A DNA stretch of 64,000 bases from a virus. The stretch spans positions 18,751 through 82,750 of IMG/VR virus record IMGVR_UViG_3300049491_000350, one strand, 5' to 3'. A program made the position numbers and the translations under genes. Positions within the stretch are counted from its first letter, which is position 1; each line of letters opens with the position of its first letter. Below, one piece after another: positions 1 to 64,000 of this stretch. A model generated the notes under the pieces. That model had not been told where the DNA came from. It searched no databases and worked only from the letters and a program-made list of their open reading frames with translations.

Positions 1-2016
1 GCTACTCAAAAGATAGAATTAATGGGTGGCAAATGGAATGATGTTCCATATATATTTGAGACCCCATCAGTACCAACTGACGAAAAGAAAATATACAACT
101 TCGACAAGAAACGGAAAGACCAGATATGGTCTATCCCTGACGACATAAAAAGATTCAGGGAGATGTCTGTCGGGGAGAAGAAATTATTTGTTGAGCAGGA
201 GAGGGAGAGATGGATAAATGGATTCTGGTTATTCATTGACGGAGAGCCTACCTACATAACAGGTATGCACTATGACCATCTGGTGTACCAGACGTTTGAA
301 TTTGGCAAGGCTGATTATCTTGATAGCCAGAGGCACGATTTCTATTTCAGGGATTATTGCAGGAGGGATAAATATTCATACGGTGAGTTATGGATGAAGC
401 CGAGGCGTTACGGGATGACTGCGGAGGAGATAACCGAGAATCAATATATAGCACTATCTGCGGAGAACATGCAGGTTGGGCTTGTGTCTAATGAAAACAA
501 AAAGACAATTGATTCTATTTTCAGACCAATCGTTGATTCGTACATCAAGCGGCCTAAGTATATCAGGGCAAGGATATACATGCCTAATGGCAAGAAGCCC
601 AGAAAGGAAATGTTGTTTCAGGGGAACGTGATTAAAAACTACGATTCCGATGACCTGTACATGGATACAAATGGCGACCTTAATGGATGGATAATACCGA
701 AGGCTACCACAGTTACAGCGTTTGATGCGATGAAACTGCATAAGCTAACTGCTGATGAAGTTTGGAAATGGATTATATGTAACCCAGAGGAGTTCTGGGG
801 CGCACACAAGAAGTGCCTTGAAGATGGTGGGCGCATCATAGGCAAAGCATCTTTCCTGTCAACAATGGGCGATAGCGATGACTACGCTGATGCTATTGAG
901 GCAGGTGTACGCATGTGGCACGGCAGCGACCCGTCAGAAAGGGATGCCAACGGAAGGACAAAGACTGGATTGTACAGGTACTTTATTGATGCTATATATT
1001 CCCTCCGGGAGTTCAAGAATGAATTTGGCAAAATAAATATTGACCAAGCTGAAACATTCCTTGAGAATGAGTTTGCTAAACTCGACCCTAACAGCAAAGA
1101 GTATGTGTTTGAGAAAAGGCGTATGCCGAGGAAGCCTGATGACGCTTTGATGGGCGCAGATGTTTCAAAAATATTTGACAACCCACGCATACCAAAAAGG
1201 CTTGAGATTATAAAGAAGTTATCGCCTGCTGATAAGCCTTATGTATTTGGCAATTGCAACGAATTGAATAATGGCAGGGTAGAATGGGAGCCGACCCCAA
1301 AGGGTATTTGGAAAATGGCTACACTTCCAATGATGGACGCTGTTAGGAAAATAGATGCCAGCAACAGGTATAAAAAAATAGGTGAGCTATTCTTCAAGCC
1401 AGTTAACCCGGAAGGCTGTGGCGGATACGATTCAATAAACTTTGCTGACGTTGATACAACCTCTGGCAACAAGTCAAGGGCTGCTGCAATATTCAGGCAG
1501 AAGTTTGATTACTATGGAAATGGAGGAGCTAACAGGTATGTATCATTAATGGTGCAACGTCCTGATGAGCCAGACGATGCTCATTACGAAGTAATAAAAA
1601 TGTGCAGGTTTTTGGGATACCCTGTAATGATAGACCGTGCTGCATTGACTGGAATCAAAAAGAAGTTCAAGGAGCATGGCATGGGCGACTTTCTTATGAA
1701 GAACCCGAAGGATGGAATCATGGGCATGTGGGCGGACAACCAAAAGCGTTTCACTAAGGATGGTGTAAATAAAGTGTACGGGTACTTTAAGAACCCACAA
1801 AGCGAACATGACTTTGATGCGATAGAAGAACAGCCTTTTGAAGAACTGTTTGAAGATATGATTCCATTTAAAATACACAAGACAACAAAGTTTGACGTTG
1901 CTATGGCCGACATATTGCTTGAGTATGGAATGGAGCAGATAATAGAAACATCGCTTCGTGATTCTGCCGCAAGCGGCATTTATAAAAACAACCCTTTGTT
2001 TGGCAAGCGGAATTAA
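1..2016 (+). CDS. terL: Terminase large subunit (5'-truncated by the window edge)
   Basis: Frame is open from base 1. Walker A-like KPRRYGMT, Walker B-like ADEVWKW, C-terminal RNase H-like GGYDS; lies upstream of the portal gene. Confidence 0.85.
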   Translation, partial: ATQKIELMGGKWNDVPYIFETPSVPTDEKKIYNFDKKRKDQIWSIPDDIKRFREMSVGEKKLFVEQERERWINGFWLFIDGEPTYITGMHYDHLVYQTFEFGKADYLDSQRHDFYFRDYCRRDKYSYGELWMKPRRYGMTAEEITENQYIALSAENMQVGLVSNENKKTIDSIFRPIVDSYIKRPKYIRARIYMPNGKKPRKEMLFQGNVIKNYDSDDLYMDTNGDLNGWIIPKATTVTAFDAMKLHKLTADEVWKWIICNPEEFWGAHKKCLEDGGRIIGKASFLSTMGDSDDYADAIEAGVRMWHGSDPSERDANGRTKTGLYRYFIDAIYSLREFKNEFGKINIDQAETFLENEFAKLDPNSKEYVFEKRRMPRKPDDALMGADVSKIFDNPRIPKRLEIIKKLSPADKPYVFGNCNELNNGRVEWEPTPKGIWKMATLPMMDAVRKIDASNRYKKIGELFFKPVNPEGCGGYDSINFADVDTTSGNKSRAAAIFRQKFDYYGNGGANRYVSLMVQRPDEPDDAHYEVIKMCRFLGYPVMIDRAALTGIKKKFKEHGMGDFLMKNPKDGIMGMWADNQKRFTKDGVNKVYGYFKNPQSEHDFDAIEEQPFEELFEDMIPFKIHKTTKFDVAMADILLEYGMEQIIETSLRDSAASGIYKNNPLFGKRN

Positions 2017-2047
2017 AATATTTTAATAATCATAAAAAACAAAAACA

Positions 2048-2335
2048 ATGGCAAAGAACAAGAAAAAGATTTTAACTCCTTATGGAGACAGAGTATTGAT
2101 AATACCAGAGGACAAGCTGGTTAAAACAGCAGGTGGTATTTATATACCAGAAACAGTTGTGCAGAAGCCAAGCACAGGGAAGGTGTTTAAGATTGGCGAA
2201 GATGTAAGCAAGACTAAGGTTGGCGACAATGTTATGTTTGGCAAAGAGGCTGGCATTGCTATGGAAGTGGACGGTGCAAAATATTTACTCATGCGTGAGG
2301 GCGAAATATTTATGAAGTATGAAGAAGAAGCATGA
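2048..2335 (+). CDS. groES: Co-chaperonin GroES (Cpn10)
   Basis: LTPYGDRVLI...KTAGGIYIP...GKVFKIG...KVGDNVMF...YLLMREGEI, the canonical Cpn10 pattern; 95 aa. Confidence 0.93.
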   Translation: MAKNKKKILTPYGDRVLIIPEDKLVKTAGGIYIPETVVQKPSTGKVFKIGEDVSKTKVGDNVMFGKEAGIAMEVDGAKYLLMREGEIFMKYEEEA

Positions 2336-3047
2336 AATGAATCCGGGCAAGATACTTGTCAGGATTAACAAGAAGGAGAAGTCCGCAATGTTTGAAAAAG
2401 AGATACACTGCGATGATGGCACTACTGTAAATCTCATCACCAGTATTGAGGCTTCTGAAAACTCCGAAGCTCAATACACCCAATCAATACACGCAGGCGA
2501 TGTGATTGCTGTTGCGGGAGATATTGACTGGATAAAGGTGGGAGACAGGGCTATGCTTGATTACATTGCCGATGTTGATGGAGATGTGGTGGCTTACAAA
2601 GACATCAACAAGGATAAGTATATCTGCATAGAAGTAAATGCAAAGTATCACGACAGCGACTTCCTTATACCTGCTGACAGGAACAGGAGCTATGACAAAT
2701 ACCTATTCAAAAAAGGAGACCTTGATACATCTTCTATGCTTATTGCCATAATGAGAGACGGCGTGTTGATTCCGAATTTCCCATACGTTATCTTAGCGTA
2801 CAGGAATTTAAAGTCAATCGTATCGCAAGCTGGCATTATGACAATAGAAGTGGAGGAGACGGTGATAGAGAGGGTTGTAATAGCAACACATTCAAGAAGC
2901 AGGTTGAAGGTAGGAGACCATGTTATAATTGAGGCAGAGAGTATGTTTGACAGAAAAACTGATGGCAAGATGGTGTCTGTTGTGTTTGAGCATGATGTGC
3001 TGGCAACCGTTGTAACAGAAGTAAATCTGATTGAAACACTGGATTAA
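2319..3047 (+). CDS. Divergent tandem GroES-like (double Cpn10 domain) protein
   Basis: Two GroES-like units: PGKILVRI...GDVIAVAG..WIKVGDRAML and PNFPYVIL...SQAGIM...LKVGDHVII...VFEHDVLA. Confidence 0.6.
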   Translation: MKKKHEMNPGKILVRINKKEKSAMFEKEIHCDDGTTVNLITSIEASENSEAQYTQSIHAGDVIAVAGDIDWIKVGDRAMLDYIADVDGDVVAYKDINKDKYICIEVNAKYHDSDFLIPADRNRSYDKYLFKKGDLDTSSMLIAIMRDGVLIPNFPYVILAYRNLKSIVSQAGIMTIEVEETVIERVVIATHSRSRLKVGDHVIIEAESMFDRKTDGKMVSVVFEHDVLATVVTEVNLIETLD

Positions 3048-3069
3048 AGCATGAGCGGTTAGTAGCCCC

Positions 3070-3116
3070 AGCCAGTCGTAAAAGCCATTAAAGCTGATGC
3101 GGCTGGCTTTTTGTTT
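3070..3116 (+). terminator. Probable intrinsic terminator
   Basis: agccagtcgta / tgcggctggct stem followed by a T-tract, after the GroES-like gene. Confidence 0.55.
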
Positions 3117-3151
3117 AAAATATTTTATATTTTCGTACCAAACTTTTTTAT

Positions 3152-5608
3152 ATGGCACAAGAAACCCTCGGTAAAAACTCAAGGTATTTATATTGGGATA
3201 CGTTGCACTTTATTGCTAACAGGCAGAAGGATAAACGTTGGATGGCAGAATGTATCCTGTTTGCTAAACACAACTCCTCTTTCCTTGTTGACCCTGTGGA
3301 GGCCGAGAAGAAAAGGAAGATTAACATTGGTAAGCTGGATGCGGATGCCTATAAAAAAATAATTGACCCGGTTATGCCAGACGGGAGCGGAGGAACGGCA
3401 GAATACTTTGCTGCTGATTTTGAAAAGGCTAATCCCATCTTTGTCCATCTGGATAATATACTGGAAGCACGGATGGAGAAAATACCTTTAAGTATATATG
3501 TTAAAGCTGCCGATGAAAAGTCGAAGCATAAAATGCAGAAAGAGAACGATAAGATTCTCACGAAGAAATACTTTACGATGTTCGTAAATGAAATGAATGC
3601 CAAGATAGGTATTCCGCAGCTTGGCAAGGGGCAAGACCCATACAAGTATGTAAACCAAATGAAGGGCGGAGGAAAAGGCAATATGCCTATTACAATGCTT
3701 GACAGCATTAAATATGCCATCAATGATAACGAGGATTTAGCATTATTCAATGAGTACATCTATAAAGACGGCGTGGAGATTGCGATGGAGCTTGGCATTG
3801 ATTACTACATGAATCAAAACAGCTATCCAAGAATATATGAAAAAGGAGTGATTGACATTAAAAACTTTAATGTTGGGCTATGCAGGTACTACACATCTAA
3901 AACTACTGGAAGGCCAGTTATAGAATACCTTGACCCGGCTACTGTAAGGACTTCCCCGTTCTCTAAAAAAGATTTATCTGATATTGTGTACTGGTTCATA
4001 GAGTACGATGTAACCTTTGGTGATTTTGTAAGAATGTTTGGAGCTAAAATAAAAGAAGATTGCGAAGCCACCAATCAGCAATATGACGAAGTGTTGAAAG
4101 ATATATTTGACATGAACAGGATGCACAATGGCGTACTTGGTTTAAGGTGGGATACAGCAAGCAACAGTGAGCGCAGCAATTCAAAAATAAGGATAGGGTA
4201 CATAGAGACAGAGACGCAGGACATGGAAGTGTATTCTGACAGGGAAGTGCGTGGCAATAGCAGATACAGGAAAGAGGCAATTGATTATAAGGTTAGCAAG
4301 GATTCCCGTAAGCGTTATGGTACTAAGAGGGAGGAATCTTATTACAACTGCTGGTACAGGGCTTATTACATACCATTGAACTCCGGGGCAAATGCTGTTC
4401 AAACAAGCGACTTTGATTTACAGGCTAAATATGTTTTTGATTTCGGGAAGGTGCAAGACCAGCAAAGGGAAGGCGATGATTACAGGTATTCAAAATGCAC
4501 ACTTGTAGGATGGAAGTCTGACAGGATGAGCTTCTTGGACATAATGGATTCCTACCTTCCAAAAATAAACCTTCTTTGGTTTCACTTCCAGAACAACATC
4601 GCTAATGCGATGCCGCATGGCGCAACGTTTGCAGACGAGATGATTAACCTGATGATGCAGGCAACTGACGATGCTAACAAGAATGGGAAGGATGGGAAGT
4701 TTGAAACATTGAGGAGGTTAAAACAAACTGGATACGCCATATCAAAAATGTTTAATGATGATGGCAAACTGATTAACGATGGCAAGCCTTTCGTTGAAGT
4801 TAAAACAGGCCATCTGGCATCTGCGGCGGAGAACCTTATGCTGATGCAGCAGTTGTATAACATGACCACACAATCGCTTGCTATGAGCGATATATCAGAA
4901 GGGTTATCACCGAAGCCCAGAGTATCGCTGGGCGCATTGCAATTATCCAACAATGCTTCTTATAATGGTTCATTCTTTGTAGAGAAAGGATGCACAGCTT
5001 TAACCGTTGGCGTACAGGAGAGGCTCATGTATTACATCAAAGAGATTATAGACGAGGGCGATTTCCGTGCAGAGGACTTCACAAACATTGTTGGTTTGGC
5101 AAACTCTCTGGCGATGGAATCAGTTAAAGATATTCCTCTGCATGAGCTTGCGCTCCTGACGTACTCTATACCTACTGACGAAGAAAAGCAACGTGTTGTT
5201 ATGCTGGCAGAAAAACTGGCTTCTGCTGGGCTGCTTGACCCTAATGATGTGCTATTCATATCAAGGATAGATAACCTTAAATACGCAGAGGCTATTATGC
5301 GTATCCGTTATAAATCAAAATTGAGGGAGCAACAGGAAAGGGAAGCCATGCAGCATCAATACAAGATGGAGGAAAAGAATGCAGACCTGCAAATTGAACT
5401 GGCTAAAATTGACAAGAAGAACGAAGGGATGCTTGAGGTTCAACAACTCATCAAAGGCTTTGATGTCAGGATACAGCAGTTGATATTGCAGGCTAAAGAT
5501 GTTACCCAATCAAGGCACATTGAACAAAGGGGCAACAACAAAGAGCATGAGACAATTTTAAAGCATGAATTAGACAAGAAAAAGGAAGGTGAAAAATCTT
5601 TGGCGTAA
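3152..5608 (+). CDS. Portal protein
   Basis: 818 aa between terminase and scaffold/MCP; IEYLDPATV and coiled-coil C-terminus resemble crAss-like/P22-type portals. Confidence 0.75.
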   Translation: MAQETLGKNSRYLYWDTLHFIANRQKDKRWMAECILFAKHNSSFLVDPVEAEKKRKINIGKLDADAYKKIIDPVMPDGSGGTAEYFAADFEKANPIFVHLDNILEARMEKIPLSIYVKAADEKSKHKMQKENDKILTKKYFTMFVNEMNAKIGIPQLGKGQDPYKYVNQMKGGGKGNMPITMLDSIKYAINDNEDLALFNEYIYKDGVEIAMELGIDYYMNQNSYPRIYEKGVIDIKNFNVGLCRYYTSKTTGRPVIEYLDPATVRTSPFSKKDLSDIVYWFIEYDVTFGDFVRMFGAKIKEDCEATNQQYDEVLKDIFDMNRMHNGVLGLRWDTASNSERSNSKIRIGYIETETQDMEVYSDREVRGNSRYRKEAIDYKVSKDSRKRYGTKREESYYNCWYRAYYIPLNSGANAVQTSDFDLQAKYVFDFGKVQDQQREGDDYRYSKCTLVGWKSDRMSFLDIMDSYLPKINLLWFHFQNNIANAMPHGATFADEMINLMMQATDDANKNGKDGKFETLRRLKQTGYAISKMFNDDGKLINDGKPFVEVKTGHLASAAENLMLMQQLYNMTTQSLAMSDISEGLSPKPRVSLGALQLSNNASYNGSFFVEKGCTALTVGVQERLMYYIKEIIDEGDFRAEDFTNIVGLANSLAMESVKDIPLHELALLTYSIPTDEEKQRVVMLAEKLASAGLLDPNDVLFISRIDNLKYAEAIMRIRYKSKLREQQEREAMQHQYKMEEKNADLQIELAKIDKKNEGMLEVQQLIKGFDVRIQQLILQAKDVTQSRHIEQRGNNKEHETILKHELDKKKEGEKSLA

Positions 5609-5668
5609 TCAATAATACGCCTATATTTGCAACCTGTACTTTTGTACAATATATTTTGTTTTAGATAA

Positions 5669-5692
5669 GCCCCGGATAACCTCTGGGGTTTA
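5669..5692. terminator. Bidirectional terminator between convergent genes
   Basis: gccccgga/tctggggt hairpin with A/T flanks between the portal and the convergent 5690 gene. Confidence 0.5.
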
Positions 5693-6292
5693 TTTATGTT
5701 TAAGGATGAACTGTTCGTGAGACATGAAATCAATATTCTCTGTTATCTTGTGCTTCCCTTCCTGTTCAAGTATGGTATCAAGATTAACAAACTCCGTTTT
5801 AATTTCTTTCCAGAGCTTCTCTCCTTCCTTTCTTTTATTTACGGCCTCTGTAATGCACCTGCCAATATCAAGTGTATCTTTTGAAGTTCCCATCTGCGGC
5901 ATGTTCATTACGGTGCTGTGGTATTCAAAGCACCGTACTATTGTTTTCCATCGCCAGTCTTTTTGATAGTCGAGAAACCATGATATTACTTGATTCGCTG
6001 CATCATCCTTCCCTTTAACGATATTGGCATACCGCTCTACTGACATACATGATAAACCAGCAATGGTTTGCATTATCTTGGTTTTGTTTTCAATCCTGTC
6101 TTTATGAATCTGTATCCATTCAGACCGTCTATCGTATGACAGTATTATGAATGCAAGGGCTACGTTCGGGTTATAGCCCTTGTCCTTTATGTTATAGAGC
6201 GGCTCTACATCTTCATACACGTTCATTAGCTCAAGCTCGTCAACCCAGCTTGATGAAAGCAATTTTATTTTGCTTATGATAAAGTCAATCAT
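5690..6292 (-). CDS. Hypothetical protein (200 aa, helical)
   Basis: ORF with normal composition; overlaps the upstream gene's stop (ATGA). Confidence 0.6.
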   Translation of the reverse strand: MIDFIISKIKLLSSSWVDELELMNVYEDVEPLYNIKDKGYNPNVALAFIILSYDRRSEWIQIHKDRIENKTKIMQTIAGLSCMSVERYANIVKGKDDAANQVISWFLDYQKDWRWKTIVRCFEYHSTVMNMPQMGTSKDTLDIGRCITEAVNKRKEGEKLWKEIKTEFVNLDTILEQEGKHKITENIDFMSHEQFILKHK

Positions 6293-6561
6293 TTTACAGC
6301 TTTCTTTTTTCTGGATGATATATTGCCGCCAGAGGCGGTTCTTTTTGTGGACAGGATTGATTTAGGGATAACAATTTCATTGCTTCCGCACTTCTGGCAA
6401 GGCAACCCTTGCAATGCAATTATCTTTGGGATACTAAGGCCTGTACGCACGGATACTTCGGCAGCTTTTGCCATCTCCGTTTCGCTAAGGCTAATGGATA
6501 GCTGGTTTGCTTTCCGTATGGCTATGTCGCCAATATAGTAAAGAATAGGGTTGCCCTTCAT
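6289..6561 (-). CDS. Hypothetical protein with CxxC motif
   Basis: ORF containing PCQKCG, basic C-terminus; coupled to the 5690 gene. Confidence 0.5.
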   Translation of the reverse strand: MKGNPILYYIGDIAIRKANQLSISLSETEMAKAAEVSVRTGLSIPKIIALQGLPCQKCGSNEIVIPKSILSTKRTASGGNISSRKKKAVK

Positions 6562-6665
6562 GTTATTATAAATGAAATCCTTTATAAATTTTATTGTACG
6601 AATATAGTCATTTGGGTTTTATTATTTTATTTTGGCTTCATAAAATATTTTAAAACGGAGAAACT

Positions 6666-7862
6666 ATGGACTTTTTAAATCAAGACAAGCTGGATGAGCA
6701 GGATAAATTGCCTGATGACCAGCACCAACAGCAGCCTCCTGACGGTGAAGAAAAGCCTGATGGTGAAGAAAAACCAGATGGCGAAGAAAAGCCTGACGGT
6801 GAAGAAAAACCAGATGGCGAAGAAAAGCCTGACGGCGAACAGAAACCTGACGGCGAACAAAAGCCTGACGGTGAGCAGAAGCCTGACGGCGAACAAAAGC
6901 CTGATGGTGAGCAGAAGCCCGGCGATGATAAGGATAAGAAGGACGATGTGCCAGTAGATGAAAAAGCTGCCGAAGCGAAACTGCTTAAAAAATTAGGCGT
7001 ATCCTCAATTGAGGAGTTGCGGCAAAAAATCAACCCGGAAACAGAGGAGCAGAAAAAAGAGCGTACAGAAAATTTCGTGGCTGCGGTAAACAAATACGCT
7101 GTTGAGAAAAAATATTTTACAAACGAGCAATTGGCTACTCTTGCAAACCTTAAAAAGGTTGCGCCAGAGCAACAGGTATATAATGACTTTGCTGAAAAGT
7201 TCAAAGCAAAGCATAAAGACAGGCAAGATGAACTTCAACAGCCTAAGCCAGTTACAGAAGAAGAAGTAAAGGCTGCATTCAATTCTACATTCCACATAGA
7301 TTCTGACGATGCGGAATTAAAAGAGTTAGGCCAAGAGATGATTAAAACGAAGGCTAAGAAAATCTCTGGCGGCTTGGAGGAAAAGTTCAATGAGGTAGAG
7401 AATGAATTTAAAGAGGTAACTTTTAAAAGGCAGAAATCACAACAATTCTTTTCATTCATTAAAGAATTTGTTAAGGATAAATTGCCCAAAGAATTTACCT
7501 ACGGCGAAAAGGATAATGCTCTTTCATATAAATTTGACGACAACAAAATCACTGCCAAAGACATGGAGAATTTGGAGAAGCTGTTTGTCAATAATGATGA
7601 CTTCAATCAGTTTATTGAGGAAGGTGGAAGCCAAAAGCTGCTTTCATCTTTTGAAGATAAAATGAAGAAGTATTTGTACATCACACACCACGAAAGTATT
7701 GTGAACACTGTTGGCAACCTGCGGTACGAACAGGGGTTGAAAGCTGGAAAGGTAGGAGCAAAAGCTCCTTTCTCTAAAGACGGACAAAAAATTGAACCTC
7801 TGGAAGTTGAAGGTGAATTGACGGAAATCGAAAAGAAGGAATTGAAAGAATCATTAAGCTAA
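6666..7862 (+). CDS. Putative capsid scaffolding protein
   Basis: Acidic, low-complexity N-terminus and helical body; immediately upstream of the MCP. Confidence 0.6.
   Translation: MDFLNQDKLDEQDKLPDDQHQQQPPDGEEKPDGEEKPDGEEKPDGEEKPDGEEKPDGEQKPDGEQKPDGEQKPDGEQKPDGEQKPGDDKDKKDDVPVDEKAAEAKLLKKLGVSSIEELRQKINPETEEQKKERTENFVAAVNKYAVEKKYFTNEQLATLANLKKVAPEQQVYNDFAEKFKAKHKDRQDELQQPKPVTEEEVKAAFNSTFHIDSDDAELKELGQEMIKTKAKKISGGLEEKFNEVENEFKEVTFKRQKSQQFFSFIKEFVKDKLPKEFTYGEKDNALSYKFDDNKITAKDMENLEKLFVNNDDFNQFIEEGGSQKLLSSFEDKMKKYLYITHHESIVNTVGNLRYEQGLKAGKVGAKAPFSKDGQKIEPLEVEGELTEIEKKELKESLS
6738..6917 (+). repeat. 10 x 18-bp coding tandem repeat (PDGEEK x5, PDGEQK x5)
   Basis: Directly visible repeat units with synonymous variation. 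Confidence 0.95.
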
Positions 7863-7896
7863 AACAATTTTAAATCACAAAACTTATTTAAAAGTT

Positions 7897-9333
7897 ATGA
7901 ACGGAAGTCAATTCAAGTGCGGTAATTCTACCTTCTCTATTGACCAGTGTATAAATGGTCAAACACCGCTAACATATTATGATGCCCTTGCACAGGTAGG
8001 CTTACAGAGGAGCTTACGTGAAGGTACTGTGCTTTGCTATTGGGATACAGGCGTAGAAGGCTTGTTCTCTCAAATGGCTGCTGTATTGGGGCAGGACAAA
8101 AGGGTAGTAAAAGCAAACCCATTTTATTGGACGGAATCATGCAGTGATTTTGCTATTACTGTATGCGTAAAAAAATCAGAAGATGCTGTGCCAGACCCCG
8201 GCGATTCTGTAACTGTTTCACTTGATGATTCTTCAATGAGTGCAAATGGTAAAAATTCAATCCCTACTGGCGGATACCGTGCTTACATCAAAGAGCTTAA
8301 AGGTAAAGGCGTAAACATTCTTTCTGTTGATAAAACAGTAATGGGTGGCCATACCATACAGCTTGAGCCATTGAACGGAGAAGTGTTAGACCTTACTGCT
8401 CTTGATAAATATACATTGCTGGTAGATACGCTACGCATGTACAAAAAAGGCGACACTGAATGTATCGTTACAGAAGGCTTCGTGCAGAACCCACCAGCCC
8501 TGCGTAAAGGCTATGTGCAGAAATTTGAAAAAGGCTACTGCATACACGAAGATGAAATTGACGGGTACGCATACAACGTTGAGTTCCGGGTGAATAAAGG
8601 CATTGACCCACTAACCAAAAAGAAAGTGGATTACTGGCATGTTCCGCAGGTAACAAACAAACTGCTTACTGACTGGATTGACAGCCGCAACATCAATACA
8701 ATGTTTGGTGTGCGTGATGACGTTAAGCAGGAAGGGTTTGATGGTATGGTTACTACCGCAGAAGCACAGGGTATGTTCAGCCGCAACTATGACCCGGCAT
8801 CAGGCGTATCCCTTAAAGCTCACTTGATGGGCATGATTAAATCTATCAGGAAAACAAACGGTTGTACAGACATGATGTTCCTGCATGATTTCAATTGGGG
8901 TATGGACTGGTCAGAAGGCATCGCTCAAATGGTTAAAGATTACGGCCAGAACCTGAACTTCTCTTTGTTTGGTAATGGTGGCAAGGGAACGCAAAACTTT
9001 GAGTTCTTCCAGTTTAAGGACTTCAAAGCGTTTAACTATCAATTCAGGACATTCCAGATTGATATGTTTGACAACATGCGTTATGGCAACTTCCTTAGCG
9101 ACTTCGCTATTGTAATGCCTGCCTGTAAGTTCAAAGACACTAACGGCAAAGTAGTGCCTCCTGTAACTTATACAAACATCGCTGCCGCAGAAGAAGCCGC
9201 ACAGAAAAAAATATGGAGCTACAATGAAATGGAAAGGGGTTGCCGTGTGGTGAATGTATTCGCCAAAGATTCTTACGGCCTTGAAATTCACTGTGCTTCT
9301 AAGCTGGGTGTAATGAGGAAAGTGAAATGCTAA
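7897..9333 (+). CDS. Major capsid protein (crAss-like size and position)
   Basis: 478 aa after the scaffold-like gene; EGFDGMVTTAE resembles the HK97-fold 'GFDG' motif. Confidence 0.7.
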   Translation: MNGSQFKCGNSTFSIDQCINGQTPLTYYDALAQVGLQRSLREGTVLCYWDTGVEGLFSQMAAVLGQDKRVVKANPFYWTESCSDFAITVCVKKSEDAVPDPGDSVTVSLDDSSMSANGKNSIPTGGYRAYIKELKGKGVNILSVDKTVMGGHTIQLEPLNGEVLDLTALDKYTLLVDTLRMYKKGDTECIVTEGFVQNPPALRKGYVQKFEKGYCIHEDEIDGYAYNVEFRVNKGIDPLTKKKVDYWHVPQVTNKLLTDWIDSRNINTMFGVRDDVKQEGFDGMVTTAEAQGMFSRNYDPASGVSLKAHLMGMIKSIRKTNGCTDMMFLHDFNWGMDWSEGIAQMVKDYGQNLNFSLFGNGGKGTQNFEFFQFKDFKAFNYQFRTFQIDMFDNMRYGNFLSDFAIVMPACKFKDTNGKVVPPVTYTNIAAAEEAAQKKIWSYNEMERGCRVVNVFAKDSYGLEIHCASKLGVMRKVKC

Positions 9334-9376
9334 AATATTTTATTAATTAACGGAGAAATACAAAAGTTTAAAAATT

Positions 9377-10309
9377 ATGAGTAACAAATATTATTCAATC
9401 CTTGTAGGTGGCAAAAAGCCGCAAGAAGTGGAGGTCGGTTTTCTGGACAAGAACACCGGCCTTCCTAAAGGCAAAACAGATAAAGCGACAATCGCTATTG
9501 GTTCAGTGTCCATACCAAACTATTCAAGCGTATGGGCAAAGCTGGAAGAAAAGCAAGGCAAGCTGACTGGCGAAATAGAGTTTCTTACATGGGGTGCAGC
9601 AGGCGGAAGTGCCACAGAAATAAGGTACTTGCCCAATTGCAAATCATTAAGCAAACAATATCAGGAACAGGTTGCCAAGCTCAACCCCGGAGAGAACGAC
9701 ATGGAGATTATTTTGAAGATTGGTGTAAATGATTTTAACAGGGATACGCAAGGCGGCCTTATTAAGATGCTGGAACACCATTCTTTGAACAGCGACAACA
9801 GCAGCAGAGACCCTCTCAACGAAAACATTATTTTTAGTAACCATGACCCTAAAAGCAGGGTTGCTAAGAAAACAACTGAAATCAGCGAAAGGAACACGGC
9901 TACTGGTATTGTTCTCCTTGCTAAGGAAGATGCTCAAACCCTGTTGGTATTGGCTGAAATATTCGGCCTTGACCCTAAGCGTCAGAGCGGCGACTTAGAA
10001 GAAGAATTGTTGACAAGGGCTGATGAGAAATCTAAAACCTTTAACCTTGTATTATCAAATGCAAAATCTAAGGCAAGGCAATTGCTCGACAAAGCTGCAA
10101 GCTATAACCTGCTTGATGCTAAAACCGCACAAGGGGAGATTCATTATACAGACGGCAGCAAACGTGAGAAACTTTTTGTAGGTATTGACGAAGAAGCAAA
10201 AGATAAGTTTGCGTTTGTAGTTGACAGTTATCTATCTCCTGCAACATTCAATGCTTTTAAAATCCTTGACAAAAAGGTAAAGAGCTACGAAAAAGACAGG
10301 ATGGAGTAA
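9377..10309 (+). CDS. Putative virion/cargo protein downstream of MCP
   Basis: 310-aa ORF at the position of the conserved post-MCP gene of crAss-like phages (synteny only). Confidence 0.45.
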   Translation: MSNKYYSILVGGKKPQEVEVGFLDKNTGLPKGKTDKATIAIGSVSIPNYSSVWAKLEEKQGKLTGEIEFLTWGAAGGSATEIRYLPNCKSLSKQYQEQVAKLNPGENDMEIILKIGVNDFNRDTQGGLIKMLEHHSLNSDNSSRDPLNENIIFSNHDPKSRVAKKTTEISERNTATGIVLLAKEDAQTLLVLAEIFGLDPKRQSGDLEEELLTRADEKSKTFNLVLSNAKSKARQLLDKAASYNLLDAKTAQGEIHYTDGSKREKLFVGIDEEAKDKFAFVVDSYLSPATFNAFKILDKKVKSYEKDRME

Positions 10310-10348
10310 AACAATTTTATCTCACAACAATTTTAAATAGTTAAAGCA

Positions 10349-10897
10349 ATGGCTGTAATAAAAGTAAAAAAACTCTGGGAAGATGGTGAGTTAGTTGGCG
10401 CATGTAATATCCTTGTTGGCATGGACTGCGCTACCTTTAATATGGGTTCTTTGCGTCCTGTATGGGTGCAAAGGAAAGCTGGCTGCTGCGGAAATGGCGG
10501 CACTACCACCATCACATTCAAAAACCCAAATGATGCGAATGCCCTATCCGGCGTTTGGGTTGAATCAAACGGAAGGGGCATAGTTCTGGACGCAGTTGAT
10601 GTGGCCGCAGTAGTTGACAAATGCAACCTGTGTTGCGGTGAGGACACTACTGTTGAAGCTCAATTTGATGGAGTTATCCCTGCTATTGACGAAGGTGCGG
10701 ATGCTACATTCTGCGTTACCCGTTCTGATGACGGAAGTTATCTGGCCGTTAACCAGACTTACCTTGACTATCTTGGTAAGTACACAACAATGGTACATAA
10801 ATCAAACGCAGGCGGCGTTAGCAAATACGAAATCAAAGCCAAAGTTAAGCCAGTGGGCGTTGGTGCTGATGTCGTTGCTACCGGGGTTTGTGCATAA
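10349..10897 (+). CDS. Cys-rich putative capsid decoration/structural protein
   Basis: 182 aa, 9 Cys, beta-rich; followed by a terminator. Confidence 0.45.
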   Translation: MAVIKVKKLWEDGELVGACNILVGMDCATFNMGSLRPVWVQRKAGCCGNGGTTTITFKNPNDANALSGVWVESNGRGIVLDAVDVAAVVDKCNLCCGEDTTVEAQFDGVIPAIDEGADATFCVTRSDDGSYLAVNQTYLDYLGKYTTMVHKSNAGGVSKYEIKAKVKPVGVGADVVATGVCA

Positions 10898-10946
10898 GGT
10901 TTTAAAAAAGCCGCTCGGTAAAAACGAGTAGTATTCTCCGTTAATG

Positions 10947-10984
10947 AGGGCATTGGTCAATTTATTGCGCCAGTGCCCTTTTTT
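10947..10984 (+). terminator. Intrinsic terminator
   Basis: agggcattgg/ccagtgccct stem followed by a T-run. Confidence 0.7.
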
Positions 10985-11006
10985 ACTTTAAAATATTTTA
11001 CAACTG

Positions 11007-14000
11007 ATGGAAAATATAAAAATGATAGCCAACTCGCCCAACATAGCGCAGTTTGGATTTTCAACAACATTCAATCTTGAGAACAGGACTATTGAGTTAT
11101 CAATAGGAAGCGGCCTTACTGTTTTCAAAGGGAGCGGCGCAACTGTTACTAAAATTTATTTTGAAGTAAAAGACCCGTCCGGGCTACGCCTCGCTGTTAT
11201 AAACTATGACGAGCCTCCGCACATAGACCCAACGGTTAAAGACTTCTTTGTTATTGACCTCCCAAATGGATTTGCTCAATTCGGATACTTTTTAATAAAG
11301 GGTGTTATAAAAGATGCTGATGGAAAAGTGTACCCTGTTGAGTTCAAAAAAAATGTATGCAAGCCGAAAGGGTTTAAAAAAGATTGCGTGGCTGGCAAGT
11401 TTGACGTAGTGCCAAACTGCGACATGCCTAAAATATCTTTTTATGAAGTAACAGATTTTTCATACGGCGGAAAAAGCCCTATTGAAACTGTTAAGGATGG
11501 GGTTGTTTACTATCCAAAAGGAACGCTTGCAGATGTACCATTTTCGTTTACCCCATTTGAAATTGCTGGTAGCGGAAAAGTATATACAGGCGGATATACT
11601 GTAAGAAATAAAACAATTGCAACATACGACTTAGGCGACATGGTGTATGTTGTAGTTTCATATAAAACATCAAAAGATTTCTCTGTTGAATGCAACTCTA
11701 ATTTATGCAGGGTTCTTTGCTGCATCATGGAGCTTGAAGAAAAGTACCGCAATAACGGCGGAACAGAAATAGGCAGGGATGCAAAGCGCAAGCTGGATGA
11801 GATAAGTGTTCCGCTATACATTGCTACTGCAAGGGAGCGTTGCGGAAAATCAGCAGAAGATTATATCGCACAGATTGAAAAAATAATAGGGTGCGATTGC
11901 GGTTGCGGAAGTGAAAGCGTTGAGCCTAAGCTGTTGCTTGGTTCTGGAAGTGGGTCAACTATCAGCGTGGAAGGAGAATGCGCCACTACGGTTACGCCGC
12001 AGGTCTCTGGTGATACTATGAGGTATGTTGTTAAAACAAAATCAACTACCATAGGAGACAACAATAAAGACTTGTCTTATTATGTTACAACTGTCGCAGG
12101 GCAATGCAACACTGATTACACTCTATGGTTCAATTATCCTATCCTTGCGGAAACGATACTGAATACCATCAGGACAGACGAAGCCTTGTCAAACATATTC
12201 AACCAGATTGTAAATGCTGCATCAGGGATTGACTTATCAGGCCTTGACGGCAAGTGTATCTTAAAAGACTTTAACAAGTGCGACTATACGCTTATTGAAG
12301 TTGTTGATGGCAGGGTGATAGATATGACAGGCGTAATAATTGACGGCCAGGTTTATAACGCTGGGGCAATTTCATTCGACCAGCCAGTAGGTGCTATTAA
12401 AGAGTTCCTCTCGTCTCTTGACCTCGGAGATTTTCAAGTTACATGGGATAACAGCACAAAGTCAATCATGGTTACTTCGCATAACAACACCCATACAGTA
12501 AACGCATTGTTGCTGCATGAAGATGTTAAAGGTGGAGGGGAAAATAGCTATTCAAAAGCATTTGTAAAATCTTGTAAAACATTTGCAGATTTTCTGCAAG
12601 CTGTTATTGATTATGTATGTTCTCTTACTATTGCAAAAATAGCATTAGGGGAGAAGATGATATTGTGCAAGATTGTTGGTGGCGAATTAAAACAGATTCC
12701 ATACGAAGGAGATGTTTCATTGCTTGAATATATTAAAGGCCAGAATGAAGCCCTGTGTGCGCTGGCAACTACAATACAAACATTAAAGGGTTTGGATTGC
12801 ACGACAATGAAAACAATCTTCCCGGCAACATCAAAAAAGGTTATTGAGGGAGATGTATTGTATGGCACTAAAGAAGCTGCCTGCGCTGGCGTTACTTATA
12901 AAGAGATAGCGGATAAGATATTGCATGTGATATTCAGCGATACCGAATTGAAGGAATATTTCTGCGCTCAAATTGCTACCTGCGGACAGCCCGGTTGCAC
13001 ACCTGTAAGTAATATCAGTGTTCAGCTTATACAGGCAAATGACGAAGGGGAATTTTCTGCTGAATTTGCTGAATCATTTAACGTCATCAATGGCGGCAGT
13101 GATTTCGGAATACTTATCAATGCGTTTGGCCTTGGGGATGCTACTGCATTCACCATTGGTTACAGGCTGTATGGAAGCGGAGACCCATTTGTTTACATCG
13201 AGCCAGAGCCTACCGCATTGCCATTCCTTATCACCAATGTTCCTAACGGTAGGTATGAAATATCTATTGCTAAGAAATGCGCCAATGGGGTGTATTCTAA
13301 CCCGATATTCGGCACATCTGCTGGTTGCCCTGTACCAATATCATTTGCTGCACAGGCTGGCACAGACAACGACTTCCTTATCACGTATCAACTTGCACCG
13401 GGTCAGACTACCTATGATGTTGAACTTGTATCTCCTAATGGCGGCATAACTGTTATTGAAGGCTCTGATGGCAATTCAGCCGCAGGCATATCAATACCAG
13501 CACCAATCATACTTAATGGCGAATGGACGCTTAGGCTGCGTGGTAAATGCGTTGCTGATATTCCGAGCCTGTGGAGCGATTGGAGCAACCCTATTGGCAT
13601 CTTTGTTAACACACAGGATATTTGCCCACAAGTGTTGTCAGCCAGTTTCACTAACATAACACCAACTGGTGCGGTTATCACTGCTGCTGTTCCAAACAAT
13701 CAGCCATCAACAATAGGTTACACATTGTTATTGACCAAAGCTGGCGCAGGCCCTCTATACTATACGCAAGCTGGTTATATCTGGAATGTAAACAATCTGG
13801 AAGCGAACACTCTTTACAGCGTGTACATAGTAACTAACTGTGCAGGCGGACTGTCATCAAGCCCTAAAGTTGTTGGCTCGTTCACTACGGCAGAATCAAC
13901 TGTTGTATCAGGGGGAAGCGCATCAAACGGATTCAATCCTTCTAATGGAGCGTTTACCATTTCTGTTGATACAGATATGAAGTTGCAAATATTTAATACG

Positions 14001-14195
14001 ATGGGTCAGAATGGTGCTGCTGCAACTATTGTAATAACGGATACGGTTGGTGGAGGAACAACAACTCAATCTGTTGACAACTCTACTGCCAATCCAAAAT
14101 CTGTAACGTTTAATATGCCAGCAGGCTCTTACACATTTGTATTGTCTGTATCAATACCTTCGGGAACATCATTTGCTACATTCATACAAGCATAA
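11007..14195 (+). CDS. Large Cys-rich structural protein with C-terminal FN3/Ig-like repeats
   Basis: 1062 aa; CDCGCG; FN3-like segments (NNLEANTLYSVYIVTNC, WTLRLRGKC...WSDWS). Confidence 0.55.
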   Translation: MENIKMIANSPNIAQFGFSTTFNLENRTIELSIGSGLTVFKGSGATVTKIYFEVKDPSGLRLAVINYDEPPHIDPTVKDFFVIDLPNGFAQFGYFLIKGVIKDADGKVYPVEFKKNVCKPKGFKKDCVAGKFDVVPNCDMPKISFYEVTDFSYGGKSPIETVKDGVVYYPKGTLADVPFSFTPFEIAGSGKVYTGGYTVRNKTIATYDLGDMVYVVVSYKTSKDFSVECNSNLCRVLCCIMELEEKYRNNGGTEIGRDAKRKLDEISVPLYIATARERCGKSAEDYIAQIEKIIGCDCGCGSESVEPKLLLGSGSGSTISVEGECATTVTPQVSGDTMRYVVKTKSTTIGDNNKDLSYYVTTVAGQCNTDYTLWFNYPILAETILNTIRTDEALSNIFNQIVNAASGIDLSGLDGKCILKDFNKCDYTLIEVVDGRVIDMTGVIIDGQVYNAGAISFDQPVGAIKEFLSSLDLGDFQVTWDNSTKSIMVTSHNNTHTVNALLLHEDVKGGGENSYSKAFVKSCKTFADFLQAVIDYVCSLTIAKIALGEKMILCKIVGGELKQIPYEGDVSLLEYIKGQNEALCALATTIQTLKGLDCTTMKTIFPATSKKVIEGDVLYGTKEAACAGVTYKEIADKILHVIFSDTELKEYFCAQIATCGQPGCTPVSNISVQLIQANDEGEFSAEFAESFNVINGGSDFGILINAFGLGDATAFTIGYRLYGSGDPFVYIEPEPTALPFLITNVPNGRYEISIAKKCANGVYSNPIFGTSAGCPVPISFAAQAGTDNDFLITYQLAPGQTTYDVELVSPNGGITVIEGSDGNSAAGISIPAPIILNGEWTLRLRGKCVADIPSLWSDWSNPIGIFVNTQDICPQVLSASFTNITPTGAVITAAVPNNQPSTIGYTLLLTKAGAGPLYYTQAGYIWNVNNLEANTLYSVYIVTNCAGGLSSSPKVVGSFTTAESTVVSGGSASNGFNPSNGAFTISVDTDMKLQIFNTMGQNGAAATIVITDTVGGGTTTQSVDNSTANPKSVTFNMPAGSYTFVLSVSIPSGTSFATFIQA

Positions 14196-14202
14196 ATAAA
14201 CT

Positions 14203-14982
14203 ATGGCGCAGAAAATTATAACAATGGGTAGGGTGCTGAAATCTGTTCTTGCTTCGGCAAACAAAGAACAGAATCAGCACTATCCACCTCATATATTCAA
14301 CGAACACTTTGTACTTGTTACAAAGTGGTTGTTGGATGAGATTGCCAAGATATTCCCGACCCAACAGACAATCGTTGATTTGGCAAGGTCGTTCTTGAAA
14401 ACTGCTGACAAGCAGGTAAAGAACGGCCTTATACCATTTCCTGACGATTACAGGAATCTTCTTAGTGTAAGCATTTTTTCTTCTGATGATTTCAAGACTG
14501 CCTGCGATTGTACTAAACAAGATGGTGATGGCGATGAGTGCAGCGAATTTGAAAATGACCCAATAGCGCCTACTGACAAACAGATTGAAAGTAAAATTGC
14601 AGAGCGCAGGGCAAGAAGCAAAAGAGTTAAGATTGTAGATATAGATGAATGGGATTATCTTACGCAGCACGTCTATAAAAAACCAACGCTACAAAAGCCA
14701 ATAGCTTGTATATTTGAAGGCGAAGGAATAAGGATTTGCCCATTTGATGTACCAAGCGTTGAGGTTAGGTTCTTGAGAAATCCAAAGGATTACGTTTACA
14801 ACTATGACACACTCCCTGACGATACTTATGTGTTCAATACAGTAGGGAGTGAGGAGAGCGAATGGTTTGACAATGCGGCAACTCAATTATACAAAGGCGT
14901 TGCAACATTATACGCAATGTACGTGAAGGATACAGAGATGAGGGATTACAACATAGAGCTTAAAAATTCAGGCATTTTTTAA
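14203..14982 (+). CDS. Putative tail ring/tubular (head-tail adaptor) protein
   Basis: IPFPDDYR and VEVRFLRNPKD patterns resemble podovirus adaptor/ring proteins; position in the tail module. Confidence 0.5.
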   Translation: MAQKIITMGRVLKSVLASANKEQNQHYPPHIFNEHFVLVTKWLLDEIAKIFPTQQTIVDLARSFLKTADKQVKNGLIPFPDDYRNLLSVSIFSSDDFKTACDCTKQDGDGDECSEFENDPIAPTDKQIESKIAERRARSKRVKIVDIDEWDYLTQHVYKKPTLQKPIACIFEGEGIRICPFDVPSVEVRFLRNPKDYVYNYDTLPDDTYVFNTVGSEESEWFDNAATQLYKGVATLYAMYVKDTEMRDYNIELKNSGIF

Positions 14983-15006
14983 ACACTTTTAAAATATTTT
15001 ACAATT

Positions 15007-15243
15007 ATGAAAAAGAATCCAATCAGCTTCAACATTCAATCAGAATACCTGAAAGGAAAAGTAGAGGAGGAAGAAAAGGCAGAAGCCAAAGACGAAAGAC
15101 AAAACCTGAACATCTCTATCCGCCAGATAGAAAACGGGTGGATAATTCGTGAAAGCTGGGATGAGCCTTGCGATGACGGGTGTGGAACAAGGTGGAAGGA
15201 AAGGGAAATGTATTCAGCAACCAATCCAGTGGAGGTAAAATAA
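15007..15243 (+). CDS. Hypothetical protein
   Basis: 78-aa ORF (ISIRQIENGWII) with an A-rich upstream region. Confidence 0.55.
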   Translation: MKKNPISFNIQSEYLKGKVEEEEKAEAKDERQNLNISIRQIENGWIIRESWDEPCDDGCGTRWKEREMYSATNPVEVK

Positions 15244-15245
15244 CT

Positions 15246-15854
15246 ATGGCAACAACTATCATCATTGTCTGTGTTTGCTTTTTGCTGGCACAGGCATTGT
15301 TCATTAACGGCGTGGAAATGGCATCATCAGGAAAGACGGAGATACTGCCTGACGGAAGCCACAAGGATTCAGAGATGATTCTTTACCCTATCGCCAAAGA
15401 AGTGAACAAAACTAAAGAGCGCAATGTATTGTACACTAACGAGCGTCTTTATGCGCTGATGAACAATATCTCAAACGTGTATGCGGCTATTGACTGCAAG
15501 CCAGACAAGATAGGCATTGACCACATATACTTTGCCAGCCCGGACAAACGTGCCATATTCAGGCAACTGATTTCAAAAATCGAAAAGGATTTTAATTTGT
15601 CTGTGTCAAACGTAGAAGGCGAAGGCGACTTTTATTTTTCTATCATCGAAAAGACGCATGTGTACTCAAAGTATTTGCGTATGCCTACATTCGGCTGTAT
15701 TAAATGTATGCCGAGTTTCTGGGGAAGCCTTACCTACTGGCCTTTCATTTCAATAGCGTTCCCGTCAATAGAGTACAAGTTGCTTTTGTGGGTATGCGAT
15801 ATTGTTATACTTGTACCAATCTGTTATTTCATTCACAAGAAACTGGATAAATGA
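15246..15854 (+). CDS. Hypothetical membrane protein
   Basis: Probable start MATT at 15246; hydrophobic N- and C-terminal helices; GCIKCMPSFWG. Confidence 0.55.
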   Translation: MATTIIIVCVCFLLAQALFINGVEMASSGKTEILPDGSHKDSEMILYPIAKEVNKTKERNVLYTNERLYALMNNISNVYAAIDCKPDKIGIDHIYFASPDKRAIFRQLISKIEKDFNLSVSNVEGEGDFYFSIIEKTHVYSKYLRMPTFGCIKCMPSFWGSLTYWPFISIAFPSIEYKLLLWVCDIVILVPICYFIHKKLDK

Positions 15855-16504
15855 AAATAATCGTTATAGCCGCCGTATGTGAATCTGTTTACTACAACGG
15901 CAGGATAAAAACAGGAAGCAGGAAACTCGATATAGATGACTTTGAGCAGCTTGCAATAGCTGCTCATGGGTCTATAATGAGGAAGTTGTATTACGACCTG
16001 AAAAAGGCTGGCGGCGAAGCATTGTATTTCTCCGATTCAATTGATTACAAAACATTCAAAGTAAAAACAAGGGGCAAGGATAAATACTTTGAGATAGAAG
16101 AACAATTGGTAAACATGCCTTACGGCATGTCTATATTCGGCATATTCCCTGTTAATGAAAAAGGGGTCAGGACAGACAAGGACATCAGGTTTTTAAAAGC
16201 GCAGTATGGCCAAGACTGGCTTTACGATGGCGAAGATTTTGATGACGTTCCATTTTATATAAAGAAAGGTAAAAGGGTATGGCTATACAATTGCGACTTC
16301 TTAAAACAAGACGAGGAGGTAGAGGTAGAAGGGTTGTTTAACGAAGATGACATTGATATTCCTAATGACGTAGCCTTTGAGGTTATAAACACCATTCTCG
16401 GAACGACCTTAAAGGTTGCAGGATTCCCTATTGACCCAACCAATGACAACAATCCAAACTCTCTTGAGATAAGAAAAAAACTTGCAGACCCAGCTTCTGT
16501 ATAA
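15851..16504 (+). CDS. Putative tail ring protein
   Basis: 217 aa, ATGA-coupled, within the tail module; DIDIPNDVAFEVI-type C-terminus. Confidence 0.4.
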   Translation: MKIIVIAAVCESVYYNGRIKTGSRKLDIDDFEQLAIAAHGSIMRKLYYDLKKAGGEALYFSDSIDYKTFKVKTRGKDKYFEIEEQLVNMPYGMSIFGIFPVNEKGVRTDKDIRFLKAQYGQDWLYDGEDFDDVPFYIKKGKRVWLYNCDFLKQDEEVEVEGLFNEDDIDIPNDVAFEVINTILGTTLKVAGFPIDPTNDNNPNSLEIRKKLADPASV

Positions 16505-16522
16505 AAAATAAAATATTTTATA

Positions 16523-16705
16523 ATGGCAAAGAAAACATTTAACATTGAAGAAGAATACGCAGGACAGTCTGGACAATCTGCTGCGGAAGAACAGCCAGCA
16601 GCAGAGGAGATAACAATTTCATCTGAACAGGTTACTGAAATGAGAGCCTTGAAGGATGCAGGTGATATGGAAGGGCTGGGCAACTATATTGCTAATATCA
16701 TTTAA
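16523..16705 (+). CDS. Small acidic hypothetical protein
   Basis: 60-aa ORF preceded by the TAAAATATTTTA motif. Confidence 0.5.
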   Translation: MAKKTFNIEEEYAGQSGQSAAEEQPAAEEITISSEQVTEMRALKDAGDMEGLGNYIANII

Positions 16706-16715
16706 AACAAACACC

Positions 16716-17726
16716 ATGTCAGAAGTACCGAGCTTATCTAATATGATGAAGATGGAGGATGCCATCAAGGGCATATTGCAGCGTGAAGGCGATGCAATGG
16801 GCGTAAACCTGCTTAGGTACAGGAGCGTTGCAAAAGATGTATTCCGCACTCTGAACCTTAGCAAAATACGCCAGACAAAAAGGGTTTGGCTCACCGTTGA
16901 CAAGAGGACAAACTCTGTAAAAGTTCCTCCATACTATATGTTCTTTTCTTCCCTTACTATTCAGGATGACTGCGGACGGTGGATACCGTTAGTAATAAAT
17001 TCTAACATCGTAAGAGATGTGGTTGATATTTCACAGGACAAAAATTGCCATTGCGAATGCGGTTGTAATTCTTCTGCCTGTGGACAGATTCAAAACTACG
17101 AGCTTGTTGAGGAAAAGGTTATGGCAAAAATGCCAGACGGCACACAAAAAGAGTTTGATACATACACAAGGAAAAAAATAAATAAGGATGGCTCTATGGT
17201 AATAGAGAAGTCGTTTCCCAAAGCTATGTACGATGGAGGAGAATGGGTTGATACGGCTATTGCTGTTGAAGAAGAATTTTTGTGTAAGCTGGAAGTGAAA
17301 GAATGCGGATGCCTTAAAGAAACAAAAGGCAACATGGATAAAATACATGAGTGCTGTGGAGATGCTTTCTTTAGTGTTGAATGCGGAGGCACTTGCTGTA
17401 CCCCACAGAGCAGCCTTACATTTAACATTAGCGAAACAGGAGACAGGTTTGACTTCCCATCTGGCTTTCATTATCCAAAGGTGTTGCTGCGGTTCTTTTA
17501 TGACGCTCCGCTTAAAGAATTAATGATACCAGTTGTGGCAAAGAAGGCTATCATGCTTGGCATAAAAGCAGAGATAGCAGAGTTTGATGGAACGGAATCA
17601 TTAGGGAGGATTGATTTCTATAAAAAGTCTTACAATCAGGAGGCGGAAAAACTTCACCAGTTGCTTCAAAGGTTTTCTTTACGCAACTTCTATGAATATG
17701 TTTTAGGTCATAAAAAAATGTTGTAA
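16716..17726 (+). CDS. Putative tail ring protein (Cys-rich)
   Basis: Probable start MSEVP at 16716; VKVPPYY; CHCECGC; directly upstream of the muzzle-like gene. Confidence 0.45.
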   Translation: MSEVPSLSNMMKMEDAIKGILQREGDAMGVNLLRYRSVAKDVFRTLNLSKIRQTKRVWLTVDKRTNSVKVPPYYMFFSSLTIQDDCGRWIPLVINSNIVRDVVDISQDKNCHCECGCNSSACGQIQNYELVEEKVMAKMPDGTQKEFDTYTRKKINKDGSMVIEKSFPKAMYDGGEWVDTAIAVEEEFLCKLEVKECGCLKETKGNMDKIHECCGDAFFSVECGGTCCTPQSSLTFNISETGDRFDFPSGFHYPKVLLRFFYDAPLKELMIPVVAKKAIMLGIKAEIAEFDGTESLGRIDFYKKSYNQEAEKLHQLLQRFSLRNFYEYVLGHKKML

Positions 17727-20700
17727 ATGGGTCAGGTAATAAAAGTATTTAAACCATCGTATGTAAACACAGATGCTGATGCTATGTCATTAAAGCCTGT
17801 GGAATCTCCCTTTATAAAAGACTATACAGTTGAGGTTAATGATAACGGTGAGTTGCCTTCTAATACTGGCAATGATGTAAAGGTTGGCGGCAATATGAAT
17901 GTCGGCACACCTCTTTCTGCCAATATTAAATTATGCACCCCGGAACTGCCAGATGGATTCAATAAGATTGTTGGCTCTGGCGAATTTACAGAAACCAATG
18001 AATTATATGTTTGCTTCTACAACTCTAAGGGCAAGCATGGCGTGTACCTGATAGATGGCAATACAATGCGTTGCAGGAAAATAATATTTGACGCAAACCT
18101 CAACTTCTCTCTTGACCCGGCATTTGCCATCCCTGCACACAAGATGAGCTTGCGTGTGGTGTATGACGAACAAAATGGGGAATTGAGGAGTATTGTAGAA
18201 AAGCATTTAATCTTTACAGATAGTAACAACTGGCAACGCTGGATAAACGTGGAGGCCGCAATTAAAACAGATGGATTTAACGAGGTTCTTTTCCCATACT
18301 GGAAAACAAGGCTTCCTCATTTTGACAGGGCTGAATATATAGACTATATCACAAGGCCTCCAATGCACTGCCCATCTGTTATACCAGTTCCATTTTCGGA
18401 TACTGATAAGGGTAAGATAAATAAGCTGCTGAATGAAAGTGTTCAATTTGCTTATGACTTTATATACACAGATGGAAGGCCTACATCTGTATCTCAATAT
18501 AGCTTGCCATTCTCTGTAACATCTTCGTCCTGTAACCCTAACAGTGCGAACTTGAGCAGGTGCGTTGATATTGTCCTGTATGCAGGCTCTCCTATGGTTG
18601 AGAAGATACGTTTATATATGAGGCCTTGCGGAGGCGAATGGGTTCTGTATGATACAATAGAAAGATTCAGCACCTGTGGCGATAACGACCCGGCACTTAT
18701 TGGCAATGAATACTGGAAGCGCACAGGGCAATGGGCTGACGTTGGTTACGACCCGGTTAAGAATACAATCAAGTACAGGTGGTGCGGCGACAAAGAGTTC
18801 CAGATTGCAGATAAAGAACATTTGAAAAGGCTTCAAAACGATATGCCTATCAAATCAATTGCAATGACACCTGCTGGCGATGCAATCCTTCTATGCAACA
18901 ACCTGTATGGGTATGAGAACCTATCATGTTCTGTTACAGATAAGATTGCATTAAGCACCATACCTGATGACGCTACTGCTGGCTGTAAAGTTGACATGGT
19001 TAAAATAACTGTCTATTCGTATATGGGTAGCGGTGATTACTTCCATTCACAGGCGGTGTACAAGCGTGGTGCTGCTTCAACCAGCAGGGATTTTGGTGGG
19101 TTCTTCCTTGACTATTCAAGAAGTGGCACTACCGTTAACGAGGAGTTCTCTCTTAATCAAGGTGCAGTAGATTACTTCGGCATGAAGCTGAACAATAAAG
19201 ACGGGCATATCCTTTATCTGGCAGGCACACCTTACTATGCGATTGGCAAACAATGTATAGTAACTGCTGCTGGTGTTATAAGAGAGTTTGGTATCCCGGA
19301 CTTCAATAGCAACGAGGAGTTTAATTTTGTAAAAGCATGGGTACAAGGCGGAGGCTTTTTTGTAGAGAAATATGAGTTTACTGTACCTAAAGGAAAATAT
19401 ATAGCCCGGATGGCTGGGCATTCATCAATGCCAGATGACGATTACTCAAAGACATCTACATGGGTGATGGGAATAGCTGATAGCAGGATACGGACACAAG
19501 GCGGTGCGATTGTAAATTTCTATCAGGCTAAAAAGAGTTATAGCAAAGAGATTGAAATAGATGCAACTAACGGCAACGTTGACCTGTGGGGTACTGGCGC
19601 AGATTTATTTTATATCTTCTGCCCATATTATTTTGATAGCGGCGCATTATTCAATGTAGCTGGCGATGCTGAAAGATGGAGGTTTAATGAAGGGTATGTC
19701 AACGAGGACAATCAGAACAAGATAGGAGTAGAGCTTCTTCGCTATGGTAACAATCATGGCCAATTTTTCAGGGATGGATTTTTTACTGACCACAACGGAT
19801 TCTTTTTTGCGTTTGTCGGCAGGGGCGAAGCAAGGTATGCAGAGGTTGATTTCCGGGGTACGCTTAATTGCAAGACTACAAACAATGTTTTGTTTTCATC
19901 AAAGAATGGCTCGTCTCCCGGAGGTTTATTCAGTTGGGGTGCTGATTCTGTCTATGTAAAATACAATGCTACCATAAAGGATAACAACGCTGGTATTATA
20001 GGCGATTGCAACCGGGTACTGGTAAAGGGCAAGATAACTGATTGCGATGGCGTGAACGGGCTTGCTGGGGTCGCTGTAACCATTACCAGAGGTGCTACGG
20101 CTTACACTGGCAGCGATGGAACATTTGAGCTTATAGTGCATAACAGCTATGAGGCAATAAGGAAAGATAAGATATATGTAAATGCTGGCGGCGAATGCTT
20201 GTTTTATACATGCGACTGTAAAGCCCCGGAGCTTTACCCTTACGACAGCTCCCTATCTCCATGCGTTGCGTGTAACGTAAGGAACTACCCTACATCAATA
20301 GACGCAAAATTCAAGCTGGTAGTAGGCAGGAACAAAGCGTTGAAAGGCGGTGGCAGGTATGGCGTAGGAATGGTAGCATGGGATTTGGGCGGCAGGGGAA
20401 CATTCGTTAACAGGATAAATTATGTTGACATACCAACCTTCCTTCAAACAAATTCTTATGCTCCGCAAAAAATAAAAGCATCGTTTCCGGCTTCTCTTGG
20501 ACTGCCAAAGGGAACTGCATACGTTTCATTTTTCAGGACACCGAACCTGAATTTCAGGTCATACCTGCAATGGGTAGGAGACGGAATAAAATTCCTTGAC
20601 ACAAAGGGCGATGAGGTTACAACTAAGGGAGGTTTGATTCGTGCCAAGATTACGATTCAATCTCTTTTAGATTTCAACGTAGATAATAACTTCGCAACGA

Positions 20701-22436
20701 CTGCGAAGTACCAGATAAACAAGGGCGATATTATCAGGATATATGATGATGGTGATGGAACTTCATTTAACCCTACTGCTACTGACGGGTACATGGACTA
20801 TCCGATACTCGGAACTAACTATAACGAATCAGTGCAGACACAGATTAACGTGCAGGCTAATGGCTCAAACATTACATTCAACCCGGAGCAGCAGACCGAT
20901 GGCAAATCAATCATAATCGGCTATGACAAAAGGCTTGAGAGCTTACGTGATAAGTGTGGCTTCTGGATAGAGGTAATAAGGCCAAAGGAAATTTCCGAAA
21001 GGGAGATGTATTGTGAAATGTGTGGTATGTACCCTGTTCAGGATGGAGAGCTTATGGGTGGCATCAGAGAGATAATATTTGACACTTGGGATACATACTA
21101 CCAGAACAGGTACATCAAGATTAAAGACTGCTCTGGCAAGGCATTCAACCATCCGTTTGAAGGGGCATCCATTACCGACTTCTGGGGAGAGAATTGTACC
21201 TCTTGCGGCAGGCTGCACACCACAGATGCACAGGCAGAGCAACGCTGGTATCCTGACGATGTAATCAAGTCTGACGAGTTTGTTAACGAAGGAAGGGTTA
21301 ATGGCCTTGCTACATTCAGGGAGCGTAACAGGAAACAATTTAAAGGTCAGGATTGGGGTGGCATAGTTGCGGCAAAAGCAGCAATGAATATCGTTGCATT
21401 CATTTGTCAAAATGATTGGTTCTTGACAGGCTATGACTTGAATTATGTAAAGTCAACTTCGGATGGAAGGATAATAGCAACAAACCTTGAGAACAATCTT
21501 GATAGCCCATATCAAAAAGTGGGAGATAATTACGGTTGCGAATACGAGCATACATCATCTATTGTTTACCACGATGGAAAGATATTCTGGGCTGATTCAA
21601 AAAACAGGGCGGTTATATTGATGGATTTCAAATCAGCTAATGCAATATCTGAAATAGACAACTCATCTTATTTCAGTGCCAAGTTCACAACCATCACTAA
21701 ATACAACAAGAACCTGTCTCCTGCAAACTACAAGAACAGGCTATTTGATTTGATAGCTGGGATTGACCACGCAAGGAATGAATACTACCTTACATTCAGG
21801 AGAAGGAACATTGACAGGCAGATGCCGATAAACTTTGTAAACCTTGAAAGGAAAATAGCCCTTGACAAAAGTGAAACATTTGTATTTTCTATCAACAACA
21901 GCAAATGGACAAGATGGGCTACGATTATCCCAGAATTTTACGGAAGCCTTAAACACGCTAAGGAAGGCAAACTGATGATTGTATTTAATAACGGAATGGC
22001 ATGGGGTCATAATCTATTCCCGGCAACATTATTTAATACATTCTTTGGGTTCAGAGTTCCAGCCATGTGCGTTGTTGTAGAAAGCGACCCGGACAACAAA
22101 AACAAAATATACCAGTCTGTCGAGGTTGAATCCAACAGCGTAAGGTGGTATGTTGACGAGGTGGTTACGCCAGAGCCTTTCAGCTATTCCTATATCCCTG
22201 TAAAATATTTTAAAAAGAAAGAAAATATACAGTACGCATCAGTGCTTAGGGATATGAGCAGCTATCCAAGCGATGAGGATTTGCGGCTTAACAGGTCAAT
22301 GCTTTTGGATGGCAAAAGAATGTTTGGCCAATTCGGCAGGTTTAGGTTTTTAGTGTACATTGATGACGCAGATAAATATTTTGAAGTGGGCGCATTTAAT
22401 ATAAGAAATACTTTCTCTGAAAAAACAGGCAAATAA
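17727..22436 (+). CDS. Tail muzzle/stabilisation protein (beta-propeller type)
   Basis: 1569 aa; N-terminal YVNTDAD, QFAYDFIYTDGRPT and C-terminal YGCEYEHTSSIV...IFWADSKNRAV, typical of crAss-like tail stabilisation proteins. Confidence 0.65.
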   Translation: MGQVIKVFKPSYVNTDADAMSLKPVESPFIKDYTVEVNDNGELPSNTGNDVKVGGNMNVGTPLSANIKLCTPELPDGFNKIVGSGEFTETNELYVCFYNSKGKHGVYLIDGNTMRCRKIIFDANLNFSLDPAFAIPAHKMSLRVVYDEQNGELRSIVEKHLIFTDSNNWQRWINVEAAIKTDGFNEVLFPYWKTRLPHFDRAEYIDYITRPPMHCPSVIPVPFSDTDKGKINKLLNESVQFAYDFIYTDGRPTSVSQYSLPFSVTSSSCNPNSANLSRCVDIVLYAGSPMVEKIRLYMRPCGGEWVLYDTIERFSTCGDNDPALIGNEYWKRTGQWADVGYDPVKNTIKYRWCGDKEFQIADKEHLKRLQNDMPIKSIAMTPAGDAILLCNNLYGYENLSCSVTDKIALSTIPDDATAGCKVDMVKITVYSYMGSGDYFHSQAVYKRGAASTSRDFGGFFLDYSRSGTTVNEEFSLNQGAVDYFGMKLNNKDGHILYLAGTPYYAIGKQCIVTAAGVIREFGIPDFNSNEEFNFVKAWVQGGGFFVEKYEFTVPKGKYIARMAGHSSMPDDDYSKTSTWVMGIADSRIRTQGGAIVNFYQAKKSYSKEIEIDATNGNVDLWGTGADLFYIFCPYYFDSGALFNVAGDAERWRFNEGYVNEDNQNKIGVELLRYGNNHGQFFRDGFFTDHNGFFFAFVGRGEARYAEVDFRGTLNCKTTNNVLFSSKNGSSPGGLFSWGADSVYVKYNATIKDNNAGIIGDCNRVLVKGKITDCDGVNGLAGVAVTITRGATAYTGSDGTFELIVHNSYEAIRKDKIYVNAGGECLFYTCDCKAPELYPYDSSLSPCVACNVRNYPTSIDAKFKLVVGRNKALKGGGRYGVGMVAWDLGGRGTFVNRINYVDIPTFLQTNSYAPQKIKASFPASLGLPKGTAYVSFFRTPNLNFRSYLQWVGDGIKFLDTKGDEVTTKGGLIRAKITIQSLLDFNVDNNFATTAKYQINKGDIIRIYDDGDGTSFNPTATDGYMDYPILGTNYNESVQTQINVQANGSNITFNPEQQTDGKSIIIGYDKRLESLRDKCGFWIEVIRPKEISEREMYCEMCGMYPVQDGELMGGIREIIFDTWDTYYQNRYIKIKDCSGKAFNHPFEGASITDFWGENCTSCGRLHTTDAQAEQRWYPDDVIKSDEFVNEGRVNGLATFRERNRKQFKGQDWGGIVAAKAAMNIVAFICQNDWFLTGYDLNYVKSTSDGRIIATNLENNLDSPYQKVGDNYGCEYEHTSSIVYHDGKIFWADSKNRAVILMDFKSANAISEIDNSSYFSAKFTTITKYNKNLSPANYKNRLFDLIAGIDHARNEYYLTFRRRNIDRQMPINFVNLERKIALDKSETFVFSINNSKWTRWATIIPEFYGSLKHAKEGKLMIVFNNGMAWGHNLFPATLFNTFFGFRVPAMCVVVESDPDNKNKIYQSVEVESNSVRWYVDEVVTPEPFSYSYIPVKYFKKKENIQYASVLRDMSSYPSDEDLRLNRSMLLDGKRMFGQFGRFRFLVYIDDADKYFEVGAFNIRNTFSEKTGK

Positions 22437-22438
22437 AA

Positions 22439-22768
22439 ATGGAACTGATACTTGAGAACGATATTGCAAGGGTGATAACAGCCACATACTGCGACAGGAA
22501 AGACTTGTTCTATTCTGGCAAACTTAGTACGCCAACAAAAATTGACAGGCTCGTTAAGGCTGCATTGAAGCTGGCAACAGATTGTCAGGTGTATAAGATA
22601 GAAGATGCAAGCGTATTTGCTGGGTTTGCTATTGTTGACTTAAATTTGGGCAGCAAGAAAGCAATAGTAATGCGTAGGGTATTCAAAGACAGGGAGCAGG
22701 AGGTGTCGAAGATAATAAGCCAGCTATTGTTAACCATATCAATATCAACTGATGACGAAGGACTTTAA
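22439..22768 (+). CDS. Hypothetical protein (possibly degenerate GNAT-like)
   Basis: 109-aa ORF; VFAGFAIVD. Confidence 0.5.
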   Translation: MELILENDIARVITATYCDRKDLFYSGKLSTPTKIDRLVKAALKLATDCQVYKIEDASVFAGFAIVDLNLGSKKAIVMRRVFKDREQEVSKIISQLLLTISISTDDEGL

Positions 22769-23594
22769 TCTTGAGAACGTACTTGAGGGCAAAACCGGGG
22801 ATGATTATTCCATCTCTGGCAATATTGTGTCTTACAAAGGCAAGCCCGTATGCAGGATGGGGTCAGAGTATTCTGTGTTTAGCTTTGGCAGCAACTTTGA
22901 AAACGAAGTGTTTAAGTTAAACGCTTTTGCAGAGGTGCTACCAACACAAGTAATCGCAGTGCCAGAGCAAATGTTTTCATACCCAGAATCAATTTATGAC
23001 AATGCTGAAATATGCGGAGACTGCTGGGTTAAAGCGTTTGAAAAATACAGGGCTGAATCTGCGGCTGGGAATAAGAAATCATTTTACTATCTGGAATGCC
23101 TGCTCGATAATTACTTCCTTTTTTACAAAGCATTTAAAATTGCAGTGCCAGACAAAGCAAGGCAGTTTATAGTAAGCAATAATTTACAGTCAATAAAAGA
23201 AAAATGCTTTAGTGTAAACATGGCAAAGCACCAAACATTTATTGAAAAATCTCTTGAAGATTGGAGGGTTGGAAAAGGAAGGCCTGTGTTGCCAAACAAG
23301 ACTGGTAAAGAGTACCTGCGGTTCAATCCTTCCAACAACACATACGAGAGCCTTACGGGCGTTATAGTTGACAAGGTTATATTTGAATCGCTATACAAAA
23401 GGTATCTTGATGGGGAGCGCAAATTAAGTGTGGCGCATACGGTACATGCTAACAACGAAGCAGGTGAGCTAAAGGCAATAGAATCAGCATCTGATGTCGT
23501 GGTATCAGACGATGGCTCTATCACTATTAACTGCATGGTTATATCAAAGGAGGAAATCATTAACGCAATAAATAACGGAAAGAATGCTAATTGA
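22752..23594 (+). CDS. Hypothetical protein
   Basis: 280-aa ORF within the operon. Confidence 0.6.
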   Translation: MTKDFNLENVLEGKTGDDYSISGNIVSYKGKPVCRMGSEYSVFSFGSNFENEVFKLNAFAEVLPTQVIAVPEQMFSYPESIYDNAEICGDCWVKAFEKYRAESAAGNKKSFYYLECLLDNYFLFYKAFKIAVPDKARQFIVSNNLQSIKEKCFSVNMAKHQTFIEKSLEDWRVGKGRPVLPNKTGKEYLRFNPSNNTYESLTGVIVDKVIFESLYKRYLDGERKLSVAHTVHANNEAGELKAIESASDVVVSDDGSITINCMVISKEEIINAINNGKNAN

Positions 23595-23901
23595 CGAAAG
23601 GCCGCAGGCTTTAGCCTCGCAACAAATAAGTGTAGGACAGGAGAAGCACCCTGCTACATATCTTGGCAGTAAAACAATCCCTCCACAATGCAAGTTGTGG
23701 GAGTTTAATAAAAAGGCTTTAACGCTTGCGCTTGCTACATTTGAATATTCAGAAAAGAATATCGAAACAAAAAAGATAAGCAGGAAGCTGATAGTTAAAA
23801 AGGATTGCATTTACACCTATGCAATAAACAAGAAGAATGCGGAGCGGAAAATAGAAAAAGAGTTATCAAGATTAAAAGCCGTAGCCAACAATGGAGTTTA
23901 A
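23584..23901 (+). CDS. Hypothetical basic protein
   Basis: 105-aa ORF overlapping both neighbours; KDCIYTYAINKKNAERK. Confidence 0.55.
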   Translation: MLIDERPQALASQQISVGQEKHPATYLGSKTIPPQCKLWEFNKKALTLALATFEYSEKNIETKKISRKLIVKKDCIYTYAINKKNAERKIEKELSRLKAVANNGV

Positions 23902-24346
23902 AAGGGTTTATGACAGGACACAAATATGGGTCGCACTGCATACGATATACAGTGGCGATACCGACTTTGTTCAGAACCTGCATAAAACCAAAAGCAAAAG
24001 CGCATACGGCGCAGCTAATGACAGCCTTAATAATATCAGCACAGACACGGAGTTTTATCTTGCTTATTCTGGCAGGCAGGTGGCTGGCTTTTTTGCTATA
24101 AACAAAACGTACCCCATAATGATGTACGTGATAGAAGGGTTTCATGTAATACCAGAATGCAGGGATGCAAAGTTCCTTAGCCAGTATTGGGCAGACGCAA
24201 AATTATTGATGGAAGGGAAGCCTACTGGCGTATGTATTTACAGCAAGAATGAGACAGCGATTAAACATTTGAAAAAAAACGGGTTTGAAGATATAAGAGA
24301 AATGGTGCATGATGGAATTTCTCACGTACTTTTGATTCATTCATAA
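23891..24346 (+). CDS. GNAT-family acetyltransferase-like protein
   Basis: VAGFFAI...FHVIPECR...IYSKNETAIKHLKKNGF matches GNAT motifs A/B. Confidence 0.6.
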   Translation: MEFKRVYDRTQIWVALHTIYSGDTDFVQNLHKTKSKSAYGAANDSLNNISTDTEFYLAYSGRQVAGFFAINKTYPIMMYVIEGFHVIPECRDAKFLSQYWADAKLLMEGKPTGVCIYSKNETAIKHLKKNGFEDIREMVHDGISHVLLIHS

Positions 24347-24357
24347 AATATTTTACA

Positions 24358-25149
24358 ATGCCACTAATAGCAAGTGCAGTCATAGGAGGTGTTAGCAGTC
24401 TTTTCAAGATTGGCTCTGGTATAGGCCAGCTTAACAAAGCAAACCAGCTTGAAAAAACCAACAAGCGTCCTGTGTTCAATATACAGGACGAATACTTCAA
24501 CAACCAAAGCATGTCTCAAAGCATGGCACAGCATGGCCTTACTGACAAGGCTATGGACTTCTACACCACCGAATCATGGAGAGGGCTTGGCAAAGGCGTT
24601 GACAGTACATTACAGGCTGGTGGCGGCATTAATTCCATTCAGGGTATGTATGATGATTACCAGCGTGGATTGCAGGAGGTGGCAGCTAAGGATGCTGAAC
24701 GGCAGACAACCAATATACAGTACCTTATTGAAAGGAACAAGGACTTGGCTGGCCAGAAAACGCAGAAGTGGGCTATTGATGAATACGAGCCTTATAAAGA
24801 CAAAGCAAAGGCTGCTGCCGCAGCAAGGGCTGCTGGCAACCAGAACATCTCCACAGGGCTGTCAGAAGGCATGGGAGTGGCTACATCTATGTTTACAGGA
24901 GGGCAGAACGCAGATATGTTTAAGATGGGCGGAGGTGCTGCCGCTTCTGCTGCTGCACCAGCAGGTGAGCAGGTGGCAACTAATACGACACCGGGCATGA
25001 TTCAGTATGGTGGGCAGACAGGAACTGGCGGATGGAATACCCTGACCCCAGAACAGCAGGCTTTAAGGCTGGCTATTGCACAGGGAACTCCTAATTACAA
25101 AGACATGGATATTGAAGATTTCTATAAACTTCAATACGGCGACTACTAA
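24358..25149 (+). CDS. Internal virion (ejection) protein
   Basis: Gly/Ala-rich hydrophobic N-terminus (MPLIASAVIGGVSSLF) and Q/A/G-rich helical body, typical of podovirus ejection proteins. Confidence 0.6.
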   Translation: MPLIASAVIGGVSSLFKIGSGIGQLNKANQLEKTNKRPVFNIQDEYFNNQSMSQSMAQHGLTDKAMDFYTTESWRGLGKGVDSTLQAGGGINSIQGMYDDYQRGLQEVAAKDAERQTTNIQYLIERNKDLAGQKTQKWAIDEYEPYKDKAKAAAAARAAGNQNISTGLSEGMGVATSMFTGGQNADMFKMGGGAAASAAAPAGEQVATNTTPGMIQYGGQTGTGGWNTLTPEQQALRLAIAQGTPNYKDMDIEDFYKLQYGDY

Positions 25150-25171
25150 CAAATAAAACCATTTTATTTAT

Positions 25172-26674
25172 ATGGCAAACGAACCATCATTAGGCGAAAT
25201 AACCGGCATCAAGGGAGATGCCGATTTGGCTTATGGCACTGCTGGTGTCGGCGGTACTGACGTTGTGTTCAATTGGAACAAAGGCATTGACCTTTTAAAC
25301 AACGCTACACTGGCCAAGCAACAGAATGACAGGTGGAAGTATGAGCAGTTCCAGAAGAACCTTGCTGATAACTTTAAAGGGTTTAATGACCTTGATGTTA
25401 ATGGCGTGATGGAAAAAGATTACGACAAAATCATTGATGACTACAAAGGCCTTGCAGGCGAAATGGCTGAAAATATCGGAGTGCTAAGAAACCCTGCCAG
25501 CAACCCGGAGTTATATGCTGACCTCAAAAGAAAAGAGGCGGAGCTTCGTGGTAAAATATCACAATCAAAACAGGATTTGTCGTACAGGACACAGCACAAG
25601 AATTTCCTTATGGCTCATCCTGATTTCAATACCGACTTTAATAAGGGTGCAATAAGTTCTTTTGAGAATGCGCCTTTGGGTGAAAGGCAATTGTTTACGT
25701 TTGACACTCCTTATGTATTCGATGTTAACGAGCCTATTAAGCTGGCTACGTCTGTTGCCATGCAGAAAAGCAAAGAGGAGGCTGTTAAGCGTGGCATTGC
25801 CCCGGACAAGACAGAGGAGTGGCTTACAACAGCAGAAGGGGTGGAATACAACAGGCAGGCATTTAAGGATGCGTACAAAGAGTATATCAATAACCAGAGA
25901 GACCGTTCCAATTCTGGAAAGACATTGCGTGATGTGGCAATGACTACATGGGATAAATTGCCAGCAAATTTGAAAGGGAATAATTTTGACGAATGGGTAG
26001 ATAATGTCGCAGGCAAATTCATTCCTCAAAACAATTATTTCAATTCTATGGAGGAATCCAAATATGGATTGCAGGATGAGGAGCTTGATATGAAATGGAA
26101 GATTGCTAAACTTAACGATGGAACTGAAAGGTATAAAGCGAACCTTCCGCATAAATACGAGGAGAAGCAGCTTGATGCGCTTGGCAGGTCGTACAATGAA
26201 GCATTGACTTCGGCATTTACCACAGGCGGCGTTAATGTTGGATACCTGAATAATATCTATGGAGACGATTCAGAAGTTTCTGTGAAGGCAGGAACTGAAA
26301 TACCAGACCTTAACAACCCTCTTGCTAAGACAACAACATCTGTTGAGACGAAAGTTCCAAAGAGAATTATAACAGGAAGCAGCAGGGATAAAGATGGAAA
26401 CCTTGTTGTTGATTACCTTGATTACTCAAGCGGCAAACCCGAAGCTGGTAAAATCATCAGGAATAAAGAGCAGGGCAGGGTTGATTTTTATAGCCTCGGT
26501 GGAAAAAAATATGCAACTACGGTAGAGGACAGGGCTTCTAAATGGAGGAAACAAAAAGGCTTTAAAGAAGGAAGCCCGGATACTGACGAGATGAACAAAT
26601 TCTTTAAGTTTTCAGACCAAGCAAAAGGCAAGTATGTATATGCGAAGGGTGTCCTTACTTATGTAACCGAATAA
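25172..26674 (+). CDS. Putative internal virion (ejection) protein
   Basis: 500 aa, helical, Cys-free; between the ejection-like gene and the giant gene. Confidence 0.5.
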   Translation: MANEPSLGEITGIKGDADLAYGTAGVGGTDVVFNWNKGIDLLNNATLAKQQNDRWKYEQFQKNLADNFKGFNDLDVNGVMEKDYDKIIDDYKGLAGEMAENIGVLRNPASNPELYADLKRKEAELRGKISQSKQDLSYRTQHKNFLMAHPDFNTDFNKGAISSFENAPLGERQLFTFDTPYVFDVNEPIKLATSVAMQKSKEEAVKRGIAPDKTEEWLTTAEGVEYNRQAFKDAYKEYINNQRDRSNSGKTLRDVAMTTWDKLPANLKGNNFDEWVDNVAGKFIPQNNYFNSMEESKYGLQDEELDMKWKIAKLNDGTERYKANLPHKYEEKQLDALGRSYNEALTSAFTTGGVNVGYLNNIYGDDSEVSVKAGTEIPDLNNPLAKTTTSVETKVPKRIITGSSRDKDGNLVVDYLDYSSGKPEAGKIIRNKEQGRVDFYSLGGKKYATTVEDRASKWRKQKGFKEGSPDTDEMNKFFKFSDQAKGKYVYAKGVLTYVTE

Positions 26675-26698
26675 TAAAACTGCATTATAAAATATTTT

Positions 26699-29600
26699 AT
26701 GGACGAGAAATTACAAAGCATATACGACTTTATGAAAAGTCAGGGAGTTGAAGGGCTTCCTGAATTTCAACAGTTCAAAACTGACTTTGCTGCTAACCCG
26801 GAGACACAGAGAAGCACCCTTGATTTTATGAAATCAAAAGGGGTTGAAGGGTTGCCTGATATAGGCCAGTTCTCTAATGACATCGGCGTAAAAAAAAAAG
26901 ATGGTGGCACAGATTTATCAAATGGGGATTCTATGGAGGGTACTCAAAAGGATACTGCTACATCGGGGTCAGAAGAATCAGGAAGTAATACCTTTGATTT
27001 TTACAAGGCTATTGACCCGATGGGTTTTATGAGAGGAGGGCTTGAGCTTGATTACGATGGCGTGAAAATACCTGTTACATCTTTTGATATACCACAGCCA
27101 CCTGACAGCCGACCATACCCTGAAAGGCTTGGGCAATTCGATACAGGCGAATACAACAAAGCATTTGTTGGCGAAATACAAAACTACCTTACGGATGATA
27201 AGTACATAGGTTCTCCTGAAAGGCAAAAAGCGCAGGAATATGTACAAAACATCAGATTGAAAAATGCGTACAGGAATGACGCATTTTCTTTTAGCGATGT
27301 GAGCATGGCGGAAGCGCAGCGTTTTGCAGACAGGTACGGAGTGGAGCTTGGCACTGAACTTAACGGCGATTACTTTCAGAAAGTAAAAGCGTTAAAGGAT
27401 AAGGTGAACGCAGATACAAAAGAGCAATACACAGAGCATCGTGTTCAAGGTAGAAGCGATTTGCCTTATGAGGTGTTTAATGACAATGGATATAAAAACG
27501 ATGCAGATAACAATACGATAAACAATTTATTTGAAAGGCTTTCTTCTAAGATGGCTGACAGGGGAACTGCTGACGATGCGAAAGATGTGGTGGTGCAGTA
27601 TGCAGACCAGCGCACAATATTTGAAAAGGGCATGGATTACGCAAGCCCGGTTTATGGTGCTGCCAGTTCTGCCGTAAACAACGCTTTGCTTTTTGGCTCA
27701 AAGAAAATAGATGCAAATTTCATAACAGGGTTGAACCAGCGAAAACTTGCAGACCCTGTTGAGTATGCAAGGATTGCAAAACAGATTGCTAACGGAGAGC
27801 CAGTTGCTTCCAATGATTACTTCCGGCTTACTAATGTAGGCTTGTCAATAAACAATTCTGATAACCTTGAAGGCCTTTCAACCGGGAAGCAAACTATTGA
27901 AGATTTCATCTCCAACCACAGGGGCATCATGCAGCAATCTTCCGACCTGCTCTTAAATACAAAAGATGTATTGAAGTCTGCTATTGCTGATGAGCTTGGC
28001 AGCAGGCTTGATGAAAAGGCAGAGAAGGAATCATTGCTTGGCAACAATGTAACAGGGTCGTATATGTACAGCGATGAAGAAATCAATGCGGCATTGCCAG
28101 CCGCACTTCAATCTATTGGCGTAAACAAGGATGACCCAAGAGTGGTTGATGCTATCAATTCAATCAAAGGAGACGAAGGATGGATGGTTGGCATGAATGG
28201 CGTTAAAAAGGGTGGGCTTGTACGTGAGCTATTTAAAGGTGCGGCACAACCTTTCAGGGGCATCGCTGCATGGGGCGATTCTTTTGGAAAGCCATTATCG
28301 CAGGAATACAACGAAGCCAAGAACCAGCAGTTAAGCACATATACGGAGCAACGGCCTGAATCAATGAAAGGAACAGTGCTTAATACATTGAGTGATGCGG
28401 TATATGGGTTAGGGCAGTTTGCATCGCAGGCAGGCCTTGCTTATGCAGGCGGCGAAATTGTTGGTGGCATTGGAGCTTTGGCAGGTGGTGTTGGCGAAGC
28501 TGGTGCTGCCGCAGCTACCGAAACTGCTGCCGCCAGAGGCGCATTGTCCGGGCTTGATGCTGCGGCAGAATCTATTGCCGCAGATGCAGTATCTGCTGGG
28601 AGCAAGATTGGAAACTACCTCCTGCGTAACCGTGAGGCTATATCAACATTTGCAACAGGCTATCTTCAATCATACGACAGCAACCTTAAAACAACTTTAC
28701 AGATGACAGAAGATGATGCTTCTGCAAAGTTGGGGGCGCAGTTCCTTGCTGCAATGGAGGGAGCAAGCGAATTGATTTTACCTGATGTTAAATTAGGCCG
28801 TGAAATAATAGGCGGTTTCAAAAAGGAAGCGATACCCGGACTTCTAAAAAACATTTCTGAAAATATTTTAAAAAAGGGAGTAGATAAAAATGCTTGGGCT
28901 AAAGTTGGTGAATATGCAGGCAAAAGATTATTGAGTGCAGCAGCCACTACCGGGCAGGAAATTGCGGAGGAAGAAATTACGCAGCTTGCAAATTATGCAA
29001 CTAACGTTGTGCTTAACCCTAAGCAGGCAGGCAACCGTGATTTAGGGGATGAATTATTTAAGACTGCTGTATCAACGGCGGTATCCATGTCTATACCAGC
29101 ATTCCTCCGTAGCGGCGGTGGCAACCATAATACAGGGCTTGATAATAATAAAGCTGCTCTTGTCCTTGCTTCTGCAAACCTGACAACCATTCAGGATTAC
29201 ATAAACACTGCCGTTAGTAAAGGCATGATGAACCCGGATGAGGCTTCTGCTAAAATGCAAATAGTTAACACGGCTCATTCTATTGCTTCTCAAATGCCAG
29301 CAAATAAGAATGACGGAACTAAAATGAATATAACTGAACGGGCAGAATATTTATACAGCAGGACAAAGGAGGCTGCTCTTGCAGATGCAATAACCAAAAC
29401 TACTGATGATGTTTTAAAAGAAAGGTACAAGAAGGAAATAGCCGAGGAACAGGCTTTAAGAAAAGGCCTTATTGAGAAAACAGAAACAAGGTTTGATGGC
29501 AAATACCTTTCTGATAAAGAGCGCAATATTTTTGTCAATAAGCAATCAGAGCTTGCACGGATTGATACACGGCTGGCTGAAAACCCGGATGATAAAACAC

Positions 29601-32600
29601 TGGTGCGCCAGCGCAATTCTTTGCGTTCCGATATTTACCGCATACGTGATGGCAATTACTTCGGCGCAGTAAATAATATATCAAGGCGTATGGGTGTCCA
29701 GTACAATGGCATGGAGAGGGATGAGTACAACCGGGTAGTAGAACCTGCGGCTAATAATGCTGGCAGGTTTTCAACGTTCAATATAAAAGATGGCGATGAA
29801 ATTGTTTTGCCAAACAATGAGAAGATGACTGTCGTTAGCGCAGATGAAAACAGGATAGTAATGGATGATGGCTCTGGCAAAAACGATTTGATTTTTGACG
29901 GCAAATCAGAATTTGAAAATGTTTTTATACCTACCTTTTTTTCTGGCAACAAACAGTTTGCCCAGCTTAACCCAACTATACATGCACAGGCTGTACAGTT
30001 CAGGAAGAAACTGCTTAATGAGCCTAACGCTGACGTACATAATATTGCTGTTAATTATGTACGGAACAATGGCATTGCCAACGATATTGATACAAGGCCA
30101 GTTACTTCCCTTAACGAAAAAGAATCTGCGGATAGAGCCAAAAGATTTGAGCAGGTTGTACATGCGCCAAAGGAGAAGGCTACAATAGATTCATACGAAG
30201 CCCTTAAAAAAGAAACGCTTGCACAATGGAATGCGATTACGGATGCAGGTTATAACCTTGAGCTATGGAGTGGCAAGGGAGAGCCTTATTCTTCTTCTAA
30301 GGCAATGACCGATGACGTTAGGGAGAATAAACATTTATGGATACTGCCTACACTGAATGAGTTTGGCAGCAATGAAGATTTTGATGCCAGCGAAAACCCA
30401 TTGCTTGAAAAGACAGGCATGGTTGCCAGTGGCATGGAGCTTACTTATAACGATGTGTTCCGGGGCGTACATGATTTCTTTGGCCATGCCCATATTGGAA
30501 ACCAGTTTGGTGCTATTGGTGAGGAGAACGCATGGAGGTCTCACTCTCAAATGTATTCCCCTCTGGCAAGGAAAGCTATGACGATGGAGACCCGGATGCA
30601 AAACTCATGGGTGAATTTCAGTGGAGAGAATGTTGCAGCATTGAACTTGTTCAAAGAAGCTGCAACGCTGGAAAAACAGTCAAAGGATAAGAGCGGCAAT
30701 ATTATTGACCGTGATAAATATGAGCAGTCTATTGCGCTTAAAAAGGAAGCACAGTTGAAATTTAAGTTTGCAGACCAGAAGGTAGCTGTGGCATCCGATG
30801 AAGATGTGCAGATGAGAGGTGCTTACGATAATGTACAGGAAGGGCTTGACCAGCCATCAAGTATAACCCAATACAAGAAAGGTGAAACTGTTTCACTTGC
30901 AGACTTACAAAACGAGTGGCCTGTAACTAACGAAGGGATGGTTGATATGTTCCAGTGGGGCAAGTCTCAAGATGTACAGATTGGATTCCGGGCAATGCGC
31001 CAGACCGATGGCATTGCCTTTTACAATCCTTTAAGCGATGAGATATACTTCAACGTTAGCCATCCTGAATTTAAGAGCCTGACAGTTGCAGATACACAGG
31101 AGTTCTTGGCACATGAGCTTATCCATAAAGCTGCCCACTATTCTTTTGAAAACAACCCGGAGCTTGCTGGTGAGTTCAATAAGGATGCAGGCAAGGTGAT
31201 TGCCTTCTTGAAGCAGCAGGATATAACCAAACTTGATGCCACCACACAGAAGTACATCTCGTTCATGCTTGAAGATAACGCAGACCCACAAGAGCTTATC
31301 ACGTATGGTATGACTAATCCTTATATAGCGCAATGGTTTGCATCTCTTGAATACAATGCCAGCGAACAGGGGCAAAAAAGCGGTAGCGTATGGCAGTGGA
31401 TGAAAGAAAAAATATTACGCTTTGTAAGCAATATAGTTAAAGGTAAAAGCGTTTTAGATGAGACAGCCAGACTGCTTGATAAATATGTGAAGTTTGGGCT
31501 TCAAACAAGAATGAGTGAACGTGAACAATTGCATAGCCAGATATTAGAACAGTTGAATAACTCAACTGTTCCCGACACTATGAAGATTGGCATTCGCAGT
31601 GCGCCAGCAGAAGATGTAATCAATTTCATTTACGAACAGGCTACCAATACTACTAACGCAGATGGGCAATTGTATAGCGGCAGGGAAGCTCTTGAGCAGC
31701 AGTTTGGAAAGGAACTTGTTGATAGGGTAGTTGATTATAAGCAGCGTGAAATATCTGCACCACTGGCTGCTAACAAACCTCTGGAAGGCAAACCTGAAAG
31801 GCTCGACAATGAAAGCGCATTTGATTATGCCAAGAGGGTACGTGAATGGTACAACAAAGCAAGGCAGGACAAAGAGCTTGATTCAAAAGACAGGCGCAAG
31901 GCGCAGGTTGAATCCATAGAGGAACGTGATTACCTTGCCCACATACGGGATGGGGTAGCCCTGTTGAAAATCAATGCAGGCATAAGCATAGAAGATTTCA
32001 ACAAGCAATTGAATATCCCTGCGGATAATCTTGAGACCTATATAGCATCGCTGCAACAGTTGACAGAAGATAAAGAGGATGCTGCTGCAAACAAAAATGC
32101 GAAGGCTGTACTTGATGCTTTGCGCCAGCAATACCCGGAGAGGGTAACTATGACAGAGGTAGAGCTTCTCCGTAAGCAATACAATGCCTACAACAATGGA
32201 TACCGCAAGGCAATGAATACTGCCAGAAAAAACCTGTCTAAGGCTACCAAAGAGTTCAACGAAAATTATAAACTGCTAAAGGCATACAAGAATGCAGAGC
32301 GGCAGCAGATGGCTGCTGACCTTAAAGGTAAATCTGCGGCTGAAAGAAACGAGTTGATAAAAAAGAAAAATGAGGAACGCAGGCAAAAAGTCTTAGCTCT
32401 TAAAGATAAGATGGAGCAGGCGAAGAAAGATTATGAGCAGAAGGTTGCTGACATCAAAGACAGGAATAAATACTTCCGAGATAAGGTTGCTGATATTCTT
32501 ACTGACCTGTACAAGTCTGGCGCACTGAAAGGAGTAACATTCACTGAACAAGAATTATTGCAACTTGCCGCTACTGCTGGCAACGTATATACGAACAAGA

Positions 32601-35600
32601 CATTTAAAAAACTGCAACAGGTAATAGACAAGCTGATAAACAAAGCTGACTATTATAATAAACTTACTGATGCAAGGAAAGCCCAGAGAGAAGCAAAGCG
32701 TATAGTTAAGAGCGGCGTGGTTACACAGAATGACATAGCTGTTATTAAAGAACTAACTGGCATGAATGTGTCTGACGTAACTGATTTGGATAAGTACCTA
32801 AGCATACTGAAAGACTTTAACGACAGCAGGGTTGTAAAGACTTCGCCTATTCGCCAGTACACTAACGATGCTATATCTGATTTCATTACAACAGAAAAAG
32901 ACGCACAGCTTGGCAATTACAGGCAGGAGATAAAAGACGAAATGGATGACCTTAAATCATCTCTCGATTATACTGTTGCATCTCAAACAGTTTCCATTAC
33001 TGCGCCAGATGGAGTTGATATTGAAAAAGAAATAAACGGCATTATCGCTTCCAATGAAATGTCTTTTGGTGAAAAGAGAAAAGCGATTGGCGAAATTGAC
33101 AATGCTGTTGCTGGCCTGTCATCAAAAATAAGTGAGACCCTTGACGGCATCAATACAGATGCCATTGTATTTGACGATATAAGGAACTCTGCTGACGATA
33201 CAACCTCTCCACAACACGAAGGGCTGATTACTGCGCTTGAAGATGTGATGGCTGCACAGCAGGCTATAATTGATTTAGACGACACTTCCCTGACAGATGA
33301 ACAACGGTATAAATTAAAAGTATTGAAAGATGTGGTGCTTGACGGCATGGATGCAAATGAGCTTCGTTTGTTTTCCAATGTTCTTAATAATTACATTGAC
33401 AACAATGACGATAGCGGATTTGATTATATCGAATCAATTTATCTGGCACAGGAGAGCGTAAGGGAAATGACAGACTACATGCTGGATAACCATATTGTTT
33501 TAAAGGACAACGCATACGATGGAAAGGTGCTGGGTAAAACATTTGAATCGCTGTCAAGCGTGGAGCAGGTGTTCCTTCACATAGCAAACTCTGGTGCAGT
33601 GTTCACATCAAAGTTATTTAATTGGGCTGGCGTAAACAAGTTTCAACAGCAGGCGCAAAAAGCGTACAATCATTATCGTGAACAATTTCAAACACCACTT
33701 GAGGAGATATTGAACAGGAACAAAAAGGAAATGGATATACATGCCAATACCCGGATGCAGGTGTTCAGCATATTAAACCAGTCTATTCAAAATTCCAGCT
33801 TATTGGAAAAGAATAAAGAGTTGCTGAAAAGGATTGATGAAATGTATTCTGATATTGGCATAAAGCGTCAGGGCAATAATCAGGAAAAGGCCGAAGCTGA
33901 AATAGAATACGCACAAGTTGAATCCCTTCGCTTGCTTGTTGCAGACAGGGCAGGTATTGATTGGGCAGATGCAGACCAGCGCAAGCTGCTTACTAAAGAA
34001 ATCTTTGATAATTCAACTGGCGAATATTTAGACCCAGCAGAGAAAGAGGTGTACGCACTGGTTCAGAAATTCTATGGCGATACCAAGCAGACATTCCAGC
34101 AGACAATGAACGGATTACTGAATGAGAAGTTTGAGGCTTGGGATAATTACAGCCCTGATTCATTCAGGAATCTTAATGGCGGCGTAGTTGCAGTGGATGA
34201 GAACTCATGGAAGGGTTCAGCATTTGCTGCTCAACAGAACGGGTACACGCTTACTGGCGGAGCAACAAACCAGCGTGTCAAGGGAAACAGGGTGCGGCTT
34301 GCAAAGGTTGGCGATAACCAGAGGGTGTTCAGGATGGATTATCTTGGCCTCAATGGTAAGAACATAATGTCTATGCTGCATGACGTGTACACTGCTAAAG
34401 AGCGCATGGTTATGTATAACGTATTGAAGTCAGAGGACTTCATCAAAAACGTTGGAACATCGAACCATGAGACGATGAAGAAAACAATTACTCGCCACGT
34501 AAACAATGAGGTTGGATTACAGAAGCTGGAACAGGATGCGGTTAGTAAGAATATAAGGGCTGTTGCAAATGAAGTTGGGCAACTTGCCACCAAGCGTCAG
34601 CTATATTCATTCTCTGCATTCGTTAAGCAAAGCATATCCGCATACTCAAATACGGCAGTGTACATGGCATTGAACGGCAGCATGGATTCTTTTCTTGAAG
34701 GTGTACGTGCTGCGGCAAATGACTTGGATGCAAATGAATTGCTGCATGGCCAGCAGGTAGGAAGGAGGGGAGAGACAAAGGCAGGCCTCAATATCTTTAA
34801 TGATTTCAATAAAGAGAAAGAGCTTGCAGCGCAGGATAAAGATAAATCTGTTTTCAAAAAATACTACGACAAGGTGGTGCATGGTGAAAACAAATACACT
34901 GGCGAAAGGGCAAAGCGTATGGGGTACTTCATTGAGAAGGGCGATGTGGTTGCCGCCAGAGGTTCTTGGCTTGCCTATTACGCACAACACCTTGTTAAGA
35001 ATGGCGTGGTTACAAACGCTTCTGATATTGATTGGGCTAACGAGAACCAGAACCCTAATCAGGAGGCTGTGTCATACGCACAGATAATGACCAGTAATGC
35101 AATGAACGTAAATGCAAACTCATCACGCAGCGAATTTCAGCAAAGCACTTCTGGTGGTCTGGTGTTTGTTAAGGCGATGCTTGCTGCATTCAGTTCATTC
35201 CAATTTAATAAAAGCGTCAGCCTGTTCAACAACTTGCGCTCCCTATCTAAAGGAAGCTATGCCACTATTCTTGATTCTAATGGGCAGGAGCAAATCATTA
35301 AGGCATCGGAAGAACAGCGCAAAGATGAAATCAATACATCTTACAAAACATTACTGGCATCGCTATCCGAAGAAATGATTTTCAATGCAGCGAAGCTGGG
35401 CATAGGGTACACGCTGTATAAAACAATTCCATTCCTGCTTGGCTCACTGTTTGGAGGAGACGATGATGAAACAAAAAAGAGAAAGAAAATAATCAGCCAA
35501 GAAGGGGAGCAATCTTATTGGGATAACGCAGGCATTAAATGGTGGACAAATGTATTCAATGGGTTTGCGTTATCAATAATACCAGACATCGCACAGAAGC

Positions 35601-36211
35601 AATTGAACTCCGGGGTTAACGAAATCGCTAAGGCTTCTGGCGGAGATAAAATATTTTACGAACCGAAACAAAAAAGCGGACAGTCATCACTAATGGGTTC
35701 ATTTCAGGCAGCAGCACAAGATGTGCCAGAGGACGTATCGAGGCTGTACGAATATTTATTTAAGCACACAGCCAGCGATGGAAGCCCTGTTACTGTGTCA
35801 AGCAAAGACAAAGGGATGGCATTGCTGGGCTTATTGAGCGATGGTGCAGGCTTTACTGGATATGGAGACGCAGACCTTAACAGGGTGCTACATGCCCACA
35901 TCAAACAGGCGCAGGTAGATAACGATGCAAATTTCAAGAAGCCTTATACTATCCTTATGAACGACCCGGACAAGGGGCGTGTGGTAACAGTGAACAAAGA
36001 GAAGATAGAATTGACTGATGACCAGACCGATTTCTTTAATGATAAAAGGAAGGAGTATTTTGACAAGATGCCTAAGACTGTCATAGACGCAATGGATAAA
36101 AACGAGACCGTTAAGCAACGAATGAATACAGCCGCCACTACGTTTGCGAAAGCTGCAACCATGCTCAAGTATGGGGAGCAGATACGGGAAGCCATAAAGA
36201 AAGCGAAGTAA
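26699..36211 (+). CDS. Giant internal virion / polyvalent protein (3170 aa) with zincin-like motifs
   Basis: Duplicated N-terminal DFMKS.GVEGLP unit, Gly/Ala-rich hydrophobic segment, VHDFFGH...GEENAW motif, HELIH (HExxH)...QELITYGMTNP, long coiled coils. Confidence 0.7.
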   Translation: MDEKLQSIYDFMKSQGVEGLPEFQQFKTDFAANPETQRSTLDFMKSKGVEGLPDIGQFSNDIGVKKKDGGTDLSNGDSMEGTQKDTATSGSEESGSNTFDFYKAIDPMGFMRGGLELDYDGVKIPVTSFDIPQPPDSRPYPERLGQFDTGEYNKAFVGEIQNYLTDDKYIGSPERQKAQEYVQNIRLKNAYRNDAFSFSDVSMAEAQRFADRYGVELGTELNGDYFQKVKALKDKVNADTKEQYTEHRVQGRSDLPYEVFNDNGYKNDADNNTINNLFERLSSKMADRGTADDAKDVVVQYADQRTIFEKGMDYASPVYGAASSAVNNALLFGSKKIDANFITGLNQRKLADPVEYARIAKQIANGEPVASNDYFRLTNVGLSINNSDNLEGLSTGKQTIEDFISNHRGIMQQSSDLLLNTKDVLKSAIADELGSRLDEKAEKESLLGNNVTGSYMYSDEEINAALPAALQSIGVNKDDPRVVDAINSIKGDEGWMVGMNGVKKGGLVRELFKGAAQPFRGIAAWGDSFGKPLSQEYNEAKNQQLSTYTEQRPESMKGTVLNTLSDAVYGLGQFASQAGLAYAGGEIVGGIGALAGGVGEAGAAAATETAAARGALSGLDAAAESIAADAVSAGSKIGNYLLRNREAISTFATGYLQSYDSNLKTTLQMTEDDASAKLGAQFLAAMEGASELILPDVKLGREIIGGFKKEAIPGLLKNISENILKKGVDKNAWAKVGEYAGKRLLSAAATTGQEIAEEEITQLANYATNVVLNPKQAGNRDLGDELFKTAVSTAVSMSIPAFLRSGGGNHNTGLDNNKAALVLASANLTTIQDYINTAVSKGMMNPDEASAKMQIVNTAHSIASQMPANKNDGTKMNITERAEYLYSRTKEAALADAITKTTDDVLKERYKKEIAEEQALRKGLIEKTETRFDGKYLSDKERNIFVNKQSELARIDTRLAENPDDKTLVRQRNSLRSDIYRIRDGNYFGAVNNISRRMGVQYNGMERDEYNRVVEPAANNAGRFSTFNIKDGDEIVLPNNEKMTVVSADENRIVMDDGSGKNDLIFDGKSEFENVFIPTFFSGNKQFAQLNPTIHAQAVQFRKKLLNEPNADVHNIAVNYVRNNGIANDIDTRPVTSLNEKESADRAKRFEQVVHAPKEKATIDSYEALKKETLAQWNAITDAGYNLELWSGKGEPYSSSKAMTDDVRENKHLWILPTLNEFGSNEDFDASENPLLEKTGMVASGMELTYNDVFRGVHDFFGHAHIGNQFGAIGEENAWRSHSQMYSPLARKAMTMETRMQNSWVNFSGENVAALNLFKEAATLEKQSKDKSGNIIDRDKYEQSIALKKEAQLKFKFADQKVAVASDEDVQMRGAYDNVQEGLDQPSSITQYKKGETVSLADLQNEWPVTNEGMVDMFQWGKSQDVQIGFRAMRQTDGIAFYNPLSDEIYFNVSHPEFKSLTVADTQEFLAHELIHKAAHYSFENNPELAGEFNKDAGKVIAFLKQQDITKLDATTQKYISFMLEDNADPQELITYGMTNPYIAQWFASLEYNASEQGQKSGSVWQWMKEKILRFVSNIVKGKSVLDETARLLDKYVKFGLQTRMSEREQLHSQILEQLNNSTVPDTMKIGIRSAPAEDVINFIYEQATNTTNADGQLYSGREALEQQFGKELVDRVVDYKQREISAPLAANKPLEGKPERLDNESAFDYAKRVREWYNKARQDKELDSKDRRKAQVESIEERDYLAHIRDGVALLKINAGISIEDFNKQLNIPADNLETYIASLQQLTEDKEDAAANKNAKAVLDALRQQYPERVTMTEVELLRKQYNAYNNGYRKAMNTARKNLSKATKEFNENYKLLKAYKNAERQQMAADLKGKSAAERNELIKKKNEERRQKVLALKDKMEQAKKDYEQKVADIKDRNKYFRDKVADILTDLYKSGALKGVTFTEQELLQLAATAGNVYTNKTFKKLQQVIDKLINKADYYNKLTDARKAQREAKRIVKSGVVTQNDIAVIKELTGMNVSDVTDLDKYLSILKDFNDSRVVKTSPIRQYTNDAISDFITTEKDAQLGNYRQEIKDEMDDLKSSLDYTVASQTVSITAPDGVDIEKEINGIIASNEMSFGEKRKAIGEIDNAVAGLSSKISETLDGINTDAIVFDDIRNSADDTTSPQHEGLITALEDVMAAQQAIIDLDDTSLTDEQRYKLKVLKDVVLDGMDANELRLFSNVLNNYIDNNDDSGFDYIESIYLAQESVREMTDYMLDNHIVLKDNAYDGKVLGKTFESLSSVEQVFLHIANSGAVFTSKLFNWAGVNKFQQQAQKAYNHYREQFQTPLEEILNRNKKEMDIHANTRMQVFSILNQSIQNSSLLEKNKELLKRIDEMYSDIGIKRQGNNQEKAEAEIEYAQVESLRLLVADRAGIDWADADQRKLLTKEIFDNSTGEYLDPAEKEVYALVQKFYGDTKQTFQQTMNGLLNEKFEAWDNYSPDSFRNLNGGVVAVDENSWKGSAFAAQQNGYTLTGGATNQRVKGNRVRLAKVGDNQRVFRMDYLGLNGKNIMSMLHDVYTAKERMVMYNVLKSEDFIKNVGTSNHETMKKTITRHVNNEVGLQKLEQDAVSKNIRAVANEVGQLATKRQLYSFSAFVKQSISAYSNTAVYMALNGSMDSFLEGVRAAANDLDANELLHGQQVGRRGETKAGLNIFNDFNKEKELAAQDKDKSVFKKYYDKVVHGENKYTGERAKRMGYFIEKGDVVAARGSWLAYYAQHLVKNGVVTNASDIDWANENQNPNQEAVSYAQIMTSNAMNVNANSSRSEFQQSTSGGLVFVKAMLAAFSSFQFNKSVSLFNNLRSLSKGSYATILDSNGQEQIIKASEEQRKDEINTSYKTLLASLSEEMIFNAAKLGIGYTLYKTIPFLLGSLFGGDDDETKKRKKIISQEGEQSYWDNAGIKWWTNVFNGFALSIIPDIAQKQLNSGVNEIAKASGGDKIFYEPKQKSGQSSLMGSFQAAAQDVPEDVSRLYEYLFKHTASDGSPVTVSSKDKGMALLGLLSDGAGFTGYGDADLNRVLHAHIKQAQVDNDANFKKPYTILMNDPDKGRVVTVNKEKIELTDDQTDFFNDKRKEYFDKMPKTVIDAMDKNETVKQRMNTAATTFAKAATMLKYGEQIREAIKKAK

Positions 36212-36241
36212 ATTATAAATGAAATCATTTATAATTCCGAG

Positions 36242-36278
36242 AAGCCTGCTTGTATTAACTACGGCAGGCTTTTATTTT
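36242..36278 (+). terminator. Intrinsic terminator
   Basis: aagcctgc/gcaggctt stem followed by tttatttt. Confidence 0.7.
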
Positions 36279-36301
36279 GCATTAAAATAAAATATTTTAT
36301 T

Positions 36302-36775
36302 ATGGCAGACATTACAAAAGGGGCGAAGATATTGGGTATCGCCTCAAAAGAAGTTGGATATACTGAAATCCCTGCTAACACTAACAAGACAAAATACGGA
36401 AAGTGGTTTGGCTTTGATGGTGTTGCATGGTGCGGCATATTCGTTAGCTGGTGTTATTTCATGGCTGGATTCCCGTTGCCTAATATCGGGTTTTCAAAAG
36501 GCTATGCAGGATGCCAGACTGCGGTTGCTTTCTTTAGAAAGAAAGGCTGGATTGTAACAGACCCACAGGAGGGCGACATTGTTTTCTTTGACTGGAATAA
36601 CGATGGCAGGTATGACCACACAGGATTGTTTAAAAAACGACTGGATGAAAGCCATTTCTCAACCTACGAAGGCAACACTTCCTTGACTAACCAGAGCAAT
36701 GGCGGTCAGGTCATGGAAAGAAAAAGAACGTTTGGCGCAGGCGTGGTATTTGTCCGCATACCTAATTCAAAATAA
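36302..36775 (+). CDS. CHAP-domain endolysin/peptidoglycan hydrolase
   Basis: AWCGIFVSW (catalytic Cys), GDIVFFDW...DHTG (His), EGNT. Confidence 0.9.
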   Translation: MADITKGAKILGIASKEVGYTEIPANTNKTKYGKWFGFDGVAWCGIFVSWCYFMAGFPLPNIGFSKGYAGCQTAVAFFRKKGWIVTDPQEGDIVFFDWNNDGRYDHTGLFKKRLDESHFSTYEGNTSLTNQSNGGQVMERKRTFGAGVVFVRIPNSK

Positions 36776-36788
36776 TCCCTTTAAATAA

Positions 36789-37091
36789 ATGGCAATGAAA
36801 CTGAAAACATTTGAGTACACGATTCTTGACGGAGAATTACTGCCATGTTCTAAAGAGATTGTAATAGACCTTGATAAAACAGATATAGTAGGCATCAGGA
36901 AAGGGAGCGTATTGAGCGGCGTTCAGTACATAGAAAAGACTGCACTGTTTATTGTGTTCAATGACCATTCATACGGCAACGAAGCAATTAATACCTCTGA
37001 CTTTATTGACACATCAAACCAATGCTGCGGTGCTAAAGATGCAGGGTCTCAAGATTTTGACGACACCGACTTTAATGACGATTTTAATTAA
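36789..37091 (+). CDS. Hypothetical protein with acidic DF-repeat tail
   Basis: 100-aa ORF ending DFDDTDFNDDFN. Confidence 0.55.
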   Translation: MAMKLKTFEYTILDGELLPCSKEIVIDLDKTDIVGIRKGSVLSGVQYIEKTALFIVFNDHSYGNEAINTSDFIDTSNQCCGAKDAGSQDFDDTDFNDDFN

Positions 37092-37113
37092 CGAATTAAC
37101 AAACAAAAAAACG

Positions 37114-38280
37114 ATGAAACAGATTCTAATTGCAACACTTATTTTAACAAGCGTATTTTCTTTTGGGCAAACCCCAACGGCTACACTAAATGATGCAAAG
37201 ACTTATATCAATGCTAATATAAAAAGCAATGGGCTTAACAGTATCACTGGCGCAAAGCTCAATACAGCTATGACTAAGTTGAGCAACGCTGTAATGGGTA
37301 CTGTTGATTCTCTTGGTACGGAGGTTAAAGCTGTTGGCATAGACGTTAGCTCTATATCCTCAACTGTTAGTACGCATACGGGGCAGATTTCAACTATCAA
37401 CGGACAAATCTCTACAATCAATTCTTCAATAGCATCACTTATTCCACTGCCATCGCAGTCCGGGCAGAGCGGAAAGTACCTTTCAACTGATGGAAGTAAT
37501 TTGAGTTGGCAGGCTGCAAGTGGCGGCGTTCCATACACAGGAGCGACAGGCGATGTGAATTTAGGCAGCAATAATTTTACTGCCGCAATTGGAACTTTTA
37601 ATAATTTCATCAACACTTCCGGCGGCATTATCGTAGGAAATAACTTTAATATAATCCCTGACGGAGGAGGGCTTATGAGATGGGCAACTGGCAGTGGTGC
37701 TATAGTTCAAAATTTTAGTGGGGTTGGCTTCCCTACAAAAACAGTTACATGGCAAAACCAAAGCGGTACGGTTGCGGTAGTAGGAACAACAGTAAATACA
37801 TTCCTTAATACTCCTACCAGTGCGAATCTATTAGCTGCGCTTACGACAAAGACAGGAACAGGCAACGCTGTGTTCGGTACGCTTCCAACTCTTGCAGGCT
37901 TCAATACTCCGCAGGCAGGAACAACGGCAACTGATGGATGGAATTTGGGTACAGGGCAAGCAATATTTAGAAGCACCGCTACAGCTATTACTATTACAGG
38001 CTCAAAACTGATGTTTGATTTTACAAATACAACGGCAGGTACTACTGGCAATCAAACAATTAATAAGCCAAGCGGCAGTGTAAATATTGCTACTGGCGGT
38101 TCTTCTATAACTGTTACTAATAGCTTAGTTAATGCTGCATCAAAAGTGTTCGCAACTATTGCAACCACAGGCATGACAATTTCGGTGGCAAGCATTTCTA
38201 AAAATTCAGGTTCTTTTACAGTTACCCTGACAGGGGTAACGAGTTCGGAGACTATCATTGATTTTTTTGTCATCAATTAA
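37114..38280 (+). CDS. Tail-fibre-like protein with N-terminal Sec signal peptide
   Basis: Start MKQILIATLILTSVFSFG|Q; fibre motifs PSQSGQSGKYLSTDGSNLSW, VPYTGATGDVNLG, TPTSANLLAAL, TTGNQTINKPSG. Confidence 0.65.
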   Translation: MKQILIATLILTSVFSFGQTPTATLNDAKTYINANIKSNGLNSITGAKLNTAMTKLSNAVMGTVDSLGTEVKAVGIDVSSISSTVSTHTGQISTINGQISTINSSIASLIPLPSQSGQSGKYLSTDGSNLSWQAASGGVPYTGATGDVNLGSNNFTAAIGTFNNFINTSGGIIVGNNFNIIPDGGGLMRWATGSGAIVQNFSGVGFPTKTVTWQNQSGTVAVVGTTVNTFLNTPTSANLLAALTTKTGTGNAVFGTLPTLAGFNTPQAGTTATDGWNLGTGQAIFRSTATAITITGSKLMFDFTNTTAGTTGNQTINKPSGSVNIATGGSSITVTNSLVNAASKVFATIATTGMTISVASISKNSGSFTVTLTGVTSSETIIDFFVIN

Positions 38281-38308
38281 AATATTTTAAAATTTAAACA
38301 AACGCAAA

Positions 38309-39022
38309 ATGAAAACAGTAAAGTTTCAACAGACAACAGTTATCACCGACAATGAAACAGGTGAAGAAATTTCAAGAGATGTAGTTGAGCGTTGCTATGA
38401 CGTTCATGTTCAAATGAACAAGGCTAATACAATGCCTTACGCCAAACTTGTATCCATTGCCTGCAACAATGCTGGTGAAGGAGGCGGCAATAACAATGAG
38501 CCACCAAATGACAATGGCGGCGGCAACAACAACCCTCCTCCTGATGCACCATTGCCAGCCATAGAGCTTGCTTATGAGTTTGTGCTTGACCCGGCATGTG
38601 ATTACACAAACAGGTTTCCAAATTTAAGGGTGGGCAATGCTATCCCAATCAGCAATGCTTCTGGCAACGGACTTGAGTGGACACCAGATGGCAGGTACAC
38701 AGGTTTATTAAGTGCTGGTGCGACAGAAAATACAACAGACCAAGAAGGCCTGACTGGTACTAAAACAATCGAGAGGGTTGACGACCCTAACGCTTATGTT
38801 GCTGTTTTGATGTCGCCAAAAAGGTTTGTTAACCAGTACGACCCGAATGCTTTGGACGGCCGCACACCTGTTGGGAATGCTGATTACAGGCCTGTTGAAA
38901 TACTCGAAGATGGCGTGTTGGCAACAGACTGGACTTATATAGAGGAAGGTAACAATGTTGTTTACTGGAAAAAATTTCCTAATGACATTGTTAGCATCCC
39001 ATCATTAACATTCAATGTTTAA
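38309..39022 (+). CDS. Hypothetical (probable structural) protein
   Basis: 237 aa with a G/N/P linker, between fibre-like genes. Confidence 0.55.
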   Translation: MKTVKFQQTTVITDNETGEEISRDVVERCYDVHVQMNKANTMPYAKLVSIACNNAGEGGGNNNEPPNDNGGGNNNPPPDAPLPAIELAYEFVLDPACDYTNRFPNLRVGNAIPISNASGNGLEWTPDGRYTGLLSAGATENTTDQEGLTGTKTIERVDDPNAYVAVLMSPKRFVNQYDPNALDGRTPVGNADYRPVEILEDGVLATDWTYIEEGNNVVYWKKFPNDIVSIPSLTFNV

Positions 39023-39028
39023 TTGATT

Positions 39029-40420
39029 ATGAAAAAGTTAAAATGTTTTATTTCAGCAGTGCTGCTCTTATTGAGCAGCACCTGCTTTTCACAAACTCCA
39101 ACGGAGCTTATTGATTCGATGGAACGGCAGGTGAATAACGACATCGTATTTAATACCACTGGTGCAATTACATCTGCCAAAGTAAACCTTGCCTTTGCAA
39201 ATGTCGCAAGGGCATTAAGGGCTTTAAGGGATACCAGTAACGGCGTAACCTATCCTATTGGCGTGGATGAAAACGGCGACCTGTTTATATATCAAAGCTG
39301 GGTTGATAGCCTCTTTGCTGATGCGAACCCGGCAACTAACACAGGCATTGTACAGTTCTCTGGTTTGTATCTTGGCAACGATACTTTGTACGCTAATATG
39401 GCCTCGCCATTGATATACAAAATTAATGGCAGCACATTCATCCGTTCAACAGAATGGAACACGGTTGTAACCGGGGCATCCCCAAGCCATTACAGGACAG
39501 ATATTATTTACATCAATGCGCTTGAGGAAATAGTTTACGAGGCTGGCGTAGAGAATACTGATGCTGGGCTTGCGGTTGCGCCTACACCGCCATCTGATGT
39601 CGTAGTGCTTGGTTACATGAGTGTGTTTGAGGAATCGCTGCTTGTTATTCCTGTTCCCCCATTGTACCAGCGAAATGGAGTTTTGTATGTTGATGGCAAT
39701 GCTAATGTTGTAACAGACAGTACAGATTTTACTTATCAAAACACCTCTACATTTTCTGACTTAGAGATAGGAAAGAAATTTGCTTTTTCAAATCAGACAA
39801 GGTTTGGGTTGCATGGCGGAAGGGCAAAGATAATTGGCTCTGCATTTGGGATGCAGATAAATGTTGGTAGCGGAGAGAGTGGTGTGCCAGACCCATCGAA
39901 GCATATTGTATTTGGCAACAGGGGTACAGTCTTTGGTGAATTTGGTTGCTCTGTTAACGCAGCACCATTTTATAACTGGTTCAAGTTAACAGATACTGCC
40001 ACCGTTTTTGCTTTAAAGAAAAAAGATGTTGTTACAGACTTGGCAACAGCAGATGCGGTGTGGCACAATGATACTTTAAAGTCAAGGCCAATAACCTATC
40101 ACAAATGGGTAGGGCTTGTATCGCAGACAGGTACTGCTGACCCGGTAGCTATCACTTTAGAGAATACATTCCCGGCAGGCTTTGAGCCGCAATGGCATAG
40201 GGTAGGGCTGGGCAATTACGATGCAACAAACCTGTCAGGAGTAGCAGCTAAGAGGGTGGTATTTGTATCGCCGCTTGAATCAGGCAATCGTGTGTCTGTT
40301 TACAATCAGGTAAACAATAAGGTAATATTCTCTACGTGGACAGAGGCAAGCAGCTACGCAACAACGTGGTCTGACGGGCTGCTTACCAATTGGAGCGTAA
40401 CCATAATACAATACTTCTAA
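39029..40420 (+). CDS. Tail-fibre-like protein with signal peptide
   Basis: MKKLKCFISAVLLLLSSTCFS|Q; N-terminal NDIVFNTTGAITSAKVN resembles the 37114 N-terminus; C-terminal WVGLVSQTGTADP..ITLENT. Confidence 0.6.
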   Translation: MKKLKCFISAVLLLLSSTCFSQTPTELIDSMERQVNNDIVFNTTGAITSAKVNLAFANVARALRALRDTSNGVTYPIGVDENGDLFIYQSWVDSLFADANPATNTGIVQFSGLYLGNDTLYANMASPLIYKINGSTFIRSTEWNTVVTGASPSHYRTDIIYINALEEIVYEAGVENTDAGLAVAPTPPSDVVVLGYMSVFEESLLVIPVPPLYQRNGVLYVDGNANVVTDSTDFTYQNTSTFSDLEIGKKFAFSNQTRFGLHGGRAKIIGSAFGMQINVGSGESGVPDPSKHIVFGNRGTVFGEFGCSVNAAPFYNWFKLTDTATVFALKKKDVVTDLATADAVWHNDTLKSRPITYHKWVGLVSQTGTADPVAITLENTFPAGFEPQWHRVGLGNYDATNLSGVAAKRVVFVSPLESGNRVSVYNQVNNKVIFSTWTEASSYATTWSDGLLTNWSVTIIQYF

Positions 40421-40455
40421 AATATTTTATAATCAAACAAAAAAGGAGAATTTTT

Positions 40456-43400
40456 ATGAAACAACTAAGGCTATGGAGTTTAGCTCCGCTTATTATGATT
40501 GCGGTGTTTCTGTCCGGGCTGACAACAGCATCGGCACAAGCACCGTATTTGTCCTGTGATTCGTTCTGGGCTGCGAACAACAAGACGTGCAGTGGACGGC
40601 TCAACTTTAATTCAAGTGGTTTATCATCAGCTACCACAGGGATGAAACTGATTGACACATTAAGTGAAAGGTGGATACGCAGTTATGTTGACAGAAGCCT
40701 GCCGAAGATTGGATTGAATTACAGGGATGAGTTCAAGCAAGTGAAGGTTGAGATACCTGACAGCGCAGTGGCGCAAAAGTTTTTTATGTTTGACTACTAC
40801 GCAGTTGACTATGCTTATGACAGCAGGAACTCATTGTGGTGTCAGTTCAAATACGGAGACTATTATCCGCAGCTTTCATTAGGTGTGCGCCCCATAAGTG
40901 GCGCATTGTGGCTTTGTATTGTAAGGCAATACGACACAGCAACCGCAGGTACACACGTACCAAAGGTTTCTATTATCACACCCGTACAACCTATCGTATC
41001 AAACCAAAAGCAGAATATAATTTTTGAAGTAAACTGGCAGAGCAACTATACCGGGTATGTTAAATTATATATTGACGGCGTTTTAAAAGCAACAGTCAAT
41101 GGCCCGAATATGGATAAGTCATACAATATGTCTCAAAGGTCTTACCCTCCATTCAGGCTTGGCAACTATCAGTTTACATGGGGCGATATAGCAACAGCAC
41201 CAGCCATTACAAAACGCACTGTATTATTCAGGCATGTAGTTATTGGTGGGCAGAATATGAACATCAATCAATTGCTCCCTACGCCATCAGTACCTTCTGC
41301 ATTGCAGTTAAATACATCTTCCATTACTACTGCATCATACAGGCAAGGCGGCGTACAGGCATCTGGAACAGTGTTCAACATCAAGGGCAGCAACCTTACT
41401 AGCTTCCCCGGCAATGTAACAATAACCGGAAGCACCCACTATGAAGTATCTGCAACATCTGCAACTACCGGGTTCAGCACCAGCGTAACAGTACCATACA
41501 CATCTGCAACGCTTGCACAAAAGAATCTATGGGTGAGGTTGAAGTCTGGATTATCCAGCAGTGTATATAATGCGGAAACAATATCATTTGCAAATGTTGA
41601 TACAACAATATACTTGACCGTTAATGGGCAGGTGCTTGCTGCAAGCGGCACAAACTATTACATATCTAATGCAGGTAGCGATGTTGCTGCTGGCACATCT
41701 ACCGGAACTGCATGGCAAACTATTAGTAAACTGAATGCTATGTCTGGTGCGTTCTCGTCAGGAGACAGCATCTTCTTCCATCGTGGCGAAACATACTTTG
41801 GTGCTGTGAATGTAGGCAGCAGCAATTTGTATTTTGGTGCTTATGGTTTAGGAACAAGGCCTGTAATTTCTGGCTTCGTAACTGCTGGCTCATGGGTTGC
41901 TGATGTAATGACTGGCGTATGGAAAACACCAGTGAATGCAAAAAACAATTTGATTATGGTAACTAAGGATGGCAAGCCGCAGCAGATAGGCAGATACCCT
42001 AATGCTGATGCAACCAATCATGGATACCTTACGTTTGAGGGCTTCAACACTGGCTACATAATTGACAGCCAGTTGACATCTGCTACCAACTGGACAGGCG
42101 CAGAGCTTCTGTTAAGGGGCAATGACTGGAATATTGACCGCACTATCATTACGTCTCATTCTGGAAACAGATTGAATTACAGGGTAGGTAGGGGCGTTAG
42201 TTCATGGATAACACCATTGTTATCTATTGTAAAAGCCAATTACGGATACTTCATACAGAACGACAAGCGTACACTTGATAAGGCAGGCGAATGGTGGTAT
42301 GACAGCACTGGAAAATACATCTATATGTACTCTGGCGTATCTGCGCCATCTGGCGTTAAAGTTTCTGTGATTGATACGCTGATGAATTGCAGAAACAAAA
42401 ACAATATAACTATTTCGGATATTGATTTTGACGGTGCTAATATGTCTGCTATTTATTTAAAGGATGCCAGTACGCTTACTGTTAAGAACAGCAACATCAC
42501 AAACTGCGGAGCTAAAGGTGTTCATGTTTATAATACATCTGACGTTCTTGTTCAGGCTGTATCGTGTAATAACATTTTAAGCAATAGCATTTATGTCAAC
42601 TCAAAAACTAAAAACAATGTAGCTATCAGGGCTTGCGCTATTAAAAACAATGCGCCACTGGTAGGCATGGGTAGTTACTTTGAATACAACGACAACAAAG
42701 CAATCGTTGGCGTAACAAACAATTTAACTATTGAGGACAACTCTGTTGACAGCACCGGGCTTAACGGTATTGACTGGAACGGCTCAAACGTTTTGATTCA
42801 GCATAACACCGTAAAGAATTTCTGCCTTGAACTGCATGATAACGGAGGCATATATACTTACTTTGATATTAATGGTGGAAGCACCAACATTGCTCTTACA
42901 AACAGGGTGATAAAAGAAAATACTGTGTTGTATGGGTATGGCAATTTCAATGGCACTCCCAGAGGAACTAACAGCGATGCAGCAGATGGAGGCGCAGGTG
43001 TTGCAGGCATCTATCTTGATGGCATAACAGCTAACGTTTCTGTGGTAGATAACAACATTGGTTTTGTTGGCAAGAATGGTATCCATACCAATAACCCAAT
43101 GAACATAACCATCACTGGCAATGTAATATGGGCTGCAAGGAACTACATATCATTCATGGTGTGGCCTTATGGTGTTGTTGGAAACCTGCGGATAACAGGC
43201 AACGTCCTGTTCCCAAGAAACGACAGTGAGAATTTGTATTACTATACCAATGCAAAATACTCTCCGCCTCTTGGATTGAATTTGCAGAACCTTGCATTCA
43301 TAGACAGCAATTACTATTCCCTTTACAATGAGGCTGGTTTTGTTACAGAATTTTCTAATGCTGGCAATATTATAAAGTCATCTCCTTTGAGTTATGATTC

Positions 43401-44139
43401 TTGGAGGGCGACAACCGGGTTCGATGCAAACAGTTATACATCTGTACGGAAGCCTTCATACAAAGTAACCAGTATGGTAAGCGCAAACAAAGCATCCAAT
43501 GCAGGAACATTTAATTCTAACATTACCGGGTACACTGTTTATGGAACAAGCACCACTGGCTTATGGGATAATACCAACAAGATAAATGGTGGCAGCTTGA
43601 AATTCAATTTCACTGCGCCTCAAGCAGGAAGGTTTAGTTTTGTGCATTCGCCTGTTGGCGCAATAAGCAGTGCTAAAAAGTACCTGCTTAGGTACACAAC
43701 GCTTGGTACAGGCTCTGGCATTACTAATGCTTATATCAGGAGGACAGCTTCTCCATACGAGAGCCTTACCCCTGTACAGAGAGGGGTATTCGGTGCTGTT
43801 GTAAAGACGCATGAGTTTTTATTCACTGCACCAACTACCGTTACAGCAGGCAGTATTGTGATTGCTATTGACCAGTCGAGCGGAGCTACTTACCTTGACA
43901 ACATTCAGTTCTACGAAGTGAATGCAACGCTCCTTGATGTACTCTCTGAAATCAGGTATGAGTACAATGATACAGGCGCAGAAAAAGTAATCACGACCTC
44001 AAGGAAATACATAACGGCAGCAGGCGAATCTATTAACGGAAAGATTACCATGCCACCGTACTCAAGTATGATGTTCATTGATAACGGAGCAGCTACTTCG
44101 ACAGCTACAAGCGGCAGGATTTTTAACAAGTATCAGTAA
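40456..44139 (+). CDS. Secreted-type polysaccharide depolymerase/tailspike (lyase-like domain, right-handed beta-helix, CBM-like domain)
   Basis: Signal peptide ...TASA|Q; GYVKLYIDG...PFRLGNY; TNYYISNAGSD...AWQTISKLN...GDSIFFHRGE beta-helix entry; DNGGIYTY, GIYLDG repeats. Confidence 0.7.
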   Translation: MKQLRLWSLAPLIMIAVFLSGLTTASAQAPYLSCDSFWAANNKTCSGRLNFNSSGLSSATTGMKLIDTLSERWIRSYVDRSLPKIGLNYRDEFKQVKVEIPDSAVAQKFFMFDYYAVDYAYDSRNSLWCQFKYGDYYPQLSLGVRPISGALWLCIVRQYDTATAGTHVPKVSIITPVQPIVSNQKQNIIFEVNWQSNYTGYVKLYIDGVLKATVNGPNMDKSYNMSQRSYPPFRLGNYQFTWGDIATAPAITKRTVLFRHVVIGGQNMNINQLLPTPSVPSALQLNTSSITTASYRQGGVQASGTVFNIKGSNLTSFPGNVTITGSTHYEVSATSATTGFSTSVTVPYTSATLAQKNLWVRLKSGLSSSVYNAETISFANVDTTIYLTVNGQVLAASGTNYYISNAGSDVAAGTSTGTAWQTISKLNAMSGAFSSGDSIFFHRGETYFGAVNVGSSNLYFGAYGLGTRPVISGFVTAGSWVADVMTGVWKTPVNAKNNLIMVTKDGKPQQIGRYPNADATNHGYLTFEGFNTGYIIDSQLTSATNWTGAELLLRGNDWNIDRTIITSHSGNRLNYRVGRGVSSWITPLLSIVKANYGYFIQNDKRTLDKAGEWWYDSTGKYIYMYSGVSAPSGVKVSVIDTLMNCRNKNNITISDIDFDGANMSAIYLKDASTLTVKNSNITNCGAKGVHVYNTSDVLVQAVSCNNILSNSIYVNSKTKNNVAIRACAIKNNAPLVGMGSYFEYNDNKAIVGVTNNLTIEDNSVDSTGLNGIDWNGSNVLIQHNTVKNFCLELHDNGGIYTYFDINGGSTNIALTNRVIKENTVLYGYGNFNGTPRGTNSDAADGGAGVAGIYLDGITANVSVVDNNIGFVGKNGIHTNNPMNITITGNVIWAARNYISFMVWPYGVVGNLRITGNVLFPRNDSENLYYYTNAKYSPPLGLNLQNLAFIDSNYYSLYNEAGFVTEFSNAGNIIKSSPLSYDSWRATTGFDANSYTSVRKPSYKVTSMVSANKASNAGTFNSNITGYTVYGTSTTGLWDNTNKINGGSLKFNFTAPQAGRFSFVHSPVGAISSAKKYLLRYTTLGTGSGITNAYIRRTASPYESLTPVQRGVFGAVVKTHEFLFTAPTTVTAGSIVIAIDQSSGATYLDNIQFYEVNATLLDVLSEIRYEYNDTGAEKVITTSRKYITAAGESINGKITMPPYSSMMFIDNGAATSTATSGRIFNKYQ

Positions 44140-44159
44140 ACCAAAAAAAACAAAGACTT

Positions 44160-44429
44160 ATGAACCGCTTTAGTTTGCAATTGCGTGATTGGCTGAAAGG
44201 TTTAATCATCGCCGTAGGTACACCAGTGTTGTATTTAATGCAAGAGTTGATTCCAAACTGGAATCTTACTCCAATCGAAAAGGCTGCGCTGTCAGCATTT
44301 GTAACTTACATGCTGAAAAACCTTTTCACTGATGATGTAAAGGCTGCAAAGAAAACACTGGTTAAGGCAAAGGAAATCGAGAAAAAGGCAGAGGAAAAGC
44401 AGCAGCAGAAAAATGATTACCCAGAGTAA
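44160..44429 (+). CDS. Putative holin
   Basis: Two short hydrophobic helices with a charged C-terminus (DWLKGLIIAV...YMLKNLFT). Confidence 0.6.
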   Translation: MNRFSLQLRDWLKGLIIAVGTPVLYLMQELIPNWNLTPIEKAALSAFVTYMLKNLFTDDVKAAKKTLVKAKEIEKKAEEKQQQKNDYPE

Positions 44430-44512
44430 CAACCTGACACTGGCTCTCCGATGAGAAGCCCAACAAAGAGTAAATTATTAAAGACCAATGAACAACATTT
44501 GGAAAATATTTT

Positions 44513-44890
44513 ATGAATGCAAACGACAAAATTTTAGCAGGATTGATTTTACTTTCTTTCTGCTGTTCGTTGGTCGCTCTTTTTTTTGGAAAGAACAACG
44601 ACTTCAAGACCGGGTTAAAAATGTTATTCGGAGGGTTCTTCTTTGGGTGTGTTTCTGCCTACGTTGTACATGATGGTACATTTTTTGAATGGATTAAGCG
44701 GCTTGTAGTTTTGCTGACAAGCATGTTTGGCAAGCCACTGTACGATAAGATTAGCATAAGGATTGGAGCTTGGCTTGATAAGATAGTAACAGCAAAGGTT
44801 GATTCGGTTTCTACCTCTATTAAATCTGAACCGCAAGATGAAACAAAAACACTAAACAAAACATCAAGCAATGACACTTCTAATAGTTAA
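44513..44890 (+). CDS. Holin-like membrane protein
   Basis: Two to three predicted TM helices. Confidence 0.5.
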   Translation: MNANDKILAGLILLSFCCSLVALFFGKNNDFKTGLKMLFGGFFFGCVSAYVVHDGTFFEWIKRLVVLLTSMFGKPLYDKISIRIGAWLDKIVTAKVDSVSTSIKSEPQDETKTLNKTSSNDTSNS

Positions 44891-45287
44891 CGGCATATTT
44901 TTCTTGGTATGCTCCCTCTTTGGAATGTACAGCATGTACAAAAACGATTGCATCATAACAAACAGATGGCTGTTCCTGACGGGATGGTTTTTGTTTGTTT
45001 GTACCATCAGCCTGTCTGCTATCAACTTCCTAAATTATTTTACAGCGCAGGGTATAATCAGTTTTAGTTTTGCTACACTTGGCATAGGGCTACGTGCAAG
45101 CGTGTCTGACTATGTTACAGGTGGGGCAACAATATTATTTGCATTGTATTTATTTTCGCTCCGTAAAAAATGTATGAATGCAGAGTACCTTCCGAGGACA
45201 TTCAGGATATGGATAACAAGGTGGTGGCACTCATTCAAATACAGGCGGCAGCAGAGGAATACAAAACAACTTGAGTTTAAATTTTAA
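44871..45287 (+). CDS. Membrane protein
   Basis: Three to four hydrophobic helices and a basic tail. Confidence 0.55.
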   Translation: MTLLIVNGIFFLVCSLFGMYSMYKNDCIITNRWLFLTGWFLFVCTISLSAINFLNYFTAQGIISFSFATLGIGLRASVSDYVTGGATILFALYLFSLRKKCMNAEYLPRTFRIWITRWWHSFKYRRQQRNTKQLEFKF

Positions 45288-45307
45288 TCACTAATAAAAA
45301 ACAGTTT

Positions 45308-45550
45308 ATGAAAAAGAGAATCTTCATTTTTGCCATTTTACTTATGGCTACGGCAACTACATTTTTAACAGGCTGCTCACCCAGCTATCAATCAGGCGGC
45401 TGGATTATACCAGTGGGCTTGATTGGCTTTAGTGGGTTCAGCTTCTACAAGTATTCAAAGGACAAGGAAAACAAAGCGGCCTTGTACGTTGGCATTGCCC
45501 TGCTTGTAGCTTTCGCCATAGTATTGCTCATGTTTAGAAACGATGGTTAA
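45308..45550 (+). CDS. Small lipoprotein/membrane protein
   Basis: Lipobox FLTG|C followed by two hydrophobic segments. Confidence 0.55.
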   Translation: MKKRIFIFAILLMATATTFLTGCSPSYQSGGWIIPVGLIGFSGFSFYKYSKDKENKAALYVGIALLVAFAIVLLMFRNDG

Positions 45551-45959
45551 TATGCTGTACTACGCACAACTATACATGCTGCTTATCGCCTTCGCATTAG
45601 GCGCAAGGGATGGAATCAATTACTCCATTTTCAAAGTACCGCAGCAGATGGAATACCTTAAACTGAAAGGCATGTTAAATGCTTGGCATTTTTGTGGAGG
45701 TGTTATTTATCTGCTGGCTTGCCTGCCTGCAATCGCTCTGGTTAACTGGCTACTGGTTATACCATGCCTGCTTGTTCGTGTTTCCATATACGACATAGCG
45801 CACAACCTATTTGCGAAATTCCCGGCTGGGCATCTGGGTACAGAAGCCAAAAGTGATAAGCTGTTTGTGAAACTGTTTGGGAAGGAAGGGGCAATCAAGA
45901 AGGCGGTTGCTTTTATTCTTATCCTTATTACCTTAAACATTGTTTACATCTTAACATGA
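45543..45959 (+). CDS. Membrane protein
   Basis: Several hydrophobic helices; WH...G motif. Confidence 0.55.
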   Translation: MVNMLYYAQLYMLLIAFALGARDGINYSIFKVPQQMEYLKLKGMLNAWHFCGGVIYLLACLPAIALVNWLLVIPCLLVRVSIYDIAHNLFAKFPAGHLGTEAKSDKLFVKLFGKEGAIKKAVAFILILITLNIVYILT

Positions 45960-46798
45960 TAAAGAACATCAACAACGTTTTGACAATAGCCCTTTTTGCT
46001 TTCGCAATCTGGGCTTTGTTGTCAATGCGCTCATGCTGGAACAACAGCAACAGAGCGGACAATCTTGATGCTGCTATTGCAGCACAGAACGACACCATCA
46101 AATACTGGAAGAACAAGTATGGAGACAGCATTGCCAGCAGGCAGGTGGTCAGGATAGGGAGCAGCGATGCAGACAAGTTCCTCAACAGGGATTCCCTTGC
46201 CAATAAGTTCAACACCAGCAAAGATGATATTGAGGCCTTCTATCAAGTAGCAACCACTGGCTCTGCCACCATACCGCAGGCAGGGCAACCAGAGATTCGG
46301 TACGTGTACCCGGATGATTACATCGCCCCGGACAGAGATAAGCCTGCTGACACGCCCAGAATGTGCCTTAGCGACAGTTTTATCAGCCCGTATTACAGGG
46401 TTTTTGCAAATGTCTGCGCTGGCGGAGGTGGGTATGTGAGCATAAAAGCCTACGATACCATCTCATTGTTGCAGAAACGGGGCAAGGTGGGCAGTTTGTT
46501 CAACAGGCGGCACATAACGCAGGTTGACGTAATGAACTCAAATAAGGACGTAAAAGTGGCATCCGTGAAGGGGTATGTCATAAATGATGACCCCGGAGCT
46601 AAAGCCGTAGAGATATACGGCCAGTCCGGGGTCATGTTCTTAGGCGGTATTAACCAGCCGTCTTTGCCTTACATAGGGGCTGGGGCAGAGTTCCAGTTTG
46701 GCAGGCTGTCCATAGCAGCAAGCTGGAACAAGAGCATGGTTGCCCCGGCAAATAACTTTGTAGATTTAAAAGCAAGGTTCAGGCTCATAAGATTCTAA
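45956..46798 (+). CDS. Putative spanin-like envelope protein
   Basis: N-terminal TM ending MRSC, short coiled coil, C-terminal amphipathic beta-strands ending in Phe; last gene of the lysis cluster. Confidence 0.45.
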   Translation: MIKNINNVLTIALFAFAIWALLSMRSCWNNSNRADNLDAAIAAQNDTIKYWKNKYGDSIASRQVVRIGSSDADKFLNRDSLANKFNTSKDDIEAFYQVATTGSATIPQAGQPEIRYVYPDDYIAPDRDKPADTPRMCLSDSFISPYYRVFANVCAGGGGYVSIKAYDTISLLQKRGKVGSLFNRRHITQVDVMNSNKDVKVASVKGYVINDDPGAKAVEIYGQSGVMFLGGINQPSLPYIGAGAEFQFGRLSIAASWNKSMVAPANNFVDLKARFRLIRF

Positions 46799-46820
46799 TG
46801 GTTGAATGATTTGTTTCGTG

Positions 46821-46849
46821 AAAGCGGCAGGTTTTACTTGCCGCTTTTT
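46821..46849. terminator. Bidirectional terminator at the convergence of the late and early/replication arms
   Basis: aaagcggcag/ttgccgcttt inverted repeat with A and T tails. Confidence 0.75.
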
Positions 46850-47286
46850 TCTTCTTCTACTGGCACTGAAAGCAGTTCGTTAACATGATTAACCACCTCC
46901 TGCATTTCCTCCATGTCAGCATAATCGCCATCCTCTTTGAACTCTATGCCTTCATAGTTTACATGCAGCTTAACGAAAAACATATTCAATACAATAAGCA
47001 AAAGTTCTTTTACATTTTTGATGCCCATTGATATGCCGCTTGCTCCACCAAAATTTACATACTCATTGCCGAATGATACAAGTTTGGAATCAGCTTCTGC
47101 ATGTACGGCTATAACATAGGTGCGCTTGTAGTGTACCTCAAAAGACATTGAATGCTCAAGCGTAGTTTCTTTAAACTCTTTTAGTTTCATGCCAAGCAAT
47201 TCAAATATTGCCTTCACATCATTTTGTGAATTGTCGCATATCCTGCTGGATAGAATTTTTTCTGCGGATTCTTTTGTTAGTTTCAT
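46834..47286 (-). CDS. Hypothetical protein
   Basis: 150-aa ORF in the minus-strand gene run. Confidence 0.6.
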   Translation of the reverse strand: MKLTKESAEKILSSRICDNSQNDVKAIFELLGMKLKEFKETTLEHSMSFEVHYKRTYVIAVHAEADSKLVSFGNEYVNFGGASGISMGIKNVKELLLIVLNMFFVKLHVNYEGIEFKEDGDYADMEEMQEVVNHVNELLSVPVEEEKSGK

Positions 47287-47312
47287 AAATTGTTTGCGTT
47301 TATTGATGATTG

Positions 47313-47816
47313 TTATTTTTCTTTTTTGTCTTTTGGTTTCAGCTTCATGTATTCGCTCTCAACAATTTCAACAATGTCTGGCAGTGGTTTGTATTTGCAG
47401 CCTGTTGTAACTTCCATTAAAATCTGTTTGTCTCCCCATGCAATTCCCACTGTGCTTACCCATGCAATGCCGCCGTCTGATGATACAGTTTGCGGAGCTT
47501 TGAAGTTTACTATCTTGTTAAGCTCATCGTATTCTATTGTAGGCAATACGTTTATAATTTCCCATGCAGCCTTTGTTGTAGATTTAGGAGCGTACAAGTT
47601 CTGCCATGTATTTCCTACTTGCTTCCATCCATCTGGCTTCTCTTTATATTCTATTGCAGAAATGCCGCCAGCTAATTTGCCTTGAGCTTTAGCATAACGC
47701 TGGCCATTCAATTTCCCGACAGCAGCATTCGCTTGTTTATTAACTCCCTCTACTTTCTTTTTAAGTTCCATCAATTTTTTAAAAGTCTCTGTGCCTTTTG
47801 AAATTTTGTAATACAT
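47313..47816 (-). CDS. Hypothetical protein
   Basis: 167-aa ORF. Confidence 0.65.
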   Translation of the reverse strand: MYYKISKGTETFKKLMELKKKVEGVNKQANAAVGKLNGQRYAKAQGKLAGGISAIEYKEKPDGWKQVGNTWQNLYAPKSTTKAAWEIINVLPTIEYDELNKIVNFKAPQTVSSDGGIAWVSTVGIAWGDKQILMEVTTGCKYKPLPDIVEIVESEYMKLKPKDKKEK

Positions 47817-47827
47817 AGTGTTTTATT

Positions 47828-48220
47828 TTATGGTGAATAGATAATTGGTTCTTCGCAAAAAGGGCATTCGGATAGCTGTATGCAATGATTGCGTGAAAAG
47901 CTCCACTCGGTTACAACAGGCAGAAGTTCTGCTGGAAGCTCCCTGAAATCAGCAATCTCATCCGCAGGTATCAATCCTTCGATGTCGTACAGCACTCCAT
48001 CAATAAGAGAAGCAATATGCCCATCTTCGTTGTCTATGTATGGCTTGGCATCAGGATACATAGCTTTCAGGAGTAAGTAAAACTGATAGCAGCTACCTTG
48101 AGAAAAGATATACTTGATGTAGATGTCTGTTTCCCTTAGTGTATTGATGAATGTTAGTATTGGAATCATTTTAACAATATCCTTTATGTTTTTCGCTTTT
48201 AAGTTCATTGCTGTCAACAA
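47828..48220 (-). CDS. Hypothetical protein (start uncertain)
   Basis: GSCYQFYLLLK...GHIASLIDGVLYDIEG (Cys/His/Asp, papain-like triad possible); CPFC tail. Confidence 0.55.
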   Translation of the reverse strand: MLTAMNLKAKNIKDIVKMIPILTFINTLRETDIYIKYIFSQGSCYQFYLLLKAMYPDAKPYIDNEDGHIASLIDGVLYDIEGLIPADEIADFRELPAELLPVVTEWSFSRNHCIQLSECPFCEEPIIYSP

Positions 48221-48674
48221 ATACAGAGCAGTCTGGAATATAACACCAGCAAATCATTTTCATTGCCATGTTTCCAAATATTATCCACTGGCTTTCTTCA
48301 AAATCATAATATCCCAATTGAGCAAATGTGTTATCTTCTTCATTGTATATCATAACTGTTTTTGAAAATGTTTCGTTTAGTTCTTGCGCTGGGAAGTGTT
48401 GCATGTTAAAGAACTGAACTGTCATAAAAGATTCCAAGCATCTTTTATTCCATGTATCTATTGTATCTGAAACTACTTTATCTATTGCGAAGCCTGCAAC
48501 CGAAGTTCTGCTGAACCCGGTTATGGATGGGTGTAGTTTACATTTTTTCCCTTCACATTTAATATGCACATCAAAAGTGGTAGAGCCAGTTCCAGACTGT
48601 ATGGCGTTGCCCTTTAATAGTTTTGGCTTGCATCCGCAGAACGGGCAGCGTAATAGCGTGTTTTGTTTTTCCAT
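48171..48674 (-). CDS. Lar (restriction alleviation)-like Zn-ribbon protein
   Basis: LLRCPFCG...C..C...WNKR pattern. Confidence 0.55.
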   Translation of the reverse strand: MEKQNTLLRCPFCGCKPKLLKGNAIQSGTGSTTFDVHIKCEGKKCKLHPSITGFSRTSVAGFAIDKVVSDTIDTWNKRCLESFMTVQFFNMQHFPAQELNETFSKTVMIYNEEDNTFAQLGYYDFEESQWIIFGNMAMKMICWCYIPDCSVFVDSNELKSEKHKGYC

Positions 48675-48684
48675 ATATTTTAAA

Positions 48685-48948
48685 TTAAAAAATGTCTAAT
48701 CCTTTTTGAATAGCTCTTGCATGTAAAGTTTGCATAGCAAAAACACTAACAGTTACATCAGGAACTTTGCCAGAGCCAAATTCGCTTTGCAGCAGTACCA
48801 TGCCGATGGAGTTAAGCTCACCCCATTTAAGCTCTGCCAGTTCCCTCCACTTAAAAAAAATCATATCTAATGTAGCGATAGGGTGCAGTTGTTTTTCAAG
48901 CATCTTTTGTTCGCTTGGTTTTAGCACATCATATAGCCTTGCTTTCAT
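48685..48948 (-). CDS. Hypothetical protein
   Basis: 87-aa ORF. Confidence 0.5.
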   Translation of the reverse strand: MKARLYDVLKPSEQKMLEKQLHPIATLDMIFFKWRELAELKWGELNSIGMVLLQSEFGSGKVPDVTVSVFAMQTLHARAIQKGLDIF

Positions 48949-49093
48949 CTGTTTCAGTTTTTGTTTTTATAATTATAGGTTCTTCAATATCATGCCCTGC
49001 ATAGTGGCAATCCCAGCAGCACTTATGTTCTATTTCAATAGCCATCAGTAGCCTGCAATTGCAGTAGGGGCAATATGGTTCTGGTTTACTCAT
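48929..49093 (-). CDS. Small Zn-finger protein
   Basis: Probable start MSKPEPYCPYC at 49093 (ATGA overlap); CPYC...CWDC. Confidence 0.5.
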   Translation of the reverse strand: MSKPEPYCPYCNCRLLMAIEIEHKCCWDCHYAGHDIEEPIIIKTKTETDESKAI

Positions 49094-49266
49094 TTCATTT
49101 CTGTTGCGTTGCGATAATCTAATGGAACAATCCACCAGTAATTTTCAACCTTGCCAGCCCATTGCCCAGCACGTATATGCAGGTATATGTTTGACAGGTG
49201 CGGCTCAATGCCGTCAATGTTATTAGTTTTAACTGGAATCTCCTTTGCGTAAAATATTTTACTCAT
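49090..49266 (-). CDS. Small hypothetical protein (58 aa, not in the ORF track)
   Basis: MSKIFYAKEIPVK...NATEMK; ATGA overlaps with both neighbours. Confidence 0.5.
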   Translation of the reverse strand: MSKIFYAKEIPVKTNNIDGIEPHLSNIYLHIRAGQWAGKVENYWWIVPLDYRNATEMK

Positions 49267-51122
49267 AGCTGAAAGTTTGTGAGGCCAAGATTATCTACAA
49301 TGTTTCTTATTTGAGTTTTTAATGTAGTGTCAATGTGTGCAATAATATCTGGTGTCCATTCAGCACTCGTCTTATCAACTTTATTATGCAGCATGTACAA
49401 CTGCATCTTCAAGTAGGCAATCCTGTACAAGCCTACGCCCATCTGCACCTGATACCTGAAATCTCCATCCGCTTGCGTTTGCCTTGCTGTTTCCCATTGC
49501 AGCGATATAAGGTCATCTTCAATGGCAGCAGATGAAGCGAATGCTGACATCTCTGCATCATCAGATGAAACGAATCTATCAATCGGCGGAAATTCATTGT
49601 TCAATAACGCTTCTGTATATGCCTGTATTATTGCTGTCGCAACTCGACCCGGCGTGTAGAAGTCGTCAGGCTTTGCTTCAAAGTTTTGAATTATATAAGA
49701 GCATACATAAGATTCCCCAATGTAATATTTATCGCCAAACTTTAAGAGCAGCCTTGCCATTTCCTTCTCACGCTGGGCAAGCATTGTCTCCTTTGGCTTT
49801 TCTTCCTGAACAGGAGCGGTTGCCGCAGGGGGTTTTATCATGCTGGATTTAACAGCTATTACATACCTGCTGATTATATCCTGCGATATAGAAAACAACG
49901 TACCTATGCGTTCCATGTAGTGCTTGCGCCTGAAAAAATTATCATCCGCAATAAGCATCACCATTCTGAATAGATTTTTCAGGAACTCATCTTTTGCAGT
50001 TTGCGGAAGCGGCTGGTTGCTGTCATACATGAACTGGATAAAATCTTTTTTATTCTGTTCAAAATATTTAACAGCTTCATCTTTGCCCATTGCTTTTATA
50101 AAGCTGTCCGGGTCATGCTCCTCTGGTAACTGAATCACTTTGATACTCATGTCCTCTGCCAGAGCGATTTCAATGCCCCGGACAATCGCTTTATAACCTG
50201 CATCATCGCCATCATATAAGAAGGTAAGGTTCTTTGTGAACCGTTTAATAAGCCGCACTTGGTTATCCGTTAATGATGTGCCAGAGCTTGCTACTACATT
50301 CATTATGCCTTCCTGATACAGCGATGTTACGTCTGTATATCCTTCAACAATAAATGCCTCATCCAGTTTTACTATCTCTGCTTTCGCCTGATACAACCCA
50401 TACAGTGTGCTGCCTTTGTGGTACACTTCATTCTCTGGGCTATTGATGTACTTTGGTACATTCTTATCCGTTACCATTGTCCTGCCACCAAAGCCTATAA
50501 CCTTTCCGCTAAGGTTTTGTATGGGAAATATCACACGGCATAGGTACACATCGTTATAGCTCTGGTTGCGTTCCTTTATAAGCCCAGCAGCCAAAGCGAT
50601 GTCAATGCTGTATTTGCTTTCAATCAGTGCATTGTAAAGCCCTTTGTCATTGTCGCCAGTATAGCCGATAGAAAATGCGTCTATTGATAACTGATTGATG
50701 CCACGCTCTACAAGGTAAGCATCACCAACGCTGTCTTTAAGGTTCTTCTTAAAGAACTCATTCGCAAATTTGTTTATGATAAAAATACTGTCAGCCTTTG
50801 AGGCCTTCTCTCTGTCCTCCTCGCTTTTAAAAATCTCAACTATTTCAATATTATACTTTGCGGCAATCCATTTAAGTGCGTCTGGGTATGAATACTTCTC
50901 ATGCTCCATTACAAACGTGATAGCATTGCCAGCCTTGCCGCATCCAAAACATTTATATATCTGCTTGCTTGGCGACACAGTAAAGCTGCCACTCTTTTCA
51001 TTGTGGAAAGGGCAGCAACCAATGTAGTTTGTGCCTTTCTTTTTTAGAGACAGGAAAGAGGAGACAATATCAATTATCTCCATCTTGTCATGTACAAGTT
51101 GTATATCTTGTTTTGAAATCAT
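49263..51122 (-). CDS. dnaG: DNA primase
   Basis: CPFH..KSGSF...YKCFGCG CHC2 Zn finger; KYINSPE; VEGYTDV; LYDGDDAG TOPRIM; DPDS. Confidence 0.95.
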   Translation of the reverse strand: MISKQDIQLVHDKMEIIDIVSSFLSLKKKGTNYIGCCPFHNEKSGSFTVSPSKQIYKCFGCGKAGNAITFVMEHEKYSYPDALKWIAAKYNIEIVEIFKSEEDREKASKADSIFIINKFANEFFKKNLKDSVGDAYLVERGINQLSIDAFSIGYTGDNDKGLYNALIESKYSIDIALAAGLIKERNQSYNDVYLCRVIFPIQNLSGKVIGFGGRTMVTDKNVPKYINSPENEVYHKGSTLYGLYQAKAEIVKLDEAFIVEGYTDVTSLYQEGIMNVVASSGTSLTDNQVRLIKRFTKNLTFLYDGDDAGYKAIVRGIEIALAEDMSIKVIQLPEEHDPDSFIKAMGKDEAVKYFEQNKKDFIQFMYDSNQPLPQTAKDEFLKNLFRMVMLIADDNFFRRKHYMERIGTLFSISQDIISRYVIAVKSSMIKPPAATAPVQEEKPKETMLAQREKEMARLLLKFGDKYYIGESYVCSYIIQNFEAKPDDFYTPGRVATAIIQAYTEALLNNEFPPIDRFVSSDDAEMSAFASSAAIEDDLISLQWETARQTQADGDFRYQVQMGVGLYRIAYLKMQLYMLHNKVDKTSAEWTPDIIAHIDTTLKTQIRNIVDNLGLTNFQL

Positions 51123-51128
51123 AGGTAA

Positions 51129-51641
51129 TTAGTTTGATGAGTTAAGCTCACTGCGGATTAGTGTACCAATTGTATCACGAAGATGCAATGGCACTCTCTC
51201 AAGGCTTATAATTTCAAGTGGAACGATGCCCGGAGTTTCCCTCGTAAGCAGTGTTAAAATATGGTAGCTCACGCCATCAGTGTCTTTAACACTGCTGGAA
51301 TGCTTTAATATAAAGTTCCTGTCGCTGGAATCAGCAATAACAAGATGCGCTGGCGTTATTGTTTTAATTGCTTCCGCAGGCACTTCGCTGTCTGGCACAG
51401 GGATAGCCTTTCCAGTAATCATTACAATGTAATGATGCCCCAGCACCATACCAGTAATCTGTTCCATAAAGATTACGATTTCGCCATTGAGCAAATAATG
51501 GCAATGGGATTTGAACTTATACTCCTGCGCTGTCTTTGCTATATCAGCAACAACAGCTTCCTTGCTCTCAAAATATTCTTCGTAGGTCGTAATCTCGTAT
51601 CCGGGTTTGTCGCTGGATACAGTGTAATTCATTTTGTACAT
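51129..51641 (-). CDS. Hypothetical protein
   Basis: 170-aa ORF. Confidence 0.55.
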   Translation of the reverse strand: MYKMNYTVSSDKPGYEITTYEEYFESKEAVVADIAKTAQEYKFKSHCHYLLNGEIVIFMEQITGMVLGHHYIVMITGKAIPVPDSEVPAEAIKTITPAHLVIADSSDRNFILKHSSSVKDTDGVSYHILTLLTRETPGIVPLEIISLERVPLHLRDTIGTLIRSELNSSN

Positions 51642-51661
51642 ATTGTTTTGTTTTTTTTGTT

Positions 51662-52465
51662 TTATTGTAAAAGTTTTAAGTCGCCTTTATTGCCGATAGA
51701 TTTATTCTCAATGGTTTTTATAAGAAGCTCCGTATCCATAGCCATTGATTTTATTTTTTCATTCATCATACATATTGATTTAATCAGATTCACAAAAAAG
51801 GCTGCACGCTCCTCTGTGTATAGCATTTCTTTAAGGTCTTTACTATTGCTTCCGAATCCATCTTGCGGCAAGGCCATAGAGCAGACCTGTTCAAGCCAGT
51901 ATAGGTTTGCAGCTTTCTTCTTGTCTTTTACATAGCTGCTACCAAAAGGGGAAAATTTATCATACTCCACTTTTGTTTTACCGCTTAGGTATCTGTAAGT
52001 TTTCTTAACACAAGGGTTAACGTATATCTGTACACCATAAGCAGTCGGTTTCTGGGCATGGGTCTGAATAGTTCCCTCAATCCATTTCTCGCCACCAAAT
52101 TCATCAGTCATATTAGGAACTATATCTCCGTCTTTGGTCAAGGCGTAGGTGCATTGCGTTTGAATAAGATACCGTATGACTACAATATCCTCTATGCACT
52201 CACGGCTCATAAATTCTTTAGCGATATTTGACACCTCTCTAATAAGCCCTTCCTTTGTATTGCTTACAAGATAACCATCATTACCCATCCTGTTTTTGCT
52301 CATATCAATGCCAGCATTCTTAAACATCTGCACAATATCGCTTGACAGAGTTGTTGCAAAGAACCCTTCCTTGTCAACCGAAATGTCAAATTTTATTTTA
52401 AGTGCATCCTCCTTCCTTCCACCGGGGTCTTTAATTTCTATGATTTCCGTACTCAATCTTGCCAT
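51662..52465 (-). CDS. Hypothetical protein
   Basis: 267-aa ORF. Confidence 0.65.
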   Translation of the reverse strand: MARLSTEIIEIKDPGGRKEDALKIKFDISVDKEGFFATTLSSDIVQMFKNAGIDMSKNRMGNDGYLVSNTKEGLIREVSNIAKEFMSRECIEDIVVIRYLIQTQCTYALTKDGDIVPNMTDEFGGEKWIEGTIQTHAQKPTAYGVQIYVNPCVKKTYRYLSGKTKVEYDKFSPFGSSYVKDKKKAANLYWLEQVCSMALPQDGFGSNSKDLKEMLYTEERAAFFVNLIKSICMMNEKIKSMAMDTELLIKTIENKSIGNKGDLKLLQ

Positions 52466-52476
52466 TGTAAAATATT

Positions 52477-53514
52477 TTATAACTGTTTTGTAAGCTCTTT
52501 TAATTTATCAACGTCTTTCTTTTCTGAACTGCAAACGTTTTTATACAACTTAACATCAATCATTGATGTGATTGAATCTTCCAGTATCTTATTCAAAATC
52601 TCTGGCTTTAGCGCATCAACTTCCCAGCTTTGCCCACCATGCTTTTTTATAAAATCTTTTGCTCTGGGGTCAGACTTCTTTGCTGGGTTAGGCGGAGGAT
52701 TATAGGTATCAATCTGCGCTCTCGTCAAAGCAACAGCGACAACACGGAAATTATCTTTAACGTATTGTTCAGCCCAATCGCTTGCAGCAAGGTCTAAGCA
52801 TTCCCAAGTATCAAGCCCTTGATTGTAGTAAGGGTTAATGTATTCATTCGCTGTCTCATTGTCATCAGCATCTTCGCTATCAACAAGCTCTTTGAATTTT
52901 TCAAGTATAGGTTTTGATGAGCAAAGAAATTCAGAGATGCGGTCTTTAATATCACGTATCATATCAATGCCAGACGGGTCGTAGTCTCCGAGATATATAA
53001 TTGTAATAGATTGCCCCTCCTTGATAGCCCGGATAAACCTGTTGTAAGAATCATACATTGCAGACACGCTGCTGTATCCACGATTAACGAGTATGGGTAC
53101 ATGGTATTTGCTTGTAACTCTTTTTAGTACACCAGACAAGGCATCCTTCTCTACCCACACTTCAACATATCTTTTCTGCCCTTTCATTCTTGGCTTCTGG
53201 TATTGGTTTATAACGGATTCCATTATATCCTGTGGCGAATCCCATGATGGCGGAGTGCTTGGCCTACGCAACCTGTCCTCTATTGCATCCCAATCAACGA
53301 TACCACCCATGCGGCCTTCTTTTAGCAGGGTTGACAGCTTTGCATATTCCGCCTGCTTGTTTGGAATAATATCTCTCGACACAAGCTGGTAATACAACTG
53401 CCTTAAAGTAAGCACGTACCCACCAGCCTTATACTCCTCAATAATCTCATTGATTTTTATTAGCCTGAACTTGTTGTCTTTTGAAAGTTTTACTTCTCTG
53501 AATTTCAGCTTCAT
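52477..53514 (-). CDS. TOPRIM protein, topoisomerase VI-A/Spo11-like fold
   Basis: LTLRQLYYQLV (winged-helix Tyr), VWVEKDAL, NRGYSS, YLGDYDPSG, WEVDAL. Confidence 0.8.
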   Translation of the reverse strand: MKLKFREVKLSKDNKFRLIKINEIIEEYKAGGYVLTLRQLYYQLVSRDIIPNKQAEYAKLSTLLKEGRMGGIVDWDAIEDRLRRPSTPPSWDSPQDIMESVINQYQKPRMKGQKRYVEVWVEKDALSGVLKRVTSKYHVPILVNRGYSSVSAMYDSYNRFIRAIKEGQSITIIYLGDYDPSGIDMIRDIKDRISEFLCSSKPILEKFKELVDSEDADDNETANEYINPYYNQGLDTWECLDLAASDWAEQYVKDNFRVVAVALTRAQIDTYNPPPNPAKKSDPRAKDFIKKHGGQSWEVDALKPEILNKILEDSITSMIDVKLYKNVCSSEKKDVDKLKELTKQL

Positions 53515-53524
53515 GTTAATGGTT

Positions 53525-53743
53525 TTAGTTTTTTATTTCTTCAAAAGGAATTGCTTCAAACGCATTTGTATTTATCTCCCTGCCAGTGGCAATGAATTTC
53601 TTTTTGGTACTTTCGCTTACTATAAGCGTAGCAGTTACTTTTTGGTTTTGTGCCTGCTTCTCATCTTTCATCAAATCCTTTAAAAGCTCGTCAAATTTTT
53701 GTCGGAACTCAAAACTCCAATAGGTATCGAAAGGTTCAGGCAT
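53525..53743 (-). CDS. Hypothetical protein
   Basis: 72-aa ORF. Confidence 0.45.
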   Translation of the reverse strand: MPEPFDTYWSFEFRQKFDELLKDLMKDEKQAQNQKVTATLIVSESTKKKFIATGREINTNAFEAIPFEEIKN

Positions 53744-53841
53744 GTTGTTAGTTTTTCTTTTTAAAAATTATGCAGGCTACAAGATAGATAGGTGCAGTAA
53801 CGCATACAGCCATAACTATAAGGTATAAGCCAGTGAATATA

Positions 53842-54621
53842 TTAATGAGTTGTTTCATTCAGGTTATTCTTTACCGTTTCTGATTTTGCATTCCTTGTGT
53901 ACCCATGCTTCTGGTAAGTGTCAATGTACACCAGCCTTGTTTCTGAAAATGCTACGCCACACCTGCGTAATGCAAAGTGCGCTGACACATCGAAGTCTCC
54001 CTCTACCTTAACGGTTGTGTTCCACCTGCTATTGACAACTGTAATAGGGATGGTCATTTGATTAACGAGCTTGCCTTGCTTGCGTGTACCTTTCTTTTCT
54101 CCCGGCTTTAGTACAACCTCGTCGTTCTGTGTGAGCCAGAAAAAGCACAGCAGCCTGTACAGCGTGTCCTCGATAGCACCTACCCTATTGTCGTCAAAAT
54201 TTTCAGACAGTGTTCCATCTTTGTTTGCATAAAAGAAATGAAACTTTACCTCTGCCATATCTTGCAGCATCACATACGACATATAGATACAATTGGAGGC
54301 GACACTCACCCTGAATAGCATGTTTGTTCTGGGGAATATCAACGTTACCTTCTGCTCCTTGATATGATTAAATACAGTCCAGTCGTGATGCCCATTGTCT
54401 TTGCGTTTGAGTTTAATCTTAACCAGTAGCTCCCAGATACTACCTGTTATAAGGTATGCTCTTTGGTTTAAAGGAGAGATGAGTTCTGATGCTGACTTTA
54501 CTTTTGATTCAAGTGGATGACCATTAGAGCCATCGTATGCAGGGAACATTTCTCTTATAATCTCAATGAGAAACATTGGGTCAGTCAGGAATCTTTCAGC
54601 AAGTGGATTGTTTATTTTCAT
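53842..54621 (-). CDS. Hypothetical protein
   Basis: 259 aa; C-terminal VSAHFALRRCG...LVYIDTYQKHG resembles a common phage 'VRGHWR' motif. Confidence 0.6.
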   Translation of the reverse strand: MKINNPLAERFLTDPMFLIEIIREMFPAYDGSNGHPLESKVKSASELISPLNQRAYLITGSIWELLVKIKLKRKDNGHHDWTVFNHIKEQKVTLIFPRTNMLFRVSVASNCIYMSYVMLQDMAEVKFHFFYANKDGTLSENFDDNRVGAIEDTLYRLLCFFWLTQNDEVVLKPGEKKGTRKQGKLVNQMTIPITVVNSRWNTTVKVEGDFDVSAHFALRRCGVAFSETRLVYIDTYQKHGYTRNAKSETVKNNLNETTH

Positions 54622-54962
54622 TGCTTTGATTTTCTTGTGATAACAATGCAGTAGCCGTAGCCAATGTTTTTATTCATCTGTTTATCATGTACATCATATA
54701 TTTTGACTGGCAACTTTTCACCGGGTACATTGTACCTTTTAGCGTCAACCAGTTCCTTGTTTTCGTGTTCATAAAACATAAACGATTTAGATTTTATCTC
54801 TACGCCGTTTAAAAAATGCTGTACAGACATATCAAAAACAGAAGGGTCTGGCACTGGCTCAAACAAACACTTGTTAAACCAGATTACACTCTGTAATTCT
54901 GTCGCATCAATGATGCGGCCATAGTAACCATATTCACCTGATTCAATAAGCCTGTACAGCAT
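54618..54962 (-). CDS. Hypothetical protein
   Basis: 114-aa ORF, ATGA-coupled. Confidence 0.55.
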   Translation of the reverse strand: MLYRLIESGEYGYYGRIIDATELQSVIWFNKCLFEPVPDPSVFDMSVQHFLNGVEIKSKSFMFYEHENKELVDAKRYNVPGEKLPVKIYDVHDKQMNKNIGYGYCIVITRKSKQ

Positions 54963-54977
54963 TGTAAAATATTTTAA

Positions 54978-55391
54978 TTATTGTAAACCTTTGAGGGAGG
55001 CAAAGTATTTTTCCAGTTCTTCATCTTGCTTCTGTGAGATACCTGCTTGCTTGTTCTGTATGTATTCGTACCTTCTTTTAGATTCCTTATTCGCCTCCTC
55101 TTGTAGCTTCATCTCATGCTGGTAGCACAGGACGTTAAATTCATTACGGGTAAGGTTATGCTGGCGCATGTATGCCTGAATTTCCAATTCCCTTTGGTTT
55201 ACATACCCGGTAACACCAATAGGTAACGGGCAATGGCCTCCAATTGGAAGCCACATCAAATTTTCACCTCCGCCATCAGTAAGAAACATATCGCTCCGGC
55301 ACAGTGGGCAGAACTCGTAGTTCTCATCGCCATCGTCCTGTGAGTGAAGCCTTGACCAGTTAACCTTACATTGTTTACAGAAGAAACCCAT
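54978..55391 (-). CDS. Zn-ribbon hypothetical protein
   Basis: FCKQC...CPLC. Confidence 0.55.
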   Translation of the reverse strand: MGFFCKQCKVNWSRLHSQDDGDENYEFCPLCRSDMFLTDGGGENLMWLPIGGHCPLPIGVTGYVNQRELEIQAYMRQHNLTRNEFNVLCYQHEMKLQEEANKESKRRYEYIQNKQAGISQKQDEELEKYFASLKGLQ

Positions 55392-55397
55392 TGCTTG

Positions 55398-55517
55398 TTA
55401 ATTTATTTTGCCGCAGTAAGGGCATTGCTTTATTGCAGGCTTGCCCTTACTTGCGACAGTGATAGTGAATAGTTTCCTGCACCCTAAACACTTTATCCAT
55501 TTAGCTACCGCAATCAT
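55398..55517 (-). CDS. 39-aa Zn-ribbon peptide (not in the ORF track)
   Basis: MIAVAKWIKCLGC...KQCPYCGKIN; ATGA overlap with the ParB-like stop. Confidence 0.5.
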   Translation of the reverse strand: MIAVAKWIKCLGCRKLFTITVASKGKPAIKQCPYCGKIN

Positions 55518-56377
55518 GCGTTTTTAAGTAGCTTCTTAATTTCCCTTAACTTCTTGTCAATATTAAAGATGATGTCCATGCCATCAGCATCAGTCTTTTT
55601 ATCAAGCGGTTTTAATTCAGCCAGCACTTCGTCAATCATTGCAATAGGGTCTTTGTCTCCTGCCGCTTTTTTAGCAGTGGCTTTCTTTTTCGCCGCTTTC
55701 TTAACAACAGTTTTTTCTTTTACAACTTTGCCTGCCGCCTTCGCTTCTTTAATTACCTTCTTTCTTTTTTCTGCGGATGGCTCTGCCTTAGCAAGTTTAA
55801 CTGCGGCTGTTGGCTTGATAGTGCCATCGTGTATTGCTTCTTTTTCTTCAATAGAAAGCCCAGCCATAACGATATAGTTATCAACGTGCATACGGCTTAT
55901 GCCTAACTGCTCTGCAATCTGCACTGGCTTGTAACCGATATTAACCAGCCTTTTGCATAGCTCTGCTTTTTCCAGAGGTTCAAGCGGCTTGCTGTCATTG
56001 GAAGTCCACATCTGAATGAGCCTTTGCTCATCAGTAATTTTAACCGGGTTCAGTTCGCATAGAATATGGTTAAATTCATGCCCCCATTTCCTGATGAGTT
56101 CAACAGCAGCAATACGGCGATGCCCGTCAGTAGGTACGAAAGTTCCATCAGCCAGCAAATCACCTTTAATAGGCCTTTCCTGCCCGTTAGCTAACATTGA
56201 TTTGGCAAGCCCTTCAAGGTCTCCCATTTCTGTACGGACGTTCCAGCCAGTACGGATTTTAATTTTCTCAAATTCTACTTTGAATGTTTCCTTACCTCTG
56301 GTAAGGTGTTCCCTTGCACCTGCGCCAGATGTAACATCTGCGGAAGTGAGTTCTTTAATTGCGATTTTTTTGACCAT
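55514..56377 (-). CDS. ParB/Srx-domain DNA-binding protein
   Basis: WNVR...LAKSMLANGQERPI...TDGHRRIAA; HTH (KPVQIAEQLGISRMHV); Lys/Ala-rich tail. Confidence 0.85.
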   Translation of the reverse strand: MVKKIAIKELTSADVTSGAGAREHLTRGKETFKVEFEKIKIRTGWNVRTEMGDLEGLAKSMLANGQERPIKGDLLADGTFVPTDGHRRIAAVELIRKWGHEFNHILCELNPVKITDEQRLIQMWTSNDSKPLEPLEKAELCKRLVNIGYKPVQIAEQLGISRMHVDNYIVMAGLSIEEKEAIHDGTIKPTAAVKLAKAEPSAEKRKKVIKEAKAAGKVVKEKTVVKKAAKKKATAKKAAGDKDPIAMIDEVLAELKPLDKKTDADGMDIIFNIDKKLREIKKLLKNA

Positions 56378-56402
56378 CGTTTTTAAATTTTAATTGTTAT
56401 TA

Positions 56403-56510
56403 TTAAATGTTGAAAAATACTCCGAGTGCAGCACGGACAATAAAGTAAAGTCCGATTAAAATAGTGGCATTGAATTGCCAGCAGGTTTTCTTTTTACTGT
56501 GTACAGGCAT
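56403..56510 (-). CDS. 35-aa membrane peptide (not in the ORF track)
   Basis: MPVHSKKKTCWQFNATILIGLYFIVRAALGVFFNI. Confidence 0.35.
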   Translation of the reverse strand: MPVHSKKKTCWQFNATILIGLYFIVRAALGVFFNI

Positions 56511-56542
56511 ATATTTTGTTTTTTGTTTTAGCGAAAGTAAAG

Positions 56543-56592
56543 TAAAATATTTTACAAAAAAAATATTTTTGATTTAAAATCAAAATATTTTA
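56543..56592. promoter_or_regulatory. Cluster of three AAAATATTTT palindromes
   Basis: Copies at 56543, ~56560 and 56581, upstream of the ParB-like operon and next to a TACTTTCG -7-like element on the minus strand. Confidence 0.5.
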
Positions 56593-57090
56593 TACGTCAT
56601 TCAGTACGGCGGCAGCACCAAATACCTTTTTAGCCTCTGTATTGTAAGCCTGTGCAGCATCCGCCTCGTTGTCGTAATAGCCAATATGCTTATTGCTTTT
56701 GCTGCGACCCGGCTTAATCATAGCCTTCCATTTGCCAGCATGGTCAACCCATGACACGCCAAGATATTCAGAGGTACAGTTCCGTATCTCCGATTTGCTT
56801 TTGGCACGTTTAGCTTCGCCAGCAGTAACTACCTGCATATTAGCCCTCGTAACATTCAGTGGATTCCTGTCTCCATAAGTGATAGCCTGCTTTTTACGTG
56901 GGGTCATTATCATACGGGCAATGTATTCCCTGACACGCTTGCCCTCATTATTAACATACCTTATAGAAGGATACAATTGACCAGATGAACTTTTAACAAG
57001 TTCAATCTGGTTCTTAGTTATTGACTGTATGGCGGCAAGGTCGGACTTATCAATCCGCAACTCATGCCCATTGATTATTTTCTTTATCAT
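56590..57090 (-). CDS. HNH(degenerate)-AP2 domain protein
   Basis: SEYLGVSW...KWKAMI...HIGYY..EADAAQAYN.EA..VFG..A.LN (AP2). HNH region reads ITYGDRNPLNVTRANM, lacking the catalytic His. Confidence 0.75.
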   Translation of the reverse strand: MIKKIINGHELRIDKSDLAAIQSITKNQIELVKSSSGQLYPSIRYVNNEGKRVREYIARMIMTPRKKQAITYGDRNPLNVTRANMQVVTAGEAKRAKSKSEIRNCTSEYLGVSWVDHAGKWKAMIKPGRSKSNKHIGYYDNEADAAQAYNTEAKKVFGAAAVLNDV

Positions 57091-57098
57091 AAAATATT

Positions 57099-57479
57099 TT
57101 ACGGTTTAACTGGTTGAGCTTTGGTGAATATGACGCTACGGTTCTTGCGTAGCTCATGCAATTCGTTTACTGTCTCGTACTCTGGAAACCACCAGATGCA
57201 AGTGTCGTCAGGTATTACAGGTGCTTGACCACAACATTGAGGTTGAACCTTACACGGCTCTGCAATGATAGGCGCATTAGTTAGTGCGCCTATGTATTCA
57301 GGTTTCAGCAGGGTATAGCCGCCATTCCAATCTTCATATTTCATTAGCTCTGCCCATATCTCATCGTAATGCTTATTGTCATTCAGCATCTCCTTTAGAA
57401 ACGACTTGCCTTCCGGCAGCAGTATTATTTTAAGGTCGCCTGTATTTAGCACCTCAAATGATAAACATTTTTCTGTCAT
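57099..57479 (-). CDS. Hypothetical protein
   Basis: 126 aa; IGALTNAPII...WWFPEYE. Confidence 0.6.
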   Translation of the reverse strand: MTEKCLSFEVLNTGDLKIILLPEGKSFLKEMLNDNKHYDEIWAELMKYEDWNGGYTLLKPEYIGALTNAPIIAEPCKVQPQCCGQAPVIPDDTCIWWFPEYETVNELHELRKNRSVIFTKAQPVKP

Positions 57480-57483
57480 AGCT

Positions 57484-58344
57484 TTATTTTTGATTTGGTT
57501 TTAATTCAGTAAGAGACCATCCATCTTTGAAAGTAGCATCGCTTTCAATTTCCATGTCAATAAGAATATCAAGCAACTCCGGGTCATTGTCTGCGCCGTT
57601 CTGCAAGTCATTGAGAGAGCCAAGCACACAGAATTTGCATGACACCCTATCGTTGCCATAAGCGTAAGCAGGGTGAAAATCCCACCAGTTAGGAACTATG
57701 CCATTTTGCTTATACAGCCGCCTTGCCAAAGCCAGAGTTTCAATAGTTTGATTTTTGGTAGCCAGCACGTTTTCCAGAGTGAAATTAAATATGGGATACC
57801 AGTTCAAAAACAGTTTGTACTTAGGCTTATAATTAAGCAAGGCTTCCTCAACAGTCATGCCTTTATAGTAACTGGACGAGTTGCTTCTTATTGATAGAGC
57901 CTGCTTCTTAGCACGTTGTTTACTTTCATCAGACCGTATCCCTTCGCAACTGATAATAAGCGATTCGTTGGTACTGGTGAAGAAAACATTTATCGGCGCA
58001 CGTTTCAAATCGCTGGTGCAGTACCGGGCATTTGATGAACTCCAAAACGGCTTGCCAGTTCCTTGCAGCATTCTCATCCTGCGCTGCCAGTATTCAAGCA
58101 AACCAAGCCCATCCTTCCTTTTAATAACGTGCAAGGGTATATCATACTCATCAGAGCATTTTTGGCACTGTGGCAAACTTTCAGCCCATTCAACCCTGCC
58201 GAGGTCGGCATGTACAAGCCCAGCTATTGAAAACTTATTAGCCACAAGAGCCTGCACCATAGCATCGCCATCCTTGCCACCAGACACGGAGGCGTATAGC
58301 TTTGCGCCTTTCGATTGAGCCAGCCTTATTAACTCTGTTGACAT
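57484..58344 (-). CDS. PAPS reductase-family (PP-loop) protein
   Basis: SVSGGKDG PP-loop, RYCTSDLK..PI, GIRSDES..RAK, HPAY..G..RVSCKFC. Confidence 0.85.
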   Translation of the reverse strand: MSTELIRLAQSKGAKLYASVSGGKDGDAMVQALVANKFSIAGLVHADLGRVEWAESLPQCQKCSDEYDIPLHVIKRKDGLGLLEYWQRRMRMLQGTGKPFWSSSNARYCTSDLKRAPINVFFTSTNESLIISCEGIRSDESKQRAKKQALSIRSNSSSYYKGMTVEEALLNYKPKYKLFLNWYPIFNFTLENVLATKNQTIETLALARRLYKQNGIVPNWWDFHPAYAYGNDRVSCKFCVLGSLNDLQNGADNDPELLDILIDMEIESDATFKDGWSLTELKPNQK

Positions 58345-58484
58345 TGTGTATCCTTTTTAATTTCGCCAGCATTCGATGAATTGCTTTTTGCATTCACAGA
58401 ATAGCTGACTGTGATAACTGCCTTTTGATAACGCTTTACCATGTTTTTAAAGTAGGTAAGTTCCTTTCTTTCTTCTCTTGTCAT
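58329..58484 (-). CDS. Small hypothetical protein (true start MTREERK at 58484)
   Basis: The ORF-track N-terminal extension is translated ribozyme/leader; this ATG lies 44 nt after the cleavage site. Confidence 0.55.
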   Translation of the reverse strand: MTREERKELTYFKNMVKRYQKAVITVSYSVNAKSNSSNAGEIKKDTQCQQS

Positions 58485-58522
58485 CGTTTGTATGTGCCTG
58501 TTATAGTCTGCACCTGACTTTT

Positions 58523-58574
58523 GATTAAGACTGGCTTGCGCCAGTTTCGCCGCATGACGGCTCATCAGTTAATC
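58523..58574 (-). ncRNA. Type I hammerhead ribozyme HH-A
   Basis: GAUUAA CUGAUGA GCCG ucaug CGGC GAAA CUGGC gcaa GCCAG UC^ UUAAUC; cleavage between 58529 and 58528. Confidence 0.93.
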
Positions 58575-58799
58575 TTAATTAAATTCCAGTTTGTTATTCT
58601 CTGGGTTAAAATACCTTTTAGTTTCGCCACGCAATACGCCGCCTCTGTCTTTCATTGATGCAGTTATTAAATACCTTCCATCAGGCTGCTTCTTAACAGA
58701 GAAGCTACTCATGGTTTGCCCAAAAAATTTCAATGTCTCTTTAGTAAAAAAGAACGGTGCTGTTTCTTTTGTCGCTTCTTTGATTTGATAAATTGTCAT
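58575..58799 (-). CDS. Hypothetical early protein
   Basis: 74 aa (APFFFTKETLKFFGQTM); flanked by two hammerheads. Confidence 0.7.
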   Translation of the reverse strand: MTIYQIKEATKETAPFFFTKETLKFFGQTMSSFSVKKQPDGRYLITASMKDRGGVLRGETKRYFNPENNKLEFN

Positions 58800-58837
58800 C
58801 GTTTATGAGTGCCTGTTATAGACTGCACCTGTCTTTT

Positions 58838-58892
58838 GGTTAAGACTGGCATTGCTGCCAGTTTCGGCTATTGAAGCCATCGTCAGTTAACC
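58838..58892 (-). ncRNA. Type I hammerhead ribozyme HH-B (CUGACGA core with extra U)
   Basis: GGUUAA CUGACGA u GGCU ucaau AGCC GAAA CUGGCA gcaa UGCCAG UC^ UUAACC. Confidence 0.88.
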
Positions 58893-59555
58893 TTTTACGG
58901 GGTAAACAAAGCGAATATTATGACCCCATTTGCGTTTGCTATAATCTTCGCCAGATTCATGGAACGAGAAAGTAAAGCCTGCAACATTATCGGAAAGAAG
59001 GCTGTTATTGAACTGGTGTATAATGCTTTTATGTTGTTCTGACCAGTCAATAGTTTTATCGTTTTCATTTATCCAGCCAATTTCCTTACCGTATGAAGTG
59101 AAAACAATAGTGTTAATCAAATCAACCTTAATAGCAATCAAACCTTTGGATATTACAAACGGGTTGCCAATGATAATGCAGTTAAGCGTTTCTGCACCTC
59201 TCCAATTGTTTACGCTTTTGCCAGACTGAATAATGTCAGCAAGTTCCTCCACTGGCATATCATAATGCGAAGCCATGCCTGCAATGCTTATCCAGTTATT
59301 TACAAATTCAATGTAAACCCTCTCTGGCTTTACAGTCCTGATATTCTGTTTGGTTATCTTGTTAGCTTCCTTTTCATCTACATTTTCAAATGTAGAGACA
59401 TTGAACTGGTGAAGCAATTTATTGTCAGTGCGCCTGTATATTGAAAAGATTCCAGCAGTTTCAATACCATAGTTGTAAGTCCTCCGCTTGCCTTTGTAGT
59501 AAGCGTAACGTTCTTTGTTTGAACGGATAATTATTTCCTGTATTTTCTTGTCCAT
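58887..59555 (-). CDS. Hypothetical early protein
   Basis: 222 aa; ends GGT TAA inside HH-B stem I. Confidence 0.7.
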   Translation of the reverse strand: MDKKIQEIIIRSNKERYAYYKGKRRTYNYGIETAGIFSIYRRTDNKLLHQFNVSTFENVDEKEANKITKQNIRTVKPERVYIEFVNNWISIAGMASHYDMPVEELADIIQSGKSVNNWRGAETLNCIIIGNPFVISKGLIAIKVDLINTIVFTSYGKEIGWINENDKTIDWSEQHKSIIHQFNNSLLSDNVAGFTFSFHESGEDYSKRKWGHNIRFVYPVKG

Positions 59556-59562
59556 TTTGTTT

Positions 59563-59590
59563 GAGTGCCTGTTATAGACTGCACCTGTCT
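59563..59590 (-). repeat. Leader-only copy of the array repeat (no ribozyme)
   Basis: AGACaggtgcaGTCTataacaggcactc directly after the upstream TAA. Confidence 0.85.
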
Positions 59591-60157
59591 TTAGTTTTTA
59601 AAATATTTTACAAAGTATTCTCTGGCTGCTTTTTTGTATTCATCCTCACCACTTTCAAAGTCGCTAACCATCATCGCCAGAGATTCACATTCTGGAGATT
59701 TGCACCAGCCCATTTGAAACTCATTGTACTTTTCAAAGTATTCTTTGTCAGTATCACCCGGCTTTAATGTTATAAAGCCAAGCAGAGACACAAGCGATTC
59801 TATACTGTCCTGTGCAAACATTGTAGATGGCTTAAAGTCTATGCCTTCAAACAATATCTCATCACCTAAGCATACAGTATAGTCAACTTTTTCTCCACCA
59901 ATGTAAACAAGGTAAGCAGAGAGGTTAAGGTCAGGAATCTCTAAGCCACAAAGAAAGTTGTCATCATCCATTATAAATTCCTTTACAGATTCAATTGCAT
60001 CTTCAAACTCAATCCTTGTTTTAGGAGTTCTTTTATGTCCAAATTCTTTGAACAAATCCCATGCAACAGATTCACTTCTTTCATCAATCTGCGTAGTGTC
60101 AATCACCTTATCATTTCCATTAAGGTAAGTAACATTGTAAACGGTTCTATGTTTCAT
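59591..60157 (-). CDS. Hypothetical early protein (true start MKHR at 60157)
   Basis: Acidic; SLLGFITLKPGDTDKEYFEKY; ATG 44 nt after the HH-C cleavage site. Confidence 0.7.
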   Translation of the reverse strand: MKHRTVYNVTYLNGNDKVIDTTQIDERSESVAWDLFKEFGHKRTPKTRIEFEDAIESVKEFIMDDDNFLCGLEIPDLNLSAYLVYIGGEKVDYTVCLGDEILFEGIDFKPSTMFAQDSIESLVSLLGFITLKPGDTDKEYFEKYNEFQMGWCKSPECESLAMMVSDFESGEDEYKKAAREYFVKYFKN

Positions 60158-60195
60158 GCGTTGTATGTGCCTGTTATAGTCTGCACCTGACTTTT

Positions 60196-60247
60196 GATTA
60201 AGACTGGCTTGCGCCAGTTTCGCCGCATGACGGCTCATCAGTTAACC
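60196..60247 (-). ncRNA. Type I hammerhead ribozyme HH-C
   Basis: GGUUAA CUGAUGA GCCG ucaug CGGC GAAA CUGGC gcaa GCCAG UC^ UUAAUC (G-U pair in stem I). Confidence 0.93.
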
Positions 60248-60796
60248 TTCCTTCTCATCAGTGTGAGGGAAAAACCTGCCATCTCTGGTAAAATAATATT
60301 CGTTTATTATGATAGTTTCCTTTACTGATTCTTCCCCGGTAAGGTAGTCGTATTCATTGCTTAATATAGTAAGGTAGTCTCCTGCAATTTCTTCTTTGAA
60401 CTCATCATCAATAGTATCAACTTCATTGTCAAAATCATACTCATTCTCTGGTGTAACAGTAGTTTTATCTGTGCCATCAGAATACTTTTCAACCAGAGCA
60501 TTGTATGCCAGCCTATGCTTCATTGCAGTTTTGTATGTGTCGCAACTTTCGCCATGCTCTTTAATAATAAGGTCAACAGTGTCAGATGCTGTATTTGACA
60601 GGACAATGCTGCAAAACCTACCTCTATCAATATCAAACCCATTAATCTTAATGCCAACATTTTCAGCATCTGAATAGATGTTTTCATACCATCTGTCATC
60701 TACATTTATGTTTGCAAAATGATTCATTGCAACCTCTTTCGCTTTGTCGTTAAGTTCTTCAAACTTGAAAACTTTTGTTCTTATTGTTTTACTCAT
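60242..60796 (-). CDS. Acidic hypothetical early protein (true start MSKT at 60796)
   Basis: VFKFEELNDKAKEVA...EYDYLTGEESVKETIIINEYYFTRDG, a pattern I recognise from a widespread uncharacterised phage/plasmid family. Confidence 0.7.
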   Translation of the reverse strand: MSKTIRTKVFKFEELNDKAKEVAMNHFANINVDDRWYENIYSDAENVGIKINGFDIDRGRFCSIVLSNTASDTVDLIIKEHGESCDTYKTAMKHRLAYNALVEKYSDGTDKTTVTPENEYDFDNEVDTIDDEFKEEIAGDYLTILSNEYDYLTGEESVKETIIINEYYFTRDGRFFPHTDEKEG

Positions 60797-60835
60797 AACA
60801 TTATTGCAGCCTGTTATAGTGTGCGCCTCACTTTT

Positions 60836-60895
60836 GGTTAATACGCTGCTGCAATTACAGCAGCGTTTCAGGTATTGAACCCTCATCAGTTAACC
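60836..60895 (-). ncRNA. Type I hammerhead ribozyme HH-D (GUA cleavage triplet)
   Basis: GGUUAA CUGAUGA GGGU ucaau ACCU GAAA CGCUGCUG uaauug CAGCAGCG UA^ UUAACC. Confidence 0.88.
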
Positions 60896-61308
60896 TCGCC
60901 GTCTTTTTTGAAGCATAACTTTCCGTAAGCAGATGCAATATTGAAAAAGTGCGTTTCCTCGGTAGGGTGTATTGTAATTTCAGTTAAACTTTTACCGGGA
61001 GTGCCAATTTTAATACTGTCAACAGTAATGTAAGAACGCTTTGAATATTCTGAAATAGCCTGCTTTAACAATACAGCATAATCATTTGGAAGGTGCATAG
61101 TTGCAGGCTTAGTCCATATCGCTTTTTCTTTTTCCTGACCATGCTGCATTCCCATTTCAAAAATATCTGTTTGAGAAAAATCTCCGTTATCCGTTACGGA
61201 TATTTTGCCGTCATTAATTTCAGTTTCGCAAGCCAGATGGTTTTCAAGAAATTCCTTTGCGCCATCAGCGTTTTTGCCTAACTGTCTTTGGTCTAATAAT
61301 ATTTTCAT
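60886..61308 (-). CDS. Hypothetical early protein
   Basis: 140 aa; its TGA stop is the UGA of the HH-D catalytic core. Confidence 0.7.
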   Translation of the reverse strand: MKILLDQRQLGKNADGAKEFLENHLACETEINDGKISVTDNGDFSQTDIFEMGMQHGQEKEKAIWTKPATMHLPNDYAVLLKQAISEYSKRSYITVDSIKIGTPGKSLTEITIHPTEETHFFNIASAYGKLCFKKDGEVN

Positions 61309-61346
61309 ACACTATGTGTGCCTGTTATAGTCTGCACCTGACTTTT

Positions 61347-61400
61347 GATTAAGACTGGCATTGCTGCCAGTTTCGGGTACTGAACCCTCATCAGTTAATC
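61347..61400 (-). ncRNA. Type I hammerhead ribozyme HH-E
   Basis: GAUUAA CUGAUGA GGGU ucagu ACCC GAAA CUGGCA gcaa UGCCAG UC^ UUAAUC. Confidence 0.93.
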
Positions 61401-61655
61401 TTCCCACATCATTTGCTCTAATGTATCATAATCAGCATCTGGCTTTACAAAGTGCAGGCAGTCTATAATGTGGCAGTCAGTTCCTTCTTCACAGCCAGTA
61501 TAGTTTGTTATTGCCTGCATGTATATTTCAGGAACGTTTGGAATGCCTTTGTAAGGGCAATGTTGAAACGGGCAGCAATGCCCTGCTATTTCGATTTTAT
61601 TACAGCCAGCCAGCATAATGCAGGCAACTATAATGATTTTAATTTTGCTTCTCAT
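61395..61655 (-). CDS. Putative Cys-rich lipoprotein
   Basis: Probable start MRSKIKIIIVACIMLAG|C (lipobox); ends GAT TAA in HH-E stem I. Confidence 0.55.
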   Translation of the reverse strand: MRSKIKIIIVACIMLAGCNKIEIAGHCCPFQHCPYKGIPNVPEIYMQAITNYTGCEEGTDCHIIDCLHFVKPDADYDTLEQMMWED

Positions 61656-61962
61656 TTTCGATGTTGGTTTTATTTGTGTTATACTCATCAGTTGTAATTA
61701 ACCCCATGTCAAAATTGTCCTGATTCTCTTTAAGCCTTGCAGCTTTGTTCCCATCTGCTTCTGCTTTTTGCATTGCTACATATAAGTCAGCAATTTCTGC
61801 CATGCGTTTAAGTTCCTTCCGGGCAATCTCTTTTCCTTTTTCGTTGCCATCTTGCAATACAGTAAGGTAGTAAGGCAGAATGCCTACCCATGTTGGGGTG
61901 CAATCAATAACCCCAACAACCTTGCCTTTAATAACAGTTGTTTCTTGTTTTTTACTTTTCAT
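61639..61962 (-). CDS. Hypothetical early protein
   Basis: 107 aa; TPTWVGILP...ARKELKRMAEIAD. Confidence 0.7.
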   Translation of the reverse strand: MKSKKQETTVIKGKVVGVIDCTPTWVGILPYYLTVLQDGNEKGKEIARKELKRMAEIADLYVAMQKAEADGNKAARLKENQDNFDMGLITTDEYNTNKTNIENEKQN

Positions 61963-62004
61963 CGTTTATGAGTGCCTGTTATAGACTGCACCTGTCTTTT
62001 GGTT
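61963..62004 (-). repeat. Leader-only copy of the array repeat (no ribozyme)
   Basis: aaccaaaagacaggtgcagtctataacaggcactcataaacg-ATG, identical to the HH-B leader through the start codon. Confidence 0.88.
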
Positions 62005-62288
62005 TAATATTTTAATTCAGAAGTAATGTATCTGCATTCTTTTTCCAGCATTGAAATAAGAGATTCAAGTTGCCTTTCTTTTCTTTCAGCCAGCCTATAT
62101 AGCTCATCGGATTCATTAAACATTGAAAGGGTTAAATAGTGTCCTGCATTGTTATTGTACAAACCTTCGGCTAAAAGAATGCAGTCAATTACATGCTGGA
62201 AAAACTGTACAGCATTGCCATTTATTTCATCTTCATAAATGAATGCTCTGTTAAAAGCCTCCATCTGTATTTTTATTACTGACAACAT
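62004..62288 (-). CDS. Hypothetical early protein
   Basis: 94 aa; ATG 45 nt after the HH-F cleavage site. Confidence 0.65.
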   Translation of the reverse strand: MLSVIKIQMEAFNRAFIYEDEINGNAVQFFQHVIDCILLAEGLYNNNAGHYLTLSMFNESDELYRLAERKERQLESLISMLEKECRYITSELKY

Positions 62289-62327
62289 ATATTTTCAGCA
62301 GCCTGTTATAGTGTGCGCCTCACTTTT

Positions 62328-62387
62328 GGTTAAGACACTGCTGCAATGCCAGCAGTGTTTCGCCGTTTCACGGCTCATCAGTTAACC
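62328..62387 (-). ncRNA. Type I hammerhead ribozyme HH-F
   Basis: GGUUAA CUGAUGA GCCG ugaaa CGGC GAAA CACUGCUG gcauug CAGCAGUG UC^ UUAACC. Confidence 0.93.
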
Positions 62388-63338
62388 TTTTTTATTCCAG
62401 CCTAACAAGCCAGCAATGTATTCAATTTCGCTTACTGGTATGTGATGGCAACCCACTTCCAAAACGTCTTTAGTAGCTTTATTAACGTTGTATTCCAGCA
62501 TCTTGAAATTGCAATCTCCATCACAGCCGCCAGCAGCAACTATTCTGTTATAAAAGGCATAGTAACGCTTTGCAACATCGGTAGGAATATCTACCCCTTT
62601 GAATGTATTAACAACGTTACCGGATAGGCGCAAATAGGTTGTATTTTCATACCTTACTTGATTATAGTAAAACTCAAAATTTGTTTTCATTGCGCCTTTT
62701 ATAGATTCGGAAAACTCTGTTTTTGATTGCCCACTTTTCCAGCTATCAATAAACGATTGAAATACCTTTTTGCCAGCCTTCATCTTTTTGTCAAACGCTT
62801 TTGCTTGTGCAATCTTTTCTGCCTCCGCCGCCTTGTTTGCTTTGTCCATTGCCTCTTTAAATTCGCCAGCATTTGAAAAGCTAATTTCAGCCTGTTGTTT
62901 TGCCGATATTTCAATATTAAAAAATGCAGTGTATTTATTCAATAGTTCTTTTTGTGCATCTATTTGAGCCATGTAAATGGCAGGCTTACGAGCCGTTGTT
63001 AATTTGTTCTTTGCAATTGATACAATGTTAAAAATAAAGGAGGCAACATTGTTTGCATGGTAATTCCTTGCTGCCTCATCAGGATTCATGCAGTAGATTA
63101 TATCAAGATGAGACACTGCACTTTTTACCAGAGAGATATGACCGGAAGTTGTATTGCTGTAAGTACGTGTTGTAAACAATACAATGCCATTGTAATGGAC
63201 TGCAATAGGGAAGTGCCTGCCATAGCTGTAAATGGTATCACCATCGAAATAAAAATTGCCATGTGCAACCCTGCCTTCATCCTGCACTTTGTTTGCCCAA
63301 AAATGTGCAACCTGATTTGTTCCTAATATTCTTTTCAT
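62382..63338 (-). CDS. Hypothetical early protein
   Basis: 318 aa; VAHFWAN...IYSYGRHFPIA...YSNTTSGH...VGCHHI, a conserved-looking uncharacterised phage family. Confidence 0.75.
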   Translation of the reverse strand: MKRILGTNQVAHFWANKVQDEGRVAHGNFYFDGDTIYSYGRHFPIAVHYNGIVLFTTRTYSNTTSGHISLVKSAVSHLDIIYCMNPDEAARNYHANNVASFIFNIVSIAKNKLTTARKPAIYMAQIDAQKELLNKYTAFFNIEISAKQQAEISFSNAGEFKEAMDKANKAAEAEKIAQAKAFDKKMKAGKKVFQSFIDSWKSGQSKTEFSESIKGAMKTNFEFYYNQVRYENTTYLRLSGNVVNTFKGVDIPTDVAKRYYAFYNRIVAAGGCDGDCNFKMLEYNVNKATKDVLEVGCHHIPVSEIEYIAGLLGWNKKG

Positions 63339-63376
63339 AATTGTTGTGCGCCTGTTATAGTCTGCGGCTGACTTTT

Positions 63377-63436
63377 GGTTAAGACACTACTGCAATGCCA
63401 GCAGTGTTTCGCCGTTTCACGGCTCATCAGTTAACC
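63377..63436 (-). ncRNA. Type I hammerhead ribozyme HH-G
   Basis: GGUUAA CUGAUGA GCCG ugaaa CGGC GAAA CACUGCUG gcauug CAGUAGUG UC^ UUAACC. Confidence 0.93.
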
Positions 63437-63706
63437 TTTAATTTCTTCTCTCATTCTTTTAATCATTTGCAGTTCTGTATTAATGCAGCGTACATGGTGA
63501 AGCGTATAAATTTCGCCATGCAGCCATCCATTGCCGTTAGTAGCTTCCTTAACATCATTTAAAAATGATTCGGTTTGTTTAATAGCTCTCGTCATGTAAG
63601 CCTTTTTGCTTGCAATTGTTTTGTAGTCGCTAAGAATTTCGAGAGTGATTTTTTTTGTTTCACTTAGCGGAGTGATACGAGCTAAGTAGTTTTTAGAAGT
63701 TGACAT
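63431..63706 (-). CDS. Hypothetical early protein (first gene of the array)
   Basis: 91 aa; ends GGT TAA in HH-G stem I. Confidence 0.65.
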   Translation of the reverse strand: MSTSKNYLARITPLSETKKITLEILSDYKTIASKKAYMTRAIKQTESFLNDVKEATNGNGWLHGEIYTLHHVRCINTELQMIKRMREEIKG

Positions 63707-63713
63707 ATTTTTT

Positions 63714-63748
63714 GCCCGTCTGTTATAGTCTGCGGCTGACTGTTATAT
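63714..63748 (-). repeat. Leader-only copy at the head of the array
   Basis: tataacAGTCagccgcaGACTataacagacgggc upstream of the ATG at 63706. Confidence 0.8.
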
Positions 63749-63897
63749 TAAGAAAAAACACATATCAAATAGAGTGCGTTCCCTGAATCCGATATGCAAT
63801 ATTAGGACTATTCTTTTAATCAAACAATAAAAAGTTATCCACATAGCAGCAAAGCCACACATTTGCGCCAGCCACCTTATCAAACAAAAGGAGTGCA

Positions 63898-63975
63898 GAG
63901 CAGCCAGCATAGCAGCAGCCAGCGTAGCCAGTAGCATCAGCAGCAGGCAGGCAGCAGCCTGCCAGCAGCAGCAGT
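63898..63975. repeat. GC-rich degenerate (CAG/CCAG/GCAG)n low-complexity tract
   Basis: cagccagcatagcagcagccagcgtagccagtagcatcagcagcaggcaggcagcagcc... Confidence 0.7.
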
Positions 63976-64000
63976 TCCCCGGCAATCGTTCCGGGCAATC

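Follow-up and report, generated by a model that had tools for sequence, protein, structure and literature searches.

The rpsO, T4 gene 32 and preQ1-I pseudoknots are compact structures of about 26-35 nt that lie just 5' of a start codon and carry an A-rich loop along the first stem. A related architecture is built into a self-cleaving ribozyme: in the crystal structure of the pseudoknot hammerhead (PDB 8YDC, Zhan et al. 2024), an AUAAAA strand occupies the minor groove of helix IV, and the NAD+-II riboswitch has the same triplex-braced fold (PMC11300833). The Rfam consensus of this RAGATH-1 hammerhead (RF03152) begins AAguCAG..GacUAUAAAAU, and in 21 real pseudoknot hammerheads the hairpin loop pairs with a segment that replaces stem II, the middle of the loop forming a pseudoknot helix of 4-5 bp. 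Hammerheads have also been combined with separate leader structures, as in RiboJ, where the sTRSV hammerhead is followed by a 23-nt hairpin before the RBS (PMC6206723). In phage and prophage polycistrons, several hammerheads flank individual small genes, including anti-restriction genes, according to the portion of Perreault et al. (2011) drawn on here, which describes no common downstream leader structure (PMC3088659). Finally, two reports indicate that the ribosomes of Bacteroidia sequester the anti-Shine-Dalgarno sequence and that initiation is tuned by mRNA structure (PMC7797042, PMC6847099).

The window, by which we mean the whole 64,000-nt stretch of viral DNA that was analysed, contains a leader element that combines features of these systems. 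The plus-strand motif CTGTTATAG, which the first-pass annotation had reported as invariant in ten copies, was counted exactly 10 times, always within 58498-63728, while shuffled sequences gave a mean of 0.66 occurrences and none of 100 shuffles gave 10. The entire 82.7-kb virus record holds the same ten copies only. All features lie on the minus strand, where each of the ten copies reads AAA, a 4-bp stem with a 7-nt loop, CUAUAACAG-G/A-C and then ATG. A predicted type I hammerhead stands 5' of seven of the ten CUAUAACAG copies, and the knots c1, c4 and c8 have none. The existence of three ribozyme-less copies had been noticed before, although they had been placed at 59563, 61963 and 63714, about 6-13 nt away from the knots at 59565-59590, 61972-61997 and 63716-63741.

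The seven hammerhead candidates share the pattern GGUUAA-CUGAYGAK-stem II-YGAAAC-stem III-GUH^UUAAYC, and every one of them has the CUGANGA/GAAA/NUH core, three stems and an open stem I of the type I class; the Rfam models score them weakly. They are located at 63377-63436 (5' of c2, cut 63383/63382), 62328-62387 (c3, cut 62334/62333), 61347-61400 (c5, cut 61353/61352), 60836-60895 (c6, GUA triplet, cut 60842/60841), 60196-60247 (c7, cut 60202/60201), 58838-58892 (c9, CUGACGAU core, cut 58844/58843) and 58523-58574 (c10, cut 58529/58528). Counting from 63382 downwards, the distance from the predicted cut to the ATG is 44, 45, 44, 45, 44, 44 and 44 nt, in agreement with the values given earlier, which had been listed in ascending order. 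The gap between knot and cut is 9 nt at each of these copies. The description of the leader as beginning with UUAAYC holds as far as the letters are concerned, but these letters are no more than the 3' strand of the ribozyme's stem I, as in c2, where UUAACC makes up leader nucleotides 1-6.

The same description had the leader as a hairpin followed by a free invariant motif, and this had to be revised. The 7-nt loop, AG-NN-GC-A, pairs through four or five bases with GC-N'N' located 3' of CAG, and because the loop is engaged with the bases after CAG, AUAACAGGC comprises a pseudoknot loop and the start of a second helix. As judged from the alignments, the leader element is a 26-nt H-type pseudoknot of the form 5'-AGNN/AG/NNGC/A/N'N'CU/AUAACAG/GCN'N'-3', with a first helix (S1) of 4 bp, loop L1 (AG), a second helix (S2) of 4 bp, loop L2 (A) and loop L3 (AUAACAG). 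It is flanked by a conserved AAA on the 5' side and by a variable, mostly A-rich spacer before the AUG on the 3' side. To cross the grooves of a 4-bp S1, L1 should be 1-3 nt and L3 at least 5-6 nt; L1 is 2 nt, L2 1 nt and L3 7 nt in all 46 sequences compared.

Within the window, the three stem variants named before (AGUC/GACU, AGAC/GUCU and AGUG/CACU) were recovered, and the stem covaries. S1 is AGUC/GACU in c1 (63716-63741, ATG 63706) and c2 (63348-63373, ATG 63338), where S2 joins CCGC to ACGG and to GCGC, respectively, with three of four pairs formed. AGUC/GACU is also found in c5 (61318-61343, ATG 61308), c7 (60167-60192, ATG 60157) and c10 (58494-58519, ATG 58484), and AGAC/GUCU in c4 (61972-61997, ATG 61962), c8 (59565-59590, ATG 59555) and c9 (58809-58834, ATG 58799); S2 is GUGC/GCAC in all six. 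The remaining copies, c3 (62299-62324, ATG 62288) and c6 (60807-60832, ATG 60796), have AGUG/CACU and a bulged S2 in which GCGC faces GC-U-GC. Knots c4 and c8 lie inside the polycistron and directly abut the upstream stop codon, which is UAA at c8.

The two helices were evaluated in 46 distinct sequences taken from the window phage, viral contigs and metagenome contigs, an alignment that was selected in part for an intact S1 but never for S2. In this set, 94.3% of the pair cells were paired, as compared with 28-43% when the partners were slid, changes on both sides were seen at five of the eight pairs, and the covariation score was reached by none of 500 shuffles; the figures for a set of 22 sequences were 91.7% and 25-42%. 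S1 occurs as AGUC, AGAC, AGUG, ACUG, ACUU, ACAC, AGAU, ACUC, ACCC and AGUU, and S2 as GUGC, AUGC, UCGC, ACGC, GCGC and CCGC, each with a matching partner. G.U wobbles occur as well, and a bulged variant, GC-N-N'N', shows covariation of its own. A non-circular test used 20 distinct metagenome sequences chosen solely by the presence of an ORF of one gene family (see below) downstream. All three free S1 pairs were intact in 20 of 20 sequences and both free S2 pairs in 16 of 20, whereas sequences that match this DNA pattern by chance scattered over 0-3 and 0-2, respectively. These comparisons show that S1 and S2 are both real in evolution. Against the drift in both helices, the loops L1, L2 and L3 show little or no variation.

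The leader knot and the RAGATH-1 hammerhead have in common an AGUC/GACU or AGAC/GUCU stem, an AG...A loop with a pairing middle, an AUAA-rich strand after the hairpin (so that the AG...A loop and AUAA(A) that mark RAGATH-1 are both present), and phage intergenic sites just 5' of genes. The alignment shows that the S1, AG, A and AUAA parts share a sequence pattern with helix IV and the A-minor triplex strand of RAGATH-1. Only in RAGATH-1, however, do helix I and a CUGAUGA core lie between the A-rich strand and its partner, the knot taking the place of stem II. In the leader, the partner GC-N'N' directly follows the A-rich strand, and the catalytic core is therefore absent from the knot; the window and the relatives alike lack a core between strand and partner. 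No sequence reached the RF03152 gathering score of 56.3 bits, the best values being 34.8 and 28.6, for the hammerhead part only. In contrast to RAGATH-1, the hammerheads next to the leader are of the ordinary type I kind and form stem II as a hairpin, and the leader knot would stay on the downstream mRNA, whereas the RAGATH-1 knot stays on the upstream fragment. The likeness to RiboJ is one of order, with hammerhead, stable structure, short spacer and start site in succession, and by analogy every cleaved mRNA would receive the same 5' leader. The leader differs from RiboJ in being natural, in having a pseudoknot rather than a hairpin, in occurring also without a ribozyme and in having no Shine-Dalgarno sequence in the spacer. 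From the compact RBS pseudoknots it is set apart by its 1-nt L2, by the absence of a sequestered Shine-Dalgarno sequence and by the absence of a matching Rfam model: preQ1-I/II/III, NAD+-II, SAM-II/V and pistol gave no match at E <= 10 in the 6-kb array and none at E <= 1 in 16 related loci.

By sequence comparison, the knot occurs in many uncultured phages, with or without a ribozyme. A whole-contig search of ten related viral contigs found it as a single copy 5' of one gene family, and about 33 of 38 distinct copies outside the window precede that family, whose window member is the gene at 60245-60796 behind c6. A hammerhead is present at 16 of 49 distinct matches, leaving about two thirds without one. 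Some relatives carry the knot 5-6 nt 3' of a tRNA-like minihelix or a closed three-way junction, and in many it immediately follows an upstream stop codon, and no processing site is close. Among 185,579 prokaryote genomes searched there was one true match, a Bacteroidetes MAG. Shine-Dalgarno-like 4-mers precede 7 of 57 window genes against a background of 12%, that is, without enrichment, and the regions upstream of window genes are rich in A and poor in G. On this lack of enrichment and the one MAG, the carriers are probably phages of Bacteroidota hosts.

Is the knot an accessory of the ribozyme? One could envision that it speeds or secures cleavage from a position at the open end of stem I, either by tertiary bracing or by insulating the folding of the ribozyme, given that the pseudoknot hammerhead contains the same scaffold as an integral part and that the hammerhead-AAA-knot order is kept in diverged phages (L107, L149, L165, L049, L279, L287, L311 and L312). 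We think that this is very unlikely, because two thirds of the distinct copies, although they lack a hammerhead, are conserved with compensatory changes. Moreover, hammerhead and knot variants assort independently in the window: c2 and c3 have identical hammerheads and different knots, and c5 and c7 identical knots and different stem II and loop II. The earlier suggestion of a tertiary partner for ribozyme loop 2 finds no support in these mixed combinations, and the knot is closed on itself, with no free strand for loop II. The proposal of a second module, on the other hand, is borne out, since most copies outside the phage stand without a hammerhead and their compensatory changes are still perfect. 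The distribution thus shows the knot to be a module independent of the hammerhead.

A promoter at the DNA level is hardly credible, whether TTAAYC-N17-TATAAC is taken as -35 and -10 elements or the hairpin as a promoter for a phage RNA polymerase. The spacing is sigma-70-like and the element stands before every gene, but TTAAYC belongs to stem I of the hammerhead and does not occur at the ribozyme-less copies. TATAAC does not have the T expected at position 6 of a -10 box, the promoter scan did not call it, and promoter-like sites numbered 19 against 15.8 in shuffles, which is no excess. Furthermore, the covariation of S2 extends across the putative -10 box, and the sense strand contains G.U pairs. 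Two interlocked helices, one of them spanning TATAAC, thus strengthen the original argument that covariation favours an RNA structure, and the hammerhead directly 5' implies that transcription reads through. We regard the promoter reading as effectively excluded. Candidate sigma-70-type and Bacteroidota sigma-A promoters were rejected on their -10/-7 boxes, and a search for the Bacteroidota TAnnTTTG box at the knots found none.

The knot lies in 5' UTRs, on the sense strand, and its position relative to the start codon points to translation. The stretch between S2 and the ATG measures 7 nt in 1 copy, 8 in 7, 9 in 25 and 10 in 15 (47 copies judged real), and this distance is fixed although the spacer sequence varies. 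Together with the copies inside the polycistron, the 7-10 nt distance favours a translational role, and most likely the knot controls initiation on ribosomes blind to the Shine-Dalgarno sequence. As a whole, a pseudoknot leader acting in cis on translation initiation is the best explanation, and we hold it with somewhat better than even confidence. The knot would fold into a highly stable rod braced by a triplex, like its counterpart in the pseudoknot hammerhead, and would influence in cis the translation start of the next gene; with a 3' edge at about -8 to -11, it would occupy the site of the Shine-Dalgarno duplex on the 30S platform. Because the host ribosomes, probably those of Bacteroidota, would not use Shine-Dalgarno pairing, placing the start codon, or gating it, would fall to the knot. 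At copies with a hammerhead in front, self-cleavage would remove the upstream RNA. Each gene would then start with an identical leader of knot and spacer, which makes the arrangement a natural analogue of the synthetic RiboJ insulator. The effect could equally be to slow initiation, as a GC-rich stable knot at -10 may do because Bacteroidia favour unstructured leaders. A bolder version, which we offer tentatively and with doubt, is that the knot is a structure-based Shine-Dalgarno substitute, possibly factor-gated, that docks on the platform or S1 of Shine-Dalgarno-blind Bacteroidota ribosomes with the AUG 7-10 nt downstream. It would then be a portable phage "express this first" leader, and the helix IV/pseudoknot module that underlies pseudoknot hammerheads and pistol-like folds would exist in it in free-standing form.

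Two other roles compete with control of initiation. The knot might act as a 5'-end stabiliser or insulator, shielding the mRNA from RNases that depend on the 5' end and taking no direct part in initiation, which we consider quite unlikely. The 5' hairpin of RiboJ has been suggested to increase transcript stability (PMC6206723). The leader knot is close to a putative processed end in the window (9 nt), in the hammerhead-bearing relatives displayed (9-11 nt) and in those with a minihelix or junction; this reading nevertheless leaves the strict AUG distance across variable spacers unexplained, and c4, c8 and many relatives abut a stop codon instead of a processing site. By the standard of E. coli ompA-type stabilisers, nine unpaired 5' nucleotides are also long for a protective structure.

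Alternatively, the knot could be an operator or sensor, bound by a protein (for example, the family product of 60245-60796) or by a small ligand and switching the ten genes together, by analogy with the T4 RegA/gp32 operators or compact pseudoknot riboswitches. The near-exclusive link to one gene family outside the phage, as a single copy in ten contigs, is no less compatible with a gene-specific operator than with a general enhancer, and the invariant loops between drifting helices and the fold shared with the NAD+-II riboswitch point the same way. We still think an operator unlikely. The fold alone can account for the conserved loops, since the pseudoknot hammerhead, which needs no ligand, conserves those residues too; the 1-nt L2 leaves little room for a pocket, and the riboswitch models find nothing even at E <= 10. 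Nor does the family protein have a recognisable RNA-binding fold: it has no Pfam match and no PDB sequence match, and fold searches returned generic helical bundles only. Whichever function is correct, comparison with the related contigs indicates that the window phage has spread to ten genes a leader that its relatives use for one, which would place the whole block under one regime.

Ten small ORFs lie on the minus strand of the window between 58.3 and 63.75 kb, each with a common 26-nt element on its 5′ side, hereafter the knot; the copies are numbered from c1 (63716-63741) down to c10 (58494-58519). The nonamer CTGTTATAG occurs exactly 10 times in the window against a shuffle mean of 0.66, and no shuffle reached 10. 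A type I hammerhead of the pattern GGUUAA-CUGAYGAK-stem II-YGAAAC-stem III-GUH^UUAAYC stands 5′ of seven of the ten copies. The UUAAYC with which the first-pass annotation opens the leader forms the 3′ strand of hammerhead stem I, and the knot begins 9 nt after every predicted hammerhead cut in the window. The same annotation had claimed a distance of 44 or 45 nt from predicted cut to ATG in the seven hammerhead copies and the presence of three copies that lack a ribozyme, and both claims proved correct. The three are c1, c4 (61972-61997) and c8 (59565-59590), all on the minus strand; c4 and c8 lie directly behind a stop codon inside a polycistron. A covariance model built from the element found no copies beyond these ten in the whole 82,750-bp virus record, which is about 65% complete.

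The 4-bp stem of the hairpin proposed in the first-pass annotation does covary, but its 7-nt loop (AG-NN-GC-A) is not free and pairs 3′ of CAG. The variable dinucleotide of the loop covaries with the dinucleotide 3′ of CAG-GC (GU with AC in the window; AU/AU, UC/GA, AC/GU, CC/GG and GC/GC, plus G.U wobbles, in relatives), and the fold is therefore an H-type pseudoknot. Helix S1 comprises 4 bp (A-G-N-N with N′-N′-C-U), as does helix S2 (NNGC with GCN′N′), and the connecting loops are AG (L1), A (L2) and AUAACAG (L3). At the three positions preceding S1, at least 90% of sequences have A. A bulged minority carries one extra base in the 3′ strand of S2 (GC-N-N′N′), and this form covaries too: CCGC with GC-A-GG, ACGC with GC-A-GU and, in c3 and c6 of the window, GCGC with GC-U-GC.

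Among 22 sequences, 91.7% of the pair cells held standard pairs, compared with 25-42% when the 3′ partners were slid by 1-3 columns; for 46 distinct sequences the values were 94.3% and 28-43%. In the larger set, both sides had changed at five of the eight pairs, and the covariation score was matched by none of 500 shuffles. Because part of this set had been selected for an intact S1, we made a separate test that was independent of pairing, using a DNA pattern in which the inner S1 and outer S2 positions were free and retaining only matches with a downstream ORF that fitted the HMM of the gene family described below. All 20 distinct sequences chosen by this context had 3/3 free S1 pairs and 16 of them had 2/2 free S2 pairs, whereas chance matches of the same pattern were spread over 0-3 (S1) and 0-2 (S2) pairs. 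A longer-loop variant was observed before the same gene family in related contigs (L196:2950-3000, L170/L171:2950-3000 and L178:2960-3003, plus strand), with the loop UUAG-NCGC-UU, an L3 such as GAUAACAAAAAG or UUAAAAAAG, and S2 as ACGC/GCGU or CCGC/ACGG; the knot family is thus broader than the 26-nt form that we modelled.

In IMG/VR contigs and shotgun metagenome contigs, the knot was recovered by pattern scans and by a search guided by protein; the latter found relatives when the query was a five-member alignment and none when it was a single window protein. An initial DNA pattern with 14 fixed bases gave mostly chance matches and was dropped, and one candidate relative, L027, was ruled out as an unrelated 16-nt tandem repeat. 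Across 185,579 prokaryote species, represented by one genome each, there was one true match, in a Bacteroidetes MAG, and a blastn comparison of the array with 50,697 phage records returned no match. One scan yielded 49 distinct matches, two of which look like chance, leaving 47 judged real. With about 45 distinct sequences from viral and shotgun metagenome contigs, and absent from Rfam, the knot is frequent enough for a new RNA family.

About 33 of the 38 distinct copies outside the window precede one gene family, with the N-terminus M-R-T-[IV]-R-T-K-[VL]-Y-K-F-x-E-L, of which a knot-preceded member lies in the window (60245-60796, minus strand). No Pfam family was found for the protein, its only PHROGs match was the function-unannotated phrog_5162, and there was no sequence match in the PDB. 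A highly confident AlphaFold model (pLDDT 95.6) consists of a small beta element and a long helical bundle; with it, Foldseek retrieved nothing at E ≤ 0.001 and VIA-align only generic helical bundles (Z ≤ 6.5). The protein (60245-60796, alignment A6) is acidic, as a DNA-mimic or anti-defence early protein might be. Exactly one knot was present in each of ten other viral contigs searched whole, and a hammerhead, where present, was the sole one and adjoined the knot. Relatives thus use the knot for a single gene, and the window phage has copied it, mostly together with the hammerhead, before ten. A metagenome phage contig (L278) carries two knots, at 1747 and 2540 (plus strand), one of them before an unrelated gene (MKKINLKK...), so the window is not the only case in which the leader has spread to other genes.

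Of the 49 distinct matches, 16 have a hammerhead on their 5′ side and at least four have a closed three-way junction or tRNA-like minihelix there; the others are preceded by plain AU-rich sequence or by the stop codon upstream. The knot is therefore an independent module, as the first-pass annotation had supposed in proposing a second functional module beside the ribozyme. That it serves only as a hammerhead accessory is unlikely, given that some two-thirds of the copies have no hammerhead and yet keep their compensatory changes, and given that in the window the hammerhead can be the same and the knot different (c2, c3), or the knot the same and the stem II sequence before it different (c5, c7). 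Nor is the knot itself a self-cleaving ribozyme: it is 26 nt long, has no core and coexists with hammerheads. The knot is also not a DNA promoter, the alternative raised in the first-pass annotation. Hammerhead stem I accounts for the putative −35, which the ribozyme-less copies do not have; TATAAC has no T at position 6, and a consensus scan did not call it, with 19 promoter-like sites found against 15.8 in shuffles, no excess; no TAnnTTTG box was present at the knots; and the covariation of S2 spans the supposed −10, which favours RNA structure, as that annotation had preferred. On the opposite strand, the reverse complement of the knot plus start codon resembles a strong sigma-70-like promoter, TTGACA-18-TGTTATAGT (63700-63729 and 58478-58507, plus strand), a match that happens to fit, with overall counts not above those in shuffles. 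Promoters of this kind are not known to be used by the likely host. A frameshift or readthrough stimulator was rejected since the knot lies about 70 nt past the stop codon, a terminator since there is no U tract and none was found at the knots, and an anticodon-loop mimic since the loop is paired.

Rfam at gathering thresholds detected nothing in the window, and scans with relaxed thresholds returned only partial matches to RF03152 and Hammerhead_3, with no riboswitch and no other ribozyme. RF03152 (RAGATH-1 hammerhead) scored 34.8 and 28.6 bits against the array, below its gathering score of 56.3, and the knot is not a member. The RF03152 consensus opens with AAguCAG...GacUAUAAAAU. In 21 of 21 real pseudoknot hammerheads, counted by script since MAFFT misaligned the 5′ half of the set, 4-5 bases of the hairpin loop form pairs with the stretch that separates CUGAUGAG-A from CGAAA, and eight different complementary combinations occur; this pairing is the one published for the pseudoknot hammerhead. 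The crystal structure of that ribozyme has the pseudoknot helix in the place of helix II, and an AUAAAA strand lies in the minor groove of helix IV, the hairpin stem, as an A-minor triplex, a feature common to pistol and the NAD+-II riboswitch (PMC11300833). The window knot shares the S1 with GUC/GAC and GAC/GUC alternation, the AG and A loop ends and the AUAA strand; unlike the pseudoknot hammerhead, it has its partner directly 3′, with no helix I or catalytic core between. Judged by sequence, the knot appears to be that ribozyme's brace in self-closed form, and the existence of the brace as a separate module has implications for how small ribozymes are put together.

The end of S2 and the ATG are separated by 7 nt in one copy, 8 in seven, 9 in 25 and 10 in 15 (47 copies judged real), and the sequence of this 7-10-nt spacer varies freely. 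Because spacer length is fixed while its sequence is free, because c4, c8 and several relatives lie inside polycistrons directly behind a stop codon, and because the element stands before ten unrelated coding sequences, we infer that the knot most likely acts in cis on translation initiation; 5′-end protection alone is less favoured. SD-like 4-mers precede 7 of 57 window genes against a 12% background, no enrichment, and the upstream regions are A-rich and G-poor, features that would fit a Bacteroidota host. In Bacteroidota the anti-SD is sequestered by the ribosome, and mRNA structure tunes initiation (PMC7797042, PMC6847099). With its end at about −9, a rigid knot would occupy the place of the SD duplex on the 30S platform, and could there recruit, position or gate the ribosome. 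The near-exclusive tie to one gene family outside the window keeps an operator or sensor in play, which we regard as the second choice after the cis role in initiation. Strongly covarying, 26 nt long and at a fixed distance from the AUG, the knot offers a small portable element bearing on the choice and ranking of start sites without an SD in Bacteroidota and their phages. Hammerhead plus knot also has the layout of the synthetic insulator RiboJ, ribozyme followed by structure and start site (PMC6206723), and a natural leader of this kind would be a ready-made insulator part for Bacteroidota engineering.

In some relatives other structures lie 5′ of the knot. tRNA-like minihelices occur between genes (L315:255-300 and L315:910-951, minus strand; also L302 and L308), each built of a 7-bp acceptor stem (AACCCGU/ACGGGUU), a 10-nt linker and a T arm that contains GGUUCGAAUCC or GGUUCGACUCC; one of them stops 5 nt short of the pseudoknot, at the position held elsewhere by the hammerhead. 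Rfam gave a weak mascRNA-like match (E 0.76), and ARAGORN called no tRNA in these loci; the minihelices suggest RNase P/Z punctuation as an alternative to self-cleavage. Closed three-way junctions lie directly 5′ of knots in L296:820-870 (plus), L298 (minus), L271/L314 (plus) and L304 (minus), with a 6-9 bp closing stem and two small hairpins, some with UUCG-type loops, and end in N-CUAAA before the knot. Neither an Rfam match nor a hammerhead core was seen in them, and they may represent degenerate forms of tRNA-like elements or a processing motif of another kind.

What the record shows as an "inverted terminal repeat" is 127 bp of identity between the contig ends (window 63874-64000 is the exact reverse complement of positions 1-127 of the whole record), GC-rich and with GCTG repeats, that may be an assembly break at a repeat rather than a true terminus; a location of the array at the physical genome end is thus not proven. 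Within the array, the c7 and c10 units (60167-60247 and 58494-58574) have the same hammerhead and the same knot, and c9 and c4 (58809-58834 and 61972-61997) share both knot and 9-nt spacer, identities that point to recent duplication or gene conversion among the repeats.

Follow-up and report, generated by a model that had tools for sequence, protein, structure and literature searches.

Does the transcript of a phage cut itself into short messages by means of ribozymes set between its genes? The question is raised by the linear genome (82,750 bp) of an uncultured freshwater phage, and more precisely by one end of the window, the whole stretch of 64,000 nucleotides analysed here. In this region, a leftward block of small same-strand genes, which starts ~270 nt inside the right inverted terminal repeat, continues downstream into primase and topoisomerase genes; these are accessory genes, and early transcription from a start close to the terminal repeat is probable. 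Within 4.9 kb of it, an earlier note had placed seven minus-strand type I hammerhead ribozymes lying sense to the genes, and all seven are present exactly there, each with the full topology and in the orientation of the gene strand (Table 1). It is likely, as argued below, that these hammerheads, each joined to a second RNA element, self-process a long early transcript into mRNAs of one to three genes.

Table 1. Coordinates in the window of the hammerheads (HH1 to HH7), the leaders and the surrounding features. Scores are for the covariance model R2; 5′ ends and the cut are predicted.
Feature	Position	Strand	Remarks
Inverted terminal repeat, right copy	63874..64000	.	perfect, 127 bp, of the 82,750-bp record
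Small-ORF block	58329..63706	-	11 same-strand ORFs, 51-318 aa; function assigned to none
91-aa ORF	63431-63706	-	first of block; 3′ of first leader copy
184-aa gene	60242-60796	-	behind HH4 leader; homologues in other phages carry the leader too
Leader, first copy	63716..63741	-	no upstream hammerhead; ~270 nt from genome end; before 91-aa ORF
HH7, type I hammerhead	63377..63436	-	62.9 bits; cut after C63383, new 5′ end 63382
Leader behind HH7	63348..63373	-	CUAUAACAGGC ends 11 nt before AUG 63338
HH6, type I hammerhead	62328..62387	-	64.3 bits; new 5′ end 62333
Leader behind HH6	62298..62324	-	variant, P2 with 1-nt bulge
Leader without hammerhead	61972..61997	-	before 107-aa ORF
HH5, type I hammerhead	61347..61400	-	72.7 bits; new 5′ end 61352
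Leader behind HH5	61318..61343	-	
HH4, type I hammerhead	60836..60895	-	66.6 bits; new 5′ end 60841
Leader behind HH4	60806..60832	-	bulged-P2 variant; before 184-aa gene
HH3, type I hammerhead	60196..60247	-	58.3 bits; new 5′ end 60201
Leader behind HH3	60167..60192	-	
Leader without hammerhead	59565..59590	-	AAAATATTTT palindrome just upstream, 59600-59609
HH2, type I hammerhead	58838..58892	-	68.6 bits; new 5′ end 58843
Leader behind HH2	58809..58834	-	
HH1, type I hammerhead	58523..58574	-	60.6 bits; new 5′ end 58528; end of array
Leader behind HH1	58494..58519	-	head of the transcript part continuing into replication genes

Each copy runs from stem I (GRUUAA) through CUGAYGA, a stem II hairpin, GAAA, a stem III hairpin and U-H to stem I′ (UUAAYC). 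The invariant core (C3, U4, G5 and A6; G8 and A9; G12, A13 and A14; A15.1-U16.1) is intact in 7/7, with C or A at H17, so that the conserved catalytic core described earlier holds at these positions but not as strict identity: HH2 has one additional U between A9 and stem II, an insertion in the R2 alignment, while in HH4 positions 10.1 and 11.1 form a G-U wobble and the cleavage site reads GUA. The pattern CTGANGA..CGAAAC has six matches, against 0.09 expected by chance, and misses HH4 because this copy has U rather than C at 11.1. Among 22 family members, 98.6% of the cells of the hammerhead pairing are paired, versus 25-37% in slid registers, and compensatory changes are found at 9/16 base pairs; in stems II and III, the array and 15 other metagenomic copies together contain 86 doubly changed cells, versus 25.7 in shuffles. 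Covariation had been claimed for all three stems, and the quoted stem variants are correct; it is borne out for stems II and III, and in stem I, which is nearly constant (one G-U pair in HH3), it comes down to a single covarying pair.

The covariance model R2, built from 15 look-alikes in other metagenomes and zero window sequences, recovers exactly the seven from the whole 82.75-kb genome (58-73 bits; next best match, 14.9 bits), with E-values of ~1e-12 to 1e-15 that are rough, and the model is not fully independent because its seeds were picked out by a pattern taken from the window copies, and only those with paired stems were kept. With the Rfam hammerhead models, proposed earlier as a check, no family attains its gathering score, either in the window or at any of 16 related loci, and the type I family has no match in the window; against RAGATH-1 (RF03152; gathering score 56.3) the window copies score 28.6-34.8 bits, the upper value being the best Rfam match of HH6. 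The Rfam hammerhead families, including Hammerhead_3 (RF00008), have the catalytic core and three-way junction in common with the window copies, and their models are made for stem I and loops of a different architecture. That the seven are relics that have lost their activity, or resemble hammerheads by chance, as the low Rfam scores and the short stem I might suggest, is extremely improbable in view of the excess of pattern matches, the core preserved in every copy alongside compensatory stem changes, and the 40-bit gap that separates the seven from the best background match of R2. The evidence supports genuine hammerhead-class motifs under RNA-level selection and, by comparative structure, places the seven in a type I subfamily not yet catalogued, in which stem I is fixed (GRUUAA/UUAAYC) and an AAAAG tail follows.

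How fast such ribozymes might cut is a separate matter. The minimum-free-energy fold of the isolated units is a three-way junction in 6/7, HH3 lacking stem I, and with flanking sequence 3/7 folds lose this stem. As stem I is AU-rich and only 6 bp long, as a tertiary contact between stem I and loop II could not be demonstrated, and as the subfamily-typical UUNAAU loop II is absent from HH1, HH3, HH6 and HH7, the ribozymes may cut slowly at the Mg2+ levels of a cell. The elements are also not purely intergenic, as had been supposed: six of the seven overlap the upstream ORF's stop codon, which lies in stem I (UAA) in five, including HH7 (91-aa ORF), HH6 (318-aa ORF) and HH5 (97-aa lipoprotein-like ORF), and in the core (UGA) in HH4 (140-aa ORF), while the stop upstream of HH1 directly adjoins the ribozyme (58575-58577). 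Cleavage could be conditional rather than constitutive, with a ribosome terminating in stem I or the core blocking the fold, so that the cut comes after the upstream gene has been translated, or with slow variants tuning relative RNA levels; 5/19 external family members likewise have the upstream stop inside the ribozyme, the departures of HH2 and HH4 and the atypical loops II would suggest graded rates, and regulated cleavage has been raised for phage variants by Perreault et al. (PMC3088659). We regard this reading as unlikely, since many family members in other contigs have the stop a few codons upstream, so that the overlap is not obligatory, and tight packing may merely save space.

An obligatory partner element, absent from the earlier note, accompanies the ribozymes. 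Five nucleotides beyond each hammerhead begins a 26-nt H-type pseudoknot leader, in which P1 is AGUC/GACU-like and GCNN is the pairing partner of the loop NNGC; ribozyme and leader together form a repeated ~90-nt RNA module between gene units. The leader motif, CUAUAACAGGC, is conserved and ends 11 nt before the AUG in nine of ten copies and 12 nt in one (62311); for the HH4 leader, this spacing requires the annotated AUG 60796, and an out-of-frame AUG lies 7 nt past the motif. Over 21 leaders from 12 contigs, P1 and P2 covary, with 92.9% of cells paired versus 25-41% in slid registers, and the G-U pairs fit the sense strand only. Shine-Dalgarno sequences precede 10/97 starts of the genome, which amounts to no use of them, and the leader would most likely serve to make translation start or RNA stability uniform in a host that does without Shine-Dalgarno pairing.

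A close known counterpart of this pair is RAGATH-1, likewise of type I and with a stem I that is short (5-6 bp), whose 5′ hairpin, A-AGUC-A..A-GACU-AUAA, is the P1 of the window's leader, and in both the hairpin loop forms a pseudoknot. In RAGATH-1, however, the hairpin precedes the ribozyme, and base pairing between the hairpin loop and 'loop II' effectively provides stem II (13/13 copies), whereas the window ribozymes have a 4-5-bp stem II of their own, the hairpin lies 3′, and the leader loop pairs with GCNN just past the linker.

A leader that recurs before ten genes with constant spacing to the AUG, including the first gene of the block where no ribozyme precedes it, might also be a DNA promoter, in which case the genes would be separate transcription units and the hammerheads would only trim RNA reading through from the gene before, in the role of insulators or substitute terminators. 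The hairpin-plus-UAUAA shape of the leader bears a loose resemblance to the hairpin promoters of virion RNA polymerases, and no promoter was located for the block, nor any found elsewhere in it. We nevertheless consider separate units quite improbable: P2 covaries with its downstream segment as an RNA pseudoknot with sense-only G-U pairs, RAGATH-1 hammerheads contain the identical P1 scaffold as a component of their RNA, a search for a phage RNA polymerase motif found none, and sigma-70-like matches at the leaders fall on the antisense strand only, in a scan for that promoter type rather than the Bacteroidota one.

The subfamily also occurs in five other phage records, each with a single copy, so that the array is a local amplification. 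In T4-type phages, promoter/stem-loop repeats act as homology joints for cassette shuffling, and the module might likewise be mainly a spreading DNA repeat that shuffles accessory-gene cassettes, its cleavage being secondary or inherited. The HH1 and HH3 units are near-identical across ~105 nt, stems II and III are shared mosaically among the array copies, assembly unitigs break at module copies and, outside this phage, the leader nearly always accompanies one gene family, all of which is consistent with such spread. As the principal explanation it has a low probability, because an invariant core with compensatory stem changes across unrelated contigs shows selection on the RNA fold and not only on DNA identity; moreover, a mobile repeat and RNA processing are not mutually exclusive. 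Very unlikely is the idea that excised segments circularise or re-join, the 5′ UUAAYC re-pairing with the segment's own 3′ GRUUAA to restore a nicked hammerhead, which the ribozyme itself or RtcB would then ligate. With near-identical stem I in all seven copies, 5/6 internal fragments could self-close with at most one G-U pair, but stem I is just as fixed in the single-copy phages, its uniformity thus being a family trait rather than an adaptation of the array, and circular or spliced products were sought by Perreault et al. and none found (PMC3088659).

The sense orientation of the ribozymes, a same-strand block beside the terminal repeat, RNA-level selection and the lack of terminator-like sites on the gene strand at the gene junctions of the array, where the sole minus-strand match (61183-61200) lies within an ORF, make self-cleavage into RNAs of one to three genes the natural reading. 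Cleavage, the single long precursor and its early timing are all inferred from sequence. Among RNA runs, none was found to contain this phage. Each hammerhead would fold in the nascent long RNA and cut after GUC or GUA, leaving the compact ribozyme body and its 2′,3′-cyclic phosphate at the 3′ end of the upstream product, while the downstream product would begin 5′-OH-UUAAYCAAAAG and continue with the pseudoknot. The 5′ ends and fragment sizes predicted earlier are correct in their arithmetic and would give six internal RNAs of 315-1358 nt with one to three genes each, a 5′-terminal piece and a 3′ piece, and every product would share one defined, context-independent 5′ untranslated region.

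The early polycistronic mRNA of phage T7 is cut into single-gene mRNAs by host RNase III, which leaves 5′-phosphate and 3′-OH ends. The process proposed here would similarly cut an early genome-end transcript at intercistronic structures, but would be protein-free and yield 5′-OH and 2′,3′-cyclic phosphate ends. The engineered RiboJ, a hammerhead with a 23-nt hairpin, normalises 5′ UTRs (PMC7536230) and, like the proposed module, places a small stable structure between the ribozyme and the start region, for a uniform 5′ UTR after cleavage, regardless of the sequence upstream. RiboJ uses a type III satellite-RNA ribozyme that stays on the downstream RNA, whereas the module is natural and of type I, with the ribozyme body left on the upstream RNA and a pseudoknot replacing the hairpin; the likeness is an analogy of function and not membership, and by this analogy the module would be the natural equivalent of an engineered ribozyme insulator.

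[quoted passage not shown] Both there and here, several sense hammerheads in phage DNA separate small genes whose function is unknown. The cases tested in 2011 had three ribozymes each, in ~2-kb constructs, compared with seven in 4.9 kb here, where, unlike in those clusters, all copies fall into a single type I subfamily whose stem I is fixed, and a pseudoknot leader is coupled to every copy. With phage ribozyme clusters known since 2011, the array is a clean, locally amplified example rather than a new kind of system, while the leader that partners the hammerheads is undescribed. What is specific to this phage is the amplification to seven copies of a module that is single in five other phage records, and the pairing of a complete hammerhead with a stand-alone RAGATH-1-type pseudoknot leader.

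All seven minus-strand elements (HH1 to HH7) that an earlier note had proposed as hammerhead ribozymes were borne out at their positions in a block of 11 small ORFs. Each copy reads GRUUAA, CUGAYGA, a stem II hairpin, GAAA, a stem III hairpin, U-H and UUAAYC, and the three helices at the junction, the CUGANGA ... GAAA core and the cleavage-site U-H are found in all seven; these copies are predicted to be type I hammerheads with an open 6-bp stem I. The invariant core positions are kept in every copy, as is the A15.1-U16.1 pair (7/7), position H17 carries an allowed base throughout (C in six copies, A in one), G10.1-C11.1 is present in six of seven, with G-U there in HH4, and HH2 has one extra U inserted after A9. 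A loose core pattern gave 6 matches against 0.09 expected, and a stricter one returned all seven copies and nothing more in the whole genome. The hammerhead junction is the minimum-free-energy fold of six of the seven isolated units, and all three stems are kept in four units when 40-50 nt of flanking sequence are added.

Positions of the ribozymes and related features (window coordinates unless a contig handle, L followed by a number, or the genome is named)
Feature	Position	Strand	Predicted new 5′ end
HH1	58523-58574	minus	58528
HH2	58838-58892	minus	58843
HH3	60196-60247	minus	60201
HH4	60836-60895	minus	60841
HH5	61347-61400	minus	61352
HH6	62328-62387	minus	62333
HH7	63377-63436	minus	63382
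Small-ORF block	58329-63706	minus	
184-aa protein gene	60242-60796	minus	
97-aa ORF	61395-61688	minus	
Terminator-like match	61183-61200	minus	
Reverse complements of leaders (CTGTTATAGTC)	58496-63728	plus	
3170-aa ORF	26699-36211	plus	
Palindrome AAAATATTTT	2015-57100 (25 sites), 59600-59609		
Inverted terminal repeat	63874-64000; genome 1-127		
Leader with type III hammerhead	L089:5238-5332	minus	
Multi-copy metagenome contig	L147:172-265, 2555-2628, 4229-4300		
Multi-copy metagenome contig	L142:5203-5257, 5490-5544		
Multi-copy metagenome contig	L152:5702-5756, 5979-6033		
Niabella sp. MAG copy	L261:7805-7866	minus	
RF03152 member	L271:814-890		
RF03152 member	L275:1211-1295		
RF03152 members	L290:7047-7152, 8202-8286		

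Rfam models, the check proposed in the earlier note, gave no match at gathering thresholds in the window, and nothing except one tRNA in 16 related loci. In E-value mode, the best window scores were 34.8 and 28.6 bits for RF03152 (RAGATH-1 hammerhead; threshold 56.3), while RF00008 (type III hammerhead) reached 20.3 at best against a threshold of 48.5. Pattern scans for the same frame across IMG/VR, JGI/ENA metagenomes and GTDB genomes yielded 38 distinct matches, plus one in a Niabella genome, with true look-alikes on about 16 distinct contigs. In these, stem I is fixed, stem II has 4 bp with a closing G-C, loop II is UUNAAU-like, an AAAAG tail is present and stem III varies freely. In a 22-sequence alignment, standard pairs fill 98.6% of pair cells versus 25-37% with slid partners, compensatory changes occur at 9 of 16 pairs and 86 cells are doubly changed versus 25.7 in shuffles; changes on both sides affect three of four pairs in stem II, five of six in stem III and one of six in stem I. 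A covariance model built from 15 external sequences only (R2) matches exactly the seven window copies at 58-73 bits (rough E-values of 1e-12 to 1e-15; next best in the genome, 14.9 bits), a result that is not fully independent because the search pattern behind the external set came from the window copies and sequences lacking paired stems II and III were discarded. Since none of the external copies reaches the Rfam gathering score either, a widespread type I hammerhead subfamily escapes current Rfam thresholds. Loop II UUNAAU and the 3′ AAAAG tail are conserved in the subfamily, with no variation able to reveal a stem I/loop II tertiary pairing; HH1, HH3, HH6 and HH7 are without this loop. Stem I is short and AU-rich and lacks a demonstrable tertiary contact of the kind that makes cleavage fast at low Mg2+, which bears on the putative cleavage rate in vivo.

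A second RNA element accompanies the ribozymes. A 26-nt leader of the form A-GUC-AG-NNGC-A-GAC-U-AUAACAG-GCNN begins five nucleotides after every hammerhead, and three further copies without a ribozyme bring the total to ten. The distance from the end of its conserved CUAUAACAGGC motif to the AUG is 11 nt in nine of the ten leaders and 12 nt in one (62311); for the leader after HH4, the 11 nt hold for the annotated AUG at 60796, and an out-of-frame AUG lies 7 nt past the motif. A comparison of 21 leaders on 12 contigs shows covariation in the hairpin (P1) and in the helix that its NNGC loop forms with GCNN further downstream (P2), with double changes at two of four pairs in each; pairing holds in 92.9% of cells versus 25-41% when slid, P1 pairing having been a selection criterion for the leaders and P2 pairing not. 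A 1-nt bulge accommodates five further copies, and one bulged base in P2 accounts for the five cells left unpaired. Leader G-U pairs in two contigs are valid only in the sense RNA and, together with the covariation of P1 and P2, they argue for reading the leader as an H-type RNA pseudoknot of the 5′-UTR rather than as a promoter in the DNA. The reverse complement of the leader carries CTGTTATAGTC, an extended -10-like TGnTATAGT, in every copy, with a -35-like hexamer beside it in four copies, and antisense promoters on the plus strand are formally possible; this reading is taken as secondary because the G-U pairs favour the sense RNA. A preQ1-I-like riboswitch was also considered for the pseudoknot and set aside: despite the similar type of fold, loop 2 has a length of only 1 nt, and there was no Rfam riboswitch match at E ≤10. 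On contig L089, the ribozyme ahead of the leader is a type III hammerhead, with a loop-closed stem I, rather than a type I, and the leader would therefore combine with differing ribozyme topologies.

P1 of the leader, flanks included, corresponds to the hairpin on the 5′ side of the RAGATH-1 consensus (AAguCAG...GacUAUAA). For comparison, genuine members of RF03152, with scores of 57-85 bits, were taken from IMG/VR loci (L268-L385), two of which, L290 and L347, hold two copies apiece. All 13 distinct copies have a hairpin loop complementary to the ribozyme 'loop II', through nine different covarying pairings, and thus the RAGATH-1 pseudoknot is predicted in effect to supply stem II of the hammerhead. 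The window copies have no RAGATH-1-style hairpin directly upstream of stem I and on that feature fall outside RF03152. Whereas RAGATH-1 places its hairpin 5′ of the ribozyme, in the window the homologous scaffold is a separate element, close on the 3′ side of a hammerhead that is itself complete.

Five other phage records carry the subfamily, one of them a 100%-complete 74-kb genome, and each has exactly one copy. Two or three copies occur on a few metagenome contigs, among them L142 and L152, where they lie about 290 nt apart without the pseudoknot leader. The Niabella sp. MAG, the sole bacterial genome matching the ribozyme pattern among 185,579 species representatives, has a different small hairpin or pseudoknot-like leader downstream of its copy and an AUG about 40 nt on; an R2 search of 150 other sampled Bacteroidota genomes did not find the subfamily. 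In other genomes, nearly every leader, whether or not a ribozyme accompanies it, sits in front of a homologue of the 184-aa gene; of 80 kept homologue loci, only about 5 have the leader. The 184-aa protein is acidic, belongs to phrog_5162 and has homologues in at least 104 viral-contig stretches, with no Pfam, PDB or PADLOC match. The single copies in five other phage records and the tie of the leader to the 184-aa family elsewhere indicate that the seven hammerheads and ten leaders are a lineage-specific amplification of one module. Within the array, the HH1 and HH3 units hardly differ from each other, and the copies have stems in common in a mosaic pattern.

The window forms the final 64 kb of an IMG/VR virus record of 82,750 bp, which derives from a metagenome of freshwater sediment. 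The record's inverted terminal repeat is perfect over 127 bp and rich in GCTGCTG-type repeats; it points to a linear genome whose ends are defined, although CheckV puts completeness at 65%. Plus-strand genes, structural genes among them, occupy 0.6-65.5 kb of the genome, and minus-strand genes run inward from the right end, beginning with the small-ORF block and followed by primase, topoisomerase and other replication genes. Shine-Dalgarno matches precede 10 of 97 starts and start regions are A/U-rich; the near absence of such sites fits a Bacteroidota-type host, to which the Niabella match also points. Close relatives of the phage were not found by primase search, and none of 50,697 phage records was hit when the array was used as a blastn query. 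Contigs of three DNA runs from two studies yielded only the same phage at 100% identity, with no natural variants, and their unitigs break at repeats. No convincing phage RNA polymerase motif of the DxDxD type was found. In the 3170-aa ORF, a zincin-like HExxH motif lies near residue 1486; the ORF also gave a weak SprT-like match and lacks the DxDxD polymerase motif.

The hammerheads bound units of 1, 3, 1, 1, 2 and 1 genes, and profile searches of Pfam, PHROGs, PADLOC and PDB gave a function for no array gene. Six of the seven upstream ORFs terminate inside the ribozyme, five at the stem I UAA and one at the core UGA; among external copies, a stop codon within the ribozyme is frequent, not universal (5/19). 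The Cys-rich 97-aa ORF carries a lipoprotein-type signal (..LAGC), shares sequence with the end of the ORF before it and stops at the stem I UAA of HH5. No terminator-like site was found on the minus strand at array gene junctions, the single match of the array stretch sitting inside an ORF. The palindrome AAAATATTTT occurs 25 times versus 0.44 expected, mostly at gene junctions and often 0-8 nt before the AUG; a single copy lies within the ribozyme array, at a junction with a leader and no hammerhead. The phage thus seems to use two different junction signals.

The best-supported reading of this layout, judged from sequence, is the self-cutting of a long leftward transcript proposed in the earlier note, now extended by the leader; its motifs, sense orientation and layout stand, and the novelty of the arrangement does not. 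A long RNA starting near the inverted terminal repeat would cut itself after each GUC or GUA, giving the seven predicted 5′ ends and pieces with predicted sizes of 1049, 981, 511, 640, 1358 and 315 nt. The upstream RNA would keep the ribozyme body at its 3′ end, with a 2′,3′-cyclic phosphate, and the downstream RNA would start with 5′-OH-UUAAYCAAAAG, followed by the pseudoknot. As upstream stop codons lie inside the ribozyme, a terminating ribosome could transiently block its folding. Such an arrangement would work like the processing of T7 early RNA by RNase III, without a protein.

The central claim of novelty, that gene-by-gene arrays had not been described, fails, the precedent being clustered phage hammerheads (Perreault et al. 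2011, PMC3088659; repeated in PMC6155905), in which, as here, sense-oriented copies flank single genes or short blocks. Three tandem hammerhead arrangements were completely cleaved in vitro, and one in vivo (Perreault et al. 2011, PMC3088659), and reviews still call the role of bacterial and phage hammerheads open (PMC6765202, PMC6155905). Against the searchable literature, three features appear new: the uncatalogued subfamily, its local amplification, and the way a complete hammerhead is joined to a RAGATH-1-type pseudoknot that stands alone and keeps a fixed spacing to the start codon. RiboJ, a synthetic insulator made of a hammerhead and a hairpin, normalises the 5′-UTR (PMC7536230), and the arrangement in this phage would work likewise. 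It is a speculative idea, and rather an unlikely one, that hammerhead and pseudoknot form a natural, transferable 'ribozyme insulator', in which the cut would strip the upstream context and the pseudoknot, at a fixed distance of about 9-11 nt from the AUG, would determine how ribosomes load or how long the RNA lasts in a host without Shine-Dalgarno recognition. If this were true, one trans-acting factor or condition could jointly control all ten leader-bearing early genes, and protein-free ribozyme junctions would be confined to the first-expressed block, the other junctions using the AAAATATTTT palindrome.

The locus offers a compact and unusually regular test bed, with seven ribozymes of one subfamily carrying natural core and loop variants, three leader-bearing junctions without a ribozyme and, at every gene, a fixed-distance pseudoknot leader structurally tied to the catalogued RAGATH-1 motif. 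It lets one ask whether ribozyme cutting may serve to standardise the 5′-UTR, like engineered RiboJ parts, and what job a RAGATH-type pseudoknot may do outside a ribozyme.
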